The translations under genes were made by a program, and so were the position numbers. A stretch of DNA of 44,146 nt. Source: a virus. Its lineage: Duplodnaviria > Heunggongvirae > Uroviricota > Caudoviricetes. The stretch is taken from the IMG/VR virus record IMGVR_UViG_2698536573_000002. One strand, written 5' to 3'. Below the pieces are notes generated by a model. That model was not told the DNA's origin and ran no database searches. It worked only from the letters and a program-made list of their open reading frames with translations. Shown here in pieces: positions 1-44,146 of this stretch. Positions within the stretch are counted from its first letter, which is position 1; each line of letters opens with the position of its first letter.

Positions 1-695
1 GCGTCCTGTGCGGTGTATTTAGCGTTAGCCAGGTCATATGCTGCCTTAACAGCCTTAGGCGTCGCAGCAAGCGTTTCAGACGTGCTATTGGTGGCGCTGC
101 TAAGTTGAACAAAGCCTTTTGAGGTTAAAGTTGCATCAGGATGATTACGTGATTGCTCATGTTTCACAATGGCTTGCTTAAGCCGCTTTGCTGAAACAGC
201 AAGGGAATCATCTGTACCTGCATCAATTTCTTGTTCATTAGCAAATCTTGCAACCCCAACAACAGTTTCGGTCGCGGGAGGATTAATAAACTCAATATCA
301 CCAAATATAATATTTTTAGTATCAAGAGTCTTGATTGCTATGTCACTTGATATTAAAGCAATAGTAGATGATGCTTTATTTATTATTGCTTGTTCTTGCG
401 AGTATACAGCAAACAACGTTCCCTTATTTGTATACAATCCTATTGTATGGACAACATACTCATCTTTACTATCATCCTTCGCCGTTACATGAATTGTATC
501 AGGGGAAACAACTTTGCCACCTATTGTGGTAAGTCGTTTTATTTCGTTTGTTATATTTGTTTGTGAGGTTGACGTGACATAATATCTACCACCTAAACCA
601 ACAGAAACAATCTCAACTTTATTTGTTCCTGTTTTGTTGGCATTAACCAACTCCTGACGCCCGGCGTCAGTCATCGTAAATAATAATTTACTCAC
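1..695 (-). CDS. tail fibre protein, N-terminal constant part (partial; gene runs off window start)
   Basis: Minus-strand frame open from window edge to GTG at 693-695 with AGGA 7 nt upstream; translation ends ...HEQSRNHPDATLTSKGFVQLSSATNSTSETLAATPKAVKAAYDLANAKYTAQDA, which I recognise as the conserved N-terminal domain of P2 gpH-type fibres. Confidence 0.75.
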   Translation of the reverse strand, partial: MSKLLFTMTDAGRQELVNANKTGTNKVEIVSVGLGGRYYVTSTSQTNITNEIKRLTTIGGKVVSPDTIHVTAKDDSKDEYVVHTIGLYTNKGTLFAVYSQEQAIINKASSTIALISSDIAIKTLDTKNIIFGDIEFINPPATETVVGVARFANEQEIDAGTDDSLAVSAKRLKQAIVKHEQSRNHPDATLTSKGFVQLSSATNSTSETLAATPKAVKAAYDLANAKYTAQD

Positions 696-725
696 GCTTA
701 ATTCCTTGAATAAACAAATTGCGAA

Positions 726-1307
726 TTAACACTCGCCAATTAATCGTATATAAGACACAGGCTGACAAGCACCAACAATACCGACACCACCAGAAACATT
801 GGCTGCTTGCGAAAATGTAAATAATGTTCTTGCCGACTTTGCGCTCTTGATACTTCTTAACGTATCTTCCAACATCTCTTTCGAAGGAACGGCACCATCA
901 AAAGAGTTAATCGAAGCAACAATTGAGGCTGTATATGGTTCGCCAGGTGGTGATGTTTCAAACCATTCTATTATGTTTACCTCTCCCCCCAAGCTATTTA
1001 CTACATCTTCAACCGCTGCCCTTGTACCCTTTATTCGCTTTGTTCGTATTATTGATTTGAAAACAGAACGCTTTAACGATACAGGCCAACTATCCCTCCA
1101 TGTATCAGCATTCCATTGCCAAGCTAAATGATCGAGGACAACTGAATCCAGGTTATCAACAACGCTATATATTTCTGTCTTATATATTAAATTGTTAATT
1201 GCTTGTAGTTCATCATCGATAGCTTTCGACATAGCTATCACGTTGGGATCGCTAGCTAAGTTAGGAGGTAAAACATCCAACAAGCTAACATTAAAGATAT
1301 CAGCCAT
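726..1307 (-). CDS. tail/baseplate protein, P2 gpI-like
   Basis: 193 aa ORF directly upstream of fibre and downstream of baseplate J, overlapping J stop; position and size fit gpI. Confidence 0.55.
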   Translation of the reverse strand: MADIFNVSLLDVLPPNLASDPNVIAMSKAIDDELQAINNLIYKTEIYSVVDNLDSVVLDHLAWQWNADTWRDSWPVSLKRSVFKSIIRTKRIKGTRAAVEDVVNSLGGEVNIIEWFETSPPGEPYTASIVASINSFDGAVPSKEMLEDTLRSIKSAKSARTLFTFSQAANVSGGVGIVGACQPVSYIRLIGEC

Positions 1308-2424
1308 CCTCTAACCCCGCATACTGGCAATTTATATTTCTCTCTCTGGCGACCTGTGTCTCTCCAACCACAGTAAAAACAGGACTTGATATTTCTAATC
1401 TTTTAGCCCCAGCATTTTTTAAACGTTGAATAATTTCATCTGGATTTATATCTCTTCCCATAACCGAACGTTGCCATTGTTTATACTCATCAATAGCTTT
1501 CTCAACCTCACTTTGAATTAAAGTTGTTCTGTTTTTGTCCGATGAGTTAATCCAGTATTTAATTATTATATCGTATTCAATGCTCTCTGGTTTCTTAACA
1601 AGAACTTTATCTGTGAATGGTCGAATATTAGTTGCAGAGAGAACGCTATTTATCTGCTCTAATAGTTCATCAGAAGGTATATCTCCGTTCTCTAACAAAG
1701 AACGGATTTCTACAATTCCGGGCGATGGTGTATATACATTCACATCTTTTATATTCTGATTGGCTGTTCTTGTCCAATATTTATAAGAATCCTCCGGCCC
1801 TGCTGTAGACAGTTTTTCCGGCGACAGTTTTATTCTTTCAGCATAATTATCATCTGACTCCGTATCAGCACCAGAATTAGATGTTGTTACATTCCTTACG
1901 CTGGAAACATACGGCAACGGAGTCACCAACTCATTTATTTGCCCTGGTAAAAAGCCATTCCCAGATAAACCAGGTATAACAGCATATCCTGAGACTGTAC
2001 CAACTGTTTTCCCAGCAGGTATTTCCAACAAAATATCTGTTTGGAAAATAACACCATTTCCAGTTGAAACTTGAGTGCCAGCAGGTATTGTATATATCCC
2101 CGATAATTTTGTTGACAGATTAAACTCAAATGTAGTCAAGGCAGATTGAGCTTCCAGCCTAGGCGTATCCGTCAGATAGCCTATATGGTCGAGATATTCA
2201 CCTTCACCATATGTAAGAAGGTTTTGTTTTGCAGAAAAATCGATAGCTTTTCTTTGCTGTATAATAATCTCACACAATGATAAGATGAATAATCTACGTG
2301 GATCAGCAGGTGCTAATGTTTCACCTGTTATACTCTCAAAAGCCCTGATTGAACGAGTTGTTATATCAGTCGGGTTAGAATCTGCGAAAGTAATATCTGG
2401 CAAACCACCACGCGGCAACGTCAT
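1300..2424 (-). CDS. baseplate assembly protein J
   Basis: 374 aa; order W-J-I-fibre typical of P2-like baseplate; overlapping stops/starts indicate operon. Confidence 0.7.
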   Translation of the reverse strand: MTLPRGGLPDITFADSNPTDITTRSIRAFESITGETLAPADPRRLFILSLCEIIIQQRKAIDFSAKQNLLTYGEGEYLDHIGYLTDTPRLEAQSALTTFEFNLSTKLSGIYTIPAGTQVSTGNGVIFQTDILLEIPAGKTVGTVSGYAVIPGLSGNGFLPGQINELVTPLPYVSSVRNVTTSNSGADTESDDNYAERIKLSPEKLSTAGPEDSYKYWTRTANQNIKDVNVYTPSPGIVEIRSLLENGDIPSDELLEQINSVLSATNIRPFTDKVLVKKPESIEYDIIIKYWINSSDKNRTTLIQSEVEKAIDEYKQWQRSVMGRDINPDEIIQRLKNAGAKRLEISSPVFTVVGETQVARERNINCQYAGLEDG

Positions 2425-2741
2425 TCTCTAACTCCTATCACAAGTTTTGGCCTAATAAAACCATCAGAAACGTCCGTTCTTTCAAAAGTAACAGAATGGA
2501 TAATCGCTCTAGGCTCAAACTCACTAATTTTTTGAATTATTTCTCGTGTTGCTGTAGCAATAAAAATTGGACTGGGGCTATCAACAAGACTTGAATTAAC
2601 TCCTAATTTTCTGGCATATGGTACAGTGCCAATCTGAGTGTTAATAATAGTAGAGACATTTTGCAAAACTTCTTCTACAACTGTTTTGGGCGACCAATCA
2701 ATCGAGTAAGAAGGTGATAATATGGTAAACGTATTATTCAT
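2421..2741 (-). CDS. baseplate wedge protein W (gp25-like)
   Basis: 106 aa, position between spike and J. Confidence 0.65.
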   Translation of the reverse strand: MNNTFTILSPSYSIDWSPKTVVEEVLQNVSTIINTQIGTVPYARKLGVNSSLVDSPSPIFIATATREIIQKISEFEPRAIIHSVTFERTDVSDGFIRPKLVIGVRE

Positions 2742-3205
2742 AATAATTTACCTAACGCACTTCTAGTTTTTGACTCTATATTGCCAGCAATATCAACTAA
2801 TGCTTCTTTCAGAGAGGTCTGTCCGACTTCCTGTAATTTAATGCCGACGATAATCACTCGCGGATTCCCAGTTGGACCGAAATAAGTCCATGATTCCTCT
2901 ATATCTGTAATTATAAAATTACCAAAATACTGAATACCAATTACAACAGGATTTACTTCCTGAATTGATTGCATCGTCCTAAGTAATGAAAGCGCAGCCA
3001 ATGGAACAATGCCAAGTGTTGTATCCAACCGCATATTAAAACTAACTTCATCCAGATCTGGACCTATATCCTCCAGAACAGGTTTAAGCCCAATAACATC
3101 ATGGCGCGCTACACGACGCTTTGACGTCCTTTTAAAATTGTTGAACGTATTCACTACTATTGATGAGGCAACAAAAGGCATTGTACCAAGCATACCCACA
3201 ATCAT
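2738..3205 (-). CDS. hypothetical tail/baseplate-associated protein
   Basis: 155 aa ORF coupled between V-like and W-like genes; no family recognised. Confidence 0.3.
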   Translation of the reverse strand: MIVGMLGTMPFVASSIVVNTFNNFKRTSKRRVARHDVIGLKPVLEDIGPDLDEVSFNMRLDTTLGIVPLAALSLLRTMQSIQEVNPVVIGIQYFGNFIITDIEESWTYFGPTGNPRVIIVGIKLQEVGQTSLKEALVDIAGNIESKTRSALGKLL

Positions 3206-3822
3206 GCCTGAGCCTCCGTTGTCGGAGCGTATTCCCCCTGAGCTGTGTGATGGTGGCCTTTAGATTTAATCCCATCAACATCTATATCACCACCAACAAC
3301 CTTAACATTCCCAGAAATTGTAGCTGCAACACCTCCAGCAGAAGATCCTTTCATTCCACCTTTGAAGGTTAGTAATCCTTCAACTGTAGCATTTCCGGTA
3401 ATGATGGTTTCTGGAGCATCAATAGTTACGGTTCCTGTAGCCTTAACGGTTACATCTCCGACAGCATCAACAAGGAGTAAATTAGATTCTCTGTCTATCT
3501 CAATACGAGTTCCGTTATTAAATCTAATTACGCGTTTATTAACAGTATTAGATGGCGGCTTCTGTGTTTCATCATAAAAACTACCAAGAATAAAACCTTG
3601 TTGCGGCCCTGCGGGATGAAAGATACACAAAACTTGCTCACCAATATCTGGCATCCAGTAATCAGCATTCTTATCTGTATTTTTCACAATAACTGATAAC
3701 TTTGCCGAAGTGACGTTATCCTGATCATCGAAAGTAACTCTTGCTGTAACATCACCATCATCAATATCAGAAACAACGCCAACTCTTATAGTCTGACGTA
3801 ATAATGTTTCTAAATCATTCAT
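3202..3822 (-). CDS. baseplate spike/assembly protein V
   Basis: 206 aa; gpV-like layout with C-terminal GNVKVVGGDIDVDG repeat-like segment and His-rich tip (GHHHT). Confidence 0.65.
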   Translation of the reverse strand: MNDLETLLRQTIRVGVVSDIDDGDVTARVTFDDQDNVTSAKLSVIVKNTDKNADYWMPDIGEQVLCIFHPAGPQQGFILGSFYDETQKPPSNTVNKRVIRFNNGTRIEIDRESNLLLVDAVGDVTVKATGTVTIDAPETIITGNATVEGLLTFKGGMKGSSAGGVAATISGNVKVVGGDIDVDGIKSKGHHHTAQGEYAPTTEAQA

Positions 3823-3824
3823 AA

Positions 3825-4826
3825 TTAATACCCATTAATTACTCTTCGGACATCAATCGAGGTGGTATAACCACTAGCCCCAATTGAATGCACAGCTTTC
3901 GATATAAGATATTTTCCAGAAAATGAACCGAATCCGTCCAGATTTATAGTTACACCAGCTACCAATCTGGTGTCTCCAACCAAAACTAAAGATCCGGTAT
4001 TTTGATATCTATTTTTAAGCCGCAAAGCAGCCTTTGCCTTACGTTTTGCTTCATCTAAATTAGCTACCAGTTTTCTTATCTTAAGATTCGCCCCTTCTTC
4101 TACGGATGGATCTACCCAAGTATACGAAAGCGACTTTCTTTTTTTAGGTACGCGATATTTGCACGTGCAACTTTTATACAAATCTGTAGATTGTGTGCTA
4201 AAGCTATATCTGATTATCTCATCAATACCTAACGTAAGCGTAGCGATAGGATCTTTTTGCTCAAACATCTCTTGAGCAAATATTATTAATTGGCTATCAG
4301 TGACCTTTAACGACACCCCTTCATCCTGGCAAAGTCGATGGAGAAATTTTAAATCGCTTTCCTCCATTTGATCTTCACGCGCATAATATGGATTACTATC
4401 ACCATCAATAAGAAACAACAGTTCAAGGTTAGCTAATTTAGCTATAGAAGTCGCTATATCTTTAAGAGTTGTTTTTTCCCATGCATTACTTTTTAAATCA
4501 CGTCTAATGCCTGATGAAACAGGAACAGAAACAGCAGTCACCTCAACAACAGAAGGTGGTCCAGAGCAAGTTATGCCATCCACCTGGAATTTCCCACACT
4601 CAAGGACGATTTGATTTATAGGCTTAAAGCTCAAATCAATAAAATCACCCTTTTTAGGTGTCCAGTCTCCAGACCATTTCCCATCATCATTTTTTAATAT
4701 AATGGAAATATCATCGACCTGACCATCTTCATTATCTGTATAAGACATTGACAAAACATCAGGTGACATATGAGCGGTAATATTTACATTCTGATATACA
4801 ACATCAAAAAGCGTTTTACGTAACAC
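3825..4826 (-). CDS. tail protein D (late control D family)
   Basis: 333 aa ORF immediately downstream of tape measure and X-like gene, as in P2 T-U-D order. Confidence 0.55.
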   Translation of the reverse strand: MLRKTLFDVVYQNVNITAHMSPDVLSMSYTDNEDGQVDDISIILKNDDGKWSGDWTPKKGDFIDLSFKPINQIVLECGKFQVDGITCSGPPSVVEVTAVSVPVSSGIRRDLKSNAWEKTTLKDIATSIAKLANLELLFLIDGDSNPYYAREDQMEESDLKFLHRLCQDEGVSLKVTDSQLIIFAQEMFEQKDPIATLTLGIDEIIRYSFSTQSTDLYKSCTCKYRVPKKRKSLSYTWVDPSVEEGANLKIRKLVANLDEAKRKAKAALRLKNRYQNTGSLVLVGDTRLVAGVTINLDGFGSFSGKYLISKAVHSIGASGYTTSIDVRRVINGY

Positions 4827-5034
4827 TATTGCGTCTCCACGGAGGCAAATTATTTACTGATATTGGCATAACCGGAGCATCAGGAACTTTAAGAATAATT
4901 CCCGCAGAAAAAAGCACCGTAAAGCGGTGCTCAGTATTAGCATCAATAAGAAGATAAGACAGGTACTCATTACCATACAACTTTAACGCGATACTATCCC
5001 ATGAGTCCCCTTGAACCGTTCTATAATCATCCAA
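4816..5034 (-). CDS. tail protein X-like (LysM-like small tail protein)
   Basis: 72 aa, overlaps tape measure stop; small LysM-like tail protein pattern. Confidence 0.45.
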   Translation of the reverse strand: MDDYRTVQGDSWDSIALKLYGNEYLSYLLIDANTEHRFTVLFSAGIILKVPDAPVMPISVNNLPPWRRNSVT

Positions 5035-7819
5035 AACTTAATCTCCGTTGTTGGAACATATGAGCACTCAATTTCTTCTCAAAATCAGAATATCCCGCAT
5101 CTAATGCTCTTTTAGCTGCCGCCTCAGTTTCCTTTGGTGAACCAGCCGGAAGATTGATTACAGGTGAATAGGTTATTCCACCAGTCACAGCGTTAACGTT
5201 CTGGCGAGGTCCAGAAGTCCCGGCGGCAGATATCCCGTGAGGTGATAAATTTGATTGCCCGAACTTGGTTGCTATTGCATTCTGTAAGCTGTTATTCCTG
5301 CTAACACCTGATGCCAGAGTAGTCATTATTGCACCACCTGACTTTGTTAGCTGTGAGAATGGACCTTTTTTCGCGTCAGAGAACGGTAAATACTCACGTA
5401 CAGAAGAAAAAACGCCTTTCACTTCATTAATTAAAGCATTTGCTTTTGATTTTATCCCAGTGATTAACGTCTCAATTATTTTTGCACCTGACTCACTCCA
5501 GTTTATTCCAGATAAATAAGCCGTTACAGATTGGAATGCTCTTATAAAGAGTCCAACTGGTGAAAAACGCATAAAAACAGATACCAGTGTATCTATGATT
5601 TTCTTTCCTGTTTCGCTCCAGTTAACACCAGAAAGATAATTTTTTACATATTTAAACGCTTTAATTAATAACGGAAGCGGAGACATCCATTTAAAAGCAC
5701 TAATTAATGTACTGTAAATCTTTACTCCTGCCGAACTCCAGTTTATATTGGAAAGATAATCCCATGCTTTACCAAACATGGATATAATCCATCCATTGAG
5801 ATCAAAGTTTAAGATAAAGTTTTTTATAGTCTCAAAAGACTTAACAGTGTAATCCTTAATAGCAGGCCAAACTTTTGATGCACATTCTTTTATTTTATCC
5901 CAATTCTGATACAACAATATACCTAACGCCACAATGGCTGATATGGCCATCTGAATCCACCCGAAAGGGGTTAGCTTTGTCGCTACAGATAAAGCCAGCA
6001 TAGCTACCCTACACGCTATAACCACACTTTTCATGGTTAGAAACGCACCTGCCGCCATCACAATCTGAGAAACAAAATTGGGGTTGTTAGCTACAAATTC
6101 ACTGATTTTTGTAATCAGCGGAACCAAAACACTAAGCGCGGCATTTAAAGCAGGTTGCAAGGCCTGACCAAAACTTAATGATGCATTGCTAGCCTGAATA
6201 CGTAATTGTTTCAATCGCTCCGCATTATCTTTCGTTATGTTGGCAAAATCGCGGTCAATAACAGCACTTCCAGCTCCAAGAGATGTTGCTTTGATTCTCT
6301 GGTATTCCTTCCAGTTTTGAATCATCGGACGAACAAAGTTCTGAACCTGCATATCGCCAAATAGCTCACCAAGTAACTTCTGATCTCCGTTCTTAGTCAT
6401 TTTCATGACAGAATGCATTGCAGCTTCGAATGGATTCTTCCCTTTTTTCTGCGCTGTTGTGACAATTTTATATAAATCTACACCGAAATTTTTCTTTGCT
6501 TTTTTTAGTGTTTCAGGGGAAAGTATTTTCGCCAAAAAGTTGTTCATATTATTAGCAGCCTCATCCGAAGTTGCAGCACCTTTGCGAGCTATCTGCAAAG
6601 CTGCCCCCATCGTCGCGGCGGCTTCTTTACCTCCCATTTTTAATGCCTGGAACTGAGCACCAAGCACAGGAAGATTTTTGGCCATATCTTTAAATTCAAA
6701 GTTTCCCTCTTTCCCTGCCTGAACCAGAATCCCCATTGCAGACTTCATTTGAGATGGATCAATCTTCAATGAGTCACTTAATGTAAATGATGCTTTCGAG
6801 ACATCGAGGATATCAGAGCCAGTAGCTGTAGCTGTTCGCCCAATAGTTAGTAGATTCGCCTGAGCCTCTTTATAATCCTGCCCAGCAGCGACAAGAAAAC
6901 CCTGAGCGGCCTGAATATCAGATGCAAACTGGTTGGTGGCCGTTCCGGTAACAAGCATCGCCTGCCCCATCGCCTGAACTTCTTCCGGCTTCATATCTGC
7001 CGTAAGACCAATCATTTTGTTTTCACGATTGAAATTTGCTGCATTGTTAGCAGCAGCAAATGCACCAGCCGCTACAGCACCAGTTTGTAATCCTGACCTT
7101 ACAAGTTGACTCTTTGCCTCACCAAGATGCTCTCGCTTCAATTCACGCTGCCTTTCCAACGCGCGGTTTAACTCCTCCTGAGCACGTTTTACTGCAAGAA
7201 CATTTTTCCGTGCTTCAGCCAACGCATTTTTATAGCTGTTAATTTTATCAATACGTTGTTTTTCTAATGCCCGGTTAAGTTCCTCCTGCTGTTTTTTCAC
7301 TTGCTGAACATTTGCTCTGGCTAAAGCCAAAGCCGTTCTGTAGCGGTTAACCTGCTCAACGCTACGGGCCTGAGCCTCACGATTACGATCAATGCTGGCT
7401 TTAAGCTCTTTCTCTCTTGAGGCCAAAGCTCTGGCAGATGTATCAGCTCCCTGATAGGCAGACTTTAAAGCGGCCAGTTCTTCACGCTGAGAACGTAGTG
7501 ATGCTCGTAAATTCGATGAATGTGTTTTTGCCTTCTCAAAGTCACGAAGCATCGCTCTGGTTGGATTGGCCGTGTTTTTTATTTGCTTCTGTAACTCTTC
7601 AACGCGAGCGGCAGCTTTATGATATTCGAGGGCAGTCTGTCCAACCTTTACTTTTACAGATTGTAGCTTTTGAATTTCCCCATGTTCTTTCGTTAATCCA
7701 GCAAGCTCGGCATTTAATTTAGCAACAGCCTGATTAGCTGTAGTAAAACTTTTGGGGAGAGAGGCGGCAACTTTGCCGCCAATTTCAAAAGCCAGCTTAA
7801 AGTTCTTATTGCTGGCCAT
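5027..7819 (-). CDS. tail tape measure protein
   Basis: 930 aa; long coiled-coil N-terminal half with KAQ/ELNRALE repeats, hydrophobic central segment, located after tail chaperone. Confidence 0.85.
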   Translation of the reverse strand: MASNKNFKLAFEIGGKVAASLPKSFTTANQAVAKLNAELAGLTKEHGEIQKLQSVKVKVGQTALEYHKAAARVEELQKQIKNTANPTRAMLRDFEKAKTHSSNLRASLRSQREELAALKSAYQGADTSARALASREKELKASIDRNREAQARSVEQVNRYRTALALARANVQQVKKQQEELNRALEKQRIDKINSYKNALAEARKNVLAVKRAQEELNRALERQRELKREHLGEAKSQLVRSGLQTGAVAAGAFAAANNAANFNRENKMIGLTADMKPEEVQAMGQAMLVTGTATNQFASDIQAAQGFLVAAGQDYKEAQANLLTIGRTATATGSDILDVSKASFTLSDSLKIDPSQMKSAMGILVQAGKEGNFEFKDMAKNLPVLGAQFQALKMGGKEAAATMGAALQIARKGAATSDEAANNMNNFLAKILSPETLKKAKKNFGVDLYKIVTTAQKKGKNPFEAAMHSVMKMTKNGDQKLLGELFGDMQVQNFVRPMIQNWKEYQRIKATSLGAGSAVIDRDFANITKDNAERLKQLRIQASNASLSFGQALQPALNAALSVLVPLITKISEFVANNPNFVSQIVMAAGAFLTMKSVVIACRVAMLALSVATKLTPFGWIQMAISAIVALGILLYQNWDKIKECASKVWPAIKDYTVKSFETIKNFILNFDLNGWIISMFGKAWDYLSNINWSSAGVKIYSTLISAFKWMSPLPLLIKAFKYVKNYLSGVNWSETGKKIIDTLVSVFMRFSPVGLFIRAFQSVTAYLSGINWSESGAKIIETLITGIKSKANALINEVKGVFSSVREYLPFSDAKKGPFSQLTKSGGAIMTTLASGVSRNNSLQNAIATKFGQSNLSPHGISAAGTSGPRQNVNAVTGGITYSPVINLPAGSPKETEAAAKRALDAGYSDFEKKLSAHMFQQRRLSFG

Positions 7820-7824
7820 TAGTA

Positions 7825-8007
7825 TTAATCCTCATTAAACACGTCAATCCATGCGACGATTCGCCTCAACCGAAGCGAAAGCCAGTAGGATATAGGTGTT
7901 GATTGAGATGATTGAGATAGAGAACTCGCGGCCCTCATTATTTGCTTATCAATAGGTTTTTGCTCATCAAAACCTACGAGAGCAAAAAATTCTGTACCTT
8001 TTGACAA
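7825..8007 (-). other. -1 frame extension of tail chaperone; slippery heptamer T_TTT_TTG at 7989-7983 (minus strand)
   Basis: Zero frame reads ...Q N F L L S stop; -1 frame continues ...E F F A L V G F D E Q... to 7825; heptamer fits X_XXY_YYZ. Confidence 0.5.
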
Positions 8008-8255
8008 ACTTTAACAAAGTCTTTCGCTGGTAATCCATTCAGATACTCTATTGGACGACCAATACAGCGAGCAGCCAAGGCTGCATGGACTTTATTATCA
8101 AGTGATGTTTGAACTGAAACATGCCCTTGAGATTGCAGTAAGTCCGATACCTCTAAAATATCACTGCCTTTTAGGTTGTCTAAATCAAGGTTGAGTTCAG
8201 TCACCGGCTCAAAGTCTTCAAAACGATATTCTTTACTTAATTTAACGGTTTCCAT
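7974..8255 (-). CDS. tail assembly chaperone (short form)
   Basis: 93 aa ORF between tube and tape measure; overlapped by -1 frame ORF 7825-8007. Confidence 0.6.
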   Translation of the reverse strand: METVKLSKEYRFEDFEPVTELNLDLDNLKGSDILEVSDLLQSQGHVSVQTSLDNKVHAALAARCIGRPIEYLNGLPAKDFVKVCQKVQNFLLS

Positions 8256-8264
8256 TTTGTCACC

Positions 8265-8786
8265 TTATAAACCTAAATCATCACGAACGCTTTTTAATAT
8301 ATCTTCACCATCAAAGATACAAATAAAGTTCAACTTATCAATTTCCAGGACTTCTTTCCCATCAATAAATAATTTGATATAGAGAACTTCAAATTCATTC
8401 TCTGAATCAGTAGCCTTTGCCACCTGTAGCGAACCTAAATCCAGTTTTTTAGGATTTAGCTTCATTGAAGCCCGAATAGGAACCGTTTTATATTTTCCTG
8501 TTCCTGCATCATAAACCTGCTGGCTACCGCGAAAATCTACCTGATGCGATGAGGATAGAAATAATTTTGTACCAGCAGAGGTCAGAGTTCGCCATTTAAG
8601 AGAGACAGTCATTGGTTTGAAATGCCCCAGCGTTCCGCTCTCAAGCTCTCCAGCGATACCTGCACCACTAACAGTTTCTGTCATCATCTCAATTGATGGC
8701 AGCTTTGCGTCAGCAACACCGATAATACGGTTTCCCTCACCGTATACTGTAAAGTTAATAAGTCTCTCAGGAATTTGATTGCTCAA
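8265..8786 (-). CDS. tail tube protein
   Basis: 173 aa directly downstream of sheath gene. Confidence 0.7.
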   Translation of the reverse strand: MSNQIPERLINFTVYGEGNRIIGVADAKLPSIEMMTETVSGAGIAGELESGTLGHFKPMTVSLKWRTLTSAGTKLFLSSSHQVDFRGSQQVYDAGTGKYKTVPIRASMKLNPKKLDLGSLQVAKATDSENEFEVLYIKLFIDGKEVLEIDKLNFICIFDGEDILKSVRDDLGL

Positions 8787-8802
8787 AGCAACCTCCTATT
8801 AT

Positions 8803-10266
8803 TTATTCAGAAAACAAGTTCAGCAGATAATCAGGATTATATTCCATGACGAACTCAATATCTCTGGCAGGTGAGAATGGTGTCATTTTTACATGGAATT
8901 TAACAATCCCGTCCATTAATGACGTAATCGTGTTTTCAGACTGATCAAAGGTAACAACACCACCTGCAATATCCTGATTACCTGTGAGGCCGTTAAGCCA
9001 AATATTCGCACTTGTAACAATCGATTCAATTAATCGACGGTTTGCAGGATTGTCTATTTTTGACCAATGCGAAAGAATTAACGTATTACCCACCCAGTTA
9101 AACATACGTCGGCAAACACGAAATGCGTCTTTGGGGTCTGTAGATGTTGGATAAATAGCATTACGGTTTCCCCATGATTTCCAACCATCAAAATTAAGGC
9201 TTGTTACAATCCCCTGTCCATTTAAGTAGTTTGCCTGACTAATGTTAAGCCATACTTCACTGCCATCTTTACGTACAGCACCGTCCATCTGTAGTTTTAT
9301 ATTTGACGGAGAACGTGATGGAATATCACCATACTGACTATCCAGCAAGCATGTTGCGGCCGCTAAATGGGTTGAGTGATGGTAAATATTGTCACCAAGT
9401 TTCACCATCGGCCAGCACACTGTCTGGTTAGCGGCCATGTGATTATTGTTCTGTTTCCATTCAGGAACAGCCGAGTAATCACTGATAGTAGATTTATCGG
9501 TCGGCGCATCCGTTATAGCTTCTGCTTTGAACAATTCACTAATCAGCGCGGCTTTAGCCGCCATTAGCTGACCAACTTCACTATCAGAACTAAATCCAGG
9601 TGCAATCACTTGTCCAGGAACTAACTTGAAGCGGGGATACACATCTGACAGTAACTCAAGCCCTGTATTGGCTTTAGTGTTGGAATCCACACCACCGATA
9701 ATGTCATTTTTAGTTACGGCACCGGGATCAAGATGCGTATAACTAACCTTAAGAGTAGCGTCTTTTTCGGTAATTTTTCCTCCGCTAATAGCTGTAATGA
9801 CCGTATAGCCATTATCATCCAGCGCCAGCACATAATCGGTATCAAGCGTTAACCCAGGCGAATCACCATCTGCTTTTTTCACAACAACAGATTTATATAA
9901 GACACCATCGTTAGAGAGCGTACCTTTCCCGCCAGAAAGTTTTACTAACTCATCAGTAACGTCTTTCTTATGTTTTGCTGGATCAAGCACATTGATAAAT
10001 ACAACTGGCGCAACACCATATATTCCAAATGCGACTTTAATTACTTCGCTTAAAGTATATTTCTCGAAGTTTGTGCTATATCCTATTTTAGATACGGCCT
10101 CTGCGTATGTATAAGCAATGATAGGTTTATTTACCGCTGAGGCTGGATCTTCTAACTGATTAACAGGAGCCGTACCAAATGCGACAATCAACCCAGCACT
10201 AACTTGCACTGGAGGAGTTATAGATGTAGCCAGTTCAGATATATAAGTACCGTGGCGATATCCCAT
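8803..10266 (-). CDS. contractile tail sheath protein
   Basis: 487 aa; size and position (sheath-tube-chaperone-TMP) typical of myovirus tail module. Confidence 0.8.
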   Translation of the reverse strand: MGYRHGTYISELATSITPPVQVSAGLIVAFGTAPVNQLEDPASAVNKPIIAYTYAEAVSKIGYSTNFEKYTLSEVIKVAFGIYGVAPVVFINVLDPAKHKKDVTDELVKLSGGKGTLSNDGVLYKSVVVKKADGDSPGLTLDTDYVLALDDNGYTVITAISGGKITEKDATLKVSYTHLDPGAVTKNDIIGGVDSNTKANTGLELLSDVYPRFKLVPGQVIAPGFSSDSEVGQLMAAKAALISELFKAEAITDAPTDKSTISDYSAVPEWKQNNNHMAANQTVCWPMVKLGDNIYHHSTHLAAATCLLDSQYGDIPSRSPSNIKLQMDGAVRKDGSEVWLNISQANYLNGQGIVTSLNFDGWKSWGNRNAIYPTSTDPKDAFRVCRRMFNWVGNTLILSHWSKIDNPANRRLIESIVTSANIWLNGLTGNQDIAGGVVTFDQSENTITSLMDGIVKFHVKMTPFSPARDIEFVMEYNPDYLLNLFSE

Positions 10267-10556
10267 TATTTAATCTCCATGATAGAAGAAGAAACTCTAG
10301 AGTACATTACATACTCGACACTGGTTTTATCAGAAAGTCTTTTCTCTGCATCTGCAAAATCACTGGTTGCCACAAACAAACACTTTGCACCAGGAATATG
10401 TGATATTAATTTTTTACACTCTGGAGATAAGCCATTCTTAAATAGTTTATGCTTCAAAATTGAGAGTTGAGGGATTGTTGGTCCTATATATACAAATGTT
10501 TGAGCAACATCGTCCTTCTTTTCTATATCTTCTTTACTACTTTTCTTATTAGCCAT
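10266..10556 (-). CDS. hypothetical protein (head-tail region)
   Basis: 96 aa ORF coupled to neighbours. Confidence 0.3.
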   Translation of the reverse strand: MANKKSSKEDIEKKDDVAQTFVYIGPTIPQLSILKHKLFKNGLSPECKKLISHIPGAKCLFVATSDFADAEKRLSDKTSVEYVMYSRVSSSIMEIK

Positions 10557-11042
10557 TTAGATAAACTCCTGAGACTGAATATTCTGAGGCTTTAATACTA
10601 TCCACGTTCCAGTTGCTTCCGTTATCCAATATGGATACGGTTGATCATCAAACATTCGCCATCTGATATCGCCCTGAAAGAGAAATTTCTCTTCAAGTAA
10701 AGGCTTCTCCTGAAAATGAAACATCATCCTTTCAAGAAGAGCCATTACCCATTCATATCCAGTATGGTCCTCACAAAAACCACCTAGAAGAAACTTAACC
10801 TTAACTTCATCCGTTTCAGGCTGCATTCCTCCTTCCGTGGGCCTGATAATCACATGAGGAAATTCTGGCGGTTTATCTGGAGATGGTTGTGATTTAGGAG
10901 GCAAGTACCCTTTAAATATTGTTGGAACAAACAATTTAATATCGCTGTCTGTTTCATCATAAGGAGGTCCCTGCACTAATAAATCATGGAAAACCTCATG
11001 TTCCAACCGATTTTTTATTGCATCTATCAAAAGATTAATCAA
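10557..11042 (-). CDS. hypothetical head-tail joining/tail completion protein
   Basis: 161 aa, position between capsid and sheath. Confidence 0.3.
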   Translation of the reverse strand: MINLLIDAIKNRLEHEVFHDLLVQGPPYDETDSDIKLFVPTIFKGYLPPKSQPSPDKPPEFPHVIIRPTEGGMQPETDEVKVKFLLGGFCEDHTGYEWVMALLERMMFHFQEKPLLEEKFLFQGDIRWRMFDDQPYPYWITEATGTWIVLKPQNIQSQEFI

Positions 11043-11383
11043 ATCGGCATTCCTCTGTTAGTATTAACAGTGAGAGTTATTTCCAATACACCAACATTAT
11101 CTGATACTTCATCAACAATATAATTTTTACCGTTGATTTTCATTGACTGGTCTTTGACAGGGAGAACAGGAAAATCTTTTCTTGAAACAAATAATATTAT
11201 TTGCCCCTGATTTATTCCCTCTGCAAACTCAGCATATGAGCGTTTATTCCGCTCATGAATAAGGTCTGTATCAATAACGGCAAGGATATCCTTGCCGTCT
11301 ATGTTATATGTATCGGCAAACTCTTTTTCATTGAGGAATATTGCAGAAATATCTTGCGCTATAACCTCTTTGAAGGAGTTCAT
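11039..11383 (-). CDS. hypothetical head completion protein
   Basis: 114 aa, overlapping starts/stops with neighbours. Confidence 0.3.
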   Translation of the reverse strand: MNSFKEVIAQDISAIFLNEKEFADTYNIDGKDILAVIDTDLIHERNKRSYAEFAEGINQGQIILFVSRKDFPVLPVKDQSMKINGKNYIVDEVSDNVGVLEITLTVNTNRGMPI

Positions 11384-11775
11384 TACTTCTTATTACCTTT
11401 TTTTTGCGTTGATTTTTTCGCATTACTGGTATCAGAAGTAGCTACAGATTCAGATGAATCATCAGCAACCGTTTCCTCATTGCCGCCATCATCCTCAAAC
11501 TCAACCTCGAATACACAGCTACCCGCCTCCGTTCGCGTAATCAACCCCGCGTCCACAGCATCATTAACAGCAGATGCGTATCCATGCTCAAAAGCTAACT
11601 TAGCAGCATCATAGCCCCCAGCCGATGCCAAATCACCATCCTCTTCGGTGGCAATAGCATGTCCTGACGCAATCAGTTCGGCAATTCTGGAGTTATCCAT
11701 TAGCCCATTAAGCAAACGGCCCGCTTTTAGCGAGCCGTGGCTTATCGTATCAATGTTTTTAATCAGTCTGGCCAT
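11383..11775 (-). CDS. hypothetical acidic protein downstream of major capsid gene
   Basis: 130 aa, acidic middle, Ser/Thr/Lys-rich tail. Confidence 0.3.
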   Translation of the reverse strand: MARLIKNIDTISHGSLKAGRLLNGLMDNSRIAELIASGHAIATEEDGDLASAGGYDAAKLAFEHGYASAVNDAVDAGLITRTEAGSCVFEVEFEDDGGNEETVADDSSESVATSDTSNAKKSTQKKGNKK

Positions 11776-12819
11776 TTAAACCACCTTAGCCACCAGATAG
11801 GCATCAGCCACACCAGGATTAGGCAGTGGAGATGACTTCATGGCAACATAACGGCCAGCCGGCTTACGAGTTACCCAGGTGTCTGGAACTCGTGGTGACT
11901 CAACAATCGTTAGAGTCTTTTCGGCGTCATCTACAAGCTCTACAGCACCATACAGCATCGTTCCTCGACCAGGAGAGCCAAAGAGGATCTTATCTTCCGG
12001 TACTAATGGTTCTGGTTTTCCTGTTTTATCATTGCGAATAAGTTCGTCGTAACCATAAAAATCGACACCTTCAAGATTGCCATAATGAGTTACGCCTTCT
12101 TCTAACTCCTTAGGCTCAATATACCCAAGCTCTTTTCGGCGATTATCAAGATATTTAGTTACTGCTTCATTTTTAACGAAGGCATCAACAACTTTTGCGC
12201 CCATTACGGCAACACGAGGTGTAAAACCTGAAGTTAGTGATACCCGACGTTTCCAGTTGCGAACATTGACTAACGGATCTGAGTTTGCTGCACTCCATAA
12301 ATCATCACCTGTCAGTTCAAGATATGGTTTATCTCCTTCCTCTTCAGGCCAAAAATAAACTGTGTCATCCACTCCTTCACCAACAATATCAACCTGCCCC
12401 GTAAACAAGACTTGTGCACACATCCATTCTTCACGGCGGTTAACCATTTCATCAAGCTCAAGCAAATCTTTACCTAATTGCTCGGCGGCTCGTTCTGCTG
12501 GCGATTTTGCGTTGTAAATATTCTCACCCGGAAGCCTGTTTAAAAGCAGCTCTGCTGTTGTTACCAAATCAGGTGCAACAAGTGGTGGCTCCAGAGTTCT
12601 CGTTACAAAGCCGCGTCGCTCAACGGTTTTTGAGCCAAAACCTTTACCAACAAACGGAGCCATAGTACGGCCACCGCGAACAAAATCCAGATCAACTTTC
12701 TTTGTATTAAAGGTCTGAACACCAGGAAAAAAAGTACGAAGAAGAAAACGACGAGCCTTGAAATTCTGAATAACAGGCTCAAGCATTGTACGTCGTTCAA
12801 AAATATCAATATTCGGCAT
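11776..12819 (-). CDS. major capsid protein, lambda gpE family
   Basis: 347 aa; shares blocks with lambda E as I recall it (LLNRLPGEN vs LRRLPDE region); position after protease and decoration-like gene. Confidence 0.8.
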   Translation of the reverse strand: MPNIDIFERRTMLEPVIQNFKARRFLLRTFFPGVQTFNTKKVDLDFVRGGRTMAPFVGKGFGSKTVERRGFVTRTLEPPLVAPDLVTTAELLLNRLPGENIYNAKSPAERAAEQLGKDLLELDEMVNRREEWMCAQVLFTGQVDIVGEGVDDTVYFWPEEEGDKPYLELTGDDLWSAANSDPLVNVRNWKRRVSLTSGFTPRVAVMGAKVVDAFVKNEAVTKYLDNRRKELGYIEPKELEEGVTHYGNLEGVDFYGYDELIRNDKTGKPEPLVPEDKILFGSPGRGTMLYGAVELVDDAEKTLTIVESPRVPDTWVTRKPAGRYVAMKSSPLPNPGVADAYLVAKVV

Positions 12820-12839
12820 AAAAATACGACCTCTTTATA

Positions 12840-13223
12840 TTATGCAGATGGATTTTGTTGTGCGGTATTAAGGAATATTCCAACCTTCCGGCAAGCCAGA
12901 TATACATCGGCAACCTTTGCTGATTCAGGAAGGATAACCGCACGTGCATTGAACATTCCGGTCAACCATGCTGTTCCTACTTGCGCTGAATCAGTCGCAT
13001 CAATACTGTGTTGAGCAATACAATACGGTTCTTTTGCCACTCCCTCTCCAGAGAGATTTATCGGAGCCACAGTGACAACATTTGTTGTCTGATCAATACT
13101 GACAAAAGCAAGTAACTCACCTCGTTTTACTTTACCGCTGGCAAGTTTAATACTTGTTGGAATTGCTGGCATACCACCAGAAATAATCAGATTATCTGGT
13201 TCAAATGAAAAAGACTCTCGCAT
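12840..13223 (-). CDS. putative head decoration protein (position-based)
   Basis: 127 aa ORF between protease/scaffold and major capsid, the slot of lambda D. Confidence 0.4.
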   Translation of the reverse strand: MRESFSFEPDNLIISGGMPAIPTSIKLASGKVKRGELLAFVSIDQTTNVVTVAPINLSGEGVAKEPYCIAQHSIDATDSAQVGTAWLTGMFNARAVILPESAKVADVYLACRKVGIFLNTAQQNPSA

Positions 13224-13232
13224 AAACTCACC

Positions 13233-14321
13233 TTAATTTTTATCGCGGTTTTTAAATACTGACCCAATAACATTTTTTACTGCTTCAGCCTGTTTGTTGC
13301 CGTTGTTTTCTGGTTGATTAACATCAACTGAATCATTCACCTCACTTGCGTCTTCTTGCCGTTGATTAAGAAAGTTTTTGTTACGCGCTCGCTCTGCATT
13401 CATAATTTCCAAAGCAAGGTCAGCCGCAGAAACTCCTGTTTTGAATTTTGCATTCTTAACCAGGTCGTCATGACCAGGAATCACGCTATTCTCGATTGTT
13501 TCAATGCGCTCGCGTTCTGATTTAACGCCCTCGTCTTTACCAGCATTAAAAACCTGATTGTATAATTCTGGATATTTGTTTTTTAATTCATCAAGAGTCA
13601 CAATATCGTCCTCATTTTGTTCATTTGATTCAGTAGATAACTCATTTTTATTTTGCGGCAACTTTGCGAGTGAATCAGGTAATTTTGAAAACCTTGATGC
13701 TTCAAAAGTTATTCCATTAAGCGAAAGCATCCCTTCCTTTATAGAAGCGGATAAGCGCATAGGTTTTTCAACTTCGTCAGCAAATCCAAGCTCTACAGCC
13801 TCTTCTGCATTTAGCCATGTTTCCTGATCCATTAGTTCAATTAATTTATCCTCAGAAAGCCCTGTTTTCTCCTTATATGCAGATAAAATACTATTTCGTA
13901 TCTTATCCATCATCTCAGCAATATCACGCAATTCATCCGCATCGCCAGCAGCAAATGTCCATGGATTATGGATCATCATCATAGCATTAGATGGGATAAT
14001 AATTTTATCACCCGCCATTGCAATAATGGTTGCAGCCGATGCAGCAATCCCGTCGATATAAACCGTAATATTCGCCTTATGACGCTTTAATGATGAAAGA
14101 ATAGCTTGAGCAGTAAAAACAGAACCACCATAACTATTAATTTTTACGCTGATAGTATTTGATGAAATATCCTTTAATTTATTAACTATGTCAGAAGAAG
14201 AAACCTCATCAAATTCACCAATATACCCGTAAATTAAAAGTTCAGCCGGAGAGTCATCTTCACCCGTGCTATTTTTTATTTCCCACCAATTAGGCATCAT
14301 CAGTCTCCATATTTTGTTCAT
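13233..14321 (-). CDS. head maturation protease (S49/ClpP-like) with C-terminal scaffold-like region
   Basis: 362 aa; N-terminal S49-like core (GGSV, AASAATIIAMAGD), C-terminal acidic coiled region. Confidence 0.8.
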   Translation of the reverse strand: MNKIWRLMMPNWWEIKNSTGEDDSPAELLIYGYIGEFDEVSSSDIVNKLKDISSNTISVKINSYGGSVFTAQAILSSLKRHKANITVYIDGIAASAATIIAMAGDKIIIPSNAMMMIHNPWTFAAGDADELRDIAEMMDKIRNSILSAYKEKTGLSEDKLIELMDQETWLNAEEAVELGFADEVEKPMRLSASIKEGMLSLNGITFEASRFSKLPDSLAKLPQNKNELSTESNEQNEDDIVTLDELKNKYPELYNQVFNAGKDEGVKSERERIETIENSVIPGHDDLVKNAKFKTGVSAADLALEIMNAERARNKNFLNQRQEDASEVNDSVDVNQPENNGNKQAEAVKNVIGSVFKNRDKN

Positions 14322-15864
14322 TTACCTCAGAAACAGGAGGTGTAATAAGCCCCAACTCACGGCGAGCATTCTCTTCTCTGCCACAGATTTGTGCGGTTTC
14401 TTCCCAGTTAAGACCTGACATTTCAGCCGCTTCCTTTTCACGGGTAGAGAATGTTTCCTCAACACGCAGTTTTGCAGCTTTGACTTCTTTAAGGGGATCT
14501 AATTGGCCTTGTGATGGGCCATACCATTGAGCGCCACTCCATGCAGAGCGATATTCAGGCCCATAAAAAAAACCAGGGGCAATAACACGACCTTTAGCAA
14601 CGGCTTCGGCCAACCATTCCTCATAGATCGGTTGGCAAAATGACTGAACCATCCAGTCACGTCGCATACGGAACATTTTCCAGGCTTCAAGTAATGCGGC
14701 CCTGCTTGCGCTATAACTTGCTGTAAAATGCTTTACCAAGAGTTCGTAAGGGAGTTCTAAAGCAGCCCCAATTTGACGGCATATGGCGACAACAAAACCA
14801 TCAAATGCCGTATTTGGTCGCCCGGGATTTGCTGTATCTATCGACTCACCTTCACCCAAACTTACTATGGAGCCATTCCCCATTTCTTGGGTGTTATCAT
14901 CATGGTTATCGATCTGCTCGTACTGAGGGATACCCGATTCACCGACTGGTCCATCAGGAGCGTCTGTTTTAATAAAGACAGTAAACATCCCTGACACAAC
15001 CGCAGCAACCAATTCAGCATCGGTGTATCGTCCTAACTGCTTCAATGCTTCAATTACAGGAGCAAGGACAGGAACGCCACGGCGTTGCCCAGGCCTTTCA
15101 AAATCCTGCATGACATGCAGAATATTTCTTCTTCCTGTTTTACTCCCATATGCGGGAATACGTTCCCACTTGCGGGTTACAAAACCAGAAGTCCCGGCTG
15201 GGTGATGTTTTGCAACCCAGTACGCCACAGGCTCGCTAAATTCACCAACCTCTACGCCACCGTAAAGATTTGGTATAAAACGATCCTCTGGATTGCAAAC
15301 ACGATCACCTTCAATTAAATAGACGCACAAATCATATATAACACCCTTACGCTTAATAACTGGTAGCGCAGCAAATATATCGCCAGATGTTAACGCAGAT
15401 ATTTGAACCAATGATTGCAATTGTCCAAAAGTACACATTCTTGATGCATCACAATTTGGAGAATCAGCCCATAATCTAAACTCACGCTCAACATGTTTTT
15501 CCCATGCTCGCGCTTCTTCCTGCGTCATCCCCAAGAAATCGGCATCAATGTTCGCATTTAGTTTTAAACCGGAACCAACAACGTTTGTCCTGATAGTTTT
15601 TATTGCGCCAACCGATAGCGGGTTTCCCATGAAGAGATCACGAGAACGCTCACGTAATTTATCTATATTTTTAACAATATCCTCATCAGGAGAACCAGCT
15701 TTACTAAACCAACCCCTTAATGATTTTTTATGAGTGCTTGCACCATGACGTGAATATCCAAGGTTATTAATACCTTCAAGTGCTTCTAACCGTTTTCTTG
15801 CCAAAGCTCGATTTAATGCCCTCTGAGGTGAAAACGGTGCAATAACTCGATCAAGAATATTCAT
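14290..15864 (-). CDS. portal protein, lambda gpB family
   Basis: 524 aa between gpW-like gene and protease. Confidence 0.8.
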   Translation of the reverse strand: MNILDRVIAPFSPQRALNRALARKRLEALEGINNLGYSRHGASTHKKSLRGWFSKAGSPDEDIVKNIDKLRERSRDLFMGNPLSVGAIKTIRTNVVGSGLKLNANIDADFLGMTQEEARAWEKHVEREFRLWADSPNCDASRMCTFGQLQSLVQISALTSGDIFAALPVIKRKGVIYDLCVYLIEGDRVCNPEDRFIPNLYGGVEVGEFSEPVAYWVAKHHPAGTSGFVTRKWERIPAYGSKTGRRNILHVMQDFERPGQRRGVPVLAPVIEALKQLGRYTDAELVAAVVSGMFTVFIKTDAPDGPVGESGIPQYEQIDNHDDNTQEMGNGSIVSLGEGESIDTANPGRPNTAFDGFVVAICRQIGAALELPYELLVKHFTASYSASRAALLEAWKMFRMRRDWMVQSFCQPIYEEWLAEAVAKGRVIAPGFFYGPEYRSAWSGAQWYGPSQGQLDPLKEVKAAKLRVEETFSTREKEAAEMSGLNWEETAQICGREENARRELGLITPPVSEVNEQNMETDDA

Positions 15865-16100
15865 AAATCTCTTATCACCACTCGTTTAATTCGTGGGCCT
15901 CGGCGTATACCTGCTGATAATCTTTCTACTTCATTACGCCAGTAATCCATCTCTTTTCTGACTTCTGATAAATCCGCACGAGTTAACTGCCGCGTACCAA
16001 ATTTATATGACTGACCGCCAATAGCAATAGCACGATATGCTTCCCGCCAGACAGATAACATCTCTCTGGCTTCAGTCAGAGAAAATGCTTCATTGTTCAT
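15861..16100 (-). CDS. head-tail joining protein W
   Basis: 79 aa small ORF between terminase large subunit and portal, as lambda W. Confidence 0.65.
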   Translation of the reverse strand: MNNEAFSLTEAREMLSVWREAYRAIAIGGQSYKFGTRQLTRADLSEVRKEMDYWRNEVERLSAGIRRGPRIKRVVIRDL

Positions 16101-16111
16101 TTATATTTCCT

Positions 16112-17968
16112 CTATATGTTTACGCCTTTACTTATAACTCTACGGCGTCTTCTACGTATACCTGACGAGTTCTGCACATACACATTACCTCGCATTTCCT
16201 GTTCGGCAAGCCAGTTAAAATTAGGGTTCAGAATTTCCATCGCGGCAGTTGCATAGTTACGGCAATCAAGAGGCTCGTTACGCTCGTAGACTTTCACCCA
16301 CTTTTCTTTTGTCTGCCCATTTTTATATTCAAATATTTTTTTCTCTGATAATAATCCTTTAAAGTATTCGGTATCATATCCTCTGTCAGAATCTAATGGG
16401 AAATGCATATAACCAGGACCAGGATCATGTAGTTTAATTCTTGCCATGATGGTCCCTTTACCATCATCAACCCCCAAATTAAACAACATAGCACCCACAC
16501 GGTTATTATTACTTGGCTTTCCTATAAATGGTAAACCTACCCCACCACGCCCCCTGATAGAGTATATTCGCCTTGATTCTCTCAGCTTAGTGAAGCGATA
16601 TACCTCTGTCGTAAAATGCCCACCAGAGTCAATACAAACAGAAGAAATCTGTAATTTTCGACCGTCACGGAATGACCAGCTACGGAGTAAGTATTCATCA
16701 AGTTGTTTCCAGACAACATCTTGTGCGGGATCACCTGGGAATATTTTATATTCTATCCCCCATGACTCCTTACCTTTTCCCCAACCGACCAATTCACAAA
16801 CTAAATACGTGTCCTGTACGTCAACACCAGCACTTAACAATAAAACATCATCTGGTAAAAACTCTTCAAACCTTATTCTGCGTTGCAACAAGTATTCAGG
16901 ATCGATATCGTCTTTAGCATCCTCTTTCCATGGCTCACCCAGCTTAAGGTTAATAAACTCCATTAATCCATTTTTATCGCGGTTTCTGGTTGCTTCCGTA
17001 AATTCTTCAACCAGCTCTGACAATGCAACCCACGGGGAGTAAAGACTGTTAATATGAAAACCAACAATACCTTTAACTCCAGTATGTTCAGCTATCCATA
17101 CCCCCTTTGCCAACCAATCAACGTCTGGTTTACCAGATCCGCGCATAATCCCGCCGCACTCACAGCACTCATATCTGGCCGTTTCCGGTAACGCCTCACC
17201 TGAATCGCTCTTATCCCATCTGACTTGCGACCATTTCATCACCTGCATGGTGCCACAACATGGGCAAGGAACATGGTAGTAACGCTGATCGGAGAGCTTA
17301 AACCACTTGTGGATTTTGCTCGTTTCCTCAAAAACAGGAGTAGAAACAAAAACTTTCTTACGATTATGAAAGTTGGTAGTACGCTGAATACCTAGTTTTA
17401 GTGGGTCGCCCTCCTGCGTCACACCGTAACGATCAATCTCATCAGCTAACAGTATTCGAATTGGCCTGGATGCAAGACCTGCTGGGGAATTAGCACCAAC
17501 AAGTGCTATATATCCACCAGCGTAATGCTTCATACGTATAGTCGTGCTGGACTTTTTGGCTGCACCGCGCCCCTCTTTTCCTTCATGCAGCTTGTGTTTC
17601 AAACCAGGGGAATATTTGAACGTCGGATCAATACGCTCCTTTGAAAAAGCCTCAGCCGCCTCTACCGTTGGATAAATCATCAACTGAGGAGATGGCTCCT
17701 GATCTGCAAAGTAACCCATAACATTTAGCTGTAATTCGGATTTACCAATTTGCGAGCTACATTGCATCACTACTGTTTCTGTATCAGCGTCACCAATAAC
17801 ATCCATTGGTTCACGCAAATATGGCACTCGGCTTGTACGCCACGGCCCTGGCTCTGGAGACGTTCCCGGCGCTACATGACGATACTTATCAGCCCATTCG
17901 GAAACAGTTAGCCGTGATTTAGGGCGAAGCGCACGGAAAAAAGCGGTGCTCCATACTGTTTCGCCCAT
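16112..17968 (-). CDS. terminase large subunit, lambda gpA family
   Basis: 618 aa; size and position fit lambda A. Confidence 0.85.
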   Translation of the reverse strand: MGETVWSTAFFRALRPKSRLTVSEWADKYRHVAPGTSPEPGPWRTSRVPYLREPMDVIGDADTETVVMQCSSQIGKSELQLNVMGYFADQEPSPQLMIYPTVEAAEAFSKERIDPTFKYSPGLKHKLHEGKEGRGAAKKSSTTIRMKHYAGGYIALVGANSPAGLASRPIRILLADEIDRYGVTQEGDPLKLGIQRTTNFHNRKKVFVSTPVFEETSKIHKWFKLSDQRYYHVPCPCCGTMQVMKWSQVRWDKSDSGEALPETARYECCECGGIMRGSGKPDVDWLAKGVWIAEHTGVKGIVGFHINSLYSPWVALSELVEEFTEATRNRDKNGLMEFINLKLGEPWKEDAKDDIDPEYLLQRRIRFEEFLPDDVLLLSAGVDVQDTYLVCELVGWGKGKESWGIEYKIFPGDPAQDVVWKQLDEYLLRSWSFRDGRKLQISSVCIDSGGHFTTEVYRFTKLRESRRIYSIRGRGGVGLPFIGKPSNNNRVGAMLFNLGVDDGKGTIMARIKLHDPGPGYMHFPLDSDRGYDTEYFKGLLSEKKIFEYKNGQTKEKWVKVYERNEPLDCRNYATAAMEILNPNFNWLAEQEMRGNVYVQNSSGIRRRRRRVISKGVNI

Positions 17969-17973
17969 GAGGT

Positions 17974-18534
17974 TTATTCTTCCTGCTTAATAAATCGGGA
18001 TTCCTGGAGCGCCTGAAGCGCAAAATTAATCTCGTCTTCAATAATGCGTTCGATCTCCCTGGCTGTTTTGCCTTCACAACGGGGAGCTGCTCTTGGAGCA
18101 ATACTAAATAAGCGGCTACGCAATTCATTAGCTGCCAGAAATGCATCATCCCTGACCGTATCTTTAGCGATGAGAGAGCCTTCCTTTTCTTCAAATTCAA
18201 GGCGTTTCAGCTTTGCCTGATAAATTTTTTCTGCGGTCTTAGCCTTGTTGAATTGCACCGCAACACCGGAAGTACCACCAGCTAATCCGGCATCATCAGC
18301 GGGTAACTCTGGTTGTTCCGAAGATATCCCATGCCCTCTTTTTCCATTTTCAGCAGATACCTCACGACCAACCTGTCGACTCGCTTCATAAGCCGTACTG
18401 GCTTTATCAAAATCCAGCTTGCCGCTTTTCAGCACTGGAATGCGACCGGAACGACAGAGCTTCGTAACCATTGCCGGAGAAATACCTTTCCGGCGGGCAA
18501 ACTCTGACTTACTGACGATGGCCATTACTTGCAA
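17974..18534 (-). CDS. terminase small subunit (putative)
   Basis: 186 aa with N-terminal HTH-like segment immediately upstream of large subunit. Confidence 0.5.
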   Translation of the reverse strand: MQVMAIVSKSEFARRKGISPAMVTKLCRSGRIPVLKSGKLDFDKASTAYEASRQVGREVSAENGKRGHGISSEQPELPADDAGLAGGTSGVAVQFNKAKTAEKIYQAKLKRLEFEEKEGSLIAKDTVRDDAFLAANELRSRLFSIAPRAAPRCEGKTAREIERIIEDEINFALQALQESRFIKQEE

Positions 18535-19115
18535 CCATTAGCAAGATACTGAACAAATCCCTCATGCGTTTCATGCGCATCGTGGTACTGACGATAAACA
18601 TCCAGCAACAATGCAATTTCCATATCCGTCGCGGGAATACGTTCTTTATCAATAGCCAGGTACTTAATTTGAACAACAGGGGAAGAATTATCGTCTTCTT
18701 CCTGCGGCTGTTCATCGCTTAACATTTCGTCAAGCTCTGCATCATTAAACCCAAGCAGATCAATATCAAAATCATCATCCATTAACTCTTTGACTTCTTC
18801 GGCCAGAAGCTGCATATCCCAGCCAGCATTTAAGGCCAGCTTGTTATCTGCAATCCTGTACGCCTTCTTCTGTTTTTCAGAAAGGTTACTCAACCGAATC
18901 GCCGGAACTTTATCCATTTCCAGAATTTCGGCTGCTGCAAGCCGCCCATGCCCCGCAATCAGTTCATTCTTTTCATCGATCAGCACAGGATTAGTGAAAC
19001 CGAACTCACGGATACTGTTCACCAACTGTTCAACTTGCTCATCTGAATGAGTCCGTGAATTTTTGGCATATCTGAGCAGCTTACCGACTGGTAAATATTC
19101 GATTTTTAGAGCCAT
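18525..19115 (-). CDS. ParB-like nuclease domain protein
   Basis: 196 aa; ParB N-domain motif ...ELIAGHGRLAAA...; paralog of 21782-22405. Confidence 0.7.
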   Translation of the reverse strand: MALKIEYLPVGKLLRYAKNSRTHSDEQVEQLVNSIREFGFTNPVLIDEKNELIAGHGRLAAAEILEMDKVPAIRLSNLSEKQKKAYRIADNKLALNAGWDMQLLAEEVKELMDDDFDIDLLGFNDAELDEMLSDEQPQEEDDNSSPVVQIKYLAIDKERIPATDMEIALLLDVYRQYHDAHETHEGFVQYLANGCK

Positions 19116-19672
19116 TTTTTAACCGCCATAACACAACAGGTTAAAGAAAACTGTTTAACTTATTGATACTAAAAGAGAAAAATGACGATCTTTTTACTCA
19201 TAAAAAATCACACAAACCAGCATAATTATCTGATTTTATTAAGTTTTTATAAGTAAAAAGGATCTTGCGATGGTGTTTTGGTTAAAAGATCGGATGTATT
19301 TGCATGATTTATAACGATTTTTATCAGAACAACATCACATTGGTTAAAGATCTGCGCGTATCTTGATGATCTAAAAGAAAATTTCCTACTTTCTTTTTAC
19401 CAGCACAAATACAGCAAAAAATCACGTTTTCCCGATATTTTTCAATGAGATGAGTAAATTTCTTTTACCGCAACTTTTAACCTAACTTTTTTCACGTTTA
19501 GCTAGCCGAACATCGGGGTTCGAATGACCCGCATCCAACGCTTTTGGCCAGAAGGACCCAATTCTGCCGGACGATGAAACGATGCTCGTGCCCACCCACA
19601 GACAGCCAGCGAGCAACGCTACAGAACACAGTGAATACACCCTGCATAACAACACCATCAACCACACGATGA

Positions 19673-20392
19673 TTAACGAGAGAACGTCTTAGAAAGAATG
19701 TCATCAATAGCCTTTGTGACTTCATCAGCAAACGCATTCTCACCAGCACGCAGCGCCACGCCATGCCAATCAAGACGCTGCGAATAGTTAGGTTGCTGGA
19801 TAAACGTAAGGATCAACGTAGGACGCCGCCCAACGCGCTGCCAGACGCCTGGTTGAAGCGGGTTACTTGTACCAGGTCGAACAACAAAAAACTCCGTAGG
19901 CTTGCCCTGACGGCGATTTTGATGCGCATCTCGCTGAACTCTTAGGCCAGATAAGACCTGCTGTAATTGCCCCCGCGAAATATTCCCGTATTTGTCCAGC
20001 TTTGCGCCGGGACCAGGAGCAAGCTGCCAGCCGTTAGGCAAATATCCACCAGCCCTTAGCGCCCCTTCTGAGCGTTTGTACTGTCGTTGGCCACCTTCGA
20101 TTTGCGGAGTCAACGTTACAGGGGCTGGCGTTCCTCCCCATTCACGAGCATACACAATGGCTGTAGGATCACTCTTCTTTGCGGCCAAAACGTAAGTAGA
20201 GTTCTGAATCCACGGCGTGGGCCTGTCAAATACCCGATTAATTTCATTCTTAATCGCAGCCTGAGAAGCCTTTGCCGTTCTGGTTGCCGCAAGCGCCATT
20301 GCGAACGGCAATTCGCGTTCTTCAAGGCGCTGGAGTTGTCGTTGAATATCCTGAGAAGAAAAATCCATCTTTATCTCAATTCTGTCAGCCAC
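19673..20392 (-). CDS. hypothetical protein
   Basis: 239 aa ORF, Gly/Pro/Gln-rich; no family recognised. Confidence 0.3.
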   Translation of the reverse strand: MADRIEIKMDFSSQDIQRQLQRLEERELPFAMALAATRTAKASQAAIKNEINRVFDRPTPWIQNSTYVLAAKKSDPTAIVYAREWGGTPAPVTLTPQIEGGQRQYKRSEGALRAGGYLPNGWQLAPGPGAKLDKYGNISRGQLQQVLSGLRVQRDAHQNRRQGKPTEFFVVRPGTSNPLQPGVWQRVGRRPTLILTFIQQPNYSQRLDWHGVALRAGENAFADEVTKAIDDILSKTFSR

Positions 20393-20408
20393 CAGCGCCT
20401 CCTACACA

Positions 20409-21788
20409 CTACTTAATCAACGGCCGGAAAGCCGTCAGCACATCATCAGATCGTCCGATTGTTGAACCACCAGGCAACGGCAACTCAAACTCAAAACGAA
20501 CAGCTTTCTCCAGACTCTCCCAGCGAAGAGAATCATCGTTAATAACGTGCAAATACCAGCTCTTACAGTTGAATATTGACCGCTTAATCCTGAAACCATG
20601 TACACGACACAACTGCTTCACTTCATCATCAGAGTGGAACTTCTGGTAAAACCAGTGCCCCTTCCGGTACAACGCGGTAAAACCGTTATGATCAATAAAA
20701 TAAAGCCGGCTTTTGGAACTCGCCGCTTGTGTTTGCTTCAGGACTGTTTCCAGCTCTCCACGGCTACGACCAGAAAAGAATATTGACCCACCAGCTTTAC
20801 ACAGGCCTTTCAGAACCGTCAGAACGGACCATTCAGCCTCGACACTATCGACCGAGTTCAAAACGCTATCGCAAATCACGTAGTCGTAACGCCCTCGCGT
20901 TTTTAAGTCGTCCACCAGCGTATCAATCATCCGGTTTGTTGCGGTCCTATCCAGAGTGTTTCCAGCGCCCTTACGGCGGAAAAGCTCGAGATCATGCAGG
21001 TTATATCCCTTTGCCCTGAGCATTCGCGCGTAGTCTCCCTGCCCCGAACCAAAATCAATTCCTCTTGGCGTCTTGGCAATGATCGGGAGGATCAACGACT
21101 CATACAGGTTTGATTTCAGGCTGCCACCATTACGCAACCGCATAAGCTGCGCATACGTCTGGATGTATGTTGTTTTCTCCAGATGAGAATACTCAAATAC
21201 ACCATAAGTTTTATTCAGATAACTTTGGTATTTTTCCTTCTCAACATCAGGGATCACAAACACCGTTAGCGGTGTGCGCGTCATCTTCGCTGCTAATGCA
21301 TACTGAGCACAGTGAATAACCTCGCCAGACTGAGTAGCAACACAACCACCCCACGGACCATACTTGATAACCAGTTCCGCTATGTTCTTTCGAACATATG
21401 CCATTTTCGCGCGCATATTGCCTGAGATCTGGCTTGCCGATACCTGAACAAAACCATGCTTATCTTCCAGACCGGACACCCTGCAACGCTCATCTCCGCT
21501 ATCAAAATCCGTTCCGTTATGCAGTTGGTTAAACCGTACTTCGTCGTATACCGTCGTTTCACAGGGCAACACATACACCGCAGCACGCGTTATTCCCAAC
21601 TTACGTAGCGCCTTCGTCCTTTGGTGTCCCGCCACCAGCAAATCGCCGCGCACTATCAATGGCTTCACAAGCCCCAGCTCCCTGACGCTTTCCGCTAGCC
21701 TCGCAAGATCATCCTCACCGATAAAACGCGGGTTATATTCCGCGCCGCGTAGGTGCGTTATGTCGTAATTGAGGTGAAGCATCAGCAC
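20409..21788 (-). CDS. ParB-like nuclease domain fused to SAM-dependent methyltransferase domain
   Basis: 459 aa; N-terminal ParB motif (LVAGHQRTKA), C-terminal class I MTase motif I (IDFGSGQGDYARML) and DYVICDSVL; no DPPY-type motif. Confidence 0.6.
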   Translation of the reverse strand: MLMLHLNYDITHLRGAEYNPRFIGEDDLARLAESVRELGLVKPLIVRGDLLVAGHQRTKALRKLGITRAAVYVLPCETTVYDEVRFNQLHNGTDFDSGDERCRVSGLEDKHGFVQVSASQISGNMRAKMAYVRKNIAELVIKYGPWGGCVATQSGEVIHCAQYALAAKMTRTPLTVFVIPDVEKEKYQSYLNKTYGVFEYSHLEKTTYIQTYAQLMRLRNGGSLKSNLYESLILPIIAKTPRGIDFGSGQGDYARMLRAKGYNLHDLELFRRKGAGNTLDRTATNRMIDTLVDDLKTRGRYDYVICDSVLNSVDSVEAEWSVLTVLKGLCKAGGSIFFSGRSRGELETVLKQTQAASSKSRLYFIDHNGFTALYRKGHWFYQKFHSDDEVKQLCRVHGFRIKRSIFNCKSWYLHVINDDSLRWESLEKAVRFEFELPLPGGSTIGRSDDVLTAFRPLIK

Positions 21789-22405
21789 ACCTCCCCAGCC
21801 AGCAATGCGGATACAAATCCGATATAGCTGCCATTATCATCAACATAACGAGACACCGCGCAGTCAAAACGATCCGCTTCCTCATCCGTTGCCGGGATTT
21901 TATGACCTCCAAATGACAGGTACTGAACTTTTACGCCTGATTTGGCCTCATCCTTCTCAAATGGGATATCCATACCCTCTGTGTCATCGTAGACCGCCGC
22001 ACTCAATAAGTTATCCAGTTCGCGCTGAGTAAAACCAATTGAGTCCAGAGCAAAATCATCGGCCGCAAGATCTGCAAGCTCCGCGCTTAACAACTCTTCA
22101 TCCCAACCAGCATTCAGCGGAATACGGTTGTCGGCCAGACGATATGCCTTCTTCTGATTCTCCGTTAGCCCAGCCAGAACAATGCAGGGAACATCATCCA
22201 TCCCCAACTGAGTGGCCGCAGCAATTCGACCATGACCAGCAATTACAACGTTGTTCTCGTCTATCAGGATCGGATTAGTCCATCCGTACTCCTGTATGCT
22301 GGCAATAATCTGATCTACCTGCTCCACGGAGTGTGTGCGAGCGTTCTTTTCATAACCAATCAACACAGAAAGTGGTAAAGAAACCACATTAAGATGTTTT
22401 GTCAT
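21782..22405 (-). CDS. ParB-like nuclease domain protein
   Basis: 207 aa; ...VIAGHGRIAAA... and QKKAYRLADN shared with 18525-19115. Confidence 0.7.
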   Translation of the reverse strand: MTKHLNVVSLPLSVLIGYEKNARTHSVEQVDQIIASIQEYGWTNPILIDENNVVIAGHGRIAAATQLGMDDVPCIVLAGLTENQKKAYRLADNRIPLNAGWDEELLSAELADLAADDFALDSIGFTQRELDNLLSAAVYDDTEGMDIPFEKDEAKSGVKVQYLSFGGHKIPATDEEADRFDCAVSRYVDDNGSYIGFVSALLAGEVC

Positions 22406-22875
22406 GCCGTTTATCCGCTAAAATCCCCTCGCTTGTGCAAGCAAGTGGGCCTCGGTTTGTATCCACGGCACCCTGTGGGTATGAATGACTGTCGTCAGGT
22501 CGCAACTGACGGCGGTCGCCCACCTTCCAGTAATAAAAAAGCCACCAGCATTAACTCCACAGCGAGCTGGAGTTAATGAGGCAGCTTTGGTTTGCGCATT
22601 ATCGCAGCCCCTGGTAAGCACAAGAGCTGCTGTAATGCGTTACGCAGGGATCAAACGGATGCGGCCGTTATTTACCTCAATACGAGAGTATTCCGGCTTA
22701 CCATCAACGATTCCAGTAATGACAAGTTCGCCATCAGACGAGCATTCTTCTTTGTCGTCTTCATATAGCTAAGACAAACCTCAAAGATAACGAGGTATCT
22801 TTCGCTTTTCTCCAGACGTAAGCGCCAGCCAGAAATACCAACAAATCTCTTATTGGAAGCGGAAACCAGAACAAA

Positions 22876-23175
22876 TCACTCGGCATAAGCACGATCATCT
22901 TCCGCTGCTGATTTACACGCCGCAGTTACTGATATATTGATAACCGGTGCGCTAATCGTGATGGACGACTCTGTCGGTTGACGCGATATAACTGAACGAT
23001 GGTTATCAATGAAGTCCACAATCTCATTCAGGCATTCTTTAGCTGCCTCATCGTGACTTTTTCCGTATGCTTCACGGAGGACTTTCATCCTCATCATTGC
23101 TCCGTCACATATAGTCGAAAGCGCGTAAAGCACATCACTAACCGCCATTTCTTTTTTGGTGCTTGTCGAAGGCAT
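22876..23175 (-). CDS. hypothetical protein
   Basis: 99 aa ORF in operon downstream of repeat copy 1. Confidence 0.3.
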   Translation of the reverse strand: MPSTSTKKEMAVSDVLYALSTICDGAMMRMKVLREAYGKSHDEAAKECLNEIVDFIDNHRSVISRQPTESSITISAPVINISVTAACKSAAEDDRAYAE

Positions 23176-23249
23176 CCCATGTTCTCCTTTGTCTGGATGT
23201 AAAAAAGCCCCGGCAATTGCCGAGGCTCGTTGTTCGTTATCGTTACGGT

Positions 23250-23450
23250 TTAATGCTCGCGTCGTCCGGCGACAACTTCGGATTTGTATTTCAGGTCGCC
23301 CAGCAAGAATTGCAGTTTAAGCATCTTTGCCGCCGTGTAGTTCCCTGATTCCACAACCTCTTTCATGAGGTCATAAACGGCCGCTACATCATCAGCCAGG
23401 AACTCTTTGCGTTGCTGCTCAGTCGCACGTTTGAAGGAAATACGCATCAC
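23250..23450 (-). CDS. hypothetical protein
   Basis: 66 aa ORF overlapping upstream gene stop. Confidence 0.3.
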   Translation of the reverse strand: MMRISFKRATEQQRKEFLADDVAAVYDLMKEVVESGNYTAAKMLKLQFLLGDLKYKSEVVAGRREH

Positions 23451-23716
23451 TCATCATCTCCTGCCGCACATACAACCTCACAAAAAAAATCAGCAGAATG
23501 TTTCTCCTTGAACGAATGACGCTCAAAACCGCACTCAATATCAGGCGCAAAAACATCCACCACATACGGTCTTTCAGAATGTTTGTTTTCCCAACGATAA
23601 ACCGTAGTGACGTTGAAATGTTTTAACGCTTCACGGAACTCAACGCTGCCCGTCAGGTTTTTTGAGGTCAGGTATTGCAGGAGGTTTTTTACTACTTCAC
23701 GGTCTTGTACTTTCAT
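23447..23716 (-). CDS. hypothetical protein, first gene after repeat copy 1
   Basis: 89 aa; ATG at 23716 is the last triplet of the conserved repeat, RBS GGAGA inside repeat. Confidence 0.4.
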   Translation of the reverse strand: MKVQDREVVKNLLQYLTSKNLTGSVEFREALKHFNVTTVYRWENKHSERPYVVDVFAPDIECGFERHSFKEKHSADFFCEVVCAAGDDE

Positions 23717-23825
23717 CAGATTTCTCCGGTTTAACCAGGGCGGGTATCGCTCGGTTTCGGGTATAACCTTAGGAAATTTTTTCCCACCTGTAAAGCACTT
23801 TTTATATAAATCTATAATTATATAA
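23717..23825 (-). repeat. ~109-bp promoter-bearing repeat, copy 1
   Basis: Near-identical to 29974-30082 and 40078-40187; contains TTTACA-17bp-TAAGGT, 5' leader and RBS. Confidence 0.85.
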
Positions 23826-23827
23826 TT

Positions 23828-24415
23828 TTATGCCACTTGCCAGAGAGCATCATGCAACTGGATACCTCCATTGCACTGGTTGCCCCAGCCATGCCAACCA
23901 TCAGGTAAATCACCGCGAGCAAACAGCTCAATACGAGGAACATCACCTAACAGCCTTACCAGCTTGTCACGAACCACATCAGGCTTCCGAGAATGCTCCA
24001 GACGAGGCGATGTAAACGACTGAATGATCCCCGCATCAAGGCGGGTCGGCAATTTGCCTTTTACCGCAAACAAGCAATCTTCACTGTTTGCACGAGTCAT
24101 ATGCCCCATCCCCATCACCAGCTTATCTGGTTGTCGGCTACCACATTTGTTCCATGTGAAGCCCTTCATGGTCATAAGCCTGAATCCCCATGCTTTCACC
24201 ACCAGCAACGCTTCTTCTGGCTGAGTCGGAACCCACCACATGGCCAACAAACACGATTCAGGATTAGCAAGCTGCCAGACAGGAATACGAGCAATATCCT
24301 CAGCTTTCATCGTTGGATACTTAAAACCAGCTCCACGATTCCCATCCTTACACTTATCTTTGTATTCCCAGGGGGGATCTGCATAAATCAGATTAAACAA
24401 TGCAATTGCCTCCAT
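23828..24415 (-). CDS. MT-A70 family DNA N6-adenine methyltransferase
   Basis: 195 aa starting ...LIYADPPWEY (DPPW catalytic motif near N-terminus). Confidence 0.75.
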   Translation of the reverse strand: MEAIALFNLIYADPPWEYKDKCKDGNRGAGFKYPTMKAEDIARIPVWQLANPESCLLAMWWVPTQPEEALLVVKAWGFRLMTMKGFTWNKCGSRQPDKLVMGMGHMTRANSEDCLFAVKGKLPTRLDAGIIQSFTSPRLEHSRKPDVVRDKLVRLLGDVPRIELFARGDLPDGWHGWGNQCNGGIQLHDALWQVA

Positions 24416-24723
24416 GTTAGTTGTGCCTCCGGCGCTTATCTCCGGCAGTCATAACGCTGGCCAGCTCTACAGCAGACACAACGAAAAGGGCACTAACCAG
24501 ACTGATTAATGCCCTTGCCTGTTGTGTGCCGGATATCGCCCGACAACGCTGTTTTGGTAACACGGCTACAGTTCCGTGCCGCTCCAGCTTTTACCCCTTT
24601 GCGGATAACAGGCCCTGCCTGTACTCACTAACCAACGGCTTCCCGAAATGTGCACCAGGCACGCATAAAGATGAGCACGAAGAAGTAACTCCACCGCGCT
24701 TATCTTTATGTGTGAGGGTGAAT

Positions 24724-24799
24724 TGGTGGCCCCTACCGGATTTGAACCGATGACCGTGCGATTATGAGTCGCCTGCTCTAACCACTAAGCTAAGGGGCC
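24724..24799 (-). tRNA. tRNA with anticodon CAT, ileX/ileY-like (tRNA-Ile2 type; Met not excluded)
   Basis: 76-nt cloverleaf: acceptor GGCCCCT/AGGGGCC, D-arm GCTTAGTGGTTAGAGC, anticodon loop CTCATAA, T-arm GGTTCAAATCC, encoded CCA. Confidence 0.8.
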
Positions 24800-24968
24800 A
24801 TATTTGATTTGTTTGTCTGGTGTGGCGCCGCGCACGAAAATCCCAGCCAATAAATTCAGGATTTTTGGGCGCGGCGGCATATCAGACAAACATGGTTGAT
24901 GCGTGCGCCCATGAGAAAAGCGCATAGAATGTTGTAACTATATATTTATATAATTATAGAAATATATA

Positions 24969-25178
24969 TTACTTTCGGCAGTTGATTTCCCATGCCCTGT
25001 TATGAGCCAGAATATCTTTCTTTGTCTGGCGGTCCATAACATCGATGTCGTGATCAGTCAGGTAGATGGGCTTTACCCAATCACAGGCGGTATCAACCAC
25101 CACCGGGACGCTTCCACGACTCCCGCAGCTCGCGATCAACATCGTCATCAGCCATATGGTTAACACTCTGCTGTACAT
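24969..25178 (-). CDS. o-spanin (Rz1-like lipoprotein)
   Basis: 69 aa with lipobox-like LIASC after hydrophobic N-terminus; overlaps 3' end of i-spanin gene in another frame. Confidence 0.5.
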   Translation of the reverse strand: MYSRVLTIWLMTMLIASCGSRGSVPVVVDTACDWVKPIYLTDHDIDVMDRQTKKDILAHNRAWEINCRK

Positions 25179-25371
25179 TCCCCACCTCTTTTGTCACTTC
25201 TATACGCCGCTCCGCAGTGGCTTTTACGGCGGCTGCATTCTCATTAATGCGCTGCTTTTCAGCTTCATCTTCGGCCTTTTCTCGCCCCTTCATACGACCA
25301 AAACCAAACGCACCGAATGCAACCAATATAACGGTGCCGATAAATGACAAAACGGCTTTCAAACCAGTCAT
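25093..25371 (-). CDS. i-spanin (Rz-like)
   Basis: 92 aa, N-terminal TM helix then charged coiled region; directly after endolysin. Confidence 0.5.
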   Translation of the reverse strand: MTGLKAVLSFIGTVILVAFGAFGFGRMKGREKAEDEAEKQRINENAAAVKATAERRIEVTKEVGNVQQSVNHMADDDVDRELRESWKRPGGG

Positions 25372-25910
25372 ACCACCACTCGCTCTTTCATCCAGCCGTA
25401 GACAAACGACTCATTAGCCTCGCGCTTCTCCGCCAGCTCCAGATAGCGTTCGCCCTGCGTACAGTTCAGCGACGTCAGCATCACCCGTTCGCCGTCTTTT
25501 CCCCGATTCCCAAGATAAGCACGTAGCGCATTAATGGTACGTGGACCGATTCGTCCGTCTGCATCCAAATCGGGATACAGCTTCCCGCGCAGGTTGAACA
25601 CATTCAGCCAGCGTTGAAGCATTTTTGACGCCACTGTTGGCCCCATGTTCACCCCCGTGTCACACAGCTCTGCGGCAATATCAGAGGATAATGCGGCCAC
25701 CTGATCAAAGCGTGGTCCGTACCAGTAATCAGCCTCAAGGATTTCCAGTGCCTGTTCGCGGGTTAAATCGCGCATATCGCCACGGTATCCATGAGCACGG
25801 GCAGTGTTCTGAGTAATGCCCCACTTTGTTGGGCCTCCCTTGTCGTCAGGGTGATCCACATAGCCGCCCTCTTTTCCAAGAACGCTGTTAAAAATCTCAT
25901 CTTTGGTCAT
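25368..25910 (-). CDS. endolysin, GH108-type lysozyme with C-terminal peptidoglycan-binding domain
   Basis: 180 aa; N-terminal LGKEGGYVDHPDDKGGPTKWGIT motif. Confidence 0.75.
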   Translation of the reverse strand: MTKDEIFNSVLGKEGGYVDHPDDKGGPTKWGITQNTARAHGYRGDMRDLTREQALEILEADYWYGPRFDQVAALSSDIAAELCDTGVNMGPTVASKMLQRWLNVFNLRGKLYPDLDADGRIGPRTINALRAYLGNRGKDGERVMLTSLNCTQGERYLELAEKREANESFVYGWMKERVVV

Positions 25911-26229
25911 GATTAAACCCTAATGCGTCAACTATCCGCGCCAGATTGCCCCTGAAATACAGAACAACGATGCAGATAATCAGATTTCCAATAACCACCA
26001 GCCAGTGGGATTCTTGATAAAGACCGAACACATAACGGAAGGGAACATTGGCGTATACAATGACGTAGATATAAGCCAGAAAGGAAACAAATGGACGATG
26101 CCTGGAGTCTTTCCGTCGATAAAGCATCAGCGCCATTACTATTACTGTGCAAAGCACCGCATTAATCAGTGCTGACGGGTCACTGCTTACCATTTGAACC
26201 CCCTCCACGTAAGCGGGAAAGCATTCCAA
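25897..26229 (-). CDS. putative holin/antiholin-like membrane protein
   Basis: 110 aa with multiple hydrophobic helices between holin and endolysin. Confidence 0.45.
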   Translation of the reverse strand: MECFPAYVEGVQMVSSDPSALINAVLCTVIVMALMLYRRKDSRHRPFVSFLAYIYVIVYANVPFRYVFGLYQESHWLVVIGNLIICIVVLYFRGNLARIVDALGFNHDQR

Positions 26230-26575
26230 AGATGCTACCGAGATCCTGGCTGTTTACGAACGTGAGGATTTTAATTGTCAATGCAGCCACAATAACCGCA
26301 CCAAGCGCATCAAGAGGACGATCGTTGTAGCTGGTCCATTTGGCAAGAAATGAGCCAACTAACGGCGCTCCAATCACTCCAACAATGAACGATGTAAAGA
26401 AATAGCCAATCAGCTTGAGACGGCTAATATTCACCGCTGTAGCAACATAGAAAACAGCGCCAGCAAATGCCCCGAATACAACGCCGTAATCAATACCAGT
26501 TGCAATACCAAAAACGCTGGCACCCATCAGGCCACCAGCAGCAACGGCCGTACCGGAAATTGGTTCTGCTGACAT
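26180..26575 (-). CDS. putative holin
   Basis: 131 aa, highly hydrophobic, first gene of lysis cassette; RBS GAGGA 7 nt upstream. Confidence 0.5.
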   Translation of the reverse strand: MSAEPISGTAVAAGGLMGASVFGIATGIDYGVVFGAFAGAVFYVATAVNISRLKLIGYFFTSFIVGVIGAPLVGSFLAKWTSYNDRPLDALGAVIVAALTIKILTFVNSQDLGSIFGMLSRLRGGGSNGKQ

Positions 26576-26588
26576 TGAAATCCTCGTT

Positions 26589-26620
26589 AAAAAAAAAGCC
26601 CCGCCGAAAAAGGCAGGGCT
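26589..26620 (-). terminator. intrinsic terminator immediately upstream of holin
   Basis: Minus-strand hairpin (agccctgcc/ggcggggct) followed by 9 U; ends ~14 nt before holin start. Confidence 0.55.
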
Positions 26621-26905
26621 TCATAAAGCAACAAATTACGCGGTAATCGCTTAACGCAGTTTTACTACGTTAAATGAAACACTACACCCAGTTACCACCT
26701 AAAACAAGGTTTCCCCATAAAAAAACCTTCACAATGTGGTTAATCGATCGATAAAAAAACAATACTTAACTTTTGACCAACCGAACATCCCGACCAGGAC
26801 TTCCATAATATTCGCCGATATGCCACTGCTTAAGTTGAGTAATCTTCTCCAACTTAACTCCCATAGAGTCCAGTTTCTGCCATGTTTTCGGTTGTATGTG
26901 CTTCA

Positions 26906-27265
26906 TTACCCGCTCTGAATATCTGAATACTGCTCGTAAGCGCATGGATTCTCACTACAGCTTATCCAACCACCCGGAGTTACCGAAACTGGCGGCGCGG
27001 CATATAGCTTACGGGTCTGAACACCTGCCCCCTGACATTTCTCTTCCTCAACAAACCATTCGAAAGCACATTCCCCGCAATCTTCCCATTCTCCCCATTC
27101 ATCATATTCTGCATCCCACTGGCGATACTGATATGCCACCGGTTCTGCTTCCAGCAAGGCTAACGCTATTTCATAAGCCCGGCGCTCAATATTGTCTCGC
27201 ACATCCAAGCGGCCTATGCGCTCTTTGATTTCTTTAATCAGTTCTTTGTCGGTAAAAGTGGTCAT
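26906..27265 (-). CDS. hypothetical Cys-containing acidic protein
   Basis: 119 aa ORF; CGEC...C motif. Confidence 0.3.
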   Translation of the reverse strand: MTTFTDKELIKEIKERIGRLDVRDNIERRAYEIALALLEAEPVAYQYRQWDAEYDEWGEWEDCGECAFEWFVEEEKCQGAGVQTRKLYAAPPVSVTPGGWISCSENPCAYEQYSDIQSG

Positions 27266-27471
27266 TTGTTAATCCTCAAAACTTTATGCCCGGGCGCAAA
27301 AGCACGCGTTTTGTCTTTGCTTATTCGCCAGCCATCCTTGCGCGCCTCTTTTGCACAGCCAGCCCATGACGTACCGATATACTCACCGAAGTCTGGCACT
27401 GGATATACACCTTCCGTACACTGGCGGCAGTCACAATAGAGATGCATGGTGTAACTTGCGGCAATAGCCAT
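27262..27471 (-). CDS. hypothetical small Cys-rich protein
   Basis: 69 aa, CDCRQC motif. Confidence 0.3.
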   Translation of the reverse strand: MAIAASYTMHLYCDCRQCTEGVYPVPDFGEYIGTSWAGCAKEARKDGWRISKDKTRAFAPGHKVLRINK

Positions 27472-27472
27472 A

Positions 27473-28036
27473 TCATTCTCCTTTGATGCGAATACCAGCA
27501 GCGCGGATTGCAGCGATGACTTCAGAAACTTTGTATGCCATTACCGTTTGGTAATCCTCGTGAAAATCTGTTCGATGAAGCATGCTGCTACGTTCTGGGA
27601 GCGATATTTCCCGTGCTTCCAGTTCTGCAATGCGCTTCTCTGCGGATTCCAACGCCGCAACCAATTCGTCTACAGTTCCGGCAGCTTGCAGTGCGTAATC
27701 GGTAATAGCCATCTCATGATCAATTTCAGTACCGTTCTCATTCGTTGAGGTGATAGCAAAATAATCAGAGTCGATTTCGTTATCAGCTAAGTGGCGTAGC
27801 GTATCGGCAACAAGCCGGCCGTTTTCGATTAGCAGCTTCCCTACCGTAAGCGCAATATCCTCGTTCTCCTGGTCGCGGCGTTTGATGTATTGCTGGTTTC
27901 TTTCCCGTTCATCCAGTAGTGCCAGCATAACCTGAGGTGTGACTTTCATACGAAATGCCAGCAATTTTTGAGGCGTTGCTACTGTTTCAATTGCTACTGC
28001 TGCCTCACGCAGTGCCTGATAGTTAATCTCACTCAC
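27473..28036 (-). CDS. hypothetical protein
   Basis: 187 aa ORF, coupled to neighbours. Confidence 0.3.
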   Translation of the reverse strand: MSEINYQALREAAVAIETVATPQKLLAFRMKVTPQVMLALLDERERNQQYIKRRDQENEDIALTVGKLLIENGRLVADTLRHLADNEIDSDYFAITSTNENGTEIDHEMAITDYALQAAGTVDELVAALESAEKRIAELEAREISLPERSSMLHRTDFHEDYQTVMAYKVSEVIAAIRAAGIRIKGE

Positions 28037-28550
28037 TGATTGCTCCCCCGCAAACCAATCCTGAACGGATTACCGTTTTTACAATATGCGCCCGTAATTG
28101 TTGCGTTCCGTGGTACTTGATTGCCACATCGCGTAACTTATTAACCAGTTCCCTGACCTGATGTTCCTTTGCTTCCTGTGTCACAGGAATAATTCCAGCT
28201 CTCCGCCGTTCCTGAAGTTCCAGCATTGCGGCCCGGAAATCCTGCCACCATTCCTCATCGGCTACTGGGGTGTTCCGCTCCAGCACCTTGTCCGCATCGG
28301 CGATCAGGTTTGACAGACTCTTGTCTGAAATCTTCGTTACCGGAGTCGTTGGTTGCTCAACCTGCCCGATAGGTTTTATCGTGCTCAAAAGGAGGCGACG
28401 GCGGGAAAGTGGTGCCCCACAACGACGGCCATCTTCCTTGCGATATGTTTCTTTCGGACCAACACACCAGGTTGTCGGCGTTTCGCGTAACTTCACTCTT
28501 TTCTCACCATCATTGGTAATGATTATTCCGGTATGGGTTTTGATGCTCAT
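28029..28550 (-). CDS. hypothetical protein
   Basis: 173 aa ORF. Confidence 0.3.
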   Translation of the reverse strand: MSIKTHTGIIITNDGEKRVKLRETPTTWCVGPKETYRKEDGRRCGAPLSRRRLLLSTIKPIGQVEQPTTPVTKISDKSLSNLIADADKVLERNTPVADEEWWQDFRAAMLELQERRRAGIIPVTQEAKEHQVRELVNKLRDVAIKYHGTQQLRAHIVKTVIRSGLVCGGAISE

Positions 28551-28828
28551 GCCACAGCCCCTCTCAACGGCTTTACTTTGGCTAATAAGGTGTTAAACAA
28601 CATGGAGTTAGGATTCATGCCAAATGGCAATTCCGGTTTAGCGGAGTAGTACAGGCAACCATTTATTTTCCTGGTTGTTATCTGTCCTTCGGCAACCATG
28701 CTTCTCAGTCTGCAACGCATAGAGTTCTGCGACACACCAATGTGTTCCGCGATTACGTCCACTTTTGAACATGGGTGATCGGTCAGGAAATTAATCACAT
28801 CTTGGGGGTTAATAATTTTGCGTTTCAT
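28547..28828 (-). CDS. putative winged-helix DNA-binding protein
   Basis: ORF 28547-28849; start at 28828 (MKRKI) preferred, AAGGA 11 nt upstream; AT-rich motif just upstream. Confidence 0.4.
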   Translation of the reverse strand: MKRKIINPQDVINFLTDHPCSKVDVIAEHIGVSQNSMRCRLRSMVAEGQITTRKINGCLYYSAKPELPFGMNPNSMLFNTLLAKVKPLRGAVA

Positions 28829-28905
28829 TGTCGAGGCGTCCTTATACATTTATATAAATATATAATTCTATATACGGCGGGAGACATCCCGCCGTAGGCT
28901 TACTG

Positions 28906-29973
28906 TCAGGCTTTCAATAGCGATTCTTTCAGATATCGGGCATCAGCCAGGGCGTTTGGAGTAATCTTGCGAACCCATGCATTACGGGTTGGACTCCACT
29001 TAAAGGCGCGTGATTTAAGCAGCGAACGAATGTTTGCCTCTGGTTTGCCAGGGAAATAAAACAGGATGCGGTTATCCTCTGGATCTATCTCCATAGAAAA
29101 GCCGTCGTATTCTTCGCGCTGTGCTCCTGTTACAGACTTGACCGATTCAAGCTCCTTAATACGGCTCTGTAGTCGTTTGATTTCGGCATTATTGTTACTC
29201 AGTGAGTATGAAGGGAAGCCAATGTGCCCACAGAAATCTCCGGCGAGTAACCCTTTGGCTTCGCTTTCAGTAAACTCAAGGTCAATTAATGCGGAAAGCT
29301 GCTGTAATTGGTCTTTTTTGTATTTGCGAATAGCCTTATTTGCGGCCTTCATTTTGATGTGTGACTTCATGCAGCCTTGCAGCTTACGAAGCAACTTAAA
29401 TAGCGCATCAGGATCATCAGACGAAACTCCATTACGGCCGACACCTGCGGCTTTGCTTTCGTAGTACGATGCTCTGCTTTCACACTCAACAAACGATTTT
29501 CTGAATAACGCATCAGCTTTAGACAAACGGCGGCGATGGCCTTTCGCGCTATAATGGTCAACTAAAATCGGCTGGCCTAACGGGATCACATCCAACAGTT
29601 CATGCGCTCGCTTATGCGCCACCGCACCTTCTTTTCTGGCTTTTTCTGCACGAGCAATATATCGGGCAAGACGCGCGTTCTGGCGTTCCTGATAGGTATT
29701 TACGTAATCATCTCCGCGCTGCTGCTGTTCAAGCCATGCTTTGCGCAGCTTTTCTGTTACGTCTACCAACTCTGCAGGGATACAACCTGTTTGGGATTCA
29801 TAAGAGTGACCATCCTCATAAAGACGTCCATCGTCTTCAACAACGAAAAAGGTTTCGTGCTCATCGCTTTTGACCATACGGCCATTAACATGACGTAATC
29901 TATAGCCAGTATCAGTGCTCAACAGGCTGTTAGGGTTGTTGATCCAGTCAGAAATAATTACTTGTTTATTCAT
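28906..29973 (-). CDS. hypothetical protein (355 aa), first gene after repeat copy 2
   Basis: ORF 28906-30123; start at 29973 (MNKQV) preferred because it is the ATG closing the conserved repeat. Confidence 0.45.
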   Translation of the reverse strand: MNKQVIISDWINNPNSLLSTDTGYRLRHVNGRMVKSDEHETFFVVEDDGRLYEDGHSYESQTGCIPAELVDVTEKLRKAWLEQQQRGDDYVNTYQERQNARLARYIARAEKARKEGAVAHKRAHELLDVIPLGQPILVDHYSAKGHRRRLSKADALFRKSFVECESRASYYESKAAGVGRNGVSSDDPDALFKLLRKLQGCMKSHIKMKAANKAIRKYKKDQLQQLSALIDLEFTESEAKGLLAGDFCGHIGFPSYSLSNNNAEIKRLQSRIKELESVKSVTGAQREEYDGFSMEIDPEDNRILFYFPGKPEANIRSLLKSRAFKWSPTRNAWVRKITPNALADARYLKESLLKA

Positions 29974-30082
29974 CAGATTTCTCCGGTTTAACCAGGGCGG
30001 GTATCGCTCGGTTTTGGGTATAACCTTAGGAAATTTTTTCCCACCTGTAAAGCACTTTTTATATAAATCTATAATTATATAT
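29974..30082 (-). repeat. ~109-bp promoter-bearing repeat, copy 2
   Basis: One mismatch vs copy 1 over ~105 bp; -35 tgtaaa at 30046-30051, -10 acctta at 30023-30028 (plus-strand coordinates). Confidence 0.85.
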
Positions 30083-30143
30083 TTATAGATTTTCCGATAT
30101 TCCCGGTGCCTACAAATCACCAAAACAGCTCAAAATGACACTT

Positions 30144-30521
30144 TCATTCTCTTCTCTTTTTCAAGTAGTCGACAACATACGCCCTGGCTTTTGCCAGCTT
30201 CCGGCGATACTGTCTGAGACTAAGAGAAAGGGCGTGGGCTTTATCAATATGCGGTGCATTTATGTCGAGGCCCCGAATCTCCCACGCCCCGTATTCAATT
30301 CGGACAACCAGCGCCGCAGTCTCATCAACTACCGTGAGGGCCGTCACCGCTCCCTCGATACTGGTTTCCAGTGAGTCATTTGGTGCGCCGCCCCCTCCGG
30401 TAAACTGGCAACGCGTAACCATCATCATTTCTAACATCGACGCGAAACCGCTACGGGCGTTGCAGCCATTGCGCACCCACAGCGCCCATAGCTCAAACAA
30501 GCTATCCAGATCGCGTCTCAC
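30144..30521 (-). CDS. putative Q-like antitermination protein
   Basis: 125 aa, GTG start overlapping upstream stop (GTGA); N-terminal LFELWALWVRNG resembles Q of 82/21 type as I recall it; last gene of early operon, followed by a promoter repeat. Confidence 0.4.
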   Translation of the reverse strand: MRRDLDSLFELWALWVRNGCNARSGFASMLEMMMVTRCQFTGGGGAPNDSLETSIEGAVTALTVVDETAALVVRIEYGAWEIRGLDINAPHIDKAHALSLSLRQYRRKLAKARAYVVDYLKKRRE

Positions 30522-30524
30522 TGT

Positions 30525-30857
30525 TCAGATCTCCCGTATCGTGACGGGATAAAGCGCCTCTACCTGCTTTTTCTTCATGATGTAGACGTCTGTTCGCACA
30601 CCTTTAGTGTCGACACAATCAATCGTCCCATCGTCATAAAACACCATGAAATCAAGTTTATAAACGACACCACCTGGCAGATGAAAAGGCACCTGCATAA
30701 GAAACGTCACAACGCGGCCAGCTTTTCTCAGTAGCTTCAGTTCGCAGTAGTAATCAGCCTCTTTTTTGCTATCAAAAGCGATATCATCGACAACCGTTTT
30801 TTTATTGCCGTATTTGCTTTTTCTGGTCGCTGGTTTGCGAAAGCCGGTATATCTCAT
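30525..30857 (-). CDS. DUF1064-family phage protein
   Basis: 110 aa with YGNKKTVVDDIAFDSKKEADYYCELKLL motif. Confidence 0.55.
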   Translation of the reverse strand: MRYTGFRKPATRKSKYGNKKTVVDDIAFDSKKEADYYCELKLLRKAGRVVTFLMQVPFHLPGGVVYKLDFMVFYDDGTIDCVDTKGVRTDVYIMKKKQVEALYPVTIREI

Positions 30858-31261
30858 TTGGTATCCCCTGGTACTTCACCAAGACTAAGATCAAACCCAA
30901 TTTCGTCTTTAACTGACTGCGGCAACAGCTCCCACGTCTGCGCACACAAAAATTCATCGGTGCCATAACGCTCAACAAAGCGAGCACAATTACTCAGGGG
31001 AGGGTGACGAACGGCAATATGCGGAGGCACACGCCCACCACCAGGCACAACACCGCGATGATGTGGTGCGCACAACCCAAAGCTATGGAAGTGGCAATTC
31101 TCATCAACGCTGCCGTAATCAGGATCGTGATGCAGCTCCGTCCACAGCTCTGGATTATCAATTTCACGGCCATCAATAATGCAAGCTATGCAACCCACGT
31201 GAGTGAGCACCGCTTGTATATAAAGTTTCTCTTTCTTCGTTGGTGTACGTCCGTTCATCAA
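30854..31261 (-). CDS. Cys/His-rich putative zinc-binding protein (possible HNH-like nuclease)
   Basis: 135 aa; GCIACII ... ELHHDPDYG ... NCHFHSFGLCAPHHRG. Confidence 0.3.
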   Translation of the reverse strand: MMNGRTPTKKEKLYIQAVLTHVGCIACIIDGREIDNPELWTELHHDPDYGSVDENCHFHSFGLCAPHHRGVVPGGGRVPPHIAVRHPPLSNCARFVERYGTDEFLCAQTWELLPQSVKDEIGFDLSLGEVPGDTK

Positions 31262-31491
31262 CGCCCCTTACCATTGATAAAGAGGTTGAACTCGTTAATT
31301 AACTGGACATACATGCTTCTGGCCGCGTAGTTCTTTGCCAGCTCTTTACGGGATGAGATCCCGCAAAACTCACGCAGAATCACAGAGGCCTCAGAACTGT
31401 TTGAAATGTTCTTCCCTGTTTTACTGGTCAGAAAGCGCCAGAATTGGGGATTCTGGCAATGCATCGCAGCACCGCGAACATAACCACTCAT
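31258..31491 (-). CDS. hypothetical protein
   Basis: 77 aa ORF in early operon. Confidence 0.25.
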   Translation of the reverse strand: MSGYVRGAAMHCQNPQFWRFLTSKTGKNISNSSEASVILREFCGISSRKELAKNYAARSMYVQLINEFNLFINGKGR

Positions 31492-32003
31492 TGATGGCCC
31501 CCGTCATTCCAGGTGCTTTTCACCGTGCGGCTGCTTAAAAACCTGCCATCACGAGAAACAGACACATCTCGTTTACCCAACCTCATTTCACGGCGGTAAC
31601 ATTCAGAAAATGCCTCGTCCGGCAGCATATAAATGCGACGCTTCGCCTCCGAATCCAGAAGGGAACGGCTTGGAGTTACATATAAAAACGACTCATCAAT
31701 AGGGACAAAACCACGAGCAAGAATTGCTGGCAGAATGCCAGGAAGAACGCAGAAAACAGCTCCACGATGCAGCAACATCTGGTACTCCATGACCTCCGTT
31801 ATCCCCGTGACGACTGTTACGGTGTCACGTCTGTTACGGCTGGCAACCAGTCGCTGCACACGTCCAATTTTCTGCTCTACAGATAGACGTTTACTATCGT
31901 TATCAATATGATCGATAACAAATCCTTTAATCGTTTGATCAAGGTAGTGCACCACCTGCGATTGAATCTGGTGATTATCACCAAAGAAGGCCAGAATCAT
32001 CAT
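31488..32003 (-). CDS. hypothetical protein
   Basis: 171 aa ORF in early operon. Confidence 0.3.
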   Translation of the reverse strand: MMILAFFGDNHQIQSQVVHYLDQTIKGFVIDHIDNDSKRLSVEQKIGRVQRLVASRNRRDTVTVVTGITEVMEYQMLLHRGAVFCVLPGILPAILARGFVPIDESFLYVTPSRSLLDSEAKRRIYMLPDEAFSECYRREMRLGKRDVSVSRDGRFLSSRTVKSTWNDGGHQ

Positions 32004-32494
32004 TCCTCAAGCCTCCCAAGTGCTGAACGCCGGGCGTTGCTAATCTCCTTATGAATCAGCTCGATATCGCTGGAATCTTTATTCTTAAACTCCAGCACGG
32101 CAATCGCATCACGAACCTCTGAAACGGTTACGTGTGAGTGTTTCCAGCGAGCAATGAATCGCGGACCGCGTAGATTGCAACGCTCCGCAGGTATCCCCAG
32201 CTCAGAGAAAACCGCTTTCAGCCTTGATAAGCAGTTAACAGGGAGATTCCCTTTGATCTTGTTCTGCCGAACCGATGTGCCATCGCTACGCTGGCGCTGA
32301 CGTTCGGCAAAATCTGCCGCCCATTGCTGGACATTAATCCGGCCTTCCGAATACGCCACCAGCAGCGTCAGGTTATCCGCACGAGGGAATCTCTCGAAGC
32401 GATACCAGGCACCAATCAGTGATGACGTAAAGCCAAACTTTCTGGCAACACCAATTTGGCCTCCATTTTCATCAACCCACTCCTGAAAGGTCAT
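32000..32494 (-). CDS. HTH DNA-binding protein, first gene of leftward-reading early operon (Cro/CII-like role)
   Basis: 164 aa; N-terminal HTH-like GQIGVARKFGFTSSLIGAWYRF; divergent from CI-like repressor across operator region. Confidence 0.4.
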   Translation of the reverse strand: MTFQEWVDENGGQIGVARKFGFTSSLIGAWYRFERFPRADNLTLLVAYSEGRINVQQWAADFAERQRQRSDGTSVRQNKIKGNLPVNCLSRLKAVFSELGIPAERCNLRGPRFIARWKHSHVTVSEVRDAIAVLEFKNKDSSDIELIHKEISNARRSALGRLEE

Positions 32495-32512
32495 TTAACT
32501 AACTCCAGTTAA

Positions 32513-32629
32513 ACCACGATATGTGGTATTAAAACCACAAATCGTGAGTTTTTCAATGGGAAAACAAAAAATAACCTTCTATTTGTGGTCTACCTCTCGT
32601 CTTGCCGTGTGAAAACCACTAAATGTGGT
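32513..32629. promoter_or_regulatory. immunity-region operators, consensus ACCAC-N5-GTGGT
   Basis: accacgatatgtggt 32513-32527, accacaaatcgtgag 32534-32548 (imperfect), half-site gtggt 32585-32589, accactaaatgtggt 32615-32629, between divergent regulator genes. Confidence 0.6.
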
Positions 32630-32666
32630 AATGTATAAATAACCCCCCATTCACGATTGATGAGAA

Positions 32667-33329
32667 ATGAAAAGCAACGACGAGAACATCAAGAAAGAAA
32701 TAGGTCTGCGCATTCAGACTCTACGGAAACAATCCGGCATGACTGCCGGAGATCTCCAGCAAGTCACTGGAATAGGCTTAAGCACCTTGCAGAACTATGA
32801 GGCCGGATTAAGACAACCATCTATACCTGCCATCAAGAAAATCGCGCACGCCCTGAAAGCATCAGCGCCTTATATCGCGTGCTTAACAGATAACCCGTTC
32901 CCACCCCAGAATACTAACGCTCCTGTTATTCCTGGGCTTGTAGCTATAAAAAATGACATAGCATCGCACGCCGGAGAAAAGCCAGTGCTGGCGATAGAAC
33001 AGGAGATTCTACGAAGCAAGAACATCAACCCATCGTCTCTGTCTGTTCTCCAGAGCAACGATGAGCTAAAGCTAATGTCACCAACAATATCCCCTGGCTC
33101 CCAAGTCCTGATTAATACAGACGATACAGAGATTCATGAGGGGATCTATGCCCTTGAAGACAGAAATGGCCTGGTTGTTTTGAGGCACTGTAGAGTCATA
33201 CCGGGTGACAATGCTGTTATGCTGTCAACCGAAAGGGATGCTGAAATGAACACTAAGCATCTGAATAACGAGGAATTTAAGCGTTATAAAGTTCTTGGCC
33301 GCGTAGTTAGTGTTGTCAACTGGTTATGA
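32667..33329 (+). CDS. CI-like prophage repressor (XRE-type HTH with LexA/S24-like C-terminal domain)
   Basis: 220 aa; N-terminal HTH (LRKQSGMTAGDLQQVTGIGLSTLQNYEAG), C-terminal domain with Ser/Lys candidates (LMSPT ... KVLGRVV). Confidence 0.65.
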   Translation: MKSNDENIKKEIGLRIQTLRKQSGMTAGDLQQVTGIGLSTLQNYEAGLRQPSIPAIKKIAHALKASAPYIACLTDNPFPPQNTNAPVIPGLVAIKNDIASHAGEKPVLAIEQEILRSKNINPSSLSVLQSNDELKLMSPTISPGSQVLINTDDTEIHEGIYALEDRNGLVVLRHCRVIPGDNAVMLSTERDAEMNTKHLNNEEFKRYKVLGRVVSVVNWL

Positions 33330-33371
33330 TACACAGCACGGCGAAAGCCGTGCATTTCTACGCTCAAAAAA

Positions 33372-33386
33372 ACCACGCTTTGTGGT
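33372..33386. promoter_or_regulatory. additional ACCAC-N5-GTGGT operator downstream of repressor gene
   Basis: accacgctttgtggt, perfect half-sites. Confidence 0.5.
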
Positions 33387-33421
33387 TTTGACAACATGAA
33401 AAAGTATAAAAGAGGCTACGC

Positions 33422-33796
33422 ATGGAATTACATACAGCCAATAAAAACGAAACTCTGATCACTGCTGGAATCGAAATCCAAGCGTTGAACATAGCGATTG
33501 AGTGTATGTTATGCCAACTCATTGATAATGAGAAAGATATCGACTGGATAGAATCTATCCTTCATCTGGCATCAGAACAAAAAGTCTGCCTCAAAACGGC
33601 CTTACAATACGATGTGCCAGCGATATCGAAGCTGTGCCAGCCATTGATGGCATATAACAGGGCTATTATTTCTGTATGCCTCATGATTCTCGATGAAAAC
33701 ACCCCTCTTAGCGACCGCTCAGAAGCTGCTCTAACCCTCTCACGTAAACAGCGACAGCTAGCAAATCAACTGATATCAACGATAGCTGACCTCTGA
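33422..33796 (+). CDS. hypothetical protein adjacent to repressor gene
   Basis: 124 aa, RBS AAGAGG 7 nt upstream; followed by hairpin at ~33802-33819. Confidence 0.4.
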   Translation: MELHTANKNETLITAGIEIQALNIAIECMLCQLIDNEKDIDWIESILHLASEQKVCLKTALQYDVPAISKLCQPLMAYNRAIISVCLMILDENTPLSDRSEAALTLSRKQRQLANQLISTIADL

Positions 33797-33820
33797 CTGC
33801 AAGCGGGCTAACGCCCGCTT

Positions 33821-33930
33821 ATATGATTATAGATTTATATAATTATATAAAACACTTTTCATCCGCCAAAAAGTTGGTTATGCTTACCTCATTCTATAAA
33901 TATAGATTTATAGAATTATATAATCAAACA
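33821..33930. repeat. clustered AT-rich palindromic motifs upstream of parA (candidate centromere/operator)
   Basis: tatgattatagatttatataattatataa and tataaatatagatttatagaattatataa; same core as in the three promoter repeats. Confidence 0.5.
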
Positions 33931-33946
33931 CATGGAGTCTCGACAA

Positions 33947-34600
33947 ATGACTATATCTGTAGGTATTTTCAACGGAAAAGGCGGCGTAACCAAATCAACC
34001 ATTGCTCGTGCTTTAGCAGTTGCTTATGCAAAGGCTGGCTGGAATGTATGCCTGATCGATATGGATGTGCTTAACGGAACGGTAACGCGTTGGGTACAAC
34101 GCAGAATGGCCAACAATATCGAACCTGCAATCGCGGCGCAGCCGTGCGGCACGCCATCACAAGTCCAGAAAATCATCGAATCAGAAGTATACGACCTGGT
34201 TATCGTTGATGGCGGTGCCTACGCATCTGAATCAGTACCGAAGCTCTCTGAATTTCTGGATATGGTTATTTTGCCAACCAGATTCTCTACCGATGACCTG
34301 GAAACCACCGTTAACACAGCTCACGGCATCGTTAAAAAGGGTGTACCAATCAAGAAAATTTGCATGGTGTTTTCCGGCGCGGCTGAAAACGAAGCTGACT
34401 ATATTGAAGCCCAAGAGTACCTGGCTAATACGCCATACTTTGTTGTCGATAAGTACATTCCCCACAAGCCAGCTCTGAGCAAAGCTCAGGATAAAGGCTT
34501 AAGCCTCATTGAGTGCTCATACGTTGCGCCACGCAAAAAAGCAGACGACGTTATTCAGGGGATTATCAACCAGCTTGAGGCTCTGACTACTGCCGCGTAA
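33947..34600 (+). CDS. ParA/ParF-type partition ATPase
   Basis: Deviant Walker A GIFNGKGGVTKST; start at second ATG (GGAG 9 nt upstream); ORF from 33932. Confidence 0.8.
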   Translation: MTISVGIFNGKGGVTKSTIARALAVAYAKAGWNVCLIDMDVLNGTVTRWVQRRMANNIEPAIAAQPCGTPSQVQKIIESEVYDLVIVDGGAYASESVPKLSEFLDMVILPTRFSTDDLETTVNTAHGIVKKGVPIKKICMVFSGAAENEADYIEAQEYLANTPYFVVDKYIPHKPALSKAQDKGLSLIECSYVAPRKKADDVIQGIINQLEALTTAA

Positions 34601-34643
34601 TATATAATTATAGTTTTATAGATTTATATAAGAGAGGATACAC

Positions 34644-34892
34644 ATGGCCGCACCATCAAAACCACCAAAGAAGAACAGCAAAGGCGTACCGCCATCGATC
34701 GAACAACCGCAGGTTTTCGACCCGACTGAAACGCCAGCCAGAACCAAATCAGGTGGGGCACAAATGGCGTTTAACGTCGACCCTGAATTTAAACGCGAGT
34801 ACAAAACGTTCGCCAGCTCAATGGATATGTCATTGAAAGAAGTGCTAACAAAATCTTTTGAGTTACTCAAGGCTCAATACAACCAGAAGTAA
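34644..34892 (+). CDS. ParG-like ribbon-helix-helix partition protein
   Basis: 82 aa, unstructured basic N-terminus then RHH-like MAFNVDPEFKREYKTFASSMDMSLKEVL; RBS GAGAGGA. Confidence 0.55.
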   Translation: MAAPSKPPKKNSKGVPPSIEQPQVFDPTETPARTKSGGAQMAFNVDPEFKREYKTFASSMDMSLKEVLTKSFELLKAQYNQK

Positions 34893-34954
34893 GAGAAGGT
34901 GACGGCCTCCAGCGCCAACTGTTGGCCGTAGCGACACAACAAGGGGAATTTGTT

Positions 34955-35104
34955 ATGTCCGAGCAACAATATACACGGTTACTGAAAACTCGTCTAACCG
35001 ACCTCAAACGGCTGCAAGCTGGTCGCTTATTTGCCCTGCTATCCACCAGGCCAGCATGGGTACGTGAAGCAGTTCTGAAAGGCTTAATGCGCTCCAGCGT
35101 TTAA
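34955..35104 (+). CDS. hypothetical small protein downstream of par genes
   Basis: 49 aa from internal ATG with AGGGGA RBS. Confidence 0.25.
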   Translation: MSEQQYTRLLKTRLTDLKRLQAGRLFALLSTRPAWVREAVLKGLMRSSV

Positions 35105-35112
35105 ATTCAACC

Positions 35113-35136
35113 ATAAAAAAGGCCCCCGAAGGGGCC
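35113..35136 (-). terminator. intrinsic terminator (minus-strand orientation)
   Basis: ggcccc-cgaa-ggggcc hairpin followed by U6 on minus strand, directly after small ORF 35143-35265. Confidence 0.5.
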
Positions 35137-35142
35137 TAATCG

Positions 35143-35265
35143 CTACTTGCTGCTAATGTTTATCGTCACATTCAGAGCGTTATCAGTAATCTTCCAACCC
35201 TCTCCATGTGGCGTAAACAAAGCCCCAGTAACAACGATAAAAATACACATGTAGTATTTTTTCAT
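35143..35265 (-). CDS. small hydrophobic peptide (40 aa)
   Basis: MKKYYMCIFIVVTGALFTPHGEGWKITDNALNVTINISSK; RBS AAGGG; own terminator. Confidence 0.35.
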   Translation of the reverse strand: MKKYYMCIFIVVTGALFTPHGEGWKITDNALNVTINISSK

Positions 35266-35655
35266 TGTGTGGCCCTTACAGGCCGTTTCACGGCATCCCC
35301 ACCGACGAAAATGACGCGAGAGCAAGCACGCTGTTTGTGCCTGCGTGGTACGGCAAGTGGATAATCCTTTCCTGAAAGTCAGTGCCCGGGTGCGAATCGG
35401 CGGAAAGGCCCCAAGCCATATTACACGTCATACCCTTCATAATGAAGGAATAAAAAACGCTTTTATTACATGAGATTACACGTAAATAAGTTAAAAACCT
35501 TCATTTTGCATGAGCTAATGAGCTAAATTTTTTTATATGAATAGTGGACTATTCACCTCAGTTAGGTAAGAATGTAGTTGCTGTTTGTGCTTGCGTGGTT
35601 GTATTAGTACAACGACGTTATGCTGAAAGGACCGCGAATCCGATCAGCACGAAAG

Positions 35656-35685
35656 AACCGTCCTCAATAGGGCGGTTTTTTTGTT
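35656..35685 (+). terminator. intrinsic terminator (plus-strand orientation)
   Basis: aaccgtcc-tcaata-gggcggtt followed by T8. Confidence 0.45.
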
Positions 35686-35695
35686 TCTTCACTCA

Positions 35696-36235
35696 TTAAA
35701 ACAGTCCAAGACCTGTTAATGGCTTCTGATAATCTCGATTATTCATATCAGCGCCGTTATCGACCCAATTTCTATATGCTTCATCGCAACAATACATTAC
35801 AGCAGTTGGAGTATCTGGGATGCCGCCCCCAAATGAGAATCCCATTGAGCTAATGCTAACTCTTTCTAATGGCCTATTTCTCAATGCTTCAAACCCCTTG
35901 CTATTAAAGTAACGCAGCATCAGAGGTAAAAGGTTATCCTCGTCCTGACTGATTGTTCCAGGGAAAAAGTAGTAACCATAACGGTTAAATTCGGGAATAA
36001 GATTTTCTACCAATGACATGAAATTCACTGGAGTAATATTAAGGGCTGTGAAAGCACCAAAAAGGGCGTCAACTGTTAATACAGACTGCCCGTTCTCTAT
36101 CTTTGTCCATGCGTTTGGTGTTTTTCCAGCAGCTTGAGCCAGTACTCCTTGATGCACACCTCTTTCTAGCCTAAGTTCTTTTATGATCATTAGGTGAATT
36201 GTTGAAAAACATGAGTTTTTTGACTGTTCAATCAT
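35696..36235 (-). CDS. XRE-type HTH protein with uncharacterised C-terminal domain
   Basis: 179 aa; HTH IKELRLERGVHQGVLAQAAGKTPNAWTKIENGQ; RBS GGGGA. Confidence 0.45.
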   Translation of the reverse strand: MIEQSKNSCFSTIHLMIIKELRLERGVHQGVLAQAAGKTPNAWTKIENGQSVLTVDALFGAFTALNITPVNFMSLVENLIPEFNRYGYYFFPGTISQDEDNLLPLMLRYFNSKGFEALRNRPLERVSISSMGFSFGGGIPDTPTAVMYCCDEAYRNWVDNGADMNNRDYQKPLTGLGLF

Positions 36236-36372
36236 TTTTTATCCCCATATTGAATTTTTTCTTTGTTCCCAACTTTAACAAAACACCACAACTTAGGAAT
36301 ATATAGTTCCTTAAATGAATCATACATTCCCACCTTCGGTATATCAAGAAAATTAAAAGCTCGGCATTCAAA

Positions 36373-36387
36373 CCCACACTATGTGGT
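36373..36387. promoter_or_regulatory. ACCAC-N5-GTGGT-like operator upstream of antirepressor operon
   Basis: cccacactatgtggt (9/10 half-site match). Confidence 0.45.
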
Positions 36388-36419
36388 TGTCTCTGTTAAA
36401 ATCCCGCCGTATTGACATA

Positions 36420-36521
36420 AATGCGCCATTGGTGGACACTTTCCGAGCCGTAGCAAAATCTACGGTCGGGATTGGAACCCCGATAATCATCATGGCGCAT
36501 ACCGCGTTAGCGGTTTTTTTA
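36420..36521 (+). ncRNA. candidate small regulatory RNA (c4-like) upstream of antirepressor operon
   Basis: TTGACA at 36412-36417; terminator accgc-gtta-gcggt + T7 at 36501-36520; short elements complementary to leader near 36603-36634. Confidence 0.3.
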
Positions 36522-36685
36522 TGCGTAAAGCACTGCTACACCCAAATTATGGTGGGGCGTGCGGGGGAGTCGTAAGACTCGCCGGATTCCATGGTGACCG
36601 GTAGTTCCAACCCTGTACGTCTCACCACCCAATGATTGGAACCAGACGGTGGTGAGTATCCTTAACCTTTAAGGGAACTATCACC

Positions 36686-36877
36686 ATGACAAACCTACCC
36701 CATGACTATTACGTCAACCTCGTAAAGATCCTTCTCAAGAAAGCCTCATACGCCGATAAATTCCGCCTGGCTGAAATCATCGAGCGCGAAGCTATGCGCA
36801 TCGCCAGCAACGATAACGCTGTTTCTGTCGCAAAAATCTCCCTCGTAACCAAAGTAGTTATGGGAGGTGCAAAATGA
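36686..36877 (+). CDS. small leader protein translationally coupled to antirepressor (icd-like position)
   Basis: 63 aa; stop TGA overlaps ant ATG (ATGA); RBS AAGGGA. Confidence 0.45.
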   Translation: MTNLPHDYYVNLVKILLKKASYADKFRLAEIIEREAMRIASNDNAVSVAKISLVTKVVMGGAK

Positions 36878-38055
36878 AAACGCTTCCGACCGTTAACACC
36901 CTACAGCCTATCCTGCATAACCAGCTCCCCGTTATCACTACTGAACTACTGGCGCAATTGTATGGAACCGAGCGCCAACGTCTGACAAACAATTTCAATA
37001 GAAACAAGGAACGTTTTATAGAAGGTAAACACTTTTTTAGGATAGAAGGTAAAGAGTTACGAGAGTTGAAGAACAAAAACTCTTTAAGAGTTCCTGTGAG
37101 AGTAGTTAACGAACCATCTTTAAGAGGGTTACAAATTCCCCCGAAAGTTCGCTCCCTCATCCTCTGGACAGAACGCGGGGCTGCACGTCACGCCAAAATG
37201 CTTGAAACTAACCAAGCGTGGGATGTGTTCGAACGGCTGGAAGACAGCTACTTCAACCAGAACGCACAAACGGCCGCGACCGTAACCGTCTCACCAAACA
37301 ATGCTCGTGAGGTTGTCGATACGCTCAACGCCAAACCAATGTATTACGTTAAGGTGTGCAACAACGAGCCACTCACAACCTCAGCCGATGTAGCCCAGGC
37401 ATTCAGCACCACAAACAATTCCATCGTTATGGCCATCGATGCATTACGCATTCCTCGCACAGCTGCGGCACGTCATTTCTTTAAAGAGCAACGACCGCTG
37501 GAAGGAAGCGACCGCGAAATAACAATCTATCGCATGACAAAAGACGGATTTACCTTGCTCATGGAAAGTATCGACGGTCCAGGCGTGAAGGATATCAAGC
37601 TGGCCTACATTGAAGCCTTTAACGCTATCAGCAGCGTGTTAAAGGCAGAATACGAGCGAATGCTATACAACCGACTGTATCAGGAAACAAAGATTATCCG
37701 AACGGCAACAGAACATCATCGGCTATTAACGGAACCAAACTACCGCAAGACACTAATCAAAGAGTTTGACAAGGCGACGGAGAAAACTAAAGCGGCACTA
37801 AATCTACCAACAATGACTAAAGATGATGTGATATCAGCCTTACTTCTTGATCTGCTCAGAAACGTCAGAGCACTTATCAGTTTTGACGAAAACCTGAATC
37901 CTCAGCTCAAGCTACTACCACCGACAGGCAAAGTAGTCGACCAAGCAGATCACAACAGCATACTCAGCGTACTGGATGCAAACCTGCCAGCCAGGACACT
38001 ACAGGAGCTGATAAAAATATCTGCGGATAAACTGGCCGCAGGTGCAAAACCATAA
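36874..38055 (+). CDS. antirepressor (ORF6N/KilA-N-like N-terminal domain plus Rha-like domain)
   Basis: 393 aa; N-terminal LPVITTELLAQLYGTERQRLTNNFNRNKERF and central MYYVKV...TIYRMTKDGFTLLM blocks. Confidence 0.6.
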   Translation: MKTLPTVNTLQPILHNQLPVITTELLAQLYGTERQRLTNNFNRNKERFIEGKHFFRIEGKELRELKNKNSLRVPVRVVNEPSLRGLQIPPKVRSLILWTERGAARHAKMLETNQAWDVFERLEDSYFNQNAQTAATVTVSPNNAREVVDTLNAKPMYYVKVCNNEPLTTSADVAQAFSTTNNSIVMAIDALRIPRTAAARHFFKEQRPLEGSDREITIYRMTKDGFTLLMESIDGPGVKDIKLAYIEAFNAISSVLKAEYERMLYNRLYQETKIIRTATEHHRLLTEPNYRKTLIKEFDKATEKTKAALNLPTMTKDDVISALLLDLLRNVRALISFDENLNPQLKLLPPTGKVVDQADHNSILSVLDANLPARTLQELIKISADKLAAGAKP

Positions 38056-38057
38056 AA

Positions 38058-38090
38058 CAAAGCGCCCGATTTGGGCGCTTCTTCAATTCT
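38058..38090. terminator. bidirectional intrinsic terminator between convergent genes
   Basis: agcgccc-gattt-gggcgct flanked by T-rich tracts on both strands. Confidence 0.5.
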
Positions 38091-38725
38091 TAATATTTCG
38101 GTGTAATCAGTAGCGATACATGCCCTGATTTGTCACGAGAAACGTAATACTCGCCTCTCTTAGTCTTGAACTCAGCTTTCTGCATATCTGATTTAACAAT
38201 CTGCTCTAACTGCGCAATCACGGTGTCTCTTTCACTTGACGCATCCAAGACTTCAACTGCTACGGCCATAGAAAGCAAGGAATCAGAGTTAGGCTTGGAT
38301 ACTCGCCATAATAACTCAGAAATCTTCCCATCCTTATCAACTCTAGCCCGACCGTTAACAGATGAGTTGATGGCAAATTCAACGGTGTTATTACCTTGTT
38401 TAACAGACTTAATTCTTATAGTGGAGGTGGCTTTTCCTGATGTAGCGATGCCTTCAAGGTCATCATTATATAACTGCTTAAACTTATCTACGGTCACACC
38501 ATCAAAAGCAGCTCCGGTAGTAGCCGCAGTGTTGGAGTCTTCTGGGATCAAGGTCACAGCCGCAAGAGTATTAACAACTACAAAAGTAGCAATCCCGAGA
38601 AAGCCACTCACTAAAACAGCTTTGAACTTACCACCAGAAGACGAGGCACATTGTTTCCGATATGCGCCACGAACTACGAAGAAACACAAAATCAGGCTAA
38701 TAATAAACGCCACCAGCATCCCCAT
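38090..38725 (-). CDS. membrane protein with two N-terminal TM helices
   Basis: 211 aa; hydrophobic segments then soluble domain; RBS AAGGAG. Confidence 0.45.
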   Translation of the reverse strand: MGMLVAFIISLILCFFVVRGAYRKQCASSSGGKFKAVLVSGFLGIATFVVVNTLAAVTLIPEDSNTAATTGAAFDGVTVDKFKQLYNDDLEGIATSGKATSTIRIKSVKQGNNTVEFAINSSVNGRARVDKDGKISELLWRVSKPNSDSLLSMAVAVEVLDASSERDTVIAQLEQIVKSDMQKAEFKTKRGEYYVSRDKSGHVSLLITPKY

Positions 38726-39290
38726 AGAAATCTCCTTTTAGATATAAGGGTAAAGCAATATCGTATTAGATCTTCCTTAAGACACAACCCCCCCTCCCCC
38801 CATACAGGGTGCCCTTTACCGGAGTTCCGGCCCCTTCTCAAAAGCATCAAAAAAAGCTCGAGATCGAGTACCGGAACTCATGCCACCAGATAGCTCCACA
38901 TCGTTTCCAATGCTTCGCCGCCGTGTGCGCCCTGTGGCCCACAATCATGCCATTGGTCGTCTGATATACCTTCTTCTGCTCATTGAGCACAGGCGAGTTG
39001 TCGCACTCCTGCCTTTCTCAGACTCGACTTAGTTTAGATCGCTGTTCCTGGCTTGCGTCAGCACACTTTCCCCTTGTACGCATACCCGCGCGCCACTTCG
39101 CCCAAAAACACCGAACCCAACGAAGTAGCAAAGACAACGACGCGAGCGTGAGTCTGAAACGTGCACCAGTAAAAAAGGGGTTGCAGGCGCAAAAAGATTT
39201 GATTATCTTTAGACGCAAGAAAGCCGCCCCAATCAAGAGGTGTCTTTTTAAATCCAGCCTACCAAGCAAGATTTAAATTTCAGACTGAAA

Positions 39291-39320
39291 ACCGCCCGGC
39301 AAGGCGGTTTTTGTCTTTCT
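39291..39320 (+). terminator. intrinsic terminator (plus strand)
   Basis: aaccgcc-cggcaa-ggcggtt followed by TTTTTGTCTTTC. Confidence 0.5.
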
Positions 39321-39360
39321 GGCGCTTACATTACACCACCATAAAACGATCCGTAAAGGA

Positions 39361-39633
39361 TCATTTGATCTCTTGTTCCAATTCTGACGACACTTTAACC
39401 TTTTCCCATACAAGGGTTTGCAGCCTTAACAGAATCGCATCTTTATCAAGGTGTGAAAGATCCTTAACCATATCGTCAAATGACAGAACGCGAATGGCCA
39501 TCTCAATGACCCTCGGCGGCTCCCCCTTCTCATATCGCTTATATGTAGCCAACGATATCCCAAATTCTTCGGCGGCTCGCTCCTGCGTCCAGTTCATCCC
39601 ACGACGCCATAATTTCAATTCATAACCCGTCAT
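39361..39633 (-). CDS. XRE-family HTH protein
   Basis: Start at MTGYEL (GGAGG 5 nt upstream); LKLWRRGMNWTQERAAEEFGISLATYKRYEKGE. Confidence 0.55.
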   Translation of the reverse strand: MTGYELKLWRRGMNWTQERAAEEFGISLATYKRYEKGEPPRVIEMAIRVLSFDDMVKDLSHLDKDAILLRLQTLVWEKVKVSSELEQEIK

Positions 39634-39696
39634 AGCATCCTCCTCGCACAATATTAACACTCGCAAAGTGTCAAAATGACACTTTGCGTATTGTGT

Positions 39697-40077
39697 TTAC
39701 TTAACGAGGAATAAAAATGGTTTATTGTTCGGCGGTGTAATCGGAGCTGGCTCGCTTTTGCTCATGCGATCAGTGTACCAGGCCAGCTCCTTGTCAAAGT
39801 AAGCCTGATTAAAATAGGCAATGAATGTAGTTTCAAATCCATAACGACCGCTAATACGCAGCATCTGATTGCCGTTCTCTGTTTCCAGATATACCTGGGC
39901 ACGTTCCTGATTCTCCTTCAGCCAGGTTAAAGCCTCATCGCACGAGGACACACGATACTCATCATCGTAGCCGTCATCGATGCGGCTTGAAGAAGAACGG
40001 CAAATCACGCCAACAGAACCAGCCAGGATAGTTTGAATTTTAAGGAAAGCGTTTTTGCGGATTTTAATCATGCTCAT
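39697..40077 (-). CDS. hypothetical protein, first gene after repeat copy 3
   Basis: 126 aa; ATG at 40077 closes the conserved repeat. Confidence 0.4.
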   Translation of the reverse strand: MSMIKIRKNAFLKIQTILAGSVGVICRSSSSRIDDGYDDEYRVSSCDEALTWLKENQERAQVYLETENGNQMLRISGRYGFETTFIAYFNQAYFDKELAWYTDRMSKSEPAPITPPNNKPFLFLVK

Positions 40078-40187
40078 CGGGTTATCTCCGGTTTAACCAG
40101 GGCGGGTATCGCTCGGTTTCGGGTATAACACTAGGAAATATTTTCCCACCTGTAAAGCACTTTTTATATAAATCTATAATTATATAA
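40078..40187 (-). repeat. ~109-bp promoter-bearing repeat, copy 3
   Basis: About 95 percent identical to copies 1 and 2; same -35/-10 spacing. Confidence 0.85.
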
Positions 40188-40240
40188 TTCCATGAGCACA
40201 AAAAAGCCCCTTTGCAACAGGGGCTTATCATTCGTTCTGA

Positions 40241-40540
40241 TCAGATGTTAAACGCTATTCGTTTTCCTGTGGGAAGCTCAACATCCAGGCTTAATTTGCC
40301 TCCCATAGCTTCAACGTAACGCTTTAATGTCGCCAGCTTTAAATCATTTCCGCGCTGCTCCAGCTTTGTTACTGCTGGCTGGCTTATACCCATCGCCTCA
40401 GCAACCTGCTTTTGTGATAACTGGAGTTCTTCACGCATCATCTGCAAGCCGACCTCAAGAATCATCTCATCTGCCATTTCTTTAATTCGCGCCTGGCTTT
40501 CCGGTGAACGGCTGGCAATCACCTCATCTAATGTTCTCAT
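40241..40540 (-). CDS. HTH antitoxin (HigA-like)
   Basis: 99 aa; LQLSQKQVAEAMGISQPAVTKLEQ and C-terminal LATLKRYVEAMGGKLSLDV. Confidence 0.55.
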   Translation of the reverse strand: MRTLDEVIASRSPESQARIKEMADEMILEVGLQMMREELQLSQKQVAEAMGISQPAVTKLEQRGNDLKLATLKRYVEAMGGKLSLDVELPTGKRIAFNI

Positions 40541-40893
40541 TACTTGCTCTCCAGTGTGTTCAGATGTGCTGCAAACTCATCCTCAGCTATACGCACCAGT
40601 TTTTTATAAAACCGCTTATCGTTACTTTTGTCTCCTGCACAAAGAACGATAGCCCGGCGAATCGGATCGAACGCATAAAAGGCTCTTATCGGACGGCCAG
40701 AAAACTGAACGCGAAGCTCTTTCATATTTTTGTACCGAGAACCTTTTACGGTATCGGCATATGGCCTGGGTAACTCAGGTCCGTAAACCTGTAGCTTTTT
40801 CAAATCAGCCAAAACCTTTTCCTGAAGAGCGTCTTCTTGCTCATTTAGCCAGTCGTCAAATCGCTGGCTAAAAAGTACCGTCCACATGCTCAA
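40540..40893 (-). CDS. RelE/HigB-family toxin (Gp49-like)
   Basis: 117 aa; toxin-first order with overlapping stop/start; TVKGSRYKNMKELRVQFSGRPIRAFYAFDPIRRAIVL. Confidence 0.55.
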   Translation of the reverse strand: MSMWTVLFSQRFDDWLNEQEDALQEKVLADLKKLQVYGPELPRPYADTVKGSRYKNMKELRVQFSGRPIRAFYAFDPIRRAIVLCAGDKSNDKRFYKKLVRIAEDEFAAHLNTLESK

Positions 40894-41131
40894 TCCTATA
40901 ACCTGTAGTTTATATCACTAACTATATAACCTGTGGGTTATAATTTCAAGAAAAACGGGGCCATTTAACATAATGGACGTTATCGGCACCACCGGATCAC
41001 CGTTCATTGTCGGATCTAAAAAATCCGCTCAAAAGATCATGTTTTCCTGGGCGTTTTCCACTGTTTTTTATGTTGCTTATTTGTTAATGAAATCTCGTTT
41101 TCAGTTTCGCCTCATTTTCGACACGAAAGCC

Positions 41132-41422
41132 CTATTTTTGTGACTTTACTCCTGGCATATGGACTTCCCAGCGACGAATCCCCATAGCTGCGCAAAAATC
41201 AGCCACATAATTCAATCCCGCCCATTCGCGGATACCACCACGGGCTTTTTCAATGAAAACGGCAATCCCTTTTTTATTGAGAGCAAAAAGCCGCCAGCTT
41301 TTTGTCACTTCGTCCTGGGTAGCCACAACACAAGTGAAAGCTCCCATGCGATACAGGTCCAAGAACTCTTTGCGTGTTTTGCGTACAAGTTCCATAACAA
41401 ACCTCATATTTGCATGTTTCAA
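41132..41422 (-). CDS. hypothetical protein (second gene of two-gene module beside ori)
   Basis: 96 aa; start overlaps upstream gene stop. Confidence 0.35.
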   Translation of the reverse strand: MKHANMRFVMELVRKTRKEFLDLYRMGAFTCVVATQDEVTKSWRLFALNKKGIAVFIEKARGGIREWAGLNYVADFCAAMGIRRWEVHMPGVKSQK

Positions 41423-41706
41423 ACATCTGTTTTGTTATCAATGAAGATTAACCCTAACCCAGCGAAGTAACACAGCAGCGCCCAGGCTGCATACGGAATG
41501 CTGGATCTGGATGTGGACTCCTTTAACATCTGCCAGTTGCGAACATTGCGACTATCTTTTAAGCCTAGTTTTTTGGCCAACTGCGAGCCGCTCATTCCGG
41601 TCAGGCCAATGACTGCCCGAACTTCTCCACATGTAGGAGATTCCCATTCATCCGCTTTTTTTAAACAAGCCGGATTCAACATTTTTAAAACAGTATCTTT
41701 ATCCAT
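41419..41706 (-). CDS. small HTH-like protein with C-terminal TM helix
   Basis: Start at third ATG (GGAG 6 nt upstream); LTGMSGSQLAKKLGL then IPYAAWALLCYFAGLGLIFI. Confidence 0.35.
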   Translation of the reverse strand: MDKDTVLKMLNPACLKKADEWESPTCGEVRAVIGLTGMSGSQLAKKLGLKDSRNVRNWQMLKESTSRSSIPYAAWALLCYFAGLGLIFIDNKTDV

Positions 41707-41759
41707 AACCATCTCCATTTATTATATCTACGATGGTAGGAAATCTTTTCCTATGTGGC

Positions 41760-42349
41760 AATAGAAATTTACTACATTGCGTATAAGACAAGTTTTCTAT
41801 GTCTAATAGAAAAGGATGTTTCTTACGTTTTGTCGCGTTCTGATTGCTACTGTGTGCGTATTTATCGACGTTTATTGATAAGGTCCGTCCCTTCCTCCTG
41901 CAAAGCCCGGCCGTAGGCCTTATTTCGGCCTTATATAAATTGATTTTGTATAGTTCGAAACGCGCCGTTTCGAAAAGGATGATCAGGCTGCTCCATGCCT
42001 CCGGCAAGTGCCGGAGGAGGTATATTTGAGCGTAGCGACTCGAACCGGCGCGAGCTTTAGCTCGCTGCAAGGGCGAACATATTCACAGGCAAAGCCTGCG
42101 TAAGTTAAATAAAGAAAGTCTTAATAAAAGAAAGTGATTTTGCATTTATTTGTTTAGTGCATCTATTATAAAAAACCATTTGCATATACATATCAAAACT
42201 GTGGATAACTTTATTATCCGATGCCTGTAAAGGCGATATTTTTGCTGTGTTCAGGTTTAGAGAAAATTAATTTAGACTATTTTTTGAACAGATATTTTAT
42301 TGCGACGTAGATAATCCTCCGGTAAAACCGGATTCATCATTCAGGTGGG
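41760..42349. other. putative plasmid replication origin region downstream of repA
   Basis: AT-rich; DnaA box TTATCCACA (revcomp of 42200-42208); palindromes ttcgaaacg-cgc-cgtttcgaa and cctccggca-ag-tgccggagg near 41950-42015. Confidence 0.45.
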
Positions 42350-43198
42350 TTAATGTTGGAGTGATTTCCAGGTCTTTCTTAGCCTGTTATAACGCTGCTC
42401 AACGAGGGATCGTAAATATGCAAGGTCAGCACCTGGATACATGCCATCAGCAAATTCCTGGCTAACCTCTCTAGTGATTTGATGACGAAGTTCGGCCTCT
42501 CCCTTTTCCCGGACAAGACGCGCAGCTCTCTCCGCTGCTTTCTGTTTTGCCTTTATCTCTCTGGCCGTCTTCCTCTGGCGCCATACATTCTCCATCTGCT
42601 CCTGAATAACAATACGCTTATAATCAGCCTCCGTTATCGCTTTTTTAAGCCGTTCGCTATTCTTCGCATTGAAGTAATTAAGTTTCTGGCTAACCGCACG
42701 TCTCCATGCTTGTTCAGTAATACCAACGGTTTCCAGCAGTTGATCACGAATCTCTATTTTCGCTGGCCAATACTGTTTATTCACCCGATCCCAGCGACGT
42801 TCATAATCAATAAAACCTAACGCTTTCAGTTGCGACAACGCCCTTGTACAGCGCGTTATAGACTTGTTCCCAGCTTCGGATACGGTAGACAGGCCGCAAA
42901 AATCAGCCAACGCCTCAGCACTAGCCAGAACCCGCTTAGAAATGATGTTTACATGGTGCAAAATCGCAGCGATCACAGCATTAATCGCCCGACGACGATG
43001 CTCGTTTATCCGGCGCTTCCGCTCTGACGGTTGATTAACGTAGAACGCAACCTCACACGTAAGATCACGCCCATTAATGCGCTGTAAAGCATCAGATAAC
43101 ACCAGCGGCAGCTTGTGCGTATGGTGCTTTGGAGGCTGGAACTCCGGCGACAAATTACAAACGTAAGCTGAACGTAGAGACGGCATTGGTCTATCCAT
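42350..43198 (-). CDS. repA: replication initiation protein, IncFII RepA1 family
   Basis: Contains KSITRCTRALSQLKALGFIDY block resembling R100/R1 RepA1 as I recall it; ORF open to 43327, internal ATG at 43198 gives ~283 aa; upstream part is leader targeted by antisense RNA. Confidence 0.7.
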   Translation of the reverse strand: MDRPMPSLRSAYVCNLSPEFQPPKHHTHKLPLVLSDALQRINGRDLTCEVAFYVNQPSERKRRINEHRRRAINAVIAAILHHVNIISKRVLASAEALADFCGLSTVSEAGNKSITRCTRALSQLKALGFIDYERRWDRVNKQYWPAKIEIRDQLLETVGITEQAWRRAVSQKLNYFNAKNSERLKKAITEADYKRIVIQEQMENVWRQRKTAREIKAKQKAAERAARLVREKGEAELRHQITREVSQEFADGMYPGADLAYLRSLVEQRYNRLRKTWKSLQH

Positions 43199-43242
43199 AT
43201 GTTCGCTCTTGCGTCCACGGAAAACCAACGTATAATGGGAGT

Positions 43243-43320
43243 TGTCGAGGCGCCCATGGTTAGTTGTTGGTTTTCCGTGGATGTCGCAAGAAGCCCGCAG
43301 ATTTATCTGCGGGCTTTTTG
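43243..43320 (+). ncRNA. antisense RNA to repA leader (CopA/RNAI-like)
   Basis: Plus-strand promoter TTGCGT-16bp-TATAAT (43209-43236); terminator gcccgcag-atttat-ctgcgggc + T-run at 43293-43323; fully within repA leader. Confidence 0.55.
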
Positions 43321-43362
43321 TTTCCATATCTGGTCACTTTCCAACCAGACACCCACAATCAT

Positions 43363-43379
43363 AACCACGTTACGTGGTT
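43363..43379. promoter_or_regulatory. ACCAC-N5-GTGGT palindrome in repA promoter region
   Basis: aaccacgttacgtggtt, perfect, ~36 bp upstream of repA leader ORF start. Confidence 0.5.
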
Positions 43380-43508
43380 TTGAGAGAACTCTACCACAAC
43401 ACTTTCGGTCATGCACGAAGTCTCTCACTGATCGAACGATAATCCACCAGTAAAAGGATCTAAATTGGATCTCGTTTTGCGAGCATCATACTACTGGCCT
43501 AACTCCAG

Positions 43509-44063
43509 TCAATGATTCCCAGCCGGAAACCTGCGGTAAAGCGTGGATAAAGTAACATCGAAGATAATCGCTATCCGCTTACGTGAAACACCATTCGCAA
43601 TAAGCCTTCCGATCTGTTCCCATTGCTCTGGTGACAGCTTTGAGCGGCGTCCTCCGATCCTGCCGTTAGCCCTTGCCACCGCCAATCCTGCACGCGTTCT
43701 TTCAATCATATTTTCCCGCTCCATCTCTGCGACTGCACTCAGCATCGTGTAGGCAAAGCGGCCAATTGAAGTGCTAATTTTTATCCCTTCCGTAATCGAA
43801 ATAAACTCAATGTTGTTTGATAAAAAATGGTTAAGTAAATCAACAAGATGAATCAGGGAACGCCCCATTCGGTCCAGCTTCCAGACAATAACCGTATCGC
43901 CCGGCCGTAACACCTTAAGTAGCTTATCAAGTCCTGGTCGTTTTGATTTAGCACCGGATATTTTATCTTCAAAAATCCGGTCACATCCTAAACTCCTGAG
44001 CGCCTCCAGTTGTAATTCCAAATTCTGGTCAAAAGTTGACACCCTCGCATAACCATATTGCAT
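43509..44063 (-). CDS. serine recombinase, DNA invertase (Gin/Cin/Pin/Hin family)
   Basis: 184 aa; GYARVSTFDQ catalytic Ser, VWKLDRMGRS, AEMERE, GRIGGR, C-terminal HTH LSTLYRR. Confidence 0.8.
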   Translation of the reverse strand: MQYGYARVSTFDQNLELQLEALRSLGCDRIFEDKISGAKSKRPGLDKLLKVLRPGDTVIVWKLDRMGRSLIHLVDLLNHFLSNNIEFISITEGIKISTSIGRFAYTMLSAVAEMERENMIERTRAGLAVARANGRIGGRRSKLSPEQWEQIGRLIANGVSRKRIAIIFDVTLSTLYRRFPAGNH

Positions 44064-44131
44064 ACTTTCTAAACCGCGATTGTTGCTAAAAGCGGGAAAA
44101 AATATCGTTCAGACGACACAGAGGCAATTCG

Positions 44132-44146
44132 CAAAAACCTCGGTTT
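44132..44146. other. gix/cix-like invertase crossover half-site at window edge
   Basis: caaaaacctcggttt; reverse complement AAACCGAGGTTTTT matches gix core as I recall it. Confidence 0.5.

Follow-up and report, generated by a model that had tools for sequence, protein, structure and literature searches.

In phage lambda only a short leader lies between the late promoter and its terminator, and the stx genes lie downstream of tR'. The canonical ArdC of plasmid R388 has a metalloprotease C-terminal domain. Ea22 favours lysogeny (PMC7093339, PMC10834534), and effects of Ea22-type genes are measurable both in lambda and in Stx phages (PMC7093339). In a survey of plasmid leading regions the DUF3560/YdbA family is found among the large families, with 1913 members (PMC11541004, supplementary file 3), and the DUF3560 gene of pO157, situated between an antirestriction gene and ssb, is 5-fold upregulated on ciprofloxacin (PMC11125564). 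For the phage-plasmid family described below, the only find of our literature search was a list naming two phage genomes that have been deposited. Here we analyse a window of 44,146 nt (the whole stretch of DNA under study), in which a DUF3560 gene and an Ea22-like gene are located in one block on the minus strand.

An Escherichia coli phage-plasmid and its minus-strand gene block

The initial annotation had assumed a lambdoid phage as the setting of the block. The window is, however, a nearly complete E. coli phage-plasmid of ~47 kb and no prophage of the integrated lambdoid kind: over 40 kb it shares 98-99% identity with the plasmid pTD225C4_47, which encodes RepA, ParA, an XRE repressor and a contractile tail with sheath, tube and baseplate. 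The regulatory layout of the element is lambda-like. Related records from E. coli and Yersinia are ~47-50 kb long and have RepA/ParA and a P2-like tail, and the deposited Yersinia phages vB_YpM_39, 41 and 44 are virions of relatives. The first gene of the block is present at an identity of at least 90% in 58 PLSDB records, and the phage-plasmid family occurs in clinical E. coli. We compared the block across six relatives (L001-L004, L010 and L011, the latter a diverged relative from Enterobacter), i.e. across seven elements including the window.

All six minus-strand open reading frames that had been called between 26906 and 29973 are present, each with a PHROG family match at E <= 2.7e-31, whereas the four longest plus-strand open reading frames in the block match no family; we therefore regard the six as real genes and not as chance reading frames. 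The view that none of them has a confident family does not hold, as Pfam assigns gene 1 to DUF3560 and gene 4 to the Ead/Ea22-like family, and all six fall into PHROG families. An Rfam search found no RNA family within the block, and searches of PDB chains with the sequences of the regulator just upstream and of all six proteins returned nothing usable. The initial annotation had named as its own counter-evidence the assignment of all six genes to phage housekeeping families; since no gene of the block belongs to phage housekeeping, it stands on this point. Taken together, the earlier observation is partly confirmed and its interpretation partly supported. With moderate confidence, we read the block as a non-structural accessory operon of the phage-plasmid that acts in establishment or modulates lysogeny.

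The DUF3560 protein and its plasmid homologues

Gene 1 (28906-29973, minus strand) encodes a protein of 355 aa that matches Pfam PF12083 (DUF3560) with E = 3.7e-31 and 108.2 bits (cut-off 27.2), residues 94-216 aligning to profile positions 2-124 of 124, and phrog_6744 with E = 5e-229. Its AlphaFold model (pLDDT 93.8) predicts a beta-rich N-terminal domain of ~90 residues, a long helical bundle and a small C-terminal alpha/beta domain. The helical bundle contains two invariant loops, and the family motifs GQPILVxHxS...R and GxxGxSxDDP are present; in an alignment of 66 sequences the invariant residues are Q134, P135, L137, H140, S142 and R147 as well as G179, G182, S184, D187 and P188. Comparison of the model with PDB structures gave no meaningful or enzyme-like fold match. 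The SDDPDA loop may resemble the tip motif of DksA/Gre, and the C-terminal domain DUF5710 of TraC-type primases; we claim neither likeness.

Using tblastn, we found homologues of gene 1 in 438 PLSDB plasmids, 234 of which are conjugative; the DUF3560 genes of F and pO157 are too distant for detection by this search, and only 60 Escherichia records were recovered. DUF3560 is a family typical of conjugative plasmids, and a full-length homologue with 56% identity is located on a Serratia IncFII plasmid between psiB/psiA and DUF932-SLT-traM, i.e. in the leading region. Like the DUF3560/YdbA proteins of conjugative plasmids, gene 1 passes the Pfam cut-off and has the invariant loops of the family, but it resides in a phage-plasmid, between a late-type regulator and lysis genes. 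The leading region, the first-transferred segment beside oriT, is the position of homologues elsewhere and not of gene 1. Because the annotation of pTD225C4_47, the plasmid with 98-99% identity, includes no relaxase, no oriT and no T4SS genes, and one relative is typed as non-mobilizable, the logic of the leading region applies here only as an analogy. Some homologues are fused to the ssDNA-binding domain ArdC-N, and some of these are annotated as 'ardC'. To such ArdC-N + DUF3560 fusions of PromA and other plasmids gene 1 is ~42-45% identical over 70-75% of its length (DUF3560 core and C-terminal domain). It differs from them in that its beta-rich domain takes the place of ArdC-N (PF08401, no match at E<=0.1), and it differs from R388 ArdC in the absence of the metalloprotease domain.

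An alternative function for gene 1 would be that of a replication or priming accessory protein, the block then belonging to the lytic replication programme. Residues 174-351 match phrog_19458 ('primase') with E = 7.9e-36, and the upstream neighbours of the block are a Ref nuclease and a DUF1064 gene. When the C-terminal domain was used in a profile search for other architectures, most of the matches were short pieces from within the family; one C-terminal-domain fragment is named TraC in its source record. However, the 'primase' match is limited to the non-catalytic C-terminal half, according to Pfam and NCBIfam gene 1 has no primase, Toprim or polymerase domain, and no enzyme-like fold was matched by the model, a helical bundle with two small domains. 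DUF3560 is also widespread in plasmids with unrelated replication modes. We consider a role in phage DNA metabolism highly improbable.

If the block instead serves establishment, as we prefer to read it, gene 1 would act soon after entry of the DNA into a new cell and aid the establishment of the incoming replicon; for this, its terminal domains and the two invariant loops would bind DNA or a host factor. A broader proposal, which is speculative and to our minds rather unlikely, is that DUF3560 is a general entry or establishment factor of conjugative plasmids and phage-plasmids, which would here be part of a three-promoter regulon with terminator override by a Q21/sigma4-like protein. If this were true, DUF3560 might serve to protect incoming DNA, to condition it or to counteract a host response, and plasmid-type and phage-type control would be joined in one element. 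Fixed behind a three-fold promoter in a phage-plasmid, DUF3560 offers a simple genetic system for probing its role.

A conserved head and a shuffled tail

Gene 2 (28547-28828, minus strand, 93 aa) most likely starts at 28828, judging from the annotation in relatives (282 nt) and from a conserved RBS; its frame is readable from 28849, which would give 100 aa. The earlier assignment as a winged-helix protein finds support in a match to phrog_1687 ('MarR family', E = 5e-32), but the Pfam matches of this type (FaeA, HTH_24 and TrmB) are sub-threshold only. In the reading that we favour, gene 2 would act as a local regulator. Its conservation is 99-100% among the relatives from E. coli and Yersinia, against 49% in L011. 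All seven elements compared have genes 1 and 2, and only the tail of the block differs: the six relatives keep the gene for a 125-aa regulator upstream of the block, the DUF3560 gene and the small HTH gene, while the downstream genes are swapped. In the Enterobacter relative L011 the cargo switches exactly at the ATG behind a conserved hairpin, AT-rich motifs and RBS.

The tail begins with gene 3 (28029-28550, minus strand), whose start overlaps the stop of gene 2 (ATGA) and which encodes a mosaic protein of 173 aa. It joins two modules, a conserved one (phrog_7520) at residues 1-117 and a different one of ~55 aa fused to it at the C-terminus, the PHROG matches being split by segment. In four relatives (L002-L004 and L010) gene 3 has 121 aa and conservation is confined to residues 1-117; L001 alone keeps all 173 aa. 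Gene 4 (27473-28036, minus strand, GTG start, 187 aa) combines an N-terminal Ead/Ea22 motif with a coiled coil. Its match to PF13935 (Ead/Ea22-like; E = 1.7e-16, 61.5 bits, cut-off 27) covers residues 2-72 only, corresponding to profile positions 1-106 of 139, and phrog_250 is matched as well. When gene 4 was compared with all PDB chains by phmmer, nothing relevant was matched even at E<=10. The lambda-type C-terminal domain of Ea22, of which there is an NMR structure (PMC10834534), appears to be absent from gene 4, if, as we infer, this chain is included in the PDB set.

Gene 5 (27262-27471, minus strand) encodes 69 aa with four Cys residues (C13, C15, C18 and C39) and matches phrog_926 with E = 7.8e-37. 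Gene 6 (26906-27265, minus strand, 119 aa), which corresponds to the N-terminal portion of a DUF551-type protein, is probably a truncated remnant: phrog_5117, phrog_60 and phrog_660 match its N-terminal part only, and Pfam finds neither a DUF551 domain nor any other match. In the annotation of pTD225C4_47 the counterpart of gene 6 is an incomplete pseudogene, and in that of L001 it lacks the C-terminus. A seventh small gene (26766-26945, minus strand, 59 aa), missed in the first reading, overlaps the end of gene 6 and matches phrog_9594 with E = 8.6e-46. It is 97-100% conserved in L001, L002, L004 and L010, absent from L003, and has 54% amino acid identity in L011.

[quoted passage not shown] This cassette occupies the exo-int region in phage 86 and the variable region in the P1-like phage RCS47, but here it lies behind the Q-like gene and not between exo and int in a pL operon. 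The variable region of RCS47, P7 and D6 likewise contains a cassette of an Ea22-like gene, a 210-nt ORF, a DUF551 gene, eaa and ASCH, the 210-nt ORF of RCS47 occupying the place of gene 5 between the Ea22-like and DUF551 genes. These P1-like phage-plasmids differ from the present element in their backbone and in the position relative to the lysis genes. Among our relatives the slot is filled with ASCH, DUF7446, other Ea22 variants or a DndB-family gene. A Lar-like zinc-ribbon ORF suspected in the Enterobacter relative received no support from Pfam. Some part of a 4-kb query was matched in 3411 of 5426 complete E. coli genomes. The block is the main plastic region of this phage-plasmid family and could be an entry point for new cargo; beyond DUF3560, its genes are ordinary, widely shared coliphage accessory genes that suggest no virulence, toxin or defence function.

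Such a pattern raises the question whether the stretch from the C-terminal module of gene 3 to gene 6 is recombinational debris without a selected role, the slot being refilled by exchange, both illegitimate and homologous, with other prophages. The fused modules of gene 3, the missing DUF551 domain of gene 6, pseudogenes annotated at this place in three relatives, the 90-95% DNA identity to unrelated phages and the different content of nearly every relative examined are in line with this. On the other hand, the frames of genes 2-6 are intact and tightly coupled, start codons overlapping with stop codons, gene 5 shows 98-100% conservation in those relatives that have it, and Ea22-type genes act measurably in lambda and Stx phages, as noted above. 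We thus judge debris to be a doubtful explanation of the tail. In the accessory operon that we favour, the segment from the C-terminal module of gene 3 to gene 6 would be an Ea22/exo-xis-type set, shuffled by recombination with lambdoid, Stx and P1-like phages, and genes of this type may bias the lysis-lysogeny decision as in lambda and Stx phages.

Transcription signals from the regulator to the lysis genes

Just upstream of the block lies the gene for the 125-aa regulator (30144-30521, minus strand), which the initial annotation had called Q-like. The predicted fold resembles Q21 and AlpA, with sigma-region-4 domains outscoring Q21; Pfam gave no match to a Q family, and a profile search of PDB sequences found neither Q21, Q-lambda nor AlpA. 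The proposed position of the block is hence borne out as far as a small regulator and lysis genes flank it, but the sequences do not support a Q protein. The 'promoter repeat' described before is real and exists in three copies, each a promoter plus leader of ~117-127 nt, with mutual identities of 84-95%. Copy 2 (29974-30090, minus strand) precedes gene 1 and comprises AT-rich motifs of 8-bp period (30059-30090), a -35 hexamer TTTACA (30051-30046), a 17-bp spacer, a -10 hexamer TAAGGT (30028-30023), a leader of ~45 nt and the SD sequence GGAGA (29984-29980). The hexamers were read by eye and were not flagged by a promoter scan. At 88.6% identity the repeat is also present upstream of the DUF3560 gene in L011, where the -10 is TATGGT. 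As the -10 of copy 2 is weak (3/6), the promoter may need an activator and may be silent in the plasmid state. A putative sigma-dependent pause element (TATACC) downstream of the -10 is not conserved in L011 and was dropped.

The hairpin noted between the first two genes proved to be real: it has a 10-bp stem (28873-28896, minus strand; loop UGUC) with -19 kcal/mol and z -4.6, and none of 200 shuffled sequences folds as well. It is without a proper U tract and was not flagged by a terminator scan; L011 keeps the stem with a different loop (GCAA). Between the hairpin and gene 2 follows a cluster of the AT-rich 8-bp-period motif (28834-28873, minus strand) and the conserved RBS; in L011 motif cluster and RBS sequence stand before a different gene. 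This motif (family D1) has 19 matches in the window versus 0.34 expected, and it also flanks the ParA partition gene. An 82-aa ORF adjacent to ParA was considered as a ParG/omega-like binder of the motifs, a side hypothesis that found no Pfam or PDB support. The block is closed by an intrinsic terminator (26595-26622, minus strand) with an 11-bp stem followed by at least 8 U (-20.5 kcal/mol, z -5.0), 20 nt ahead of the holin start codon (26575); L011 carries a similar terminator at the same place.

These signals bear on the suggestion that the block is moron cargo benefiting the host, i.e. that the resident plasmid-prophage would express a toxin, superinfection exclusion or anti-phage defence. 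With a promoter repeat of its own and a hairpin (without a U tract), gene 1 has a layout similar to that of a moron, the strong terminator at the end of the block would permit expression without lysis, gene 2 weakly matches a Ren-like exclusion PHROG (E = 0.002), and the variable slot holds a DndB-family gene in one relative. By contrast, a search of the block proteins against PADLOC-DB 2.0 yielded only SoFic (E = 0.0063) and PbeC (E = 0.016), far below threshold at ~12-14 bits. Pfam and NCBIfam revealed no toxin, nuclease, NTPase or membrane domain (NCBIfam gave nothing significant at all). The earlier idea of toxin or defence genes is thus without evidence in PADLOC, Pfam or NCBIfam, and the families assigned are familiar from leading regions of plasmids and early regions of phages and not from defence islands. 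Also the patchy presence and atypical composition of morons are not observed: genes 1 and 2 occur in seven of seven elements, and the GC content of the block (0.46-0.48) is the same as in the neighbouring sequence. An accessory slot is supported by the differing content of the relatives, but the DUF3560-HTH head is conserved and not variable cargo. Furthermore, as the block is located upstream of the pre-holin terminator and stx downstream of tR', this is not a Stx-type position. Altogether, moron cargo appears quite unlikely.

For the establishment or lysogeny-modulating operon that we prefer, transcription would start at one promoter-leader repeat and proceed through gene 1, the hairpin, genes 2-6 and the seventh ORF to the stop 20 nt before holin. 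Owing to the strong terminator, the lysis genes would be insulated from the block unless termination is overridden, for which the likeliest agent would be the sigma4/Q21-like 125-aa protein encoded just upstream. The order of regulator, promoter, terminator and lysis genes is the same as in the Q/pR'/tR' control of lambda, although ~3.4 kb of genes lie between promoter and terminator here. Also as in lambda late control, strong terminators of the element precede both lysis and packaging genes. A parallel layout is observed at 23.8-23.2 kb, with a promoter repeat, two small genes and a strong terminator, followed by the packaging genes.

Nature of the element and composition of the block

The block (26906-29973) had been compared with accessory slots of other lambdoid phages, but we found that the window represents a phage-plasmid and not an integrated lambdoid prophage. 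It is 98-99% identical across 40 kb to pTD225C4_47 (L001), a circular E. coli plasmid of 47,458 bp whose annotation lists RepA, ParA, a RelE/ParE toxin-antitoxin pair and an XRE repressor together with a Ref nuclease, DUF1064, two holins, a GH108 endolysin and genes for terminase, portal, capsid, tail sheath, tube, baseplate and tail fibres. Close relatives are E. coli and E. albertii plasmids of 47-52 kb and the Yersinia phages vB_YpM_39, 41 and 44, all three of which were deposited as virions. Given this match and these plasmid and virion relatives, the element is a phage-plasmid that has a contractile tail and regulatory genes in lambda-like order. Only a tail-fibre segment of ~3.8 kb (L001 40177-44002) is absent from the window, falling at its ends (1 / 44146); as this is the sole missing part, the contig probably breaks at an invertible tail-fibre segment. 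The segment adjoins a recombinase gene (window 43509-44063), and in pTD225C4_47 its annotated tail-fibre and tail-fibre-assembly genes lie in opposed orientation.

All six minus-strand ORFs reported for the block are present at the coordinates given, with a seventh small gene overlooked: 26766-26945 (minus, 59 aa; phrog_9594, E 8.6e-46) overlaps the 3' end of gene 6, occurs as an ORF in four relatives (L001, L002, L004 and L010) and has a counterpart with 54% amino acid identity in the diverged Enterobacter relative (L011). Genes 2-6 are tightly packed, their start and stop codons overlapping or abutting. The four longest plus-strand ORFs in the block gave no matches. The GC content of the block equals that of its flanks, and an Rfam search found no RNA family within it.

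The initial annotation saw no confident family among these proteins; however, all six match PHROG families (E 2.7e-31 or better), and two have Pfam assignments, gene 1 (28906-29973) to DUF3560 (E 3.7e-31; 108 bits against a cut-off of 27) and gene 4 (27473-28036) to Ead/Ea22-like proteins (E 1.7e-16). For gene 2 the match is to phrog_1687 (label 'MarR family', E 5e-32), and its Pfam winged-helix matches all stay below threshold; it likely starts at 28828 and encodes 93 aa, since relatives are annotated so and the conserved ribosome-binding site indicates the same start. Gene 3 (28029-28550) is a fusion, in which residues 1-117 form a conserved module found as a stand-alone 121-aa gene in four relatives and the C-terminal ~55 residues derive from a different family. 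Gene 6 (26906-27265) corresponds to the N-terminal part of a DUF551-type protein and lacks the DUF551 domain itself; its counterpart in pTD225C4_47 is marked as an incomplete pseudogene. The idea of toxin or defence cargo found no support in PADLOC, Pfam or NCBIfam: PADLOC gave only two matches in the block, both far below threshold, and Pfam and NCBIfam no toxin, nuclease or membrane domains. The block is a real accessory region, and its genes are members of known families.

Conserved head and variable tail

We compared the slot between the 125-aa regulator gene (30144-30521, minus) and the lysis genes in six relatives (L001-L004, L010 and L011). Every relative keeps the regulator, genes 1 and 2 and the first gene 3 module, at 95-100% identity in the E. 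coli and Yersinia elements and at 90% (regulator), 69% (gene 1), 49% (gene 2) and 77% (gene 3 module) in the Enterobacter element. Downstream of this head the content changes in nearly every element compared, the alternatives including a gene with an ASCH domain, DUF7446, further Ea22 variants and pseudogenes. Another is a gene of the DndB family (Pfam E 2.8e-46; 352 aa; L011 9145-10203), which follows the DUF3560 gene in the Enterobacter cloacae relative and whose start uses the same conserved ribosome-binding site as gene 2 of the window. In this relative, 3' of gene 1, the hairpin stem is kept with a different loop, the AT-rich motifs and ribosome-binding site persist, and the cargo switches exactly at the following ATG. 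The head is a conserved backbone rather than cargo; the tail is a cassette that has been shuffled and is widespread in coliphages.

Hundreds of phage records match the stretch of genes 4-6 at the DNA level (90-95%), and among 5426 complete E. coli genomes, 3411 contain a match to some portion of the 4-kb query. Homologues of genes 4-6 lie between exo and int in Stx2 phage 86 and in the variable region of the P1-like phage RCS47, where the Ea22-like gene is followed by small ORFs, a 210-nt ORF and DUF551. The ea22 gene of lambda and Stx phages promotes lysogeny (PMC7093339, PMC10834534); gene 4 shares only the N-terminal motif with the Ead/Ea22 family, and beyond this motif it matches no PDB chain.

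For gene 1 we took genomic context as the informative evidence. Homologues are present in 438 PLSDB plasmids from many genera, 234 of them conjugative. A Serratia IncFII plasmid carries a full-length homologue (56% identity) downstream of psiB/psiA and upstream of DUF932, an SLT gene and traM, which is a classical leading region; some homologues possess an N-terminal ArdC-N domain, and part of these are annotated ardC. On pO157, a DUF3560 gene is flanked by an antirestriction gene and ssb, and ciprofloxacin induces it five-fold (PMC11125564); a survey of plasmid leading regions lists the DUF3560/YdbA family (1913 members) among its large families, without an assigned function (PMC11541004, supplementary file 3). 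By these contexts, gene 1 is a member of a plasmid family associated with first-entering DNA. Its C-terminal half matches a PHROG labelled primase, and no catalytic domain backing this label was found. That DUF3560 is an establishment factor common to plasmids and phage-plasmids, placed within a regulon that unites control of the plasmid type with control of the phage type, we regard as rather unlikely.

Promoter repeats, terminators and AT-rich motifs

The promoter repeat was confirmed in three copies of about 117-127 nt (84-95% identical), running into the first codons of an 89-aa ORF (copy 1, 23704-23830), the DUF3560 gene (copy 2, 29961-30087) and a 126-aa ORF (copy 3, 40066-40192). Each contains AT-rich motifs recurring every 8 bp, a -35 TTTACA separated by a 17-bp spacer from a weak -10 TAAGGT, and then a leader of ~45 nt and the ribosome-binding site GGAGA. 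The Enterobacter relative retains the repeat at 88.6% identity (7882-7995; second copy 16244-16326) despite an extra gene between it and the regulator. The hairpin proposed after gene 1 also holds (28873-28896; 10-bp stem, -19 kcal/mol, z -4.6), with no U tract after the stem.

Strong terminators lie at the block end (26595-26622; 11-bp stem and at least 8 U; the holin start follows after 20 nt) and at 23205-23228 (minus; 10-bp stem followed by a T run). The latter lies past two small genes, ~600 nt downstream from promoter repeat 1, and precedes the ParB-like, terminase and structural genes. The order promoter repeat, few genes, strong terminator, late genes is found twice in the window, in the block before the lysis genes and at 23.8-23.2 kb before the packaging genes. 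Because of this recurrence we infer that the promoter repeats would feed units limited by terminators and that the 125-aa regulator would allow transcription to continue into the late genes; the block would then be expressed without lysis. The weak -10 would also fit a competing model, with promoters that stay silent until activated. The regulator, originally called Q-like, has no Pfam family and weakly matches the NCBIfam PA0613 family (R-pyocin cluster), and searching PDB sequences with its profile did not find Q21, Q-lambda or AlpA.

The AT-rich motif (TTATAGAT / TTATATAA) has 19 matches in the window against 0.34 expected, clustered at 23802-23833, 24930-24977, 28834-28873, 30059-30090, 33819-33931, 34600-34639 and 40164-40195. 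The motifs are located upstream of all three promoters and flank the small ParA gene (33932-34600) on both sides, which suggests a putative link to partition control. The 82-aa ORF after ParA (34644-34892, phrog_6024), for which no Pfam or PDB match was found, may be a candidate ParG/omega-like binder of these motifs.

Further features of the window

A RelE/ParE toxin gene with an HTH antitoxin gene (40241-40893, minus), recognized by correspondence with the annotated pTD225C4_47, immediately precedes a terminator (40204-40226) and promoter repeat 3. Rfam detected isrK (70 bits) and C4 antisense RNA (84 bits) at 36447-36632 (plus), directly upstream of a 393-aa ORF (36874-38055) whose counterparts in relatives are ORF6N / Rha antirepressor genes, an arrangement that resembles the P1/P7 immI control region. 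A tRNA with CAT anticodon (24724-24799, minus), called tRNA-Met by ARAGORN, is flanked by the lysis cassette and an MT-A70 methyltransferase gene; its pTD225C4_47 counterpart (L001 14818-14893) is annotated tRNA-Ile. A full-length match to the ryfA RNA family (35115-35413, minus; Rfam 134.7 bits, E 1.9e-34) adjoins the partition genes.

What the first reader, a model, noticed from the sequence alone, without database searches (positions are those of the whole stretch)
32495..32666. Immunity switch: divergent regulator genes separated by ACCAC-N5-GTGGT operators
The CI-like repressor (32667-33329) and the first gene of the early operon (32494 downward) flank a 172-bp region with two perfect and one imperfect ACCAC-N5-GTGGT palindromes plus a half-site, like lambda OR. 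The repressor C-terminal domain has a diverged Ser motif (LMSPT instead of GDSM), so SOS cleavability is uncertain.
Basis: partly seen in the sequence, partly recalled or inferred. Interest (0 to 1): 0.45.

Follow-up and report, generated by a model that had tools for sequence, protein, structure and literature searches.

The report
Phage-plasmid immunity switch, non-cleavable repressor
This is the lysis/lysogeny control region of a common ~48-kb E. coli phage-plasmid: a lambda-CI-like repressor that has lost its self-cleaving residues sits next to conserved 15-bp operators, and the same operator also lies upstream of the plasmid replication gene and of an anti-repressor operon. It is a well-supported but fairly ordinary member of the N15/lambda kind.

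Summary
The 172-bp gap between the divergent genes (32495-32666) contains two perfect ACCAC-N5-GTGGT palindromes (32513, 32615), one imperfect palindrome (32534) and a degenerate fourth site (GTGGT at 32585). Four perfect copies occur in the window against 0.02 expected. In relatives whose repressors are only 60-66% identical, the half-sites are almost invariant while the 5-bp centres drift.

The interpretation as an immunity switch is largely supported. The 220-aa protein has an HTH_3 N-terminal domain and a LexA/CI-type C-terminal fold. Its C-terminal domain is not merely "diverged". The catalytic Ser is Leu136, the catalytic Lys is Arg173, and the Ala-Gly cleavage loop is deleted. The Ser of "LMSPT" is Ala in most homologues. 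RecA-driven self-cleavage is therefore very unlikely.

A P1/N15-type anti-repressor module (isrK and C4 RNAs, a small ORF, a 393-aa Ant) lies 3 kb away, and I found no LexA box.

The same operator recurs at three more places: after the repressor's terminator (33372), upstream of the anti-repressor operon (36373) and upstream of IncFII repA (43364).

Weak points: the promoter assignments are manual, and the 164-aa "first early gene" has no detectable Cro-like domain. The closest analogue is N15/phiKO2 CB. I rate it a new member of a known kind, of modest interest.

The parts
32667..33329 (+). Prophage repressor gene (220 aa). N-terminal HTH_3 domain, linker, then a C-terminal LexA/CI-type (S24-like) fold that lacks the Ser/Lys dyad and the Ala-Gly cleavage loop.
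   Evidence: Pfam HTH_3 E 4.6e-11. PHROG 4 repressor E 3e-23 over residues 4-219. AF2 pLDDT 92. Foldseek hits to 186 CI, LexA and lambda CI. hhalign 99.65% to canonical S24 C-terminal domains, with Ser->Leu136 and Lys->Arg173.
32513..32527 (.). Operator O1, a perfect ACCAC-N5-GTGGT. It lies immediately downstream of the putative -10 of the leftward early promoter and covers the expected transcription start.
   Evidence: Present at the same position in all seven relatives compared (perfect or one mismatch), always 21 bp centre-to-centre from O2.
32534..32548 (.). Operator O2, imperfect (ACCACAAATCGTGAG). It fills the spacer between the putative -35 and -10 of the leftward promoter.
   Evidence: In every relative the right arm is also off-consensus (GTGGG), so this is a conserved weaker site.
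32528..32556 (-). Putative early (leftward) promoter: -35 TTGAAA (32556-32551), 17-bp spacer, -10 TTTAAT (32533-32528).
   Evidence: Manual reading checked. The -35 is conserved in 6 of 7 relatives. The consensus scan found no canonical promoter in the gap, because the -10 lacks A at position 2. This is inference only.
32572..32589 (.). Degenerate fourth site: invariant GTGGT right arm at 32585-32589, non-consensus left arm.
   Evidence: Repeat family D1, 72% identical in register to O1. GTGGT is invariant and the left block is 91% conserved across relatives.
32615..32629 (.). Operator O3, perfect. It lies 37 bp upstream of the repressor start codon, between a weak -35-like TGAAAA and the -10-like TATAAA (32634-32639). 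Probable site of negative autoregulation.
   Evidence: The half-sites are 100% invariant in all seven sequences. The promoter assignment is manual and not well conserved.
32000..32494 (-). First gene of the leftward early operon (164 aa, PHROG 7452, unknown function). Candidate lytic-side regulator.
   Evidence: No HTH or any other family or structure match. GGAG ribosome-binding site 9 nt upstream of the ATG.
33336..33359 (+). Intrinsic terminator of the repressor gene (GCACGGC-GAAA-GCCGTGC plus a T-rich tail).
   Evidence: RNA fold -15 kcal/mol. The stem is invariant while the loop varies across relatives.
33372..33386 (.). Operator O_T, perfect, with symmetric A/T flanks (AAAACCAC-N5-GTGGTTTT). 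It lies about 13 bp past the terminator tail and 36 bp before the 124-aa gene and par operon.
   Evidence: Conserved at the same position in all relatives. Its function is not resolved.
36373..36387 (.). Operator-like site O_ant (CCCACACTATGTGGT, one mismatch). It ends 24 bp upstream of the -35 TTGACA (36412-36417) of the anti-repressor operon.
   Evidence: Positionally conserved in the Yersinia phage and in three diverged relatives, where it reads ACCACAATGCGTGAT in two and ACCACAATGTGTGAT in the third.
36447..36632 (+). isrK-like RNA (36447-36520) and C4 antisense RNA (36545-36632).
   Evidence: Rfam gathering-threshold hits at 70 and 84 bits. The same pair occurs in relatives.
36686..38055 (+). 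63-aa ORF in the position of P1 icd (36686-36877), overlapping the start of a 393-aa anti-repressor (36874-38055; ORF6N + Phage_pRha domains).
   Evidence: Multiple PHROG anti-repressor families, E down to 2e-59.
43364..43378 (.). Operator O_rep, perfect (ACCACGTTACGTGGT). It lies about 180 bp upstream of IncFII-type repA, between two -10-like elements on the repA strand (TGgTAGAGT and TATGAT).
   Evidence: Conserved in the Yersinia phage and in Salmonella plasmid NZ_LN890526, where the repressor is 65% identical.
42350..43186 (-). repA (IncFII RepA family). Its leader carries a likely antisense-RNA unit on the plus strand: TTGCGT-N16-TATAAT around 43206-43236, and a terminator at about 43292-43320.
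   Evidence: Pfam IncFII_repA E 1e-43. Start at Met48 by analogy with the RefSeq annotation of L010. The antisense unit was read from the sequence and is inference.

Best explanation
The region is the primary immunity switch of a circular ~48-kb enterobacterial phage-plasmid.

Proposed mechanism:
1. The 220-aa CI-like repressor binds as a dimer to 15-17-bp operators of consensus (A)ACCAC-N5-GTGGT(T). This has the same geometry as a lambda operator.
2. O1 and O2 are 21 bp (two helical turns) apart. They bracket the -10 and fill the spacer of the leftward early promoter, so together they shut off the lytic operon.
3. O3 lies inside the weak rightward promoter of the repressor gene and gives negative autoregulation.
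4. Further copies put three more targets under the same repressor: the promoter of IncFII-type repA (O_rep), the upstream region of the isrK/C4/small-ORF/ant operon (O_ant), and the exit of the repressor's own terminator (O_T).
5. The repressor's C-terminal domain keeps the LexA/CI fold, presumably for dimerisation and cooperativity, but has lost the Ser/Lys dyad and the cleavage loop. It therefore cannot be inactivated by RecA-stimulated self-cleavage.
6. Induction is proposed to go through the 393-aa anti-repressor, whose translation is held down by the C4 antisense RNA as in P1 immI and N15 immA.

Shown by tool results: the sites, their excess over chance, their conservation, the protein's domains and fold, the missing catalytic residues, and the RNA and Ant module.

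Inferred only: which protein binds the sites, the promoter positions, repression of repA, and Ant acting on this repressor.
For: Excess over chance: 4 perfect sites against 0.02 expected, and 8 sites with at most one mismatch against 0.58 expected. Only the N5 spacing occurs.

Phylogenetic footprint across six relatives with 60-66% identical repressors: half-site columns are 93% invariant, the 5-bp centres 20%, and the rest of the gap 36%. O1-O2 spacing is fixed at 21 bp in all of them.

Repressor residues 34-49 (the turn and recognition helix) are invariant in all 13 family members, while the C-terminal domain is only 50-63% identical. This matches the invariant half-sites.

A Serratia phage-plasmid with a 33% identical repressor, in which the first two recognition-helix residues change from GL to PR, has a different half-site: AACCAC-N5-GAGGTT.

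Domains and fold. Catalytic Ser->Leu136, Lys->Arg173 and the deleted cleavage loop. These residues are invariant in the family.

Ant module. It is conserved in relatives.

Extra operators are conserved at the same positions in diverged relatives: O_T, O_ant, O_rep.

Precedent: N15/phiKO2 CB lacks the Ser/Lys residues and the cleavage site. It binds three OR operators and two OL operators at repA and lowers copy number (PMC4997575). N15 induction uses anti-repressors and a small processed RNA (PMC4488713).
Against: No binding data exist, and sequence alone cannot tell whether the repressor, the 164-aa early protein or both bind the sites.

The consensus promoter scan found nothing in the gap. 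My leftward -10 (TTTAAT) lacks the normally critical A at position 2, and the rightward -10 is not conserved among relatives.

O_ant is centred about 67 bp upstream of the isrK 5' end. That is outside the core promoter, so repression there is not obvious.

O_T has no recognisable promoter next to it.

No LexA box was found, so the trigger for Ant expression is unknown.

The covariation evidence rests on a single diverged relative.
Confidence: 0.72

Rival explanations
1. The palindromes are the binding sites of the 164-aa first early protein acting as a Cro-like lytic repressor. It would bind them either alone or shared with the CI-like protein, as in lambda.
For: The gene sits in the cro position. 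By eye its N-terminus (GGQIGVARKFGFTSSLIGAWYRF..RFP) resembles YdaS/Cro-type helix-turn-helix proteins. That resemblance is my reading only. In lambda both proteins use the same operators.
Against: No HTH or any other family or structure hit with Pfam, PHROGs, NCBIfam or PDB profiles. The residues at the start of its putative recognition helix vary among relatives while the half-sites do not, whereas the CI helix is invariant. In phiKO2 and PY54, Cro binds only one of the operators (PMC4997575).
Confidence: 0.25
2. The palindromes act as nucleic-acid hairpins (terminators or attenuators, or cruciforms) rather than as protein-binding sites. This applies most to the one after the repressor gene.
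For: O_T is flanked by an A-run and a T-run and folds to about -8.5 to -8.9 kcal/mol on either strand. It follows the repressor's terminator.
Against: O1 and O3 form only 5-bp stems (-6 kcal/mol) without T-runs, and they sit in promoter-like positions. Across relatives the arms are invariant rather than changing in a compensatory way, and the loops drift. That is the signature of sequence-specific recognition. The same motif occurs in both transcription orientations and upstream of genes.
Confidence: 0.05
3. The repressor is an SOS-cleavable lambda-CI-type protein with an unusual active site. This is the possibility the first reader left open.
For: It has the S24-like fold. There is an Ala-Gly dipeptide at residues 103-104 of this variant.
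Against: Leu occupies the Ser position and Arg the Lys position, and both are invariant in the family. The Ala-Gly is not conserved (SG, TG, PG or PD in homologues), and the canonical cleavage loop is a 10-residue gap. A 2-residue insertion (LK) directly before the former Ser position is tolerated in many plasmids.
Confidence: 0.03
4. The clustering of the motif is a chance or compositional effect of an AT-rich intergenic region.
For: The gap is AT-rich (36% GC against 44% for the window).
Against: Dinucleotide-preserving shuffles never reach the observed counts. The sites are conserved in position in relatives whose flanks have diverged.
Confidence: 0.01

Closest known systems
immB/immA immunity system of the linear phage-plasmids N15 and phiKO2 (CB repressor, OR1-3, OL1-2 at repA, antA-icd-antB with a small processed RNA, antC)
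   Same: Divergent repressor and early genes with three operators between them. The repressor has an HTH domain and lacks the RecA cleavage site and the Ser/Lys residues. Extra operators upstream of the plasmid replication gene tie copy number to immunity. There is a separate anti-repressor locus with a C4-type RNA and a small ORF (PMC4997575, PMC4488713; this window).
   Different: No sequence relationship was detected to anything outside the narrow repressor family: 13 clusters at 90% identity. The operators here are ACCAC-N5-GTGGT, not the 16-bp TA-N10-TA type. The replicon is circular and IncFII-like with an antisense RNA, not a protelomerase/RepA linear plasmid. The virion genes are of the contractile-tail (myovirus) type. 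No Q-like antiterminator, recognisable Cro or LexA-controlled antC was found.
Lambda OR/OL with CI and Cro
   Same: Divergent promoters. Three operators with an intrinsically weaker middle or outer site. The 6+5+6 operator geometry differs from the lambda consensus (T)ATCAC-N5-GTGAT(A) at one base per arm; the lambda consensus is from my own knowledge. The repressor has an HTH domain plus a LexA-like C-terminal fold.
   Different: The repressor here cannot self-cleave. O1-O2 spacing is 21 bp. O3 is about 81 bp away rather than adjacent. There are no N, cII or cIII homologues, and operators are scattered over 11 kb.
Coliphage 186 CI with the Tum anti-repressor
   Same: The best structural matches are 7jvt and 2fjr. 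186 CI is a non-cleavable repressor inactivated by an anti-repressor and uses distal flanking sites (from my own knowledge).
   Different: Only 12-15% sequence identity. Whether this repressor forms a wheel-like oligomer is unknown. The 186 operators and switch layout (face-to-face promoters) are different. Tum is LexA-controlled, and no LexA box exists here.
P1 immI (c4 - icd - ant) and P1's dispersed C1 operators
   Same: A C4 antisense RNA (Rfam RF01695, 84 bits) is followed by a small ORF overlapping a large anti-repressor gene. The repressor's operators are dispersed to replication and anti-immunity loci. A Ref-type nuclease is in the repressed operon.
   Different: The primary repressor is a CI/LexA-fold HTH protein with palindromic operators, not P1 C1 with asymmetric 17-bp operators. 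The genome is half the size of P1.

Membership tests
Self-cleaving LexA/CI repressors (peptidase family S24) | N-terminal DNA-binding domain joined to a C-terminal S24 beta-fold | tested here: met
   HTH_3 at E 4.6e-11. AF2 pLDDT 92. Foldseek hits to LexA and lambda CI C-terminal domains with TM 0.67-0.75. hhalign 99.65% to canonical S24 C-terminal domains. Pfam Peptidase_S24 is only sub-threshold, E 0.002-0.03.
Self-cleaving LexA/CI repressors (peptidase family S24) | Catalytic Ser-Lys dyad | tested here: not met
   Leu136 aligns with the catalytic Ser (LexA S119) and Arg173 with the catalytic Lys (K156). Both are invariant in all 13 family members.
Self-cleaving LexA/CI repressors (peptidase family S24) | Ala-Gly (or Cys-Gly) cleavage site in the loop preceding the catalytic core | tested here: not met
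   There is a 10-residue gap opposite LexA G85 and the residues after it. Canonical hits carry [AS]AGxG there and this family does not. The AG at residues 103-104 is not conserved.
Non-cleavable prophage repressors inactivated by anti-repressors (N15 CB, 186 CI, Gifsy repressors) | The repressor lacks the autocleavage machinery and the element encodes an anti-repressor | tested here: met
   The 393-aa ORF6N + Rha protein matches PHROG anti-repressor families at E down to 2e-59.
Non-cleavable prophage repressors inactivated by anti-repressors (N15 CB, 186 CI, Gifsy repressors) | The anti-repressor gene is under LexA (SOS) control | tested here: not met
   There is no LexA box near any regulatory gene. 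The only good CTGT-N8-ACAG is inside the tail genes at 11055. About 4 kb of the element lies outside the window.
Non-cleavable prophage repressors inactivated by anti-repressors (N15 CB, 186 CI, Gifsy repressors) | The anti-repressor physically binds and inactivates this repressor | not testable with these tools
   Needs pull-down or EMSA competition experiments.
Lambda-type bistable CI/Cro switch | Divergent promoters overlapped by multiple shared operators | tested here: inconclusive
   The operators are present and conserved. The promoters were assigned by hand, and the consensus scan found none in the gap.
Lambda-type bistable CI/Cro switch | A Cro-type second repressor encoded as the first gene of the lytic operon | tested here: inconclusive
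   The 164-aa product has no detectable HTH or any other family or structure match.
P1 immI / N15 immA anti-immunity operon | C4-type antisense RNA upstream of a small ORF that overlaps the ant gene | tested here: met
   RF01695 at 84 bits and RF01394 at 70 bits. The 63-aa ORF 36686-36877 overlaps ant at 36874. The same arrangement occurs in relatives.
N15-type control of plasmid replication by the prophage repressor | Repressor operator(s) overlapping the repA promoter | tested here: inconclusive
   A perfect operator lies about 180 bp upstream of repA between two -10-like elements, and it is conserved in Salmonella and Yersinia relatives. The promoter and the binding are not demonstrated, and the Serratia relative lacks such a site.

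The most novel reading that the evidence does not exclude
The repressor is more than a lysis/lysogeny switch. In this reading it is the single master regulator of the whole plasmid-prophage state. It replaces CopB at an IncFII-type repA promoter and so sets copy number. It also gates the anti-repressor operon. Through the operator placed one RNA-polymerase footprint beyond its own terminator (O_T, spacing conserved in all relatives), it would act as a roadblock that tunes read-through into the downstream 124-aa gene and partition operon. This last mechanism, repressor-assisted termination, has not been described for phage immunity regions as far as I know.
Probability: 0.15. Interest if true: 0.6.

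Novelty: new member of a known kind. Interest (0 to 1): 0.33.

Why it matters
This phage-plasmid lineage is common. It occurs in 58 complete E. coli-group plasmids in PLSDB, including one in the reference strain ATCC 25922, and in three Yersinia pestis phages. Its proteins are almost all annotated as hypothetical.

The results give concrete, testable reagents:
- the immunity repressor;
- its operator consensus and six candidate sites;
- the prediction that induction does not depend on RecA-mediated cleavage of the repressor and is anti-repressor-driven;
- the prediction that plasmid copy number is coupled to immunity through an operator at repA.

This would help explain how these cryptic "plasmids" are maintained and mobilised. 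Conceptually it repeats what is known from N15, phiKO2, P1 and 186.

Tried and rejected
1. The consensus promoter scan of 32300-33600 found no promoter in the gap. The promoters given here are manual and flagged as such.
2. phmmer and profile searches of the repressor C-terminal domain against PDB sequences found nothing. hhalign of the family profile against a single LexA sequence also failed. Only a profile of 101 canonical S24 domains gave the link.
3. The first AF2 run, with 13 close homologues, gave an unusable C-terminal domain (pLDDT 58). The run with 43 diverse sequences succeeded.
4. Word-indexed homologue searches with the full protein and with the C-terminal profile returned only the same 13 clusters.
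5. The 164-aa early protein had no hit in Pfam at E<=10, PHROGs, NCBIfam, or PDB by sequence and by profile.
6. Two LexA-box searches were negative.
7. I considered that the element belongs to the pSLy3 phage-plasmid group. I rejected this because pSLy3 is SSU5-related.
8. A pair of weak sites at 22362 and 22383, also 21 bp apart, is not conserved in the Salmonella relative, so I treat it as chance.
9. No operator-like site was found upstream of repA in the Serratia relative.

Full report
**Where the window comes from.** The 2-kb stretch around the finding is 98-99.8% identical to 58 complete plasmids of about 47-50 kb, almost all from Escherichia. One of them is in E. coli ATCC 25922 (NZ_CP009073). 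It is also 98-99% identical to three Yersinia pestis phages, vB_YpM_39, 41 and 44, whose proteins are annotated almost entirely as hypothetical. The element carries the following:
- contractile-tail virion genes;
- a Hin-type invertase;
- an IncFII-family RepA;
- a short ParA with an 82-aa partner;
- a HigB/HigA-like pair.

It is therefore a circular phage-plasmid. It is not the SSU5-related pSLy3 group.

**The observation.** The gap between the ATG of the leftward 164-aa ORF (32494) and the ATG of the rightward 220-aa ORF (32667) is exactly 32495-32666. It holds four sites:
- ACCACGATATGTGGT at 32513 (O1);
- ACCACAAATCGTGAG at 32534 (O2, two mismatches);
- ACCACTAAATGTGGT at 32615 (O3);
- a lone GTGGT at 32585, whose left arm is degenerate.

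In the whole window there are 4 perfect copies against 0.02 expected, and 8 copies with at most one mismatch against 0.58 expected. No other spacing of these arms occurs.

**Conservation.** The repressor family is narrow, with 13 clusters at 90% identity. I fetched loci from Citrobacter, Klebsiella, Yokenella and Salmonella and from metagenomes, where the repressor is 60-66% identical. All of them have O1, O2, O3 and the half-site at the same positions.
- Half-site columns are 93% invariant, the 5-bp centres 20%, and the rest of the gap 36%.
- O1-O2 are always 21 bp centre-to-centre. O2-O3 are 81-83 bp apart.
- O2 is off-consensus in every relative (GTGGG), so it is a conserved weaker site.

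Arms that never change combined with drifting centres point to sequence-specific protein recognition and not to an RNA or DNA hairpin. The stems are also weak, at -6 kcal/mol.

**The repressor.**
- The N-terminal domain is HTH_3.
- The whole protein matches PHROG 4 "transcriptional repressor", and the C-terminal half matches PHROG 6201 "CI-like repressor".
- Residues 34-49 (TGIGLSTLQNYEAGLR) are invariant in all family members, while the C-terminal domain is only 50-63% identical. This matches the invariant half-sites.
- A Serratia phage-plasmid has the same module order but a 33% identical repressor in which the first two recognition-helix residues change from GL to PR. Its main operator has AACCAC-N5-GAGGTT arms. 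This is one case of apparent co-variation, suggestive only.

**The C-terminal domain.**
- Pfam Peptidase_S24 is only sub-threshold.
- A search of 1.8 billion representatives with the C-terminal profile found 537 relatives, most of which are canonical S24 repressors.
- With those sequences in the alignment, AlphaFold gave a confident model (pLDDT 92).
- The best PDB matches of that model are the lambda-186 hybrid and 186 CI repressors, LexA, and lambda CI.
- Profile-profile alignment of the family C-terminal domain against 101 canonical domains plus E. coli LexA gives 99.65% probability.
- That alignment places Leu136 at the catalytic Ser, Arg173 at the catalytic Lys, and a 10-residue gap where the Ala-Gly loop should be.
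- In an hmmsearch alignment of 165 sequences, 119 have Ser at that column. The family and a minority of other repressors have Leu, Ala or Val.
- Leu136 and Arg173 are invariant in the family.
- This window's allele carries a two-residue LK insertion, a 6-bp duplication, directly before the former Ser position. Many plasmids share the insertion and others lack it.

Self-cleavage is therefore very unlikely. The domain probably survives for dimerisation and cooperativity.

**How induction may work.** Three kb to the right, Rfam finds an isrK-like RNA (36447-36520) and a C4 antisense RNA (36545-36632) at gathering threshold. They are followed by a 63-aa ORF that overlaps the start of a 393-aa ORF6N + Rha anti-repressor. 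This is the P1 immI / N15 immA design, and it recurs in the relatives. A perfect -35 TTGACA (36412-36417) sits 29 bp (17-bp spacer, -10-like GACACT, 5 nt) before the isrK 5' end. No LexA box is present at any regulatory position, so the upstream signal is unknown. A 179-aa HTH protein (35696-36235) is divergent from this operon in the E. coli lineage.

**Operators outside the gap.**
- O_T (33372, perfect, with symmetric A/T flanks) lies about 13 bp after the T-tail of the repressor's terminator and 36 bp before the 124-aa gene that precedes parA. It is present at the same place in every relative. I could not find a conserved promoter next to it.
- O_ant (36373, one mismatch) ends 24 bp upstream of the TTGACA. 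Relatives have ACCACAATG[C/T]GTGAT in the same alignment columns. At about -67 it is outside the core promoter.
- O_rep (43364, perfect) lies about 180 bp upstream of repA. On the repA strand it sits between TGgTAGAGT, an extended -10-like element, and TATGAT. It is upstream of what looks like a CopA-style antisense unit with a strong terminator. The site and both -10-like elements are conserved in the Salmonella plasmid and in the Yersinia phage.

**Promoters (inference).** On the minus strand, TTGAAA (32556-32551), a 17-bp spacer and TTTAAT (32533-32528) place O2 in the spacer and O1 over the start site. The -35 is conserved in 6 of 7 sequences. The -10 lacks the usual A at position 2, and the tool's scan reported nothing in the gap. 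For the repressor gene the best match is TGAAAA-N18-TATAAA, with O3 in the spacer. It is weak and not well conserved.

**The other gene.** The 164-aa product is conserved at 72-77% identity in relatives and 38% in Serratia. It has no family or structure match in any library tried. Its N-terminus looks to me like a YdaS/Cro-type helix-turn-helix, but that is unverified. "Switch" in the strict bistable sense is therefore not demonstrated.

**Comparison with known systems.**
- **N15/phiKO2.** This is the closest analogue in logic. The CB repressor lacks the RecA cleavage site and the Ser/Lys residues. [quoted passage not shown] N15 has a separate anti-immunity operon with a small processed RNA, plus an SOS-controlled antC (PMC4488713). 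The present element differs in its protein families, operator sequence, replicon (circular, IncFII-like), virion type, and the lack of a LexA-controlled anti-repressor.
- **Lambda.** The operator geometry equals lambda's 6+5+6 layout, with one base difference per arm. The lambda consensus is from my own knowledge.
- **Phage 186.** The best structural matches are to 186 CI.

**Verdict.** The "uncertain SOS cleavability" resolves to "almost certainly not cleavable, anti-repressor route likely". This is a new, experimentally uncharacterised member of a known kind of system. Interest is modest. The most interesting loose ends are the conserved post-terminator operator and the repA operator.

Noticed in passing
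window 35115-35413 (-): Full-length ryfA RNA (Rfam RF00126, 135 bits) lies between the par operon and the anti-repressor region. It is also present in the Yokenella and Salmonella relatives (L008, L009). It may be a type I toxin-antitoxin-like stabilisation element on the phage-plasmid.
   Followed up: partly
window 33066-33077 (repressor codons 134-137): This window's repressor allele carries a 6-bp tandem duplication (GCTAAA/GCTAAT) that adds Leu-Lys directly before the position of the lost catalytic Ser. Several PLSDB plasmids share it (100% protein identity) and others lack it (99.1% identity, 218 aa).
   Followed up: partly
window 43206-43320 (+), within the repA leader: This is a likely CopA-like antisense RNA unit opposite the repA leader: TTGCGT-N16-TATAAT, a long inverted repeat (GGAAAACCAAC...GTTGGTTTTCC), and a strong terminator (AAGCCCGCAGATTTATCTGCGGGCTTTTT). 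It is highly conserved in the Salmonella relative. Rfam CopA did not match.
   Followed up: partly
window 33422-33796 (+): A 124-aa ORF (PHROG 7632, no known domain) always sits between the repressor gene and parA, in all relatives including the distant Serratia plasmid. Its function is unknown.
   Followed up: no
window 35696-36235 (-): A second HTH_3 protein (179 aa, with a C-terminal half matching no known family) is divergent from the isrK/C4/ant operon. It is absent from several relatives, which carry other genes at that position. It may be the sensor or regulator of the anti-repressor operon.
   Followed up: no
window 22362-22397: Two weak operator-like sites (AACACAGAAAGTGGT and ACCACATTAAGATGT) lie 21 bp apart at the start of the ParB/Srx-domain gene. 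They are conserved in the Yersinia phage but not in the Salmonella relative, so they are probably chance.
   Followed up: partly
window 11055-11070: This is the only good LexA-box-like sequence in the window (CTGTTAGTATTAACAG). It lies inside the tail-gene cluster at a gene junction, not near any regulator.
   Followed up: no
window 30854-31261 (-) and 30525-30857 (-): A Ref-type RecA-dependent nuclease and a DUF1064 protein lie in the repressed leftward operon. This recalls P1, where ref is also under prophage-repressor control (from my own knowledge).
   Followed up: no
L011 (Serratia pJSRIV006_2, NZ_CP074139) 14832-24024: A lambda-like siphovirus phage-plasmid carries the same module as this myovirus-type element: repA, Rha/C4, par, the 125-aa gene, the repressor, then the divergent 164-aa gene and ref. 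The immunity and maintenance cassette therefore appears to move between unrelated virion backbones.
   Followed up: partly

Follow-up and report, generated by a model that had tools for sequence, protein, structure and literature searches.

[quoted passage not shown] The two genes are divergent, the 5' end of the small RNA (sRNA) TimR has 18 nt of complementarity to the timP 5'UTR, the sRNA gene ends in a terminator, and in Salmonella TimR is less stable than the timP mRNA (PMC7667032). Translation of Salmonella timP requires an SL1-SL3 pseudoknot together with a long-range pairing that opens SL4, and TimR binds at SL2, where G76 is protected (PMC11228461). According to its authors, the biological function of timPR is unknown (PMC7667032).

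In the window, i.e. the whole stretch of 44,146 nt of DNA that was analysed, we found a locus that we interpret as a timPR-type type I toxin-antitoxin cassette on a phage-plasmid, and we put the probability of this reading, including the mechanism and the maintenance role proposed below, at about 0.88. Computation here covered the homology of the two RNAs as well as that of the peptide, the RNA-RNA duplex with its covariation, and the conservation of the elements of the structural switch. The carrier is a ~48-kb E. coli phage-plasmid and not a chromosome; it occurs as non-mobilizable plasmids of ~46-52 kb (one record has 94 kb) and as infectious Yersinia phages, and was present in 71 of 5426 complete E. 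coli genomes (~1.3%). The locus represents a divergent timPR clade that lies beside partition genes on a phage-plasmid also isolated as infectious phages, which is new. Among 14 plasmid variants the conserved cassette begins at ~35113 and ends at ~35688, and these limits nearly coincide with those of the original prediction (35113-35690). Plasmid NZ_CP009073 of E. coli ATCC 25922 is 99.3% identical to the window over a 601-bp query (35100-35700) that contains the cassette. None of the plasmid records (~60) or phage records (3) that were examined annotates the cassette, and its peptide is nearly absent from protein databases, an annotation gap that the finding exposes. The features of the locus are listed in Table 1.

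Table 1. Features of the timPR-like cassette; positions are those of the window.
Feature	Position	Strand	Description
Toxin mRNA (timP/ryfA-like), ~299 nt	35115..35413	minus	148-nt structured 5'UTR, 40-codon ORF and terminator
TimP-like toxin ORF, 40 aa	35143..35265	minus	mRNA +149 to +271; MKK N-terminus
Intrinsic terminator of toxin mRNA	35113..35137	minus	GGCCCC-UUCG-GGGGCC followed by U6; terminator scan
SL4 hairpin GGCCU-GUAA-GGGCC	35271..35284	minus	mRNA nt 130-143; minimum-free-energy fold
Pseudoknot site 1, CACUGAC	35378..35384	minus	mRNA nt 30-36, upper SL1
Pseudoknot site 3, GUCGGUG	35300..35306	minus	mRNA nt 108-114, SL3 loop
Repeat copy 1	35330..35349	minus	mRNA nt 65-84; predicted sRNA-binding site in toxin 5'UTR
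Predicted toxin -10 box, TAATAT	35418..35423	minus	5 nt upstream of start of Rfam match
Divergent promoter spacer, 166 bp	35414..35579		between toxin and antitoxin genes; highly variable
Predicted sRNA promoter	35545..35573	plus	TGGACT (35545-35550), 16-17 nt spacer, TAAGAAT (35567-35573)
TimR-like antitoxin sRNA, ~103 nt	35580..~35682	plus	homology, folding, conservation

The toxin mRNA matched the Rfam family ryfA (RF00126) on the minus strand over the entire model (positions 1-296 of 296) with 134.7 bits (E = 1.9e-34; gathering score 80 bits), and full-length matches above threshold were likewise obtained for 4 plasmid variants (129-142 bits) and 7 IMG/VR contigs (134.6-144.7 bits). The folding z-score of the mRNA was -4.1, and its identity over the 14 plasmid variants was 91-100%, with the neighbouring spacer down to 53%. 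A homologous chromosomal stretch (69.8% identical) carries the RefSeq label 'small toxic inner membrane protein TimP'. As had been predicted, the 40-aa ORF, which is located on the minus strand, is preceded by a good ribosome-binding site (an AAGGG Shine-Dalgarno sequence 8-12 nt upstream of the ATG) and followed by a dedicated terminator, a 7-bp stem with 6 GC pairs at 35137-35120 (minus) and a TTTTTT run, which agrees with the terminal hairpin of the ryfA model.

The ORF translates to MKKYYMCIFIVVTGALFTPHGEGWKITDNALNVTINISSK (40 aa). The original prediction held that this peptide matches no known toxin, a statement contradicted by the ryfA match of its mRNA, by an alignment of residues 1-40 of 40 with the NCBIfam model NF040796 (toxic_TimP; E = 1.2e-4, 22.2 bits) and by 33% identity to TimP of E. 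coli K-12. The peptide fails the curated NF040796 cut-off of 45 bits (K-12 TimP, 86.8 bits); the match is significant all the same, and the low score marks a divergent subfamily without arguing against membership; it may be the reason why the peptide goes unnamed in the records. Given the score below the cut-off and the 33% identity to K-12 TimP, toxicity of the peptide should not be assumed. Its hydrophobic stretch comprises residues 4-17 (mean Kyte-Doolittle value 2.09 versus 2.34 for K-12 TimP), and the pattern MK..C-I/V-.-L/I-V-S/T-GAL is common to the peptide and chromosomal TimPs. A Pfam scan of the peptide gave no match, and a word-indexed search of 5.8 billion protein clusters returned only an identical unnamed peptide (3 members, 7 contigs); since gene callers skip this ORF, the protein-cluster search is uninformative on homology.

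The 5'UTR contains counterparts of the elements described for timP (PMC11228461). SL4, the counterpart of timP SL4, sequesters the Shine-Dalgarno sequence (35273-35277), and its 5 pairs were 100% paired in 17 sequences, 2 of these pairs having changed on both sides. [quoted passage not shown] Site 2-4 complementarity, GCCGU (nt 59-63) with ACGGC (nt 127-131), was 100% paired in the 17 sequences with 0 pairs changed on both sides, and is thus without covariation support.

A near-perfect direct repeat was confirmed, with 19 of 20 positions identical between 35330-35349 (GCTGTTTGTGCCTGCGTGGT) and 35580-35599 (GCTGTTTGTGCTTGCGTGGT) at a spacing of 250 nt. Even with up to 3 mismatches allowed, the 44-kb window contained no match beyond these two; 0.01 were expected by chance, and none of 100 shuffles gave at least 2. 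Copy 1 extends from the flank 5' of SL2 (SL2, 35322-35344) across its 5' arm and loop, the position at which the TimR site of Salmonella timP is also located (PMC11228461), and copy 2 is the 5' end of the sRNA, so that the DNA repeat marks a 20-bp RNA-RNA duplex. The sRNA can form 20 contiguous pairs with its target in the toxin mRNA (19 Watson-Crick pairs and one G-U), with an energy of -41 kcal/mol versus -21.1 +/- 2.8 kcal/mol for shuffled seeds. Over 16 distinct loci, the 18 intermolecular pairs were 97.9% paired and 13 of the 18 were changed on both sides; the register was picked by maximum pairing, which inflates the percentage paired and does not much affect the changes on both sides. 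The observed pairing or covariation score was reached in 0 of 500 shuffles, and sliding the alignment by 1-3 columns left pairing of only 23-49%. Within the phage-plasmid family there are three seed classes in which both repeat copies change together, providing natural compensatory mutants for studies of sRNA-target specificity. The original prediction had flagged the 20-bp repeat without explaining it; the repeat corresponds to the recognition duplex.

The putative antitoxin is an sRNA that would be transcribed divergently from the toxin gene and act in trans; at the DNA level, its 5' end repeats 20 nt of the toxin 5'UTR. The seed (repeat copy 2) is followed by the hairpin GUUGUA-UUAG-UACAAC, a body hairpin (35622-35649) and a terminator (35657-35682). 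The predicted plus-strand terminator was recovered as the hairpin AACCGUCCU-CAAU-AGGGCGGUU (35657-35678) with a U-run, and was unlisted by a simple terminator scan. Both sRNA genes beside timP in E. coli K-12 could be aligned with the body hairpin GCUGAAAGGACCGCGAAUCCGAUCAGCA and with the terminator, and a degenerate motif of the body retrieved 18 enterobacterial chromosomal loci from 8 genera, 16 of which had a ryfA match, in 15 cases on the strand opposite to the motif. The sRNA had a folding z-score of -5.6 and was conserved at 93-100% among the plasmid variants. The adjacent ~400 bp had been described as one untranslated region; the coordinates stood, and the region resolves into the 5'UTR (35266-35413, minus), the spacer and the sRNA gene on the plus strand. 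The core of the original interpretation, a type I toxin with an antisense RNA, is supported and can be narrowed to the timP/TimR type, in which the antitoxin does not overlap its target in cis.

Between the two genes, the spacer had only 53-62% identity in divergent classes, whereas in these classes the toxin mRNA had 91-98% and the sRNA 93-96%. Promoters were predicted from boxes conserved within this variable spacer, and a consensus promoter scan called neither the toxin nor the sRNA promoter. A TAnnAT hexamer is found at a distance similar to that of the toxin -10 box (4-5 nt) in the plasmid variants and in chromosomal timP loci. Both boxes of the predicted sRNA promoter, which puts the transcription start at ~35580, were kept in all variant classes despite the variable spacer, and a Buttiauxella relative has TTGACA-16-TAAAAT at the corresponding place. 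Two palindromes in the spacer, CCTTCATAATGAAGG (35434-35448) and AATAGTGGACTATT (35540-35553), overlap both predicted -35 boxes. An inverted repeat (35535-35548 and 35735-35748, 86% complementary) was also present; no further copies of it or of the two promoter palindromes were found in the window, so that an operator network is not demonstrable.

In the mechanism that we propose, the ~299-nt minus-strand mRNA (35413 to 35115) would encode a 40-aa hydrophobic inner-membrane toxin of the TimP family. Its ribosome-binding site would be locked in SL4, and translation would depend on the pseudoknot of SL1 with SL3 and on a long-range interaction opening SL4, as in Salmonella timP. The TimR-like sRNA, transcribed divergently from the plus strand, would pair through its first 20 nt with nt 65-84 of the toxin 5'UTR in SL2, disrupting the active conformation and thereby blocking toxin translation, and upon loss of the plasmid the toxin mRNA, being stable, would outlast the short-lived sRNA. 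By analogy with the Salmonella experiments (PMC7667032), the peptide would be toxic and targeted to the membrane, and its translation would be repressed by the sRNA.

Judged by its context, the most likely role of the cassette is to help maintain the phage-plasmid in its cell lineage. It lies directly downstream of the parA partition operon (parA, 33932-34600), a place typical of stability modules, which argues against a role other than maintenance. Such another role for a timPR homologue (abortive infection or exclusion of competing phages, help with lytic membrane damage, or none in the case of a neutral passenger) is possible, if on the unlikely side. A phage-related role would fit the C4/isrK antirepressor immunity region that adjoins the cassette, and the closest relative outside the family, on a P1-like Buttiauxella contig, is located beside DarA/DdrB anti-restriction genes; type I toxins, hok/sok among them, are able to exclude phage (cited in PMC13000454). 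Against this, deletion of timPR in Salmonella did not affect P22 infection (PMC7667032). Derepression of Salmonella TimP at native levels caused no growth slowdown, and its function is not known (PMC7667032), which speaks for a role other than maintenance and weakens the case for post-segregational killing. The strong purifying selection on both RNAs argues against a neutral passenger. The same phage-plasmid family has a HigB2-like type II toxin, annotated in a related phage record, which could provide addiction on its own. A distant DNA search of a phage collection retrieved only three Yersinia phages, and P1 and the other deposited phages had no DNA-level match to the cassette. Literature searches on ryfA/timP with phage-plasmid or prophage, and on the Yersinia phage names, returned nothing relevant.

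A more speculative extension, which we consider doubtful, is that phage-plasmids have recruited a mobile timPR clade, comprising the 48-kb family and the P1-like Buttiauxella element, for use as a working addiction or competition module. In this reading, antitoxin transcription might also be coupled to the regulatory state of the phage by way of the palindromes at the two -35 boxes. It is a new observation in its own right that the sequence used for recognition does not fit the chromosomal system of E. coli K-12: the seed has at most ~10 contiguous pairs with the timP sites of E. coli K-12 or Shigella, cross-pairing being judged by counts of contiguous in-register pairs. A whole-RNA duplex of the K-12 proximal sRNA with the 5'UTR in the window (-33.6 kcal/mol) was discarded as a candidate, as it consists of discontinuous helices with large internal loops. 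As the plasmid sRNA seed does not pair with the host timP site, and the toxin mRNA of the plasmid does not pair with host TimR, a module recruited in this way would produce a toxin that the host system is unable to neutralise. The phage-plasmid would then be the first natural setting that gives the so far function-less timPR a selectable phenotype. The phage-plasmid copy provides a natural setting for testing, with a simple deletion, whether the system acts in plasmid stabilisation, exclusion or phage competition.

We give little credence to the idea that the main function of the 300-nt RNA is to regulate host genes as a non-coding RNA (RyfA), with the small ORF being secondary. A regulatory RyfA has been proposed for UPEC, APEC and Shigella, with reported effects on stress resistance, biofilm and virulence (PMC8205139; PMC10664665; PMC5333039; PMC13188913). 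The present ORF, however, was intact in all 14 variants with mostly synonymous changes, including an in-frame 3-nt deletion in one of them (L006), conservation extends to its position at +149 and to the structures by which the ribosome-binding site is hidden, and in Salmonella toxicity of TimP requires the start codon (PMC7667032). The regulatory and the toxin role of RyfA are not mutually exclusive.

Given the nearby parA gene, and since iterons and partition centromeres are typically direct repeats, the two 20-bp copies could be taken for protein-binding sites of these kinds in the DNA. This is very improbable: there are just two copies 250 bp apart, of which one falls within the ryfA match that spans the whole model and the second coincides exactly with the 5' end of the TimR-homologous sRNA, the same layout with entirely different repeat sequences is found at chromosomal timPR loci without par genes, and where the copies differ, they do so by a transition giving a G-U pair, as expected for pairing between RNAs and not for a protein-binding site common to both. 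Equally far-fetched is an RNAI-like antisense regulator of plasmid replication, suggested by a weak Rfam RNAI (RF00106) match at 35586-35683 (25.9 bits, E = 0.03), as the score is well under the gathering threshold (47), the match has no overlap with an origin of the RNAII/ColE1 type, the TimR homology is much clearer and a TimR-like fragment unrelated to this one gave an RNAI match just as weak, so that the signal is probably a generic three-hairpin-plus-terminator shape. Below-threshold matches to RNAI, Phe-leader, PhrS and Atu_C8 were set aside as chance or generic hairpin-plus-terminator signals.

Compared with other type I systems, the cassette would resemble hok/sok (parB) of plasmid R1, the model for the post-segregational killing proposed here, in that an extrachromosomal replicon carries a small membrane toxin together with an antisense RNA of low stability that controls it. 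In hok/sok, the antisense RNA Sok overlaps its target in cis and works via the mok reading frame, and the hok mRNA requires 3' processing; the present cassette has no homology to hok/sok, no gene overlap (the genes are separated by the 166-bp spacer) and no Sok, mok or processing features, and the hok/sok Rfam families were absent from the region even at E values up to 10. It resembles in layout tisB/istR-1, zorO/orzO, shoB/ohsC and dinQ/agrB of E. coli, with which it has no sequence homology: the antitoxin gene is adjacent, divergent and non-overlapping, and its ~18-20 nt of complementarity to the toxin 5'UTR, located a long way upstream of the ribosome-binding site, are seen as a direct repeat in the DNA. 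The tisB, zorO, shoB and dinQ mRNAs require nucleolytic processing and/or a ribosome standby site. The mRNAs of the timP type use a structural switch without processing (PMC11228461).

In contrast to chromosomal timPR, which is located at sseA-sseB, this copy resides on a phage-plasmid. It is strongly diverged, with lower ryfA scores (135-145 bits versus 227-317 for chromosomal copies), the C-terminal motif GEGWK.T.N.LNVTIN.S.K is shared only with the Buttiauxella P1-like contig, and the promoter spacer is longer, the distance between the toxin 5' end and the sRNA body being 195-217 nt versus ~115-120 nt in chromosomal timPR. Several features are shared with timP/TimR: a ~300-nt toxin mRNA with a full-length ryfA match encodes from ~+145 a peptide of 38-41 aa with a hydrophobic N-terminal half, the ribosome-binding site lies in SL4, there is an SL1-SL3 pseudoknot together with a candidate site 2-4 pairing, and a divergent upstream sRNA with a homologous body hairpin carries at its 5' end 18-20 nt complementary to SL2 and ends in an intrinsic terminator.

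Reading of window positions 34500–36300, with listing of all ORFs, confirmed the small peptide gene of the original prediction as a minus-strand ORF of 40 codons, with AAGGG 8–12 nt upstream of its ATG (coordinates in the table). In a scan of the window against all of Rfam, its transcript matched the ryfA family (RF00126) over the full length of the model (positions 1–296 of 296; 134.7 bits against a gathering score of 80, E = 1.9e-34). Originally reported as a non-coding RNA, ryfA is in Salmonella the mRNA of TimP, a toxic inner-membrane protein of 38 aa (PMC7667032). A distant BLASTN search of 5,426 complete E. coli genomes aligned window positions 35213–35411 with about 2,000 chromosomal loci at 69.8% identity, and RefSeq labels these loci 'timP: small toxic inner membrane protein TimP'. 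The peptide matched NCBIfam NF040796 (toxic_TimP; E = 1.2e-4, aligned 1–40 of 40) with 22.2 bits, below the curated cut-off of 45, and no Pfam family was found for it; the sub-threshold score plausibly explains why automatic annotation leaves the plasmid peptide unnamed. Identity to K-12 TimP is 33%. The start codon lies at +149 of the mRNA, compared with +145 in Salmonella timP, and the order of parts is the same, from a basic N-terminus through about 14 hydrophobic residues to a polar tail.

The direct repeat and the plus-strand terminator noted beside this gene also held up: the two 20-bp copies are 19/20 identical and 250 nt apart, and the terminator hairpin with its U-run is seen in the predicted fold. 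Allowing up to three mismatches, just these two matches occur in the 44-kb window (chance expectation, 0.01). Copy 2 lies where a plus-strand RNA is predicted to begin; this RNA, about 103 nt long, runs to the terminator. In minus-strand orientation, copy 1 corresponds to nt 65–84 of the toxin 5'UTR and spans the 5' flank, the 5' arm and the loop of its second stem-loop (SL2). The copies differ by one C/T change, which results in a G-U pair, so all 20 positions pair, and the predicted duplex reaches -41 kcal/mol versus -21.1 ± 2.8 for 1,000 shuffled seeds. This arrangement is that of Salmonella timP/TimR, where the TimR gene lies directly upstream of timP and is transcribed divergently, pairing was proved in vivo with compensatory mutations and TimR blocked timP translation in vitro; the same layout has been reported in other enterobacteria (PMC7667032). 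The Salmonella TimR binding site is SL2, with G76 protected (PMC11228461).

Outside the seed, the body hairpin of the sRNA (GCUGAAAGGACCGCGAAUCCGAUCAGCA) and its terminator align with both sRNA genes beside K-12 timP. A degenerate motif of the body retrieved 18 chromosomal loci (Escherichia, Shigella, Citrobacter, Kluyvera, Superficieibacter, Pseudocitrobacter, Salmonella arizonae and Buttiauxella), 16 of which have a ryfA match; in 15 of these, match and motif lie on opposite strands, mostly about 115–120 nt apart. The locus of Salmonella enterica subsp. arizonae is irregular: its ryfA match is shortened (272 nt) and, unlike at the other chromosomal loci, is overlapped at the 5' end by the motif lying on the other strand. 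K-12 has two tandem TimR-like genes with an Rfam 'IS128' RNA between them; the distal copy alone is fully complementary to K-12 timP (19 contiguous pairs), and the proximal copy instead fits the target site of Shigella flexneri (RyfA1-type).

The cassette was found in about 60 plasmid records of Escherichia and Klebsiella (82–100% identity), three Yersinia phages and seven IMG/VR contigs; the plasmids are non-mobilizable and mostly 46–52 kb, with one of 94 kb. Among 14 aligned plasmid variants, the toxin RNA (91–100%) and the sRNA (93–100%) are conserved, with the spacer between them down to 53–62%. The repeat falls into three classes in which both copies change together (sRNA seed and mRNA site, respectively: class A, including the window, GCUGUUUGUGCUUGCGUGGU and ACCACGCAGGCACAAACAGC; class B, GCCGCUUGUGCUUGCGUG and CACGCAAGCACAAGCGGU; class C, GCUGCUUGUGCUUGCGUG and CAUGCAAGCACAAGCAGC), the changes being compensatory (A-U to G-C) or yielding G-U pairs. 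When seeds and targets of phage-plasmid and chromosomal loci were pooled (16 distinct sequences, the register of each sRNA chosen by maximising pairs), 18 intermolecular pairs were 97.9% paired and thirteen had changed on both sides. In 500 shuffles neither the observed pairing nor the covariation score was reached, and shifting the partner by 1–3 columns lowered pairing to 23–49%.

The 5'UTR of timP is reported to fold into four stem-loops; translation requires a 7-bp SL1–SL3 pseudoknot, and the Shine-Dalgarno sequence is sequestered by SL4, which the 'site 2-4' pairing opens (PMC11228461, PMC13000454). A structure written from the window sequence was 94.3% paired across 17 distinct 5'UTRs, and both partners had changed in 16 of its pairs (0/500 shuffles). 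SL4 and site 2-4 (GCCGU + ACGGC) were each 100% paired, with two and zero pairs changed on both sides, respectively, and the K-12 pseudoknot (CGCUGGC + GCCAGUG) occupies the same alignment columns as that of the window. Many of the compensatory changes come from the phage-plasmid clade, suggesting that the whole switch has been kept despite sequence difference. Given the homology and the conservation of every RNA element tested, the mechanism can be transferred from the Salmonella experiments: the 5' end of the sRNA would pair with SL2, the active pseudoknotted conformation would be lost, and the toxin would then go untranslated.

Features of the cassette, its surroundings and related loci
Feature	Sequence	Position	Strand	Remarks
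tRNA gene	window	24727–24799	minus	65.8 bits; may equal tRNA-Met annotated in related Yersinia phage record
ParA-type partition gene	window	33932–34600		with two small ORFs, just before cassette
Toxin terminator	window	35137–35113	minus	GC-rich hairpin, then T-run
Toxin ORF	window	ATG at 35265, stop codon 35143–35145	minus	40 codons, MKKYYMCIFIVVTGALFTPHGEGWKITDNALNVTINISSK
ryfA match	window	35115–35413	minus	
Repeat copy 1	window	35330–35349		
Palindrome CCTTCATAATGAAGG	window	35434–35448		
Palindrome AATAGTGGACTATT	window	35540–35553		
Repeat copy 2	window	35580–35599		
sRNA terminator hairpin	window	35657–35678	plus	
HTH_3/HTH_31 gene	window	35696–36235	minus	179 aa; after cassette, convergent with sRNA
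isrK RNA	window	36447–36520	plus	70.2 bits
C4 antisense RNA	window	36545–36632	plus	84.3 bits
ORF6N + Phage_pRha domain gene	window	36874–38055	plus	directly downstream of isrK/C4
Pseudoknot	toxin mRNA	nt 30–36 + nt 108–114		CACUGAC + GUCGGUG; 100% paired, three pairs changed on both sides
TimR-like genes	K-12 chromosome (L002)	about 1040–1175; about 1360–1490		
Irregular locus	S. arizonae (L030)	1180–1458		
Cassette	Buttiauxella MAG contig DASXXQ010000285.1 (L042)	6782–7362		closest relative outside 48-kb family
TimR-like body and terminator	Klebsiella variicola pKV1 (L016)	1500–1557		
TimR-like sequence	E. coli pCREC-544_3 (L015)	165–310		

The cassette is carried by a phage-plasmid. Over most of its length the window aligns collinearly with circular plasmids, for example the one in E. 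coli ATCC 25922, and also with Yersinia phage vB_YpM_39 (OR545053), which was deposited with Y. pestis EV76-CN as its host. Deposited records show the same element of about 48 kb in two forms, as circular non-mobilizable plasmids (E. coli, E. albertii, E. fergusonii, Klebsiella aerogenes) and as infectious phages obtained on Yersinia pestis EV76. Annotations in the vB_YpM_39 record include a HigB2-like toxin, a Hin invertase and a ClpP-like protease. The HTH gene beside the cassette is an insertion/deletion polymorphism, missing in several variants (L003, L005, L007), in which isrK/C4 directly follows the sRNA terminator. The isrK/C4/ORF6N-Rha stretch looks like the antisense-controlled antirepressor region of P1/P7 immI type. 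Of the two perfect palindromes, the first overlaps the predicted -35 region of the toxin promoter and the second that of the sRNA promoter. Neither has a further copy in the window, and conservation of each is limited to a subset of the variant classes; they could be operator sites.

The position beside par genes and the strong purifying selection on both RNAs fit a role in post-segregational stabilisation of the plasmid prophage, which we infer for the cassette. Against this role counts that TimP at its native level does not inhibit growth of Salmonella (PMC7667032), as does the HigB2-like toxin on the related phage record, which could give addiction alone. A role in phage defence or lysis is possible and likewise counts against stabilisation.

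The phage-plasmid clade scores 135–145 bits on ryfA, compared with 227–317 bits for chromosomal copies, and the sole intermediate is the Buttiauxella contig (162 bits). Its cassette adjoins DarA_N/DarA_C and ddrB-ParB domain genes, which are typical of P1-like elements. The peptide encoded there (MKQYLCVLLVVSGALFSTSGEGWKFTHNSLNVTINVSGK) clearly resembles that of the window more than chromosomal TimPs do and shares with it the motif GEGWK...LNVTIN. Together, these observations suggest a mobile-element clade of timPR, and a second lineage of mobile elements may carry the module. TimR-like body and terminator sequences with no detectable ryfA/timP partner also occur on the IncF conjugative plasmid pKV1, where relaxing the threshold gave no ryfA match in the surrounding 1.5 kb, and on the 32-kb pCREC-544_3, where sRNA, isrK and C4 are kept and the toxin part is absent; both may be orphan antitoxins or remnants.

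Within the literature collection searched, no paper ties ryfA/timP to phage-plasmids or prophages. The plasmid and phage records examined carry no annotation of the cassette itself, any feature under the match being a neighbouring gene, and the peptide is one unnamed cluster among 5.8 billion clusters. The main value of the finding lies in this clear annotation gap and in the unexpected genomic setting for a toxin-antitoxin system.

Compared with chromosomal timPR, the plasmid cassette has a longer promoter spacer, with 195–217 nt from sRNA body to toxin 5' end against about 115–120 nt. Uninterrupted pairing of the plasmid seed with the timP sites of K-12 or Shigella reaches about 10 pairs at most, and that of the K-12 TimR seed with the plasmid site 7, compared with 17–20 in cognate combinations; the plasmid system and the chromosomal one are therefore expected to be largely independent of each other. 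The cassette is a divergent, mobile, new member of a known family rather than a new kind of system.

Follow-up and report, generated by a model that had tools for sequence, protein, structure and literature searches.

A predicted operator motif of a CI-like repressor recurs at the repA and ant control regions of an IncFII-type phage-plasmid

Phage-plasmids must reconcile low-copy maintenance with runaway lytic replication. The locus described here raises the question of whether a prophage repressor may act beyond its immunity region on the antirepressor operon and on plasmid replication, as a first-pass annotation had proposed by analogy with N15. The window analyzed, a 44,146-nucleotide stretch of the IMG/VR record IMGVR_UViG_2698536573_000002, belongs to a virus that is a 48-kb plasmid resident of E. 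coli, i.e., a phage-plasmid. Its gene set includes an IncFII-type RepA, ParA, a CI-like helix-turn-helix (HTH) repressor, and a P1-like isrK/C4/icd/ant module. The nearest records were circular phage-plasmids of 46–52 kb, among them the plasmid of E. coli ATCC 25922 and Yersinia phage vB_YpM_39. The CI family was confined to 46–49 kb contigs of the same phage-plasmid family, and the DNA of the repA control region was found only within this family, which is widespread in enterobacteria yet unstudied. Many E. coli isolates host the family, the reference strain ATCC 25922 among them.

The CI-like repressor gene (32667–33329, plus strand) encodes 220 amino acids with an N-terminal HTH_3 domain (Pfam HTH_3, 4.6e-11; PHROG phrog_4 "transcriptional repressor," 3.3e-23) and is divergent from the early operon (32494, minus strand). 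O1 (ACCACGATATGTGGT, 32513–32527; matrix score, 27.3–27.6 bits) begins directly past the -10 element TTTAAT (32533–32528, minus strand) of the leftward early promoter. O2 (ACCACAAATCGTGAG, 32534–32548; 23.9–25.7 bits), which was recognized by sequence reading and has a degenerate right half (GTGAG), lies 21 bp from O1 and fills the 17-bp spacer between TTGAAA (32556–32551) and TTTAAT on the minus strand. O3 (ACCACTAAATGTGGT, 32615–32629), identified by the core-motif scan, sequence reading, and the matrix, precedes the cI start codon by 38 bp and has TATAAA (32634–39) just downstream. No further repeated element able to serve a repressor was found in the 172-bp immunity region, and the CI-like repressor is the presumed binder of the motif. 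This arrangement shares with the lambda-type switch an HTH repressor divergent from the early operon and several palindromic operators on the intervening promoters, but CI here is without a detectable C-terminal S24 (LexA-like) autocleavage domain. Pfam analysis of CI gave no Peptidase_S24 match (E ≤ 0.01), and its PDB relatives covered the HTH domain only.

Copies of the palindrome outside the immunity region had been reported in the first-pass annotation at 33372–33386 (accacgctttgtggt), 36373–36387 (cccacactatgtggt), and 43363–43379 (aaccacgttacgtggtt), and all three were found at these positions. The comparison with shuffled sequence that it had called for yielded six CCAC-N5-GTGG matches in the window against 0.29 expected, a count reached in none of 100 shuffles. 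When up to one mismatch was allowed, ACCAC-N5-GTGGT matched eight times against 0.58 expected. A 21-bp matrix was then built from the immunity-region sites only, with the distal sites never in training. It scored the distal sites at 26.5 (after cI), 26.2 (repA), and 20.6 (ant) bits, compared with 12.9 bits for the top remaining position in the window and a 95th percentile of 15.3 bits for the maximum score in 300 Markov-simulated windows. Matrix score and enrichment place the distal palindromes in one site family with the operators that separate the early operon from the CI-like repressor gene, as had been claimed. The statement that the same motif recurs holds for all three copies, with the qualification of a single mismatch (CCCAC) in the one at ant. 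The six real sites, namely O1, O2, O3, and those at 33372 (after cI), 36373 (ant), and 43364 (repA), are distributed over five control regions and have the extended consensus AAAACCAC-N5-GTGGTTTT. An exact core match at 517–529 was rejected as background; it scored 9.1 bits, had no A/T flanks, and was positioned within a minus-strand tail-fibre ORF.

The site after cI (ACCACGCTTTGTGGT, 33372–33386) is the closest fit to the consensus (31.2 bits; 26.5 bits with the immunity-trained matrix) and has the cI terminator hairpin on one side and the operon of a 124-aa ORF and parA on the other. The par genes have flanking AT-rich 8-bp repeat arrays of their own, a family distinct from the motif.

The repA gene (42350–43198, minus strand) encodes an IncFII-type initiator (Pfam IncFII_repA, PF02387; 149.8 bits, 1.3e-43). 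Its ORF is open back to ATG 43327, and the annotated starts in relatives alternate between the long and the short form. The predicted repA operator (ACCACGTAACGTGGT on the minus strand, 43364–43378; 29.5 bits, or 26.2 bits with the immunity-trained matrix) is 36 bp from ATG 43327, the opening codon of the minus-strand ORF in the repA frame, in agreement with the distance of about 36 bp upstream of the leader given previously. It is placed 9 nt past an extended -10 element, TGgTAGAGT (43388–43396, minus strand), and thus covers about +4 to +18 of that promoter. Abutting the operator is an alternative -10 element, TATGAT (43363–43358), which no types other than those of E. coli and Salmonella retain. 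The operator is preceded, at a distance of about 100 nt, by a further promoter, designated P1 (TTGACT-16-TATGAT; 43485–43512, minus strand), which is conserved in most family members; no copB-like or otherwise plausible ORF was found in the approximately 100 nt separating the two. A candidate antisense RNA (43243–43323, plus strand) opposite the repA leader was recognized from its promoter (TTGCGT-16-TATAAT, 43209–43236), strong terminator hairpin (43287–43320), and stable fold (z = -6.9 for 43253–43325). This block is conserved in relatives, and the candidate RNA gave no CopA-like family match in Rfam.

The repA site was found at the same position beside TGnTAGAGT, itself invariant, in all seven aligned relatives, down to 30% RepA and 33% CI identity. 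Among the relatives retaining the full palindrome, the half-sites of the repA copy were invariant at 10 of 10 positions in four diverged types, compared with 1 of 5 in the spacer. The same figures (10/10 and 1/5) were obtained for the post-cI site in five diverged types. Across the E. coli, Salmonella, Citrobacter, Klebsiella, and Yokenella types, the invariant positions amounted to 20/20 in half-sites, 2/10 in spacers, and 96/180 in flanks. Invariant half-sites around a free spacer are the typical pattern for a dimeric HTH site. The putative recognition-helix segment of CI, STLQNYE, was unchanged across four family types; in the Serratia group, the CI HTH differs and the motif sites are degenerate in parallel in all regions. 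Since CI and the motif were always found together in the data, the two cannot be dissociated, and the link between them was drawn from position and co-occurrence only.

In N15 and phiKO2, the repressor CB binds OL1/OL2 over the repA promoter, lowering repA transcription and copy number (PMC4997575). The present element likewise has prophage-repressor sites, with binding predicted here, both in the immunity region and on the plasmid initiator promoter. However, N15 is a linear plasmid with repA beside cB, whereas the closest complete records here are circular and 10 kb separate the site from cI. The two also differ in RepA (N15-type against IncFII-type, Pfam IncFII_repA) and in operator sequence, that of N15 being a 16-bp TA-N10-TA instead of ACCAC-N5-GTGGT. 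An N15-like identity of the element was rejected on the basis of the circular closest complete records, the IncFII-type RepA, and a tblastn search with the element's CI (E ≤ 1e-5), which gave no N15-type phage genus among the matches listed.

The replication region also resembles that of the IncFII plasmids R1/R100. In those replicons, CopB represses the repA promoter, and the further elements are CopA, which is an antisense RNA, and an upstream promoter that is constitutive. The features shared are an IncFII-family RepA, two promoters of which the upstream one feeds the same leader, a predicted antisense transcript with a strong terminator opposite the leader, and, in the reading proposed here, a repressor site on the proximal promoter. 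Unlike in R1/R100, no copB is located between the promoters and the site matches phage repressor operators. The antisense RNA differs in having no CopA-like Rfam match, and the IncFII analogy is therefore functional only for this RNA.

The isrK/C4/icd/ant operon (36447–38055, plus strand) was delineated with Rfam, Pfam, and PHROG. On the plus strand, it comprises the isrK RNA (36447–36520; Rfam RF01394, 70.2 bits), the C4 antisense RNA (36545–36632; Rfam RF01695, 84.3 bits, the gathering threshold being 45), a 63-aa icd-like ORF (36686–36877) that overlaps the ant start (36874), and the antirepressor gene (36874–38055; Pfam ORF6N and Phage_pRha, PHROG anti-repressor families). Sequence reading indicated complementarity between 9 nt of C4, CUCACCACC, and GGUGGUGAG just before the icd-like ORF. 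The main promoter-like element (TTGACA-18-GACACT; 36412–36441, plus strand) is conserved in Salmonella-type relatives and stops 6 nt short of the isrK 5' end. The ant-proximal site (CCCACACTATGTGGT, 36373–36387; 20.6 bits) is upstream of this element, with a gap of 24 bp to its TTGACA (36412–36417). From its center, about 67 bp remain to the isrK start served by the main promoter, and a site centered near -67 cannot occlude the obvious promoter. A candidate extended -10 element, TGtTAAAAT (36394–36402, plus strand), was found post hoc by sequence reading; in a hypothetical second, repressible promoter built on it, about -36 to -22 would be covered by the ant site. TGgTAGATT occurs at a similar offset in the Citrobacter/Yokenella block.

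The 58–59 matched Escherichia/Klebsiella plasmid records retained the ant site. To its left, unrelated sequence was found in several fetched loci; the site lies at the edge of a variable cargo slot. The Citrobacter/Yokenella relatives have an equivalent site with the same 24-bp gap, the intervening sequence being only 29% identical. The site is absent from the Salmonella/C. freundii-type relatives, which share the same ant promoter. Judging by these comparisons, the ant site is lineage-specific.

The published accounts consulted describe the N15 antirepressors in terms of a member of the SOS regulon (antC) and of regulation through a processed small RNA, without mention of control by CB; the N15 precedent therefore covers repA only. 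The first-pass proposal that the repressor controls both ant and replication as in N15 appears sound for repA, where the predicted site is on a conserved promoter. It is weaker for ant, to which the N15 precedent does not extend and where the site is confined to particular lineages. Phage P1 offers a closer precedent for the ant site, as Op51, a C1 operator, reportedly lies upstream of the immI operon (c4-icd-ant). All components of immI are present here, namely the C4 RNA, an antirepressor, and a small icd-like ORF that overlaps the start of ant. The C1 repressor of P1 also has dispersed operators on a plasmid prophage, the replication gene RepL included (PMC8546580), and scattered operators of one repressor with a replication gene among its targets would be a further shared feature. 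On the other hand, the P1 operator is an asymmetric 17-mer, C1 is not of the HTH_3/CI type, and it acts on the lytic replicon, not on plasmid RepA. The present element has only about six sites, an additional isrK RNA before C4, and an Ant that is an ORF6N + Rha protein. The isrK-orf45-anrP locus of Salmonella Gifsy-1 also has an IsrK-family RNA (RF01394), immediately followed by a small ORF and an antirepressor-type gene. It differs from the operon described here, in which isrK is separated from the ORFs by a C4 RNA and a predicted CI-type operator lies upstream.

On this sequence evidence, we consider it fairly likely that the element's own CI-like HTH repressor uses the three distal palindromes as additional operators and thus has a small dispersed regulon. 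Every relative has the repA copy on a conserved promoter, for which reason control of plasmid replication by the repressor is the best reading, and one repressor probably ties plasmid copying to viral dormancy. In lysogeny, a repressor dimer at +4 to +18 of the extended -10 promoter would silence the proximal repA promoter, and the same site would also fill the spacer of the alternative TATGAT promoter. Basal repA expression would come from the upstream promoter P1 and be trimmed by the leader antisense RNA. RepA is needed in lysogens, yet the repA and post-cI sites are the strongest consensus matches, and the model therefore needs read-through from P1. The phage repressor would stand in place of the CopB of classical IncFII replicons, with an outcome like that of CB at OL in N15. 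Once the repressor was inactivated, presumably by Ant as no autocleavage signature was detectable, repA would be derepressed and more replication would be available for lytic growth.

At ant, the reading is weaker and concerns the E. coli and Citrobacter/Yokenella lineages, in which the repressor would be bound at a fixed 24 bp upstream of the -35 element. It could repress the second, extended -10 promoter, giving an Ant–repressor positive feedback, or could insulate the operon from variable cargo inserted at the left. A more elaborate version is put forward only tentatively: the repressor may have taken the CopB role of the IncFII replicon, such that copy number reads the lysogeny state, and may also guard ant through a terminator–operator–promoter block at the cargo slot, with Ant/repressor positive feedback replacing RecA-dependent cleavage.

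It is also conceivable, if rather unlikely, that CI binds the distal sites architecturally, as loop anchors with the immunity region, roadblocks, or insulators, above all at the ant site. The location near -67 and the terminator that precedes the ant site in several lineages would suit such a role, as would its occurrence only in elements with par-ant cargo, the Salmonella/C. freundii types having neither cargo nor site; at repA, the position approximately 100 nt downstream of the conserved P1 would permit a roadblock. However, the conserved core promoter overlapped by the repA site is enough for direct repression, and the fixed 24-bp gap favors local, phase-dependent action at ant. Recognition of ACCAC-N5-GTGGT by another protein, such as a Cro-like early protein, a small partition protein, RepA, or a host factor, seems somewhat less probable still. 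In lambda-like switches, the lytic repressor and CI use common operators; here, no lytic repressor was found, the first early gene (164 aa, 32000–32494) had no Pfam match, and the post-cI site is upstream of the par operon. Nevertheless, the placement of sites in the spacer of the early promoter and at its start suits a lysogenic repressor, and the immunity region offers no alternative candidate operator. The repeats of the par genes likewise speak against a partition protein, and the whole-window matrix scan gave no site downstream of repA, the expected location of the IncFII origin. HTH-179 is unrelated to CI and missing from many elements that retain the ant site.

That the distal copies are chance matches, or recombination "linker" sequences at module junctions without a regulatory role, is highly improbable. 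The ant site does lie exactly at a breakpoint between conserved and variable DNA, and the core match at 517 is demonstrably due to chance. Against this stand the shuffling result, half-sites that are invariant across lineages while spacers vary, and the conserved positions of the sites relative to promoter elements; moreover, 15–21 bp is very short for homologous exchange.

To our knowledge, direct repressor control of a plasmid initiator has so far been documented only in the N15 group. An N15-like logic in an unrelated system, with circular records, an IncFII-type initiator, another repressor, and an antisense RNA, would suggest convergent wiring. For a family that many E. coli isolates carry, the repressor-operator reading provides a model that is simple and testable, and it predicts that any cargo on these elements would rise in copy number upon antirepressor expression or repressor loss. 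Resistance genes are found on some family members, for example TEM-1 in the Serratia plasmid p2.

Six putative operator sites were identified in the window: O1 (32513–27), O2 (32534–48; right half GTGAG) and O3 (32615–29) in the immunity region, and three distal sites, located after cI (33372–86), ahead of the ant operon (36373–87) and at repA (43364–78). The distal palindromes were those reported by the first-pass annotation, and the motif was far more frequent than in shuffled sequence: CCAC-N5-GTGG matched six times against 0.29 expected, and 0 of 100 shuffles contained six or more matches. A 21-bp matrix was trained on eight immunity-region sites only and then used to scan the window, which avoids circularity. 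The post-cI (26.5 bits), repA (26.2 bits) and ant (20.6 bits) sites all scored above the best remaining position (12.9 bits) and above the 95th percentile of the maximum score in 300 simulated windows (15.3). An exact core match at 517 scored 9.1 bits; it lies inside a minus-strand tail-fibre ORF and was rejected as background. Sites pooled across relatives gave the longer consensus AAAACCAC-N5-GTGGTTTT. An exact CCAC-N5-GTGG was also present within a 90-aa HTH gene of Salmonella relatives (L005, 25508–25520; also L007, L008, and L014). It is kept among these closely related elements, has no A/T flanks, and is probably a chance match.

The early promoter upstream of the leftward early operon (start up to 32494, minus strand) consists of TTGAAA (32556–51), a 17-bp spacer occupied by O2, and TTTAAT (32533–28). 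O1 starts directly after the −10 element, its spacing from O2 being 21 bp and thus equal to two helical turns, and O3 lies 38 bp upstream of the start codon of cI, which encodes the CI-like HTH_3 repressor (32667–33329, plus strand). This arrangement is the geometry required by a lysogenic repressor; no other repeated element was found in the 172-bp intergenic region, and CI was the sole regulator encoded there. We infer that CI binds the motif sites, and the assignment stays at that level because its close homologues were confined to this phage-plasmid family, so that motif and protein are inseparable and no case separating them was found. The close homologues formed 13 clusters, those with long contigs lying on 46–49 kb contigs (Escherichia, Salmonella, Citrobacter, Klebsiella, and Yokenella), and none of intermediate similarity was detected among phage records. 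The C-terminal half of CI gave no S24 peptidase signature and reads KLMSPTISPGSQVLI at the position of the LexA-type GDSMxPT, which fits antirepressor-dependent induction; CI may be a non-cleavable repressor that needs an antirepressor for induction. Between O2 and O3, a degenerate operator-like element with a 6-bp spacer (ACCTT-CTATTT-GTGGT, 32574–32589) aligned with the third palindrome (ACTAC-N5-GTAGT) of Serratia-type immunity regions.

The sites were compared across Salmonella and Citrobacter freundii types (CI identity 64–66%), C. amalonaticus, Klebsiella aerogenes, and Yokenella types (60–63%), Serratia types (33–36%), and two metagenomic relatives whose RepA was approximately 30% identical. 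Both the Salmonella/C. freundii group and the C. amalonaticus/K. aerogenes/Yokenella group had the post-cI site in the same place with different central spacers, and likewise the repA site wherever the fetched locus extended to repA. Summed over the post-cI and repA region alignments, 20 of 20 half-site positions were invariant, compared with 2 of 10 spacer positions and 96 of 180 positions in the 45-bp flanks. Such a pattern is the mark of selection acting on a dimeric HTH site. Serratia-group CI proteins differ in the HTH immediately ahead of the putative recognition helix (GL replaced by PR) and, in parallel, the sites at every location combine a good half (AACCAC) with a degenerate one. 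Among E. coli-type elements (the window, L010, L011, L013, L016, and L020–L033), the post-cI spacer (33377–33381) occurred as GCTTT, ATTTT, or GATTT within a 95-bp region that was otherwise near-identical, the variation being concentrated in the spacer.

Alignment of the repA control region from seven family members revealed a conserved upstream promoter (TTGACT-16-TATGAT, 43512–43485, minus strand), a conserved GATC-rich segment, and an extended −10, TGnTAGAGT (43396–43388), that was invariant in all seven. The operator lies 9 nt downstream of this −10 and covers approximately +4 to +18 relative to that conserved promoter. In E. coli- and Salmonella-type elements, the spacer of a TATGAT −10 (43363–58) is likewise occupied by the operator, an arrangement shared with O2 at the early promoter. 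Repressor control of repA, which encodes an IncFII-family RepA (42350–43198/43327, minus strand), is well supported in silico. No copB-like ORF was found between the two repA promoters; the region would be a two-promoter replicon of the IncFII style, with the phage repressor in the role of CopB. Experiments on N15 and phiKO2 showed that CB, when bound to OL1/OL2, represses repA and lowers copy number (PMC4997575), and the predicted outcome here is the same. The strand opposite the repA leader carries a promoter (TTGCGT-16-TATAAT, 43209–43236, plus strand) and a strong terminator (43287–43320; fold z = −6.9), and is a candidate for encoding an antisense RNA. Across the family, the antisense −10 and terminator (43209–43323, plus strand) were kept, together with an invariant block that reads GCGCCTCGACAACTCC on the repA strand; neither the leader nor the candidate RNA matched a CopA-type family in Rfam. 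In most aligned relatives, GATC motifs clustered between the upstream promoter and the operator (43440–43470) and may represent a Dam/SeqA input. The control-region DNA was confined to this phage-plasmid family, and a RepA-alignment profile search of genome contigs returned no match.

The ant operon comprises isrK RNA (36447–36520), C4 antisense RNA (36545–36632), a 63-aa icd-like ORF (36686–36877), and an ORF6N/Rha antirepressor gene (36874–38055), all on the plus strand. Compared with Salmonella elements, the window carries a 1.3-kb insertion (35105–36410) with a ryfA-like (ryfA/timP-like) RNA (35115–35413, minus strand; Rfam 134.7 bits) and HTH-179, a second HTH gene (35696–36235, minus strand), and homology returns at 36411, coinciding with the TTGACA of the main promoter (TTGACA-18-GACACT). 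The Salmonella and C. freundii types had neither this cargo nor the ant site. Other E. coli-type elements kept the site and everything rightward of it but had unrelated DNA on its left; the 58–59 matched Escherichia/Klebsiella plasmid records aligned from its left edge. As judged from these alignments, the ant site is not part of the cargo block. C. amalonaticus and Yokenella carried ACCAC-AATGC-GTGAT ahead of the same promoter, after a similar terminator and, as in the window, 24 bp from TTGACA, with only 7 of those 24 bp identical. The centre of the ant site lies approximately 67 bp ahead of the point where isrK begins, a position from which the main promoter cannot be occluded. In both site-bearing lineages, an extended −10-like element was found 6–8 bp past the site (TGtTAAAAT at 36394–402 in the window; TGgTAGATT in C. 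amalonaticus/Yokenella). We hypothesize, post hoc, that it could be a second, repressible promoter with the ant site at −36 to −22.

The antirepressor module is lost or truncated in some relatives. It was reduced to a 138-aa Rha fragment in L038 and L039 (C. freundii type) and L008 (S. Weltevreden), and isrK/C4/icd/ant were not seen in the fetched sequence of K. aerogenes L035, which ended at the contig end. In the window, one transcription unit (36447–36632) places an IsrK-family RNA that has its own terminator immediately ahead of the C4 RNA, combining the isrK arrangement of Gifsy-1 with the immI arrangement of phage P1. The slot at 35105–36410 held different cargo in other family members. 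The HTH-179 protein (179 aa) has an uncharacterised C-terminal domain, and its gene has its own promoter-like TTGATA-17-TATGAT (36347–36319).

A protein other than CI, including a Cro-like protein sharing the operators, could in principle bind the motif sites. A partition protein is a poor candidate, since a separate set of AT-rich 8-bp repeat arrays accompanies the par genes, and the ACCAC sites were rejected as partition sites on the same grounds. RepA would be expected to have a site downstream of repA, the expected place of an IncFII origin, but the matrix scan gave none there. HTH-179 was rejected as binder at the ant site, since it shows no relationship to CI and can be lost without loss of the site, its 1.3-kb block being replaced by other DNA in elements where the site persists. 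The distal sites are unlikely to be recombination scars or products of chance; chance was ruled out by the shuffles and the held-out matrix, with 517 as the sole chance match. A purely architectural role was likewise considered, and for the ant site the main alternative is an insulator or roadblock at the cargo slot. LexA control of ant in the style of N15 antC was rejected: CTGT-N8-ACAG matches came at the frequency expected by chance, none of them close to the ant promoter, and no LexA box was found near the operon. Control by the repressor is plausible at ant, as a lineage-specific feature. The first-pass proposal that the repressor also controls ant and repA, as in N15, fared well for repA and was left as a plausible extension for ant.

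The parallel with N15 applied to repA only, and extended neither to ant nor to the type of element. Telomere-phage papers assign antC to the SOS regulon and describe a small processed RNA as controlling the immA antirepressor. Op51 of phage P1, the operator upstream of c4-icd-ant, is a closer precedent than N15 for an operator upstream of ant; C1 of phage P1 likewise has dispersed operators, one of them controlling a replication gene. The last 14 kb of the window showed 97–99% identity to vB_YpM_39/41/44, which are circular 49-kb Yersinia phages, and to approximately 60 non-mobilizable Escherichia plasmids of 46–52 kb, including that of E. coli ATCC 25922 (48.5 kb; NZ_CP009073.1). Gene content, which also includes a Hin-type invertase (43509–44063, minus strand), and the circular relatives therefore indicate that the element is a circular phage-plasmid, combining an immI module like that of P1 with a replicon of the IncFII type, and is no telomere phage of the N15 kind. 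A literature search found no report on regulation in this family; papers on HQ103 pseudolysogeny and on ETEC phage-like plasmids concern other elements or are silent on this regulation. Overall, these results place a known regulatory theme, in modified form, in a phage-plasmid family that is common but unstudied. In L004, a Serratia sp. JSRIV006 plasmid (NZ_CP074139.1), the cI-par-Rha-repA maintenance/immunity backbone was accompanied by lambda-like siphovirus tail genes replacing the contractile tail, and therefore this backbone moves between virion types.

A second dispersed repeat family consisted of AT-rich unit arrays with an 8-bp period (TTATATAA/TTATAGAT) at 23802–33, 24930–77, 28834–73, 30059–90, 33819–50, 33884–931, 34600–39, and 40164–95. 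Immediately ahead of parA (33932–34600, plus strand), which follows a 124-aa ORF (33422–33796, plus strand), there are two arrays, and another separates parA from an 82-aa gene (34644–34892, plus strand). Possible identities for the arrays are dispersed centromere or ParB-type binding arrays, for which N15 offers a parallel, and promoter cassettes. Three of them terminate a 127-nt repeat (23704–23830, 29961–30087, and 40066–40192; 95% and 84% identical), and similar side matches occurred in a Salmonella relative.

Follow-up and report, generated by a model that had tools for sequence, protein, structure and literature searches.

A probable P1-type immI module with RNA control of an antirepressor operon on a phage-plasmid of E. 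coli and Yersinia

The locus analyzed here is located at positions 36373 to 38055 of a stretch of viral DNA with a length of 44,146 nucleotides (Caudoviricetes; IMG/VR record IMGVR_UViG_2698536573_000002), which is called the window in the following. The host element is a phage-plasmid of approximately 48 kb, which is widespread in E. coli and Yersinia. The reference strain E. coli ATCC 25922 is among the carriers, and its plasmid NZ_CP009073 is 98.6% identical to the element. In 20 complete E. coli genomes the RNA segment of the locus was found with an identity of at least 99%. The two protein-coding genes, ORF63 and ant, are intact and are conserved in plasmids sharing 90–99% identity over the surrounding 14-kb region. 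In the RefSeq copy of the locus (one record was examined) only protein-coding genes are annotated, with ORF63 listed as a 'hypothetical protein' and without any RNA gene. The following features were identified:

36374 to 36386, no strand assigned: operator-like palindrome CCACACTATGTGG, extended form ACCAC-N5-GTGGT, a putative operator with a presumed protein ligand
36412 to 36440, plus strand: sigma-70 promoter with -35 TTGACA (36412–36417), a spacer of 17 nt and a weak -10 GACACT (36435–36440)
36447 to 36520, plus strand: IsrK / c4-a1b1 RNA of about 74 nt, from Rfam isrK (RF01394) and the predicted fold
36472 to 36478, plus strand: a1, UUGGAAC, a sense copy of a2 and complementary to a′ of c4
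36487 to 36495, plus strand: b1, UCAUCAUGG, 9 bp with b′ of c4 including one G·U
36493 to 36509, plus strand: candidate anti-terminator hairpin UGGCGC / GCGUUA, sharing nucleotides with b1 (3′ end) and with the terminator (5′ strand)
36501 to 36520, plus strand: intrinsic terminator ACCGC-GTTA-GCGGT followed by a T-run, found by a scan
36545 to 36632, plus strand: C4 antisense RNA gene (Rfam C4, RF01695), inside the region formerly read as a 'structured leader'
36589 to 36597, plus strand: b′, CCAUGGUGA, the loop element of hairpin 2 of c4
36604 to 36610, plus strand: a′, GUUCCAA, in the unpaired junction of c4
36621 to 36656, plus strand: a2 hairpin with a 9-bp stem (CUCACCACC/GGUGGUGAG) and a2, UUGGAAC (36636–36642), in its loop
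36649 to 36687, plus strand: alternative hairpin sequestering the ribosome-binding site (RBS), covering the Shine-Dalgarno sequence AAGGGA (36671–36676) and the start codon of ORF63
36681 to 36688, plus strand: b2, UCACCAUG, 8 bp with b′, spanning the start codon of ORF63
36686 to 36877, plus strand: ORF63, a leader gene coding for 63 amino acids (PHROG 7886, E = 2e-46), with predicted coupling to ant
36874 to 38055, plus strand: ant, coding for an antirepressor-family protein of 393 amino acids with ORF6N and Phage_pRha domains
38059 to 38081, no strand assigned: GC-rich hairpin at the end of the operon, called as a minus-strand terminator and having a weaker T tail on the plus strand

The TTGACA promoter named in the original prediction is present. 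It has a weak -10 and was missed by a consensus scan, yet both hexamers align with the -35 and -10 of the annotated P1c4 (P51b) promoter of phage P1, and their position is conserved among 67 unique related upstream regions. The Rfam model of IsrK starts 7 nt past the -10, and the transcription start is inferred to be G36447. The motif CCAC-N5-GTGG occurs at six sites in the window, all of them intergenic, where 0.29 would be expected, and therefore an operator-like site, as had been proposed, does exist. It is, however, not placed on the core promoter, since the center of the palindrome lies about 67 nt upstream of the presumed start of IsrK. Two of the sites lie on either side of the start of the gene for the CI-like repressor (32667–33329), and the arms of the palindrome are conserved in the Yersinia phage vB_YpM_41. 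At the promoter, no match to the C1 operator consensus of P1 (Op51-type) was found with up to three mismatches. Near it there is no LexA box, with matches remaining at chance level. A second promoter further upstream and overlapped by the operator (TTGTCT at 36387–36392 or TGtTAAAAT at 36394–36402) was considered and discarded, as no convincing pair of hexamers was found. The short element 'ccattggtgg' (36426–36435) was dropped as an RNA element because of its position inside the promoter spacer and -10, upstream of the presumed transcription start. Its match to the leader requires an indel and is probably due to chance.

The first RNA encoded downstream of the promoter is homologous to IsrK. 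The isrK model matches with 70.2 bits (gathering score 50, E = 3.8e-13) over all of its 77 positions, whereas the c4-a1b1 model (RF03163; Weinberg et al., 2010) reaches only 38.2 bits in the window. The latter family call was rejected, as this value is below its gathering score of 46.7 and the isrK model spans the same RNA above the threshold. With about 74 nt the RNA is shorter than the 100 nt assumed at first. Its predicted fold comprises hairpin 1, hairpin 2 carrying a1 in the loop, the single-stranded b1 and the intrinsic terminator. Both hairpins, the position of a1 in the second loop and the region covered, which is that of IsrK, are shared with the c4-a1b1 family. In Rfam, isrK is placed outside the C4 clan, although the isrK and c4-a1b1 models describe the same RNA. 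The terminator, which was foreseen in the original prediction, can be read directly from the DNA. Its helix is paired in 94.4% across 26 relatives, and its covariation score was reached by none of 500 shuffles. An exact repeat had also been noticed correctly: GATTGGAACC at 36470–36479 recurs at 36634–36643, and its core is complementary to 36604–36610.

The second RNA is a C4 antisense RNA of 88 nt, which is the main structure of the region and was missed by its reading as a structured leader. The C4 model matches with 84.3 bits (gathering score 45, E = 2.8e-15), and the fold has a free energy of -44.3 kcal/mol with a z-score of -4.57. The 5′ strand AAUUAUGGUGGGGCGUG is identical to that of P1 c4, by homology with which the mature c4 is predicted at about 36551–36629. 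The a′ element is complementary over 7 nt to both a1 and a2, and b′ forms 9 bp with b1 and 8 bp with b2. The b1·b′ duplex (-12.2 kcal/mol) was equalled by 14 of 500 shuffles and the b2·b′ duplex (-12.5 kcal/mol) by 19 of 500. Altogether, the loop-level duplexes of the single sequence are modestly better than shuffles (12–70 of 500). When mature c4 was cofolded with either the leader or IsrK in RNAcofold, no helix formed between the molecules (ddG -1.1 kcal/mol). Loop-loop contacts are beyond the reach of nested models, and for this reason the pairing of c4 was evaluated by loop-level duplexes. Beyond isrK/c4-a1b1 and C4, no Rfam matches were found at the locus.

The c4 gene is followed by the a2 hairpin, whose 9-bp stem had been recognized in the original prediction. 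On its own the hairpin has a free energy of -14.4 kcal/mol, and its 5′ strand doubles as the 3′ strand of the closing stem of c4. The stem co-varies between the window (CUCACCACC/GGUGGUGAG) and P1 (CCUGCCACC/GGUAGCAGG), as read from the alignment. In the region 36615–36700 the minimum free energy (MFE) structure is the alternative hairpin (-21.6 kcal/mol), which is nearly isoenergetic with the fold containing the a2 hairpin (-20.9 kcal/mol). Since the Shine-Dalgarno sequence is thus also hidden by a local hairpin that does not depend on c4, RNA structure by itself may contribute to the silencing. The b2 element occludes the ribosome-binding region by covering the AUG of ORF63 (36686), while in P1 and most relatives it is the Shine-Dalgarno sequence that is covered.

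ORF63 is a coding gene. Its homologues form 39 clusters, mostly of exactly 63 amino acids, and in comparison to three of them 9/4/28, 16/10/31 and 18/11/29 differences fall on the first, second and third codon positions, with the third dominating. The TGA of ORF63 overlaps the ATG of ant, as originally described, in the sequence ATGA (36874–36877), which is preceded by GGGAGG (36862–36867) located 6 nt before the ant start codon. This 4-nt overlap with the next gene is constant among the homologues, in which three different kinds of genes follow downstream. The small gene had been proposed as the counterpart of icd. Its coupling geometry to ant agrees with this, but homology to Icd is absent, as no alignment was obtained by BLASTP. 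ORF63 matches no Pfam family. Its AlphaFold model is a confident three-helix structure (pLDDT 84), for which no match in the PDB was found by Foldseek.

The classification of the ant product as an antirepressor-family protein was confirmed. It contains the domains ORF6N (PF10543, E = 2e-21, residues 12–109) and Phage_pRha (PF09669, E = 3.8e-12, residues 168–252) and matches anti-repressor PHROGs with E-values down to 2e-59. There is no similarity to Ant1 of P1 (best E = 3.9). Candidate targets of Ant are the CI-like protein of 220 amino acids (32667–33329) and a divergently encoded HTH protein of 179 amino acids (35696–36235).

The complementarities are maintained by covariation among relatives. 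In the sister phage vB_YpM_41, which is 89% identical over the RNA region 36380–36700, the triplet a1/a′/a2 is changed in all three parts (UUGGAAC/GUUCCAA/UUGGAAC here, UUGGCGU/ACGCCAA/UUGGCGU there), and b′/b2 is changed on both sides (UCAUCAUGA/UCAUGAUGA). Across 77 unique related modules, 13 types of a′ and 31 types of b′ occur in 39 combinations. The cognate a′ is complementary over 7 Watson-Crick nucleotides to a1 in 38 of the 39 combinations and to a2 in all 39, compared to a mean of 3.9–4.0 nt for non-cognate pairs. The a and b elements assort combinatorially, which is the signature of heteroimmunity determinants.

Taken together, the locus is probably an immI module of the P1 type, i.e., an RNA-controlled antirepressor operon. 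The c4-icd-ant logic of P1 claimed for it applies more literally than stated, because both Rfam C4 and IsrK/c4-a1b1 match and the order of the features is that of the annotated P1 immI. In both, the promoter is followed by a1 and b1, the terminator hairpin and c4; next come a2, presented in the loop of a hairpin, and b2, which is located at the RBS of a small ORF that ant overlaps by 4 nt. The a1b1 region of P1 itself is matched by the c4-a1b1 model and weakly by isrK. The homologous c4, which is matched by Rfam C4 in P1/P7 as well, and the location on a plasmid prophage are also shared with P1/P7. Differences to P1 are found in the proteins, as ORF63 is not Icd and Ant, being of the ORF6N/Rha type, has no relationship to Ant1/2, in the position of b2 (on the start codon here, on the Shine-Dalgarno sequence in P1), in the CCAC-N5-GTGG palindrome taking the place of a C1 operator, and in the specificities of a′ and b′. 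Since ORF63 lacks similarity to Icd and Ant lacks similarity to Ant1, the membership, judged by sequence comparison, is limited to the RNA module and does not extend to the set of P1 proteins.

Gifsy-1 with its isrK-orf45-anrP locus is the experimentally studied relative. There, too, Rfam isrK, c4-a1b1 and C4 are found upstream of the antirepressor gene, with C4 located between isrK and anrP. The a1 and a′ elements are equally far from the transcription start (+26 to +32 and +158 to +164), and IsrK likewise ends at a terminator that is read through into the antirepressor gene. Expression of isrK in trans increased the translation of anrP more than 100-fold and its transcription 8-fold, and mutants in a′ were derepressed (Hershko-Shalev et al., 2016; PMC4825925). 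The compensatory pairs published there, G28-C162 and G31-C159, coincide exactly with a1·a′. Hfq binding and the activation of the antirepressor in trans by IsrK are known for Gifsy-1 only, and the downstream RNA is not named c4 in that paper (PMC4825925). In contrast to the window, the gene following c4 in Gifsy-1 is the antirepressor gene itself, with b2 over its Shine-Dalgarno sequence. Furthermore, the coupled 'orf45' of Gifsy-1 reads through the c4 gene, whereas in the window this frame is closed after 8 codons and the separate conserved gene of 63 amino acids seems to provide the coupling.

Based on P1 and Gifsy-1, the following regulation can be proposed. Transcription from the promoter (-35 at 36412, start at 36447) would yield the 74-nt IsrK-like RNA with a1 and b1, ending at 36501–36520. 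Transcripts reading through would include the c4 gene and would then bear a2, b2, ORF63 and ant. From them c4 may be released by RNase P, the enzyme that excises it in P1 as a stable RNA of about 77 nt. Pairing of a′ with a2 and of the b′ loop with b2 would block the initiation of ORF63. As the start of ant overlaps the stop of ORF63 behind an internal Shine-Dalgarno sequence, ant would have no independent access for ribosomes. With ORF63 blocked and ant coupled to it, Ant would therefore not be made and the prophage repressor would stay active. The IsrK-like RNA is expected to act as a decoy for c4, both as the short RNA acting in trans and, in cis, as a segment of the read-through transcript. 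Since it would bind c4 and not the mRNA, the ratio of IsrK to c4 would set the translation of ORF63 and ant. The idea of a1/b1 as a decoy goes back to Citron and Schuster (1990), as quoted in the supplement of Weinberg et al. (2010).

The published model for Gifsy-1 manages without c4 acting in trans. According to it, the IsrK segment locks the read-through mRNA in cis until short IsrK displaces it and the RBS opens, and the c4-shaped region is simply a part of the mRNA. Native-gel and reporter data were presented for this model (PMC4825925). In the window, the MFE structure of 36447–36700 pairs a1/b1 with a′/b′ in cis (read-through RNA, z = -4.68), like 'structure A' of Gifsy-1. However, the model explains neither the existence of a2/b2 and their covariation with a′/b′ in every module nor the conservation of the c4 fold at the level of Rfam from P1 to the window. 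It also leaves unexplained the stable processed RNA STnc1160 arising from this region in Salmonella, and its orf45 part is inapplicable to the closed frame of the window. As an explanation of the locus in place of c4 action it appears unlikely, although the two models are compatible with each other.

Control of termination was considered as well. P4 and N15 serve as the models here. The CI RNA of P4 with seqA and seqC is analogous in that a processed leader RNA pairs with repeats located up- and downstream and keeps lytic or anti-immunity genes off. The CA RNA anti-immunity system of N15 has the same design, with a processed leader RNA and flanking repeated sites. In the Gifsy-1 paper, P4 seqA is named a structural homologue of IsrK (PMC4825925). 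In P4 and N15 the outcome is premature termination of transcription, whereas in the window this is a hypothesis attached to the candidate anti-terminator at 36493–36509. In such a scheme c4 would act mainly on transcription: it would break the anti-terminator via b1 and thereby favor the IsrK terminator, or it would cause Rho-dependent polarity, and c4 would limit its own synthesis and the transcription of ant. A hairpin competing with the terminator and overlapping b1 is predicted for the window as well as for P1 and most relatives. In the family as a whole, 85.7% of its cells are paired, compared to 11–71% in slid controls. The same idea was raised by the Gifsy-1 authors, and in Gifsy-1 IsrK in trans also acts on transcription, with the 8-fold increase given above (PMC4825925). 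On the other hand, the pairing potential is conserved, yet covariation does not reach significance against shuffles (52 of 500), with one co-varying pair (GC 21, AU 3, GU 1), and the overlap with b1 amounts to 3 nt in the window. Termination as the primary mode of control is improbable. The genetics of P1 also counts against it: there, the primary effect of c4 is on the translation of icd.

Originally, the upstream RNA ending at 36520 was itself taken as a c4-like repressor that pairs with the leader and blocks ORF63 and ant. A compact terminated RNA in front of the operon that has a 10-nt element in common with the leader could suggest this, but the repeat has the same sense at both positions, so that pairing is impossible, and both copies are complementary to 36604–36610 in C4. 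As the upstream RNA carries sense copies of the targets, it would pair with c4 only and not with the leader, which makes it a decoy rather than a repressor. In addition, its homologues are the a1/b1 region of P1 and IsrK, and IsrK is an activator in Gifsy-1. This reading is wrong for the window in all probability. That the module is a decayed or silent remnant, with recognizable RNAs but an inactive switch, is scarcely credible: the weak -10 and the position of b2 off the Shine-Dalgarno sequence point in this direction, but all elements are intact, the RNA segment and both genes are conserved as described above, and a and b co-vary between sister plaque-forming phages, vB_YpM_39 and vB_YpM_41 being isolated phages.

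A further antirepressor operon under additional immunity control is immI of P22 (mnt-arc-ant with the sar RNA), which likewise adjoins a divergent repressor gene. In the window, however, the regulatory RNA is encoded upstream in sense orientation and not opposite the RBS of ant. A scan of 36373–38055 revealed no promoter-like site on the minus strand that could correspond to the convergent sar promoter, and no Arc or Mnt is encoded near the operon, where the neighboring regulators are HTH_3 proteins.

Within the P1-type module, the anti-terminator allows a tentative extension, which we regard as possible and well short of probable. The a1/b1 RNA may be an attenuator that senses c4: by pairing with b1, abundant c4 would disrupt the anti-terminator and impose termination, and scarce c4 would permit read-through, which replenishes it. 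If this is true, c4, ORF63 and ant would cease to be transcribed at high levels of c4 while the decoy increases, and one common mechanism would apply to P1-type, Gifsy-1 and P4-type systems. It would also give a function to a1/b1, which are annotated in the P1 record as 'putative' c4 target sites. As a corollary, 'orf45' of Gifsy-1 and the Pfam family Phage_ASH would be read-outs of a c4 RNA gene.

An RNA switch that keeps an antirepressor gene silent is already known and was first described in phage P1. The locus is an ordinary member of this class and leaves the known principle unchanged; the outcome is correct filing and some clean-up of the annotation. IsrK, c4-a1b1 and the a1/b1 region of P1 are different names for a single RNA, and the experimentally studied locus of Gifsy-1 holds a bona fide c4. 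For the phage-plasmid, what had been intergenic DNA and 'hypothetical protein' calls becomes a defined control point of lysis and lysogeny.

Rfam searches of the entire window at gathering thresholds gave adjoining matches to isrK and to the C4 antisense RNA on the plus strand. The elements of the locus, with a and b elements assigned by analogy with P1, are as follows:

36447-36520 (+): isrK (RF01394), 70.2 bits, E 3.8e-13
36545-36632 (+): C4 antisense RNA (RF01695), 84.3 bits, E 2.8e-15
36434-36486: c4-a1b1 (RF03163, "a1, b1 targets of C4 antisense RNA"), 38.2 bits in a permissive scan, below the gathering score of 46.7
36472-36478: a1 UUGGAAC, loop of IsrK hairpin 2
36487-36495: b1 UCAUCAUGG, single-stranded in IsrK
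36589-36597: b' CCAUGGUGA, loop of c4 hairpin 2
36604-36610: a' GUUCCAA, c4 junction
36636-36642: a2 UUGGAAC, loop of the 9-bp hairpin
36681-36688: b2 UCACCAUG, across the ORF63 AUG
36686-36877: ORF63, 63 aa, its TGA inside the ATGA junction with the 393-aa ORF
36874-38055: ant, 393 aa; ORF6N (E 2e-21) and Phage_pRha (E 3.8e-12)

The isrK and C4 matches identify the upstream segment, described in the original prediction as a candidate sRNA, as an IsrK/a1b1 RNA and place the real c4 inside the presumed structured leader. The c4 RNA folded alone reaches -44.3 kcal/mol (z -4.57), and two hairpins followed by the terminator are predicted for the IsrK segment.

The expected TTGACA hexamer (36412-36417) and the intrinsic terminator, a GC-rich hairpin with a T-run at 36501-36520, were read directly, the latter being called also by a terminator scan. 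The covariation of the terminator helix is significant, as it was reached by none of 500 shuffles. In a three-way alignment, TTGACA and GACACT of the window fall on the -35 and -10 regions of the P1c4 promoter of P1. A transcription start at approximately position 36447 is supported by 67 unique related upstream regions, which keep the -35 region, the 17-nt spacer, the -10 region and the spacing to hairpin 1. The IsrK-like RNA would thus comprise about 74 nt instead of about 100 nt, and "ccattggtgg" (36426-36435) is ruled out as an RNA element, since it sits in the promoter spacer upstream of this start. The second short element, GATTGGAACC (36470-36479), does recur as an exact copy at 36634-36643.

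Pairing of the upstream RNA with the leader, as originally proposed, is impossible because a1/b1 agree in sense with a2/b2; the partner is c4. The a/b duplexes (-8.8 to -12.5 kcal/mol) were equalled by 12-70 of 500 dinucleotide shuffles and are weak evidence alone. At the sequence level, the decisive evidence for the a/b complementarities comes from covariation. In the Yersinia phage vB_YpM_41, which is 89% identical to the window over the RNA region 36380-36700, the aligned a1/a'/a2 elements read UUGGCGU/ACGCCAA/UUGGCGU and b'/b2 read UCAUGAUGA/UCAUCAUGA. Furthermore, 120 IMG/VR loci chosen by a common c4 5' strand were reduced to 77 unique modules, in which 13 types of a' and 31 of b' occur in 39 combinations. 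Cognate a' matched a1 with 7 Watson-Crick nucleotides in 38 of the 39 combinations and a2 in all 39, compared to a mean of 3.9-4.0 nt for non-cognate pairings. For b', the mean match was 8.7 nt upstream and 10.3 nt downstream for cognate, and 6.2 and 6.7 nt, respectively, for non-cognate partners.

In Gifsy-1, isrK (79 bits), c4-a1b1 (48 bits) and C4 (69 bits) were matched upstream of the antirepressor gene anrP. Counted from the IsrK start, a1 corresponds to U26-U32 and a' to A158-A164, and the compensatory pairs G28-C162 and G31-C159 (Hershko-Shalev et al., PMC4825925) are exactly the a1·a' helix. Read-through into anrP is driven by the isrK promoter, basal translation is off and rises more than 100-fold with IsrK in trans, a' mutants are derepressed, and STnc1160 is a stable processed RNA from downstream of IsrK (PMC4825925). 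In that work IsrK is likened to P4 seqA, and c4 goes unmentioned (PMC4825925). Competition of a1/b1 and a2/b2 for c4 was proposed by Citron and Schuster (1990), as quoted in the supplement of Weinberg et al. (2010).

The Gifsy-1 "orf45" (region 34210-34076, minus strand) begins at the A of AUGGUGGGGC, the c4 5' strand, whereas the equivalent frame of the window is closed after 8 codons (ATG 36549, TAA 36573). The "orf45" of Gifsy-1 is conserved in nucleotide but not in amino acid sequence (PMC4825925), as expected of an RNA gene. In some relatives, such as vB_YpM_41 (L003:2712-2999), a 95-aa "Ash family" protein is annotated (PF10554, 26.1 bits), whose N-terminal 32 codons traverse the c4 RNA gene. 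"orf45" and this protein may each result from translating an RNA gene, and Pfam Phage_ASH could in part represent translated c4/CI-type RNA.

The annotated P1 record gives the order C1 operator, promoters P2c4 and P1c4, a1, b1, c4 (77 nt), a2, b2, icd (73 aa) and ant1, which overlaps the icd stop. Its a1/b1 region scores 51 bits with c4-a1b1 and a weak 35 bits with isrK, the match taking in a terminator hairpin that precedes c4, and the c4 5' strand AATTATGGTGGGGCGTG is identical to that of the window. The proposed c4-icd-ant logic therefore stands for the RNA module and its order, but the RNA roles were mis-assigned and ORF63 shows no sequence similarity to P1 Icd. The observation was mostly correct and the interpretation right in spirit. 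In P1 and most relatives b2 overlaps the Shine-Dalgarno sequence, whereas in the window it lies on the start codon, as in a minority comprising three IMG/VR loci (L053, L119, L072) and the Yersinia phages. Neither a P1 C1 operator (consensus search) nor a LexA box was found at the window locus.

The 9-bp hairpin at 36621-36656, with the stem CUCACCACC/GGUGGUGAG, was confirmed by direct reading. The segment CUCACCACC (36621-36629) is shared by two helices: it closes the c4 stem as its 3' strand and supplies the 5' strand of the a2 hairpin. Its partner in the latter, GGUGGUGAG (36648-36656), has a predicted alternative in the b2/start region, where a hairpin (36649-36687) would also hide the ORF63 Shine-Dalgarno sequence; these folds are 0.7 kcal/mol apart. 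In the full read-through RNA, a1/b1 are predicted to pair in cis with a'/b' (z -4.68), analogous to structure A of Gifsy-1. A candidate hairpin at 36493-36509 shares 3 nt with b1 and is a competitor of the IsrK terminator; P1 and most relatives have a predicted equivalent. Pairing in this hairpin reaches 85.7% over 26 sequences, in which a single pair co-varies, a level not significant against shuffles (52 of 500). As a hypothesis, c4-dependent attenuation might operate at the IsrK terminator.

The ATGA overlap of ORF63 and ant was confirmed by direct reading and in the ORF list, and a GGGAGG lies inside ORF63, 6 nt upstream of the ant ATG. The 393-aa protein, as predicted an antirepressor by its two domains, matches several anti-repressor PHROGs. 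ORF63 homologues form 39 clusters, mostly of exactly 63 aa, with identities down to 57-58% and most substitutions at third codon positions; ORF63 is clearly coding. Its confident AlphaFold model has three helices and no structural match in the PDB. In the homologues the 4-nt overlap with what follows is constant, whether this is the gene of an Ant of the P22_AR_N type, that of an ORF6N protein or, in a P4-like satellite, small ORFs, and the upstream RNA is isrK plus C4 or sRNA-Xcc1. Downstream of c4, P1-like elements carry Icd plus Ant, most lambdoid prophages an immediately adjoining Rha-type protein (181-204 aa), and the group of the window ORF63 followed by a 380-393-aa Ant.

In Erwinia tracheiphila (L124:2376-2460) and a metagenome contig (L127:439-523), sRNA-Xcc1 (RF02221) replaces isrK plus C4 before an ORF63-Ant pair of the P22_AR_N type. 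Its loop UUUCGUGAA faces UUCACGGAG at the ORF63 Shine-Dalgarno sequence, and sRNA-Xcc1 may thus be a c4-like antisense regulator. A 65-aa ORF63 homologue (L126:2501-2698; 57-58% identity) is followed by small overlapping ORFs, not Ant, among P4-like neighbors (integrase, two AlpA genes, AAA_25 primase-like gene), with no Rfam C4 or isrK match at gathering threshold.

Six CCAC-N5-GTGG sites (extended ACCAC-N5-GTGGT; 517, 32514, 32616, 33373, 36374 and 43365) occur in the window, where 0.29 are expected, and all of them are intergenic; the palindrome CCACACTATGTGG (36374-36386) is the copy at immI. Two precede and one directly follows the gene of a CI-like 220-aa repressor (32667-33329), and three of the six are directly followed by a TTGnnn -35-like hexamer. 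They look like a dispersed operator set for this repressor, akin to the scattered C1 operators of P1. The immI palindrome is centered about 67 nt upstream of the inferred start, about midway between divergent promoters, with a promoter-like TTGATA-17-TATGAT (36347-36319) for the divergent gene of a 179-aa HTH_3 protein (35696-36235, minus strand). By its position this protein is reminiscent of P22 Mnt; it might repress the IsrK/c4 promoter locally or be targeted by Ant.

The 14-kb region 30000-44146 is 97-99% identical to E. coli and Yersinia plasmids of about 48-50 kb with RepA and ParA, including that of E. coli ATCC 25922. Over the locus itself (36200-38100), identity to the Yersinia myophages vB_YpM_39, 41 and 44 amounts to 92-93%. 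Of 5,426 complete E. coli genomes, 20 contain the RNA segment at 99% identity or more and 125 some version of it; in one RefSeq copy solely protein-coding genes, and no RNA gene, are annotated over it. Further features are:

35115-35413 (-): ryfA, 134.7 bits in Rfam (gathering score 80)
24724-24799 (-): tRNA-Met (anticodon CAT)
40540-40893 (-): PHROG "toxin" gene, its Yersinia-phage counterpart annotated HigB2
40241-40540 (-): 99-aa ORF adjoining the "toxin" gene, in antitoxin position
43509-44063 (-): Hin/Cin-type DNA invertase

The ryfA match, between a ParA-like gene and a divergent HTH gene, contains a small ORF with a hydrophobic product (inside 35143-35325, minus strand). In enterobacteria, ryfA is a small toxin mRNA of the TimP type, and the locus may serve post-segregational killing by the phage-plasmid, of which the tRNA, the "toxin" gene with its adjoining ORF and the invertase are accessory features.

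Taken together, the locus belongs to the known P1-type immI/IsrK-c4 family, here with another leader gene and another antirepressor, and we infer its probable switch mechanism from homology, covariation and the published work on P1 and Gifsy-1. Among the 77 unique modules (L004-L123), the a and b specificity elements are combined independently of each other, a' ACGCCAA being found with at least eight different b' loops, which suggests recombination between module halves and a combinatorial immunity code.

Follow-up and report, generated by a model that had tools for sequence, protein, structure and literature searches.

In ColE1, G-rich RNA segments lying about 265 nt and 20 nt upstream of the origin are used to keep a lasting RNA-DNA hybrid there. 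Primer sites with an R-loop or a G-tract also include the human mitochondrial conserved sequence block II (a G-run, an A and another G-run) and the retroviral polypurine tracts, and rG:dC hybrids are unusually stable. P1 uses oriR and RepA for plasmid maintenance, and oriL and RepL for lytic growth.

ColE1-type replicons have been catalogued in 1,035 plasmids (Ares-Arroyo et al., 2021; PMC8683028). ColE1 co-integrates occur in large plasmids as ColE1/IncC, ColE1/IncF and ColE1/IncN, where the ColE1 origins have canonical sequences and are described as introduced by transposases or recombinases; whether the origin fires inside these co-integrates was left open (PMC8683028). In Cluster A mycobacteriophages such as RedRock and Alma, the prophage is extrachromosomal and a non-coding RNA replication region lies near the partition genes; the phages of this cluster with RNA-based origins are without repA and replicate with a copy number of 1-2 per cell (Wetzel et al., 2020; PMC7157519).

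Here we describe a gap of about 0.6 kb in an Escherichia coli phage-plasmid that probably represents a replication-origin module of the ColE1 type (theta class B, RNA-primed) in a diverged form, an identity that the preliminary description of this DNA had missed.

The unannotated gap and its host element

The window (the whole stretch of 44,146 nucleotides that was analysed) comes from a 48-kb E. coli phage-plasmid with P2-type tail genes and an IncFII-family RepA at 42350-43327. Between the minus-strand ORFs 38090-38725 and 39361-39633/39666 there is indeed, as noted earlier, a gap without a credible gene (38726-39360), and nothing is annotated under it by PGAP or GenBank in the listed E. coli plasmid records and three Yersinia phage records. 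Alignments of the variants define a conserved unit of ~590 bp (~38777-39362). Homology breaks at 38775, and the ~50 bp of 38726-38775 are part of the variable neighbouring cargo gene.

The phage-plasmid was found in 72 of 5,426 complete E. coli genomes (~1.3%), including the quality-control strain ATCC 25922, and the module is a stable backbone part of a lineage that has Escherichia, Salmonella and Klebsiella hosts and includes phages isolated on Yersinia. The element and an IncFII-type repA occurred together in all 62 of the 62 PLSDB records, with repA intact. The phage-plasmid is non-mobilizable; no rop, mob or cer genes are annotated near the module, and a P1-like c4/ant immunity region lies close to it. 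A copy with 69% identity is present in another gene context in a 14-kb locus, L022, where an unrelated tail-fibre gene lies upstream and where ParA-like and ribbon-helix-helix-like partition genes, identified from translations only, are located ~1.5 kb away. Additionally, the metagenome variants L161 and L167 carry internal deletions in the module. The same 10 loci came up in four motif scans of viral contigs, and a metagenome scan added three variants. A scan for the C7TC6 tract only was non-specific (>100 unrelated viral contigs), and the Serratia and Providencia loci reached by synteny with the adjacent HTH protein were without the element.

One of the two explanations offered earlier was a decayed protein-coding gene whose terminator survives. 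This would suit the short overlapping ORFs that tile the region on both strands and its GC skew, which is like that of the flanking minus-strand genes. However, the longest plus-strand ORF, which is the one reported before (38983-39276, 97 aa, TTG start), is disrupted in the Salmonella-type and L022 variants, and no minus-strand ORF is conserved across seven variants. The only ORF common to six of the seven variants, coding for 50 aa (38880-39032), is absent in L022, and its differences are mostly amino-acid-changing (hand count from translations). Variants of the module are separated by 1-nt indels, substitutions are without third-codon-position bias (hand count on one alignment), and Pfam and PHROG scans of ten ORF translations from the region gave no credible match. 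The suggested BLASTN search for an intact gene in relatives reached the same phage-plasmid family only, where no ORF is conserved across variants. The region is also better conserved than the real neighbouring genes, with changes compensated in the manner of RNA: the E. coli and Salmonella versions of the module are 85-91% identical, compared with 62-81% for the flanking genes and 78% for repA. A decayed gene is thus hardly credible. Among other candidates for the region, a XerCD/cer site was dropped because TGCGTACAA fits the XerC arm and the XerD arm is absent, and a retron or diversity-generating retroelement template was dropped for want of a reverse transcriptase; attP, cos and pac sites were dropped as well.

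Homology to ColE1-type origins

A profile built from nine ColE1-family origins matched the window solely at 39379-39287 on the minus strand (E = 2.6e-5) and matched every variant at the equivalent place, and on 1.4 Mb (161 loci) it matched nothing except copies of the element. In the reciprocal nhmmer searches, a profile built from the element aligned to ColE1-family origins over model positions 5-571 in the RNA II sense, collinearly over ~550 nt (L148, E = 3e-8; L144, E = 1e-6). The real scores were 24.7 and 15.5 bits, versus at most 3.2 and 2.7 bits in 100 dinucleotide shuffles, and 49% of the consensus columns were identical in the profile-profile alignment. The locus is therefore homologous to ColE1 origins, and its architecture is conserved. 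The corresponding parts are as follows:

39348-39362, no strand assigned: GATC-flanked hairpin (GATCCGTAAAGGATC), overlapping the RNA II -35 and listed by the terminator scan
39328-39357, minus strand: predicted RNA II promoter, with -35 TTTACG (39357-39352), an 18-nt spacer, -10 TAATGT (39333-39328) and the start 7 nt downstream
38780-39320, minus strand: predicted RNA II-like preprimer, from a start A at 39320 leftward for ~510-540 nt through the origin-homologous site (~38812-38816) to the end of G6AG7
39286-39313, plus strand: intrinsic terminator of the predicted RNA I, found by the terminator scan, equal to RNA II stem-loop 1 and to the terminator described earlier
39216-39318, plus strand: predicted RNA I-like antisense RNA of ~100 nt, with stem-loops at 39219-39248, 39249-39275 and 39282-39316
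39181-39209, plus strand: predicted RNA I promoter, read directly from the sequence, with -35 TTGCAG (39181-39186), a 17-nt spacer and -10 TATCTT (39204-39209)
39092-39129, minus strand: hairpin (helix 10) with an invariant 20-nt loop (RNA: CGUUGGGUUCRGUGUUUUUGG) and a fast-evolving compensated stem
39067-39077, minus strand: upstream G-run (RNA: CAAGGGGAAAG), aligned with the ColE1 G-run GAACGGGGGGTTC in the profile-profile alignment
38808-38838, minus strand: origin core with the G-run GAAGGGGCCGGAACTCCGGTAAAGGGCACC, aligned with ColE1 CAGGGGGGCGGAGCCTATGGAAAAACGCC
38788-38801, minus strand: G6AG7 tract (C7TC6 on the plus strand), which closes the module and is marked by its invariance across variants

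The blocks in common with ColE1 are the GATC hairpin with the -35, the -10 GTAATNT, stem-loop 1, both G-runs, GCGCAC, GGAAACG and the origin box. Their spacing is also similar. From the predicted start (39320) it is ~485 nt to the second G-run, ~506 nt to the origin-homologous site, ~520-533 nt to the G6AG7 tract and 533-541 nt to the end of this tract, and ColE1 has ~531 nt from the start to the origin-proximal G-run; the two G-runs are ~237 nt apart in the element and ~245 nt apart in ColE1. The upstream G-run is invariant in all variants, the origin core is nearly so, and the invariant segment GAAGGGGCCGG within it (38828-38838) aligns with the second G-run of ColE1. By analogy with ColE1, the G-runs at 39067-39077 and 38828-38838 would act in R-loop formation, and homology places the predicted switch from RNA to DNA at ~38812-38816. 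G6AG7 is identical in the window, in the Yersinia, Salmonella, L029 and L156 versions and in the 69%-identical L022; the sole change seen is G6AG5TG in L161. ColE1 has no counterpart of this tract at the equivalent position, and homology between the phage-plasmid variants stops ~10-12 nt past it. It may be an R-loop stabiliser, a primer end or a pause site. The flank downstream is variable cargo, and for this reason no primosome assembly site is conserved there. GC skew does not locate an origin, since it is uniformly negative over the whole window.

The predicted RNA II promoter aligns with that of ColE1 (TTGAGA-17-TAATCT), as does its start context. In L022 its hexamers are kept (TTTGCG / TATCTT) and the spacer has diverged, and the same is true of the RNA I promoter (TTGCGC-17-TATCTT). 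Each promoter has 8 of 12 consensus matches in the window, which is below the threshold of the strict consensus scan, and for this reason the scan reported neither. The GATC hairpin is equivalent in position and sequence to the GGATCTTCTTGAGATCC hairpin of ColE1, and it is kept in all variants, with a difference in the loop only in L022; possibly it is also the terminator of the upstream HTH gene.

The plus-strand terminator of the preliminary description was borne out as a clean hairpin with a T-run at 39286-39313, which has 11 pairs and a 6-nt loop, followed by a T5 run and then TCTTTCTGGC. Its sequence, AAAAACCGCCTTGCCGGGCGGTTTT, is nearly identical to stem-loop 1 of the ColE1-family plasmid L150, and the terminator scan of 3 kb gave 8 such sites, compared with 2.6 +/- 1.4 in shuffles. 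Because A-runs and T-runs flank the hairpin, it has a symmetric form that could work on the minus strand too. On that strand it follows the HTH stop codon at a distance of 48-75 nt, so it might be a mere bidirectional terminator of this upstream gene, with the remainder a meaningless spacer. This explanation is very unlikely, because the hairpin and the whole 590 bp are kept in L022 despite the unrelated tail-fibre gene upstream, and the supposed spacer, which has homology to ColE1 origins, exceeds every other stretch of the locus in conservation.

Searches with other resources did not make this connection. In the covariance-model scan that had been proposed, the Rfam RNAI model (RF00106) scored 18.1 bits on the plus strand (39241-39314) and 16.7 bits on the minus strand, below its gathering score of 47; the scores are about equal on both strands because the terminator hairpin drives the match, and L022 scored similarly to the window. 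Permissive Rfam scans gave only sub-threshold RNAI and Phe-leader matches in the region, driven by the terminator hairpin, and at the gathering score the matches in the window were ryfA, C4, isrK and one tRNA, all outside the region. Blastn against 72,556 plasmids gave no ColE1 link and matched the element only in its own phage-plasmid family, to which the blastn matches among phages, plasmids and E. coli genomes were also confined. The ColE1-like module was not listed by MOB-suite replicon typing, and six accessions of the family were absent from the supplementary files of the 1,035-plasmid ColE1 catalogue (PMC8683028). In the literature, we found neither this family described nor any ColE1-like origin reported from a phage-plasmid of enterobacteria.

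RNA structure and strand

The consensus fold of the minus strand contains 152 pairs, with 97% of cells paired. Changes on both sides were observed in 24 pairs, compared with 7.6 +/- 1.9 in shuffles (0 of 500 reached this number) and at most 6 in slid controls, in a sample of ~6-9 distinct variants where the divergent L022 alone contributes most of the compensatory changes. The compensated helices are spread over the entire 540 nt. Helix 10 (39092-39129) has double changes in 6 of its 13 pairs, its stem being CACTTCG/CGAAGTA in the window and TTTTACCG/CGGTAAAA in L022, and exactly this hairpin is deleted in L161. Single-sequence folding cannot choose the strand, because the z-scores are similar (-2.55 and -2.64). 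In helices derived from Watson-Crick pairs only, 22 G.U and 7 A.C combinations were counted on the minus strand, and this asymmetry together with the covariation favours a structured minus-strand RNA. The region is thus under purifying selection at the RNA level, with a preference for the minus strand.

On the plus strand, the predicted RNA I-like RNA is complementary over its whole length to the 5'-terminal part of the RNA II-like transcript, whose own ends are likewise predicted. Three stem-loops were predicted for this 105-nt RNA whether the sequence was taken from the window, from Salmonella or from L022 (z = -3.1 to -4.0), and ColE1 RNA I folded alongside gave the identical layout. The loops vary between lineages, and each stem is either invariant or compensated; stem-loop 3 has variation at 4 of its 6 loop positions and at 0 of its 9 stem pairs. 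These results bear on the other earlier explanation, a plus-strand non-coding transcript. The region is non-coding DNA that encodes RNA, and the terminator most plausibly ends a plus-strand non-coding RNA, so this part holds. However, the RNA is predicted to be only ~100 nt long (~39216-39318) rather than to span 630 bp, and the region is mostly the template of the structured minus-strand RNA, as judged from the G.U and A.C counts and the covariation.

A short antisense RNA with a terminator, convergent with a longer RNA, is also known from type I toxin-antitoxin systems of the hok/sok kind, in which a structured mRNA of ~400-500 nt with a 5'-3' fold-back codes for a small toxic peptide. The neighbourhood is one of plasmid maintenance, and a C/U-rich segment (~39170-39187) is predicted to pair at long range with the 3' G-tract; both would suit such a locus. 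However, neither a conserved small ORF nor a hydrophobic peptide was found on the minus strand of the seven variants, and there were no Rfam matches of the hok/sok type. Moreover, the antisense RNA lies opposite the very beginning of the long RNA, which is the ColE1 arrangement, and not opposite a site of translation initiation, and the sequence is directly homologous to ColE1 origins. A toxin-antitoxin locus is therefore extremely improbable.

Possible roles and relation to known replicons

Taken together, a diverged ColE1-type origin module would work as follows. A sigma-70-type promoter on the minus strand (39357-39328) would start the RNA II-like transcript at ~39320, which would fold as a conserved multi-helix structure of ~510-540 nt and stay hybridised to the C-rich template as an R-loop near 38838-38808 and G6AG7 (38801-38788). 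On the ColE1 model, RNase H would then cut this R-loop, and DNA polymerase I would carry out the leftward extension. The convergent promoter (39181-39209) would produce the RNA I-like antisense RNA of ~100 nt (39216 to ~39318), ending at the terminator described earlier. By forming kissing loops with nascent RNA II at its 5' end, this RNA would block primer formation and so set copy number and incompatibility. The module may be a second plasmid replicon beside the IncFII-type RepA, or a lytic origin. Because an IncFII-type repA always accompanies it, maintenance need not depend on the module, which could be silent.

A silent module could be a relic or co-opted ColE1 origin, in which the RNA I/RNA II pair is still made, priming has been lost and RepA does all replication; the RNAs might then determine incompatibility or exclusion, or serve for regulation or insulation next to the cargo slot. 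The constant presence of an intact IncFII-family repA agrees with this, as do the variable downstream flank, the existence of internally deleted variants, the G6AG7 tract without a ColE1 counterpart at that position, and the fact that rop, mob and cer are not annotated nearby. However, the G-runs and the origin box are among the best-conserved parts, which would not readily be expected if selection acted on the antisense pair alone, and compensated helices extend across the whole 540 nt. The module is also more conserved than repA, and the intact unit has moved into another phage, beside partition genes. A relic thus appears unlikely.

For a prophage-plasmid of 48 kb, a high-copy origin of the ColE1 type might carry a cost. 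One tentative possibility, which we consider rather doubtful, is a switchable RNA-primed phage origin that relies on host functions only, with RepA maintaining the low-copy prophage and with RNA II, when it outruns RNA I, driving lytic amplification; G6AG7 would lock the R-loop or define the primer end and mark a recombination-prone cargo boundary. Alternatively, and equally tentatively, the module could be the sole replicon in relatives such as L022. In the switchable case, RNA II would be supplied by read-through or induction, and G6AG7 would be convergent with the mitochondrial G-tract primer site. If either were true, no origin homologous to that of ColE1 would have been shown in the service of a tailed phage before this one.

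Our results propose a function for a conserved, unannotated 0.6-kb gap in a family with Salmonella, Klebsiella and Yersinia-infecting phage members. They suggest that these phage-plasmids carry a second, RNA-based replicon missed by current replicon typing, and they extend the ColE1 family, known from small multicopy plasmids, both in its range of sequences and in its habitat, which now takes in a tailed phage. The family may offer a natural case for the coordination of an RNA-primed and an IncFII RepA origin between lysogeny and lytic growth. In practice, incompatibility or copy-number cross-talk, a new compatible vector origin and better classification of plasmids and phage-plasmids are possible.

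Compared with ColE1/pMB1/p15A-type replicons (PMC8683028), the element has likewise a GATC hairpin carrying the predicted -35, a predicted TAATNT -10, an antisense RNA of ~100 nt with three stem-loops and an intrinsic terminator (in silico in the element), two G-runs ~240 nt apart, an origin box (GG(A/T)AAA..GCC) and collinear profile homology. Unlike them, it sits in a 48-kb non-mobilizable phage-plasmid rather than in a small mobilizable multicopy plasmid, has the invariant G6AG7 just past the origin-homologous site, and is without annotated rop, mob and cer. As in the ColE1 co-integrates, a ColE1-type origin and a second, protein-dependent replicon share one molecule, but the phage-plasmid module is deeply diverged and is a stable component of the backbone. 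With the Cluster A mycobacteriophages it can be likened by description, the L022 element being ~1.5 kb from ParA-like genes; those phages differ in having hosts among the Actinobacteria, and antisense control is not noted in the parts of their account considered here (PMC7157519).

The G6AG7 tract, an uninterrupted G-rich RNA where the transcript would become a DNA primer, is similar to mitochondrial conserved sequence block II and the polypurine tracts; these have no evolutionary relationship to G6AG7 and offer a mechanistic lead only. A further parallel is with P1, also a phage-plasmid with two replication modules, whose c4/ant immunity region has a counterpart near the element; unlike in P1, the second module is predicted to be RNA-primed and to use no initiator protein.

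The non-coding interval and its phage-plasmid carrier

The interval 38726-39360 is flanked by minus-strand ORFs (38090-38725 and 39361-39633/39666), and no convincing ORF was found within it. Its only sizeable plus-strand ORF (38983-39276, 97 aa, TTG start) is as stated in the preliminary description, and a plus-strand terminator-like hairpin with a T-run was located at 39286-39313; this hairpin is symmetric, because A-runs and T-runs flank it. None of the 10 ORF translations from the region matched any Pfam or PHROG family, and an Rfam scan gave no match at the gathering score inside the interval. The preliminary description of the interval was therefore accurate. In addition, no ORF was kept in all variants, the 97-aa ORF is disrupted in the Salmonella-type copies and in L022 (a viral contig), and the differences between variants include 1-nt indels. 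The region is functional non-coding DNA, and the original observation is real.

Homology between variants begins abruptly at 38775-38777. The gene to the left differs between members, and the one in the Salmonella Weltevreden plasmid has the reverse orientation. The unit is therefore ~38777-39362 (the module, read here as a ColE1-type origin), and it is not the leader of the downstream gene. It is closed by a minus-strand G6AG7 tract, and the slot past this tract (38726-38775 plus gene 38090-38725) holds differing cargo, a sign that the origin edge may be a recombination hot spot.

Cargo past the G6AG7 tract
38090-38725, minus strand, window: 211-aa protein without family match
ATCC 25922 and Yersinia phages: 61-aa ORF
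Salmonella Weltevreden, other strand: Rha-family gene

The window covers most of a ~48-kb phage-plasmid, and isrK, C4 and the antirepressor form a P1/P7 immI-like immunity module.

Gene content of the phage-plasmid
P2-type tail, baseplate and capsid genes
ParA
P1-like c4/isrK/antirepressor immunity region
24724-24799, minus: tRNA-Met gene, among structural genes
35115-35413, minus: ryfA RNA, full-length match (Rfam 135 bits, gathering score 80)
36447-36520, plus: isrK RNA (Rfam 70 bits)
36545-36632, plus: C4 antisense RNA (Rfam 84 bits)
36874-38055, plus: ORF6N/Rha-domain antirepressor, just downstream of isrK and C4
40241-40893, minus: HigB/HigA-like toxin-antitoxin pair
42350-43327, minus: IncFII-family RepA (Pfam PF02387, E = 1e-43; NCBIfam RepA_IncFII_LM, 231 bits)
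43509-44063, minus: Hin-type DNA invertase, adjoining repA

The ryfA match is placed between the ParA and c4 regions; ryfA loci in enterobacteria encode a type I toxin. A ~110-nt repeat (TCATCAGATTTCTCCGGTTTAACCAGGGCGGGTATCGCTCGG...CTATAATTATATA) occurs in two near-identical copies (23713-23825 and 29970-30081) and a partial, inverted third (~40130-40200). It is kept in a Salmonella relative (L003, 4302-4421), and the phage-plasmid may use it as a repeated promoter or operator. Plus-strand GC skew is negative in all 2-kb windows from 1 to 44,000, which fits the near-complete bias to minus-strand genes or unidirectional replication with the minus strand leading; across the whole window it gives no origin position.

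Of 5,426 complete E. coli genomes, 72 contain the 635-bp region (95-100% identity), nearly always on ~47-50-kb plasmids, that of ATCC 25922 included. Three Yersinia phages have it too, and three Salmonella plasmids carry a version that is ~89% identical. No record listed annotates a feature there, and MOB-suite gave these plasmids no replicon type.

Conservation and RNA structure of the module

Diverged copies were located by motif scans. L022, an unrelated contig, carries a 69%-identical copy with a tail-fibre gene on one side and, on the other, small genes and then partition genes of ParA-like and ribbon-helix-helix-like type (called from translations only). The copy in L029 is 90% identical, and the metagenome variants L156, L161 and L167 are 91%, 83% and 96% identical, respectively. 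Comparison of the E. coli with the Salmonella versions gave 85-91% identity for the module, 62-81% for the flanking genes and 78% for repA; the module is the most constrained sequence of the locus. Invariant even in L022 are C7TC6 (38788-38801, the plus-strand reading of G6AG7), a 20-nt loop, TATCTTTAGACGCAAGAAAGCCGCCCC, the terminator hairpin and the GATCCGYAAAGGATC hairpin. Two of the metagenome copies have clean internal deletions: in L161 (258-750) the 51 missing nt correspond precisely to the variable-stem hairpin (about 39086-39136 in the window) and the tract reads G6AG5TG in place of G6AG7; in L167 (2429-2948) 22 nt are missing within the long central hairpin. These deletions may mark defective copies, assembly artefacts or dispensable hairpins.

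The stems of the module vary by compensation. At 39092-39129, for example, an unchanged loop is closed by CACTTCG/CGAAGTA in the window and by TTTTACCG/CGGTAAAA in L022. A consensus fold of seven aligned variants in the minus-strand sense predicted 152 pairs, with 97% of cells paired and 24 pairs changed on both sides, compared with 7.6 ± 1.9 in shuffles (0 of 500 reached 24) and at most 6 in slid controls. The plus-strand fold was weaker (132 pairs), and on the matching six-sequence alignment its covariation term was +1.7 versus -4.3 for the minus strand. In helices derived from Watson-Crick pairs alone and common to both strands, the mismatch cells, which are not independent and owe much of their signal to L022, comprised 22 G.U versus 7 A.C on the minus strand, the signature of a minus-strand RNA. 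The module is best read as encoding a structured RNA, chiefly on the minus strand.

Homology to ColE1 origins

Read side by side with ColE1 (L143, in which Rfam sets RNA I at 645-749), the minus strand has a common layout. Both have a GATC-flanked hairpin bearing the -35, a TAATNT -10 placed 7 nt before the start (hexamers and start predicted in the module), ACAAAAACCGCC... at the opening of stem-loop 1, and G-runs farther downstream, spaced ~237 nt in the module and ~245 nt in ColE1. The G6AG7 tract is without counterpart in ColE1.

The ColE1 hypothesis was set before the profile tests. A profile of nine origins (ColE1 and eight plasmids sharing 74-86% identity with it) matched the window only at 39379-39287, minus strand (E = 2.6e-5), and the equivalent site in every variant; in 1.4 Mb of sequence from 161 loci, only copies of the module matched. 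Conversely, a profile built from the module aligned collinearly with ColE1-family origins for ~550 nt, in the orientation expected (best E = 3e-8). The real sequences scored 24.7 and 15.5 bits; among 100 dinucleotide-shuffled sets the highest scores were 3.2 and 2.7. In the profile-profile alignment, 49% of consensus columns were identical.

Corresponding elements (profile-profile alignment)
Promoter hairpin and -10: ColE1 family AAAGGATCTTCTTGAGATCC...GTAATCT; module AAATGATCCTTTACGGATCG...GTAATGT
Stem-loop 1: module AAAAACCGCCTTGCCGGGCGGTTTT, nearly identical in the ColE1-family plasmid L150
Upstream G-run: ColE1 family GAACGGGGGGTTCGTGC; module ACAAGGGGAAAGTGTGC
Conserved box: ColE1 family GAGCGCACGAGGGAGC; module AGGGCGCACACGGCGGCG
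Second conserved box: ColE1 family GGGGGAAACGCC; module TTGGAAACGAT
Origin box: ColE1 family CAGGGGGGCGGAGCCTATGGAAAAACGCC; module GAAGGGGCCGGAACTCCGGTAAAGGGCACC

The Rfam RNAI model gave 18 bits, below its gathering score of 47. In silico, the module shows the architectural features that define ColE1-type origins, and the homology is detectable; it is probably a ColE1-type origin module. RepA beside the origin module would make the element a dual-replicon phage-plasmid.

Predicted replication control and comparison with known systems

From homology, we infer the whole mechanism as follows. An RNA II-like preprimer would start at ~39320, fold, form a persistent hybrid near 38838-38788 and be processed into a primer extended leftward, and RNA I would prevent primer formation by binding nascent RNA II at its 5' end. 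Homology places the predicted origin at ~38812-38816, and 12-25 nt beyond it comes the invariant G6AG7 tract, whose possible roles are to hold the R-loop stable, to set the primer end or to stall RNA polymerase. The tract resembles the mitochondrial G-tract primer site, which we take as a lead only. The module is predicted, with moderate confidence, to be an active origin, and could serve as a second plasmid replicon or a lytic origin. Module and repA occurred together in 62 of 62 PLSDB records, so natural variation cannot separate them.

A predicted RNA I promoter, TTGCAG-17-TATCTT (39181-39209, plus strand), is conserved, reading TTGCGC-17-TATCTT with a diverged spacer in L022. The RNA from it would start at ~39216 and end at the terminator hairpin after ~100 nt, and shows perfect complementarity to the leading ~100 nt of the minus-strand RNA. 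It is predicted to form three stem-loops, laid out as in ColE1 RNA I, whether the E. coli, the Salmonella or the L022 version is folded (z = -3.1 to -4.0). In stem-loop 3, four of six loop positions vary between lineages on an invariant stem; the other two loops also vary, and the stem of stem-loop 2 is compensated. Fast-varying loops on fixed stems would be expected of kissing-loop specificity (incompatibility) determinants. The plus-strand non-coding transcript first proposed is best regarded as this short RNA I. The main product is predicted on the other strand.

In a previous catalogue, RefSeq plasmids were searched with origin and RNA I profiles, giving 1,035 ColE1 plasmids (PMC8683028). 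The six accessions of this phage-plasmid family that we checked are absent from its supplementary files, and its authors noted that distant variants may have escaped their profiles (PMC8683028). RNA-based replication is established for the extrachromosomal prophages of cluster A mycobacteriophages (PMC7157519). For enterobacterial phage-plasmids, no published account of a ColE1-homologous origin turned up in the literature that we searched. The ColE1-type reading is a useful, testable annotation and brings no new principle. Taken together, the module is best placed in the ColE1-type origin family, as a new and strongly diverged member whose carrier, a P2-like phage-plasmid with an IncFII RepA, is unusual.
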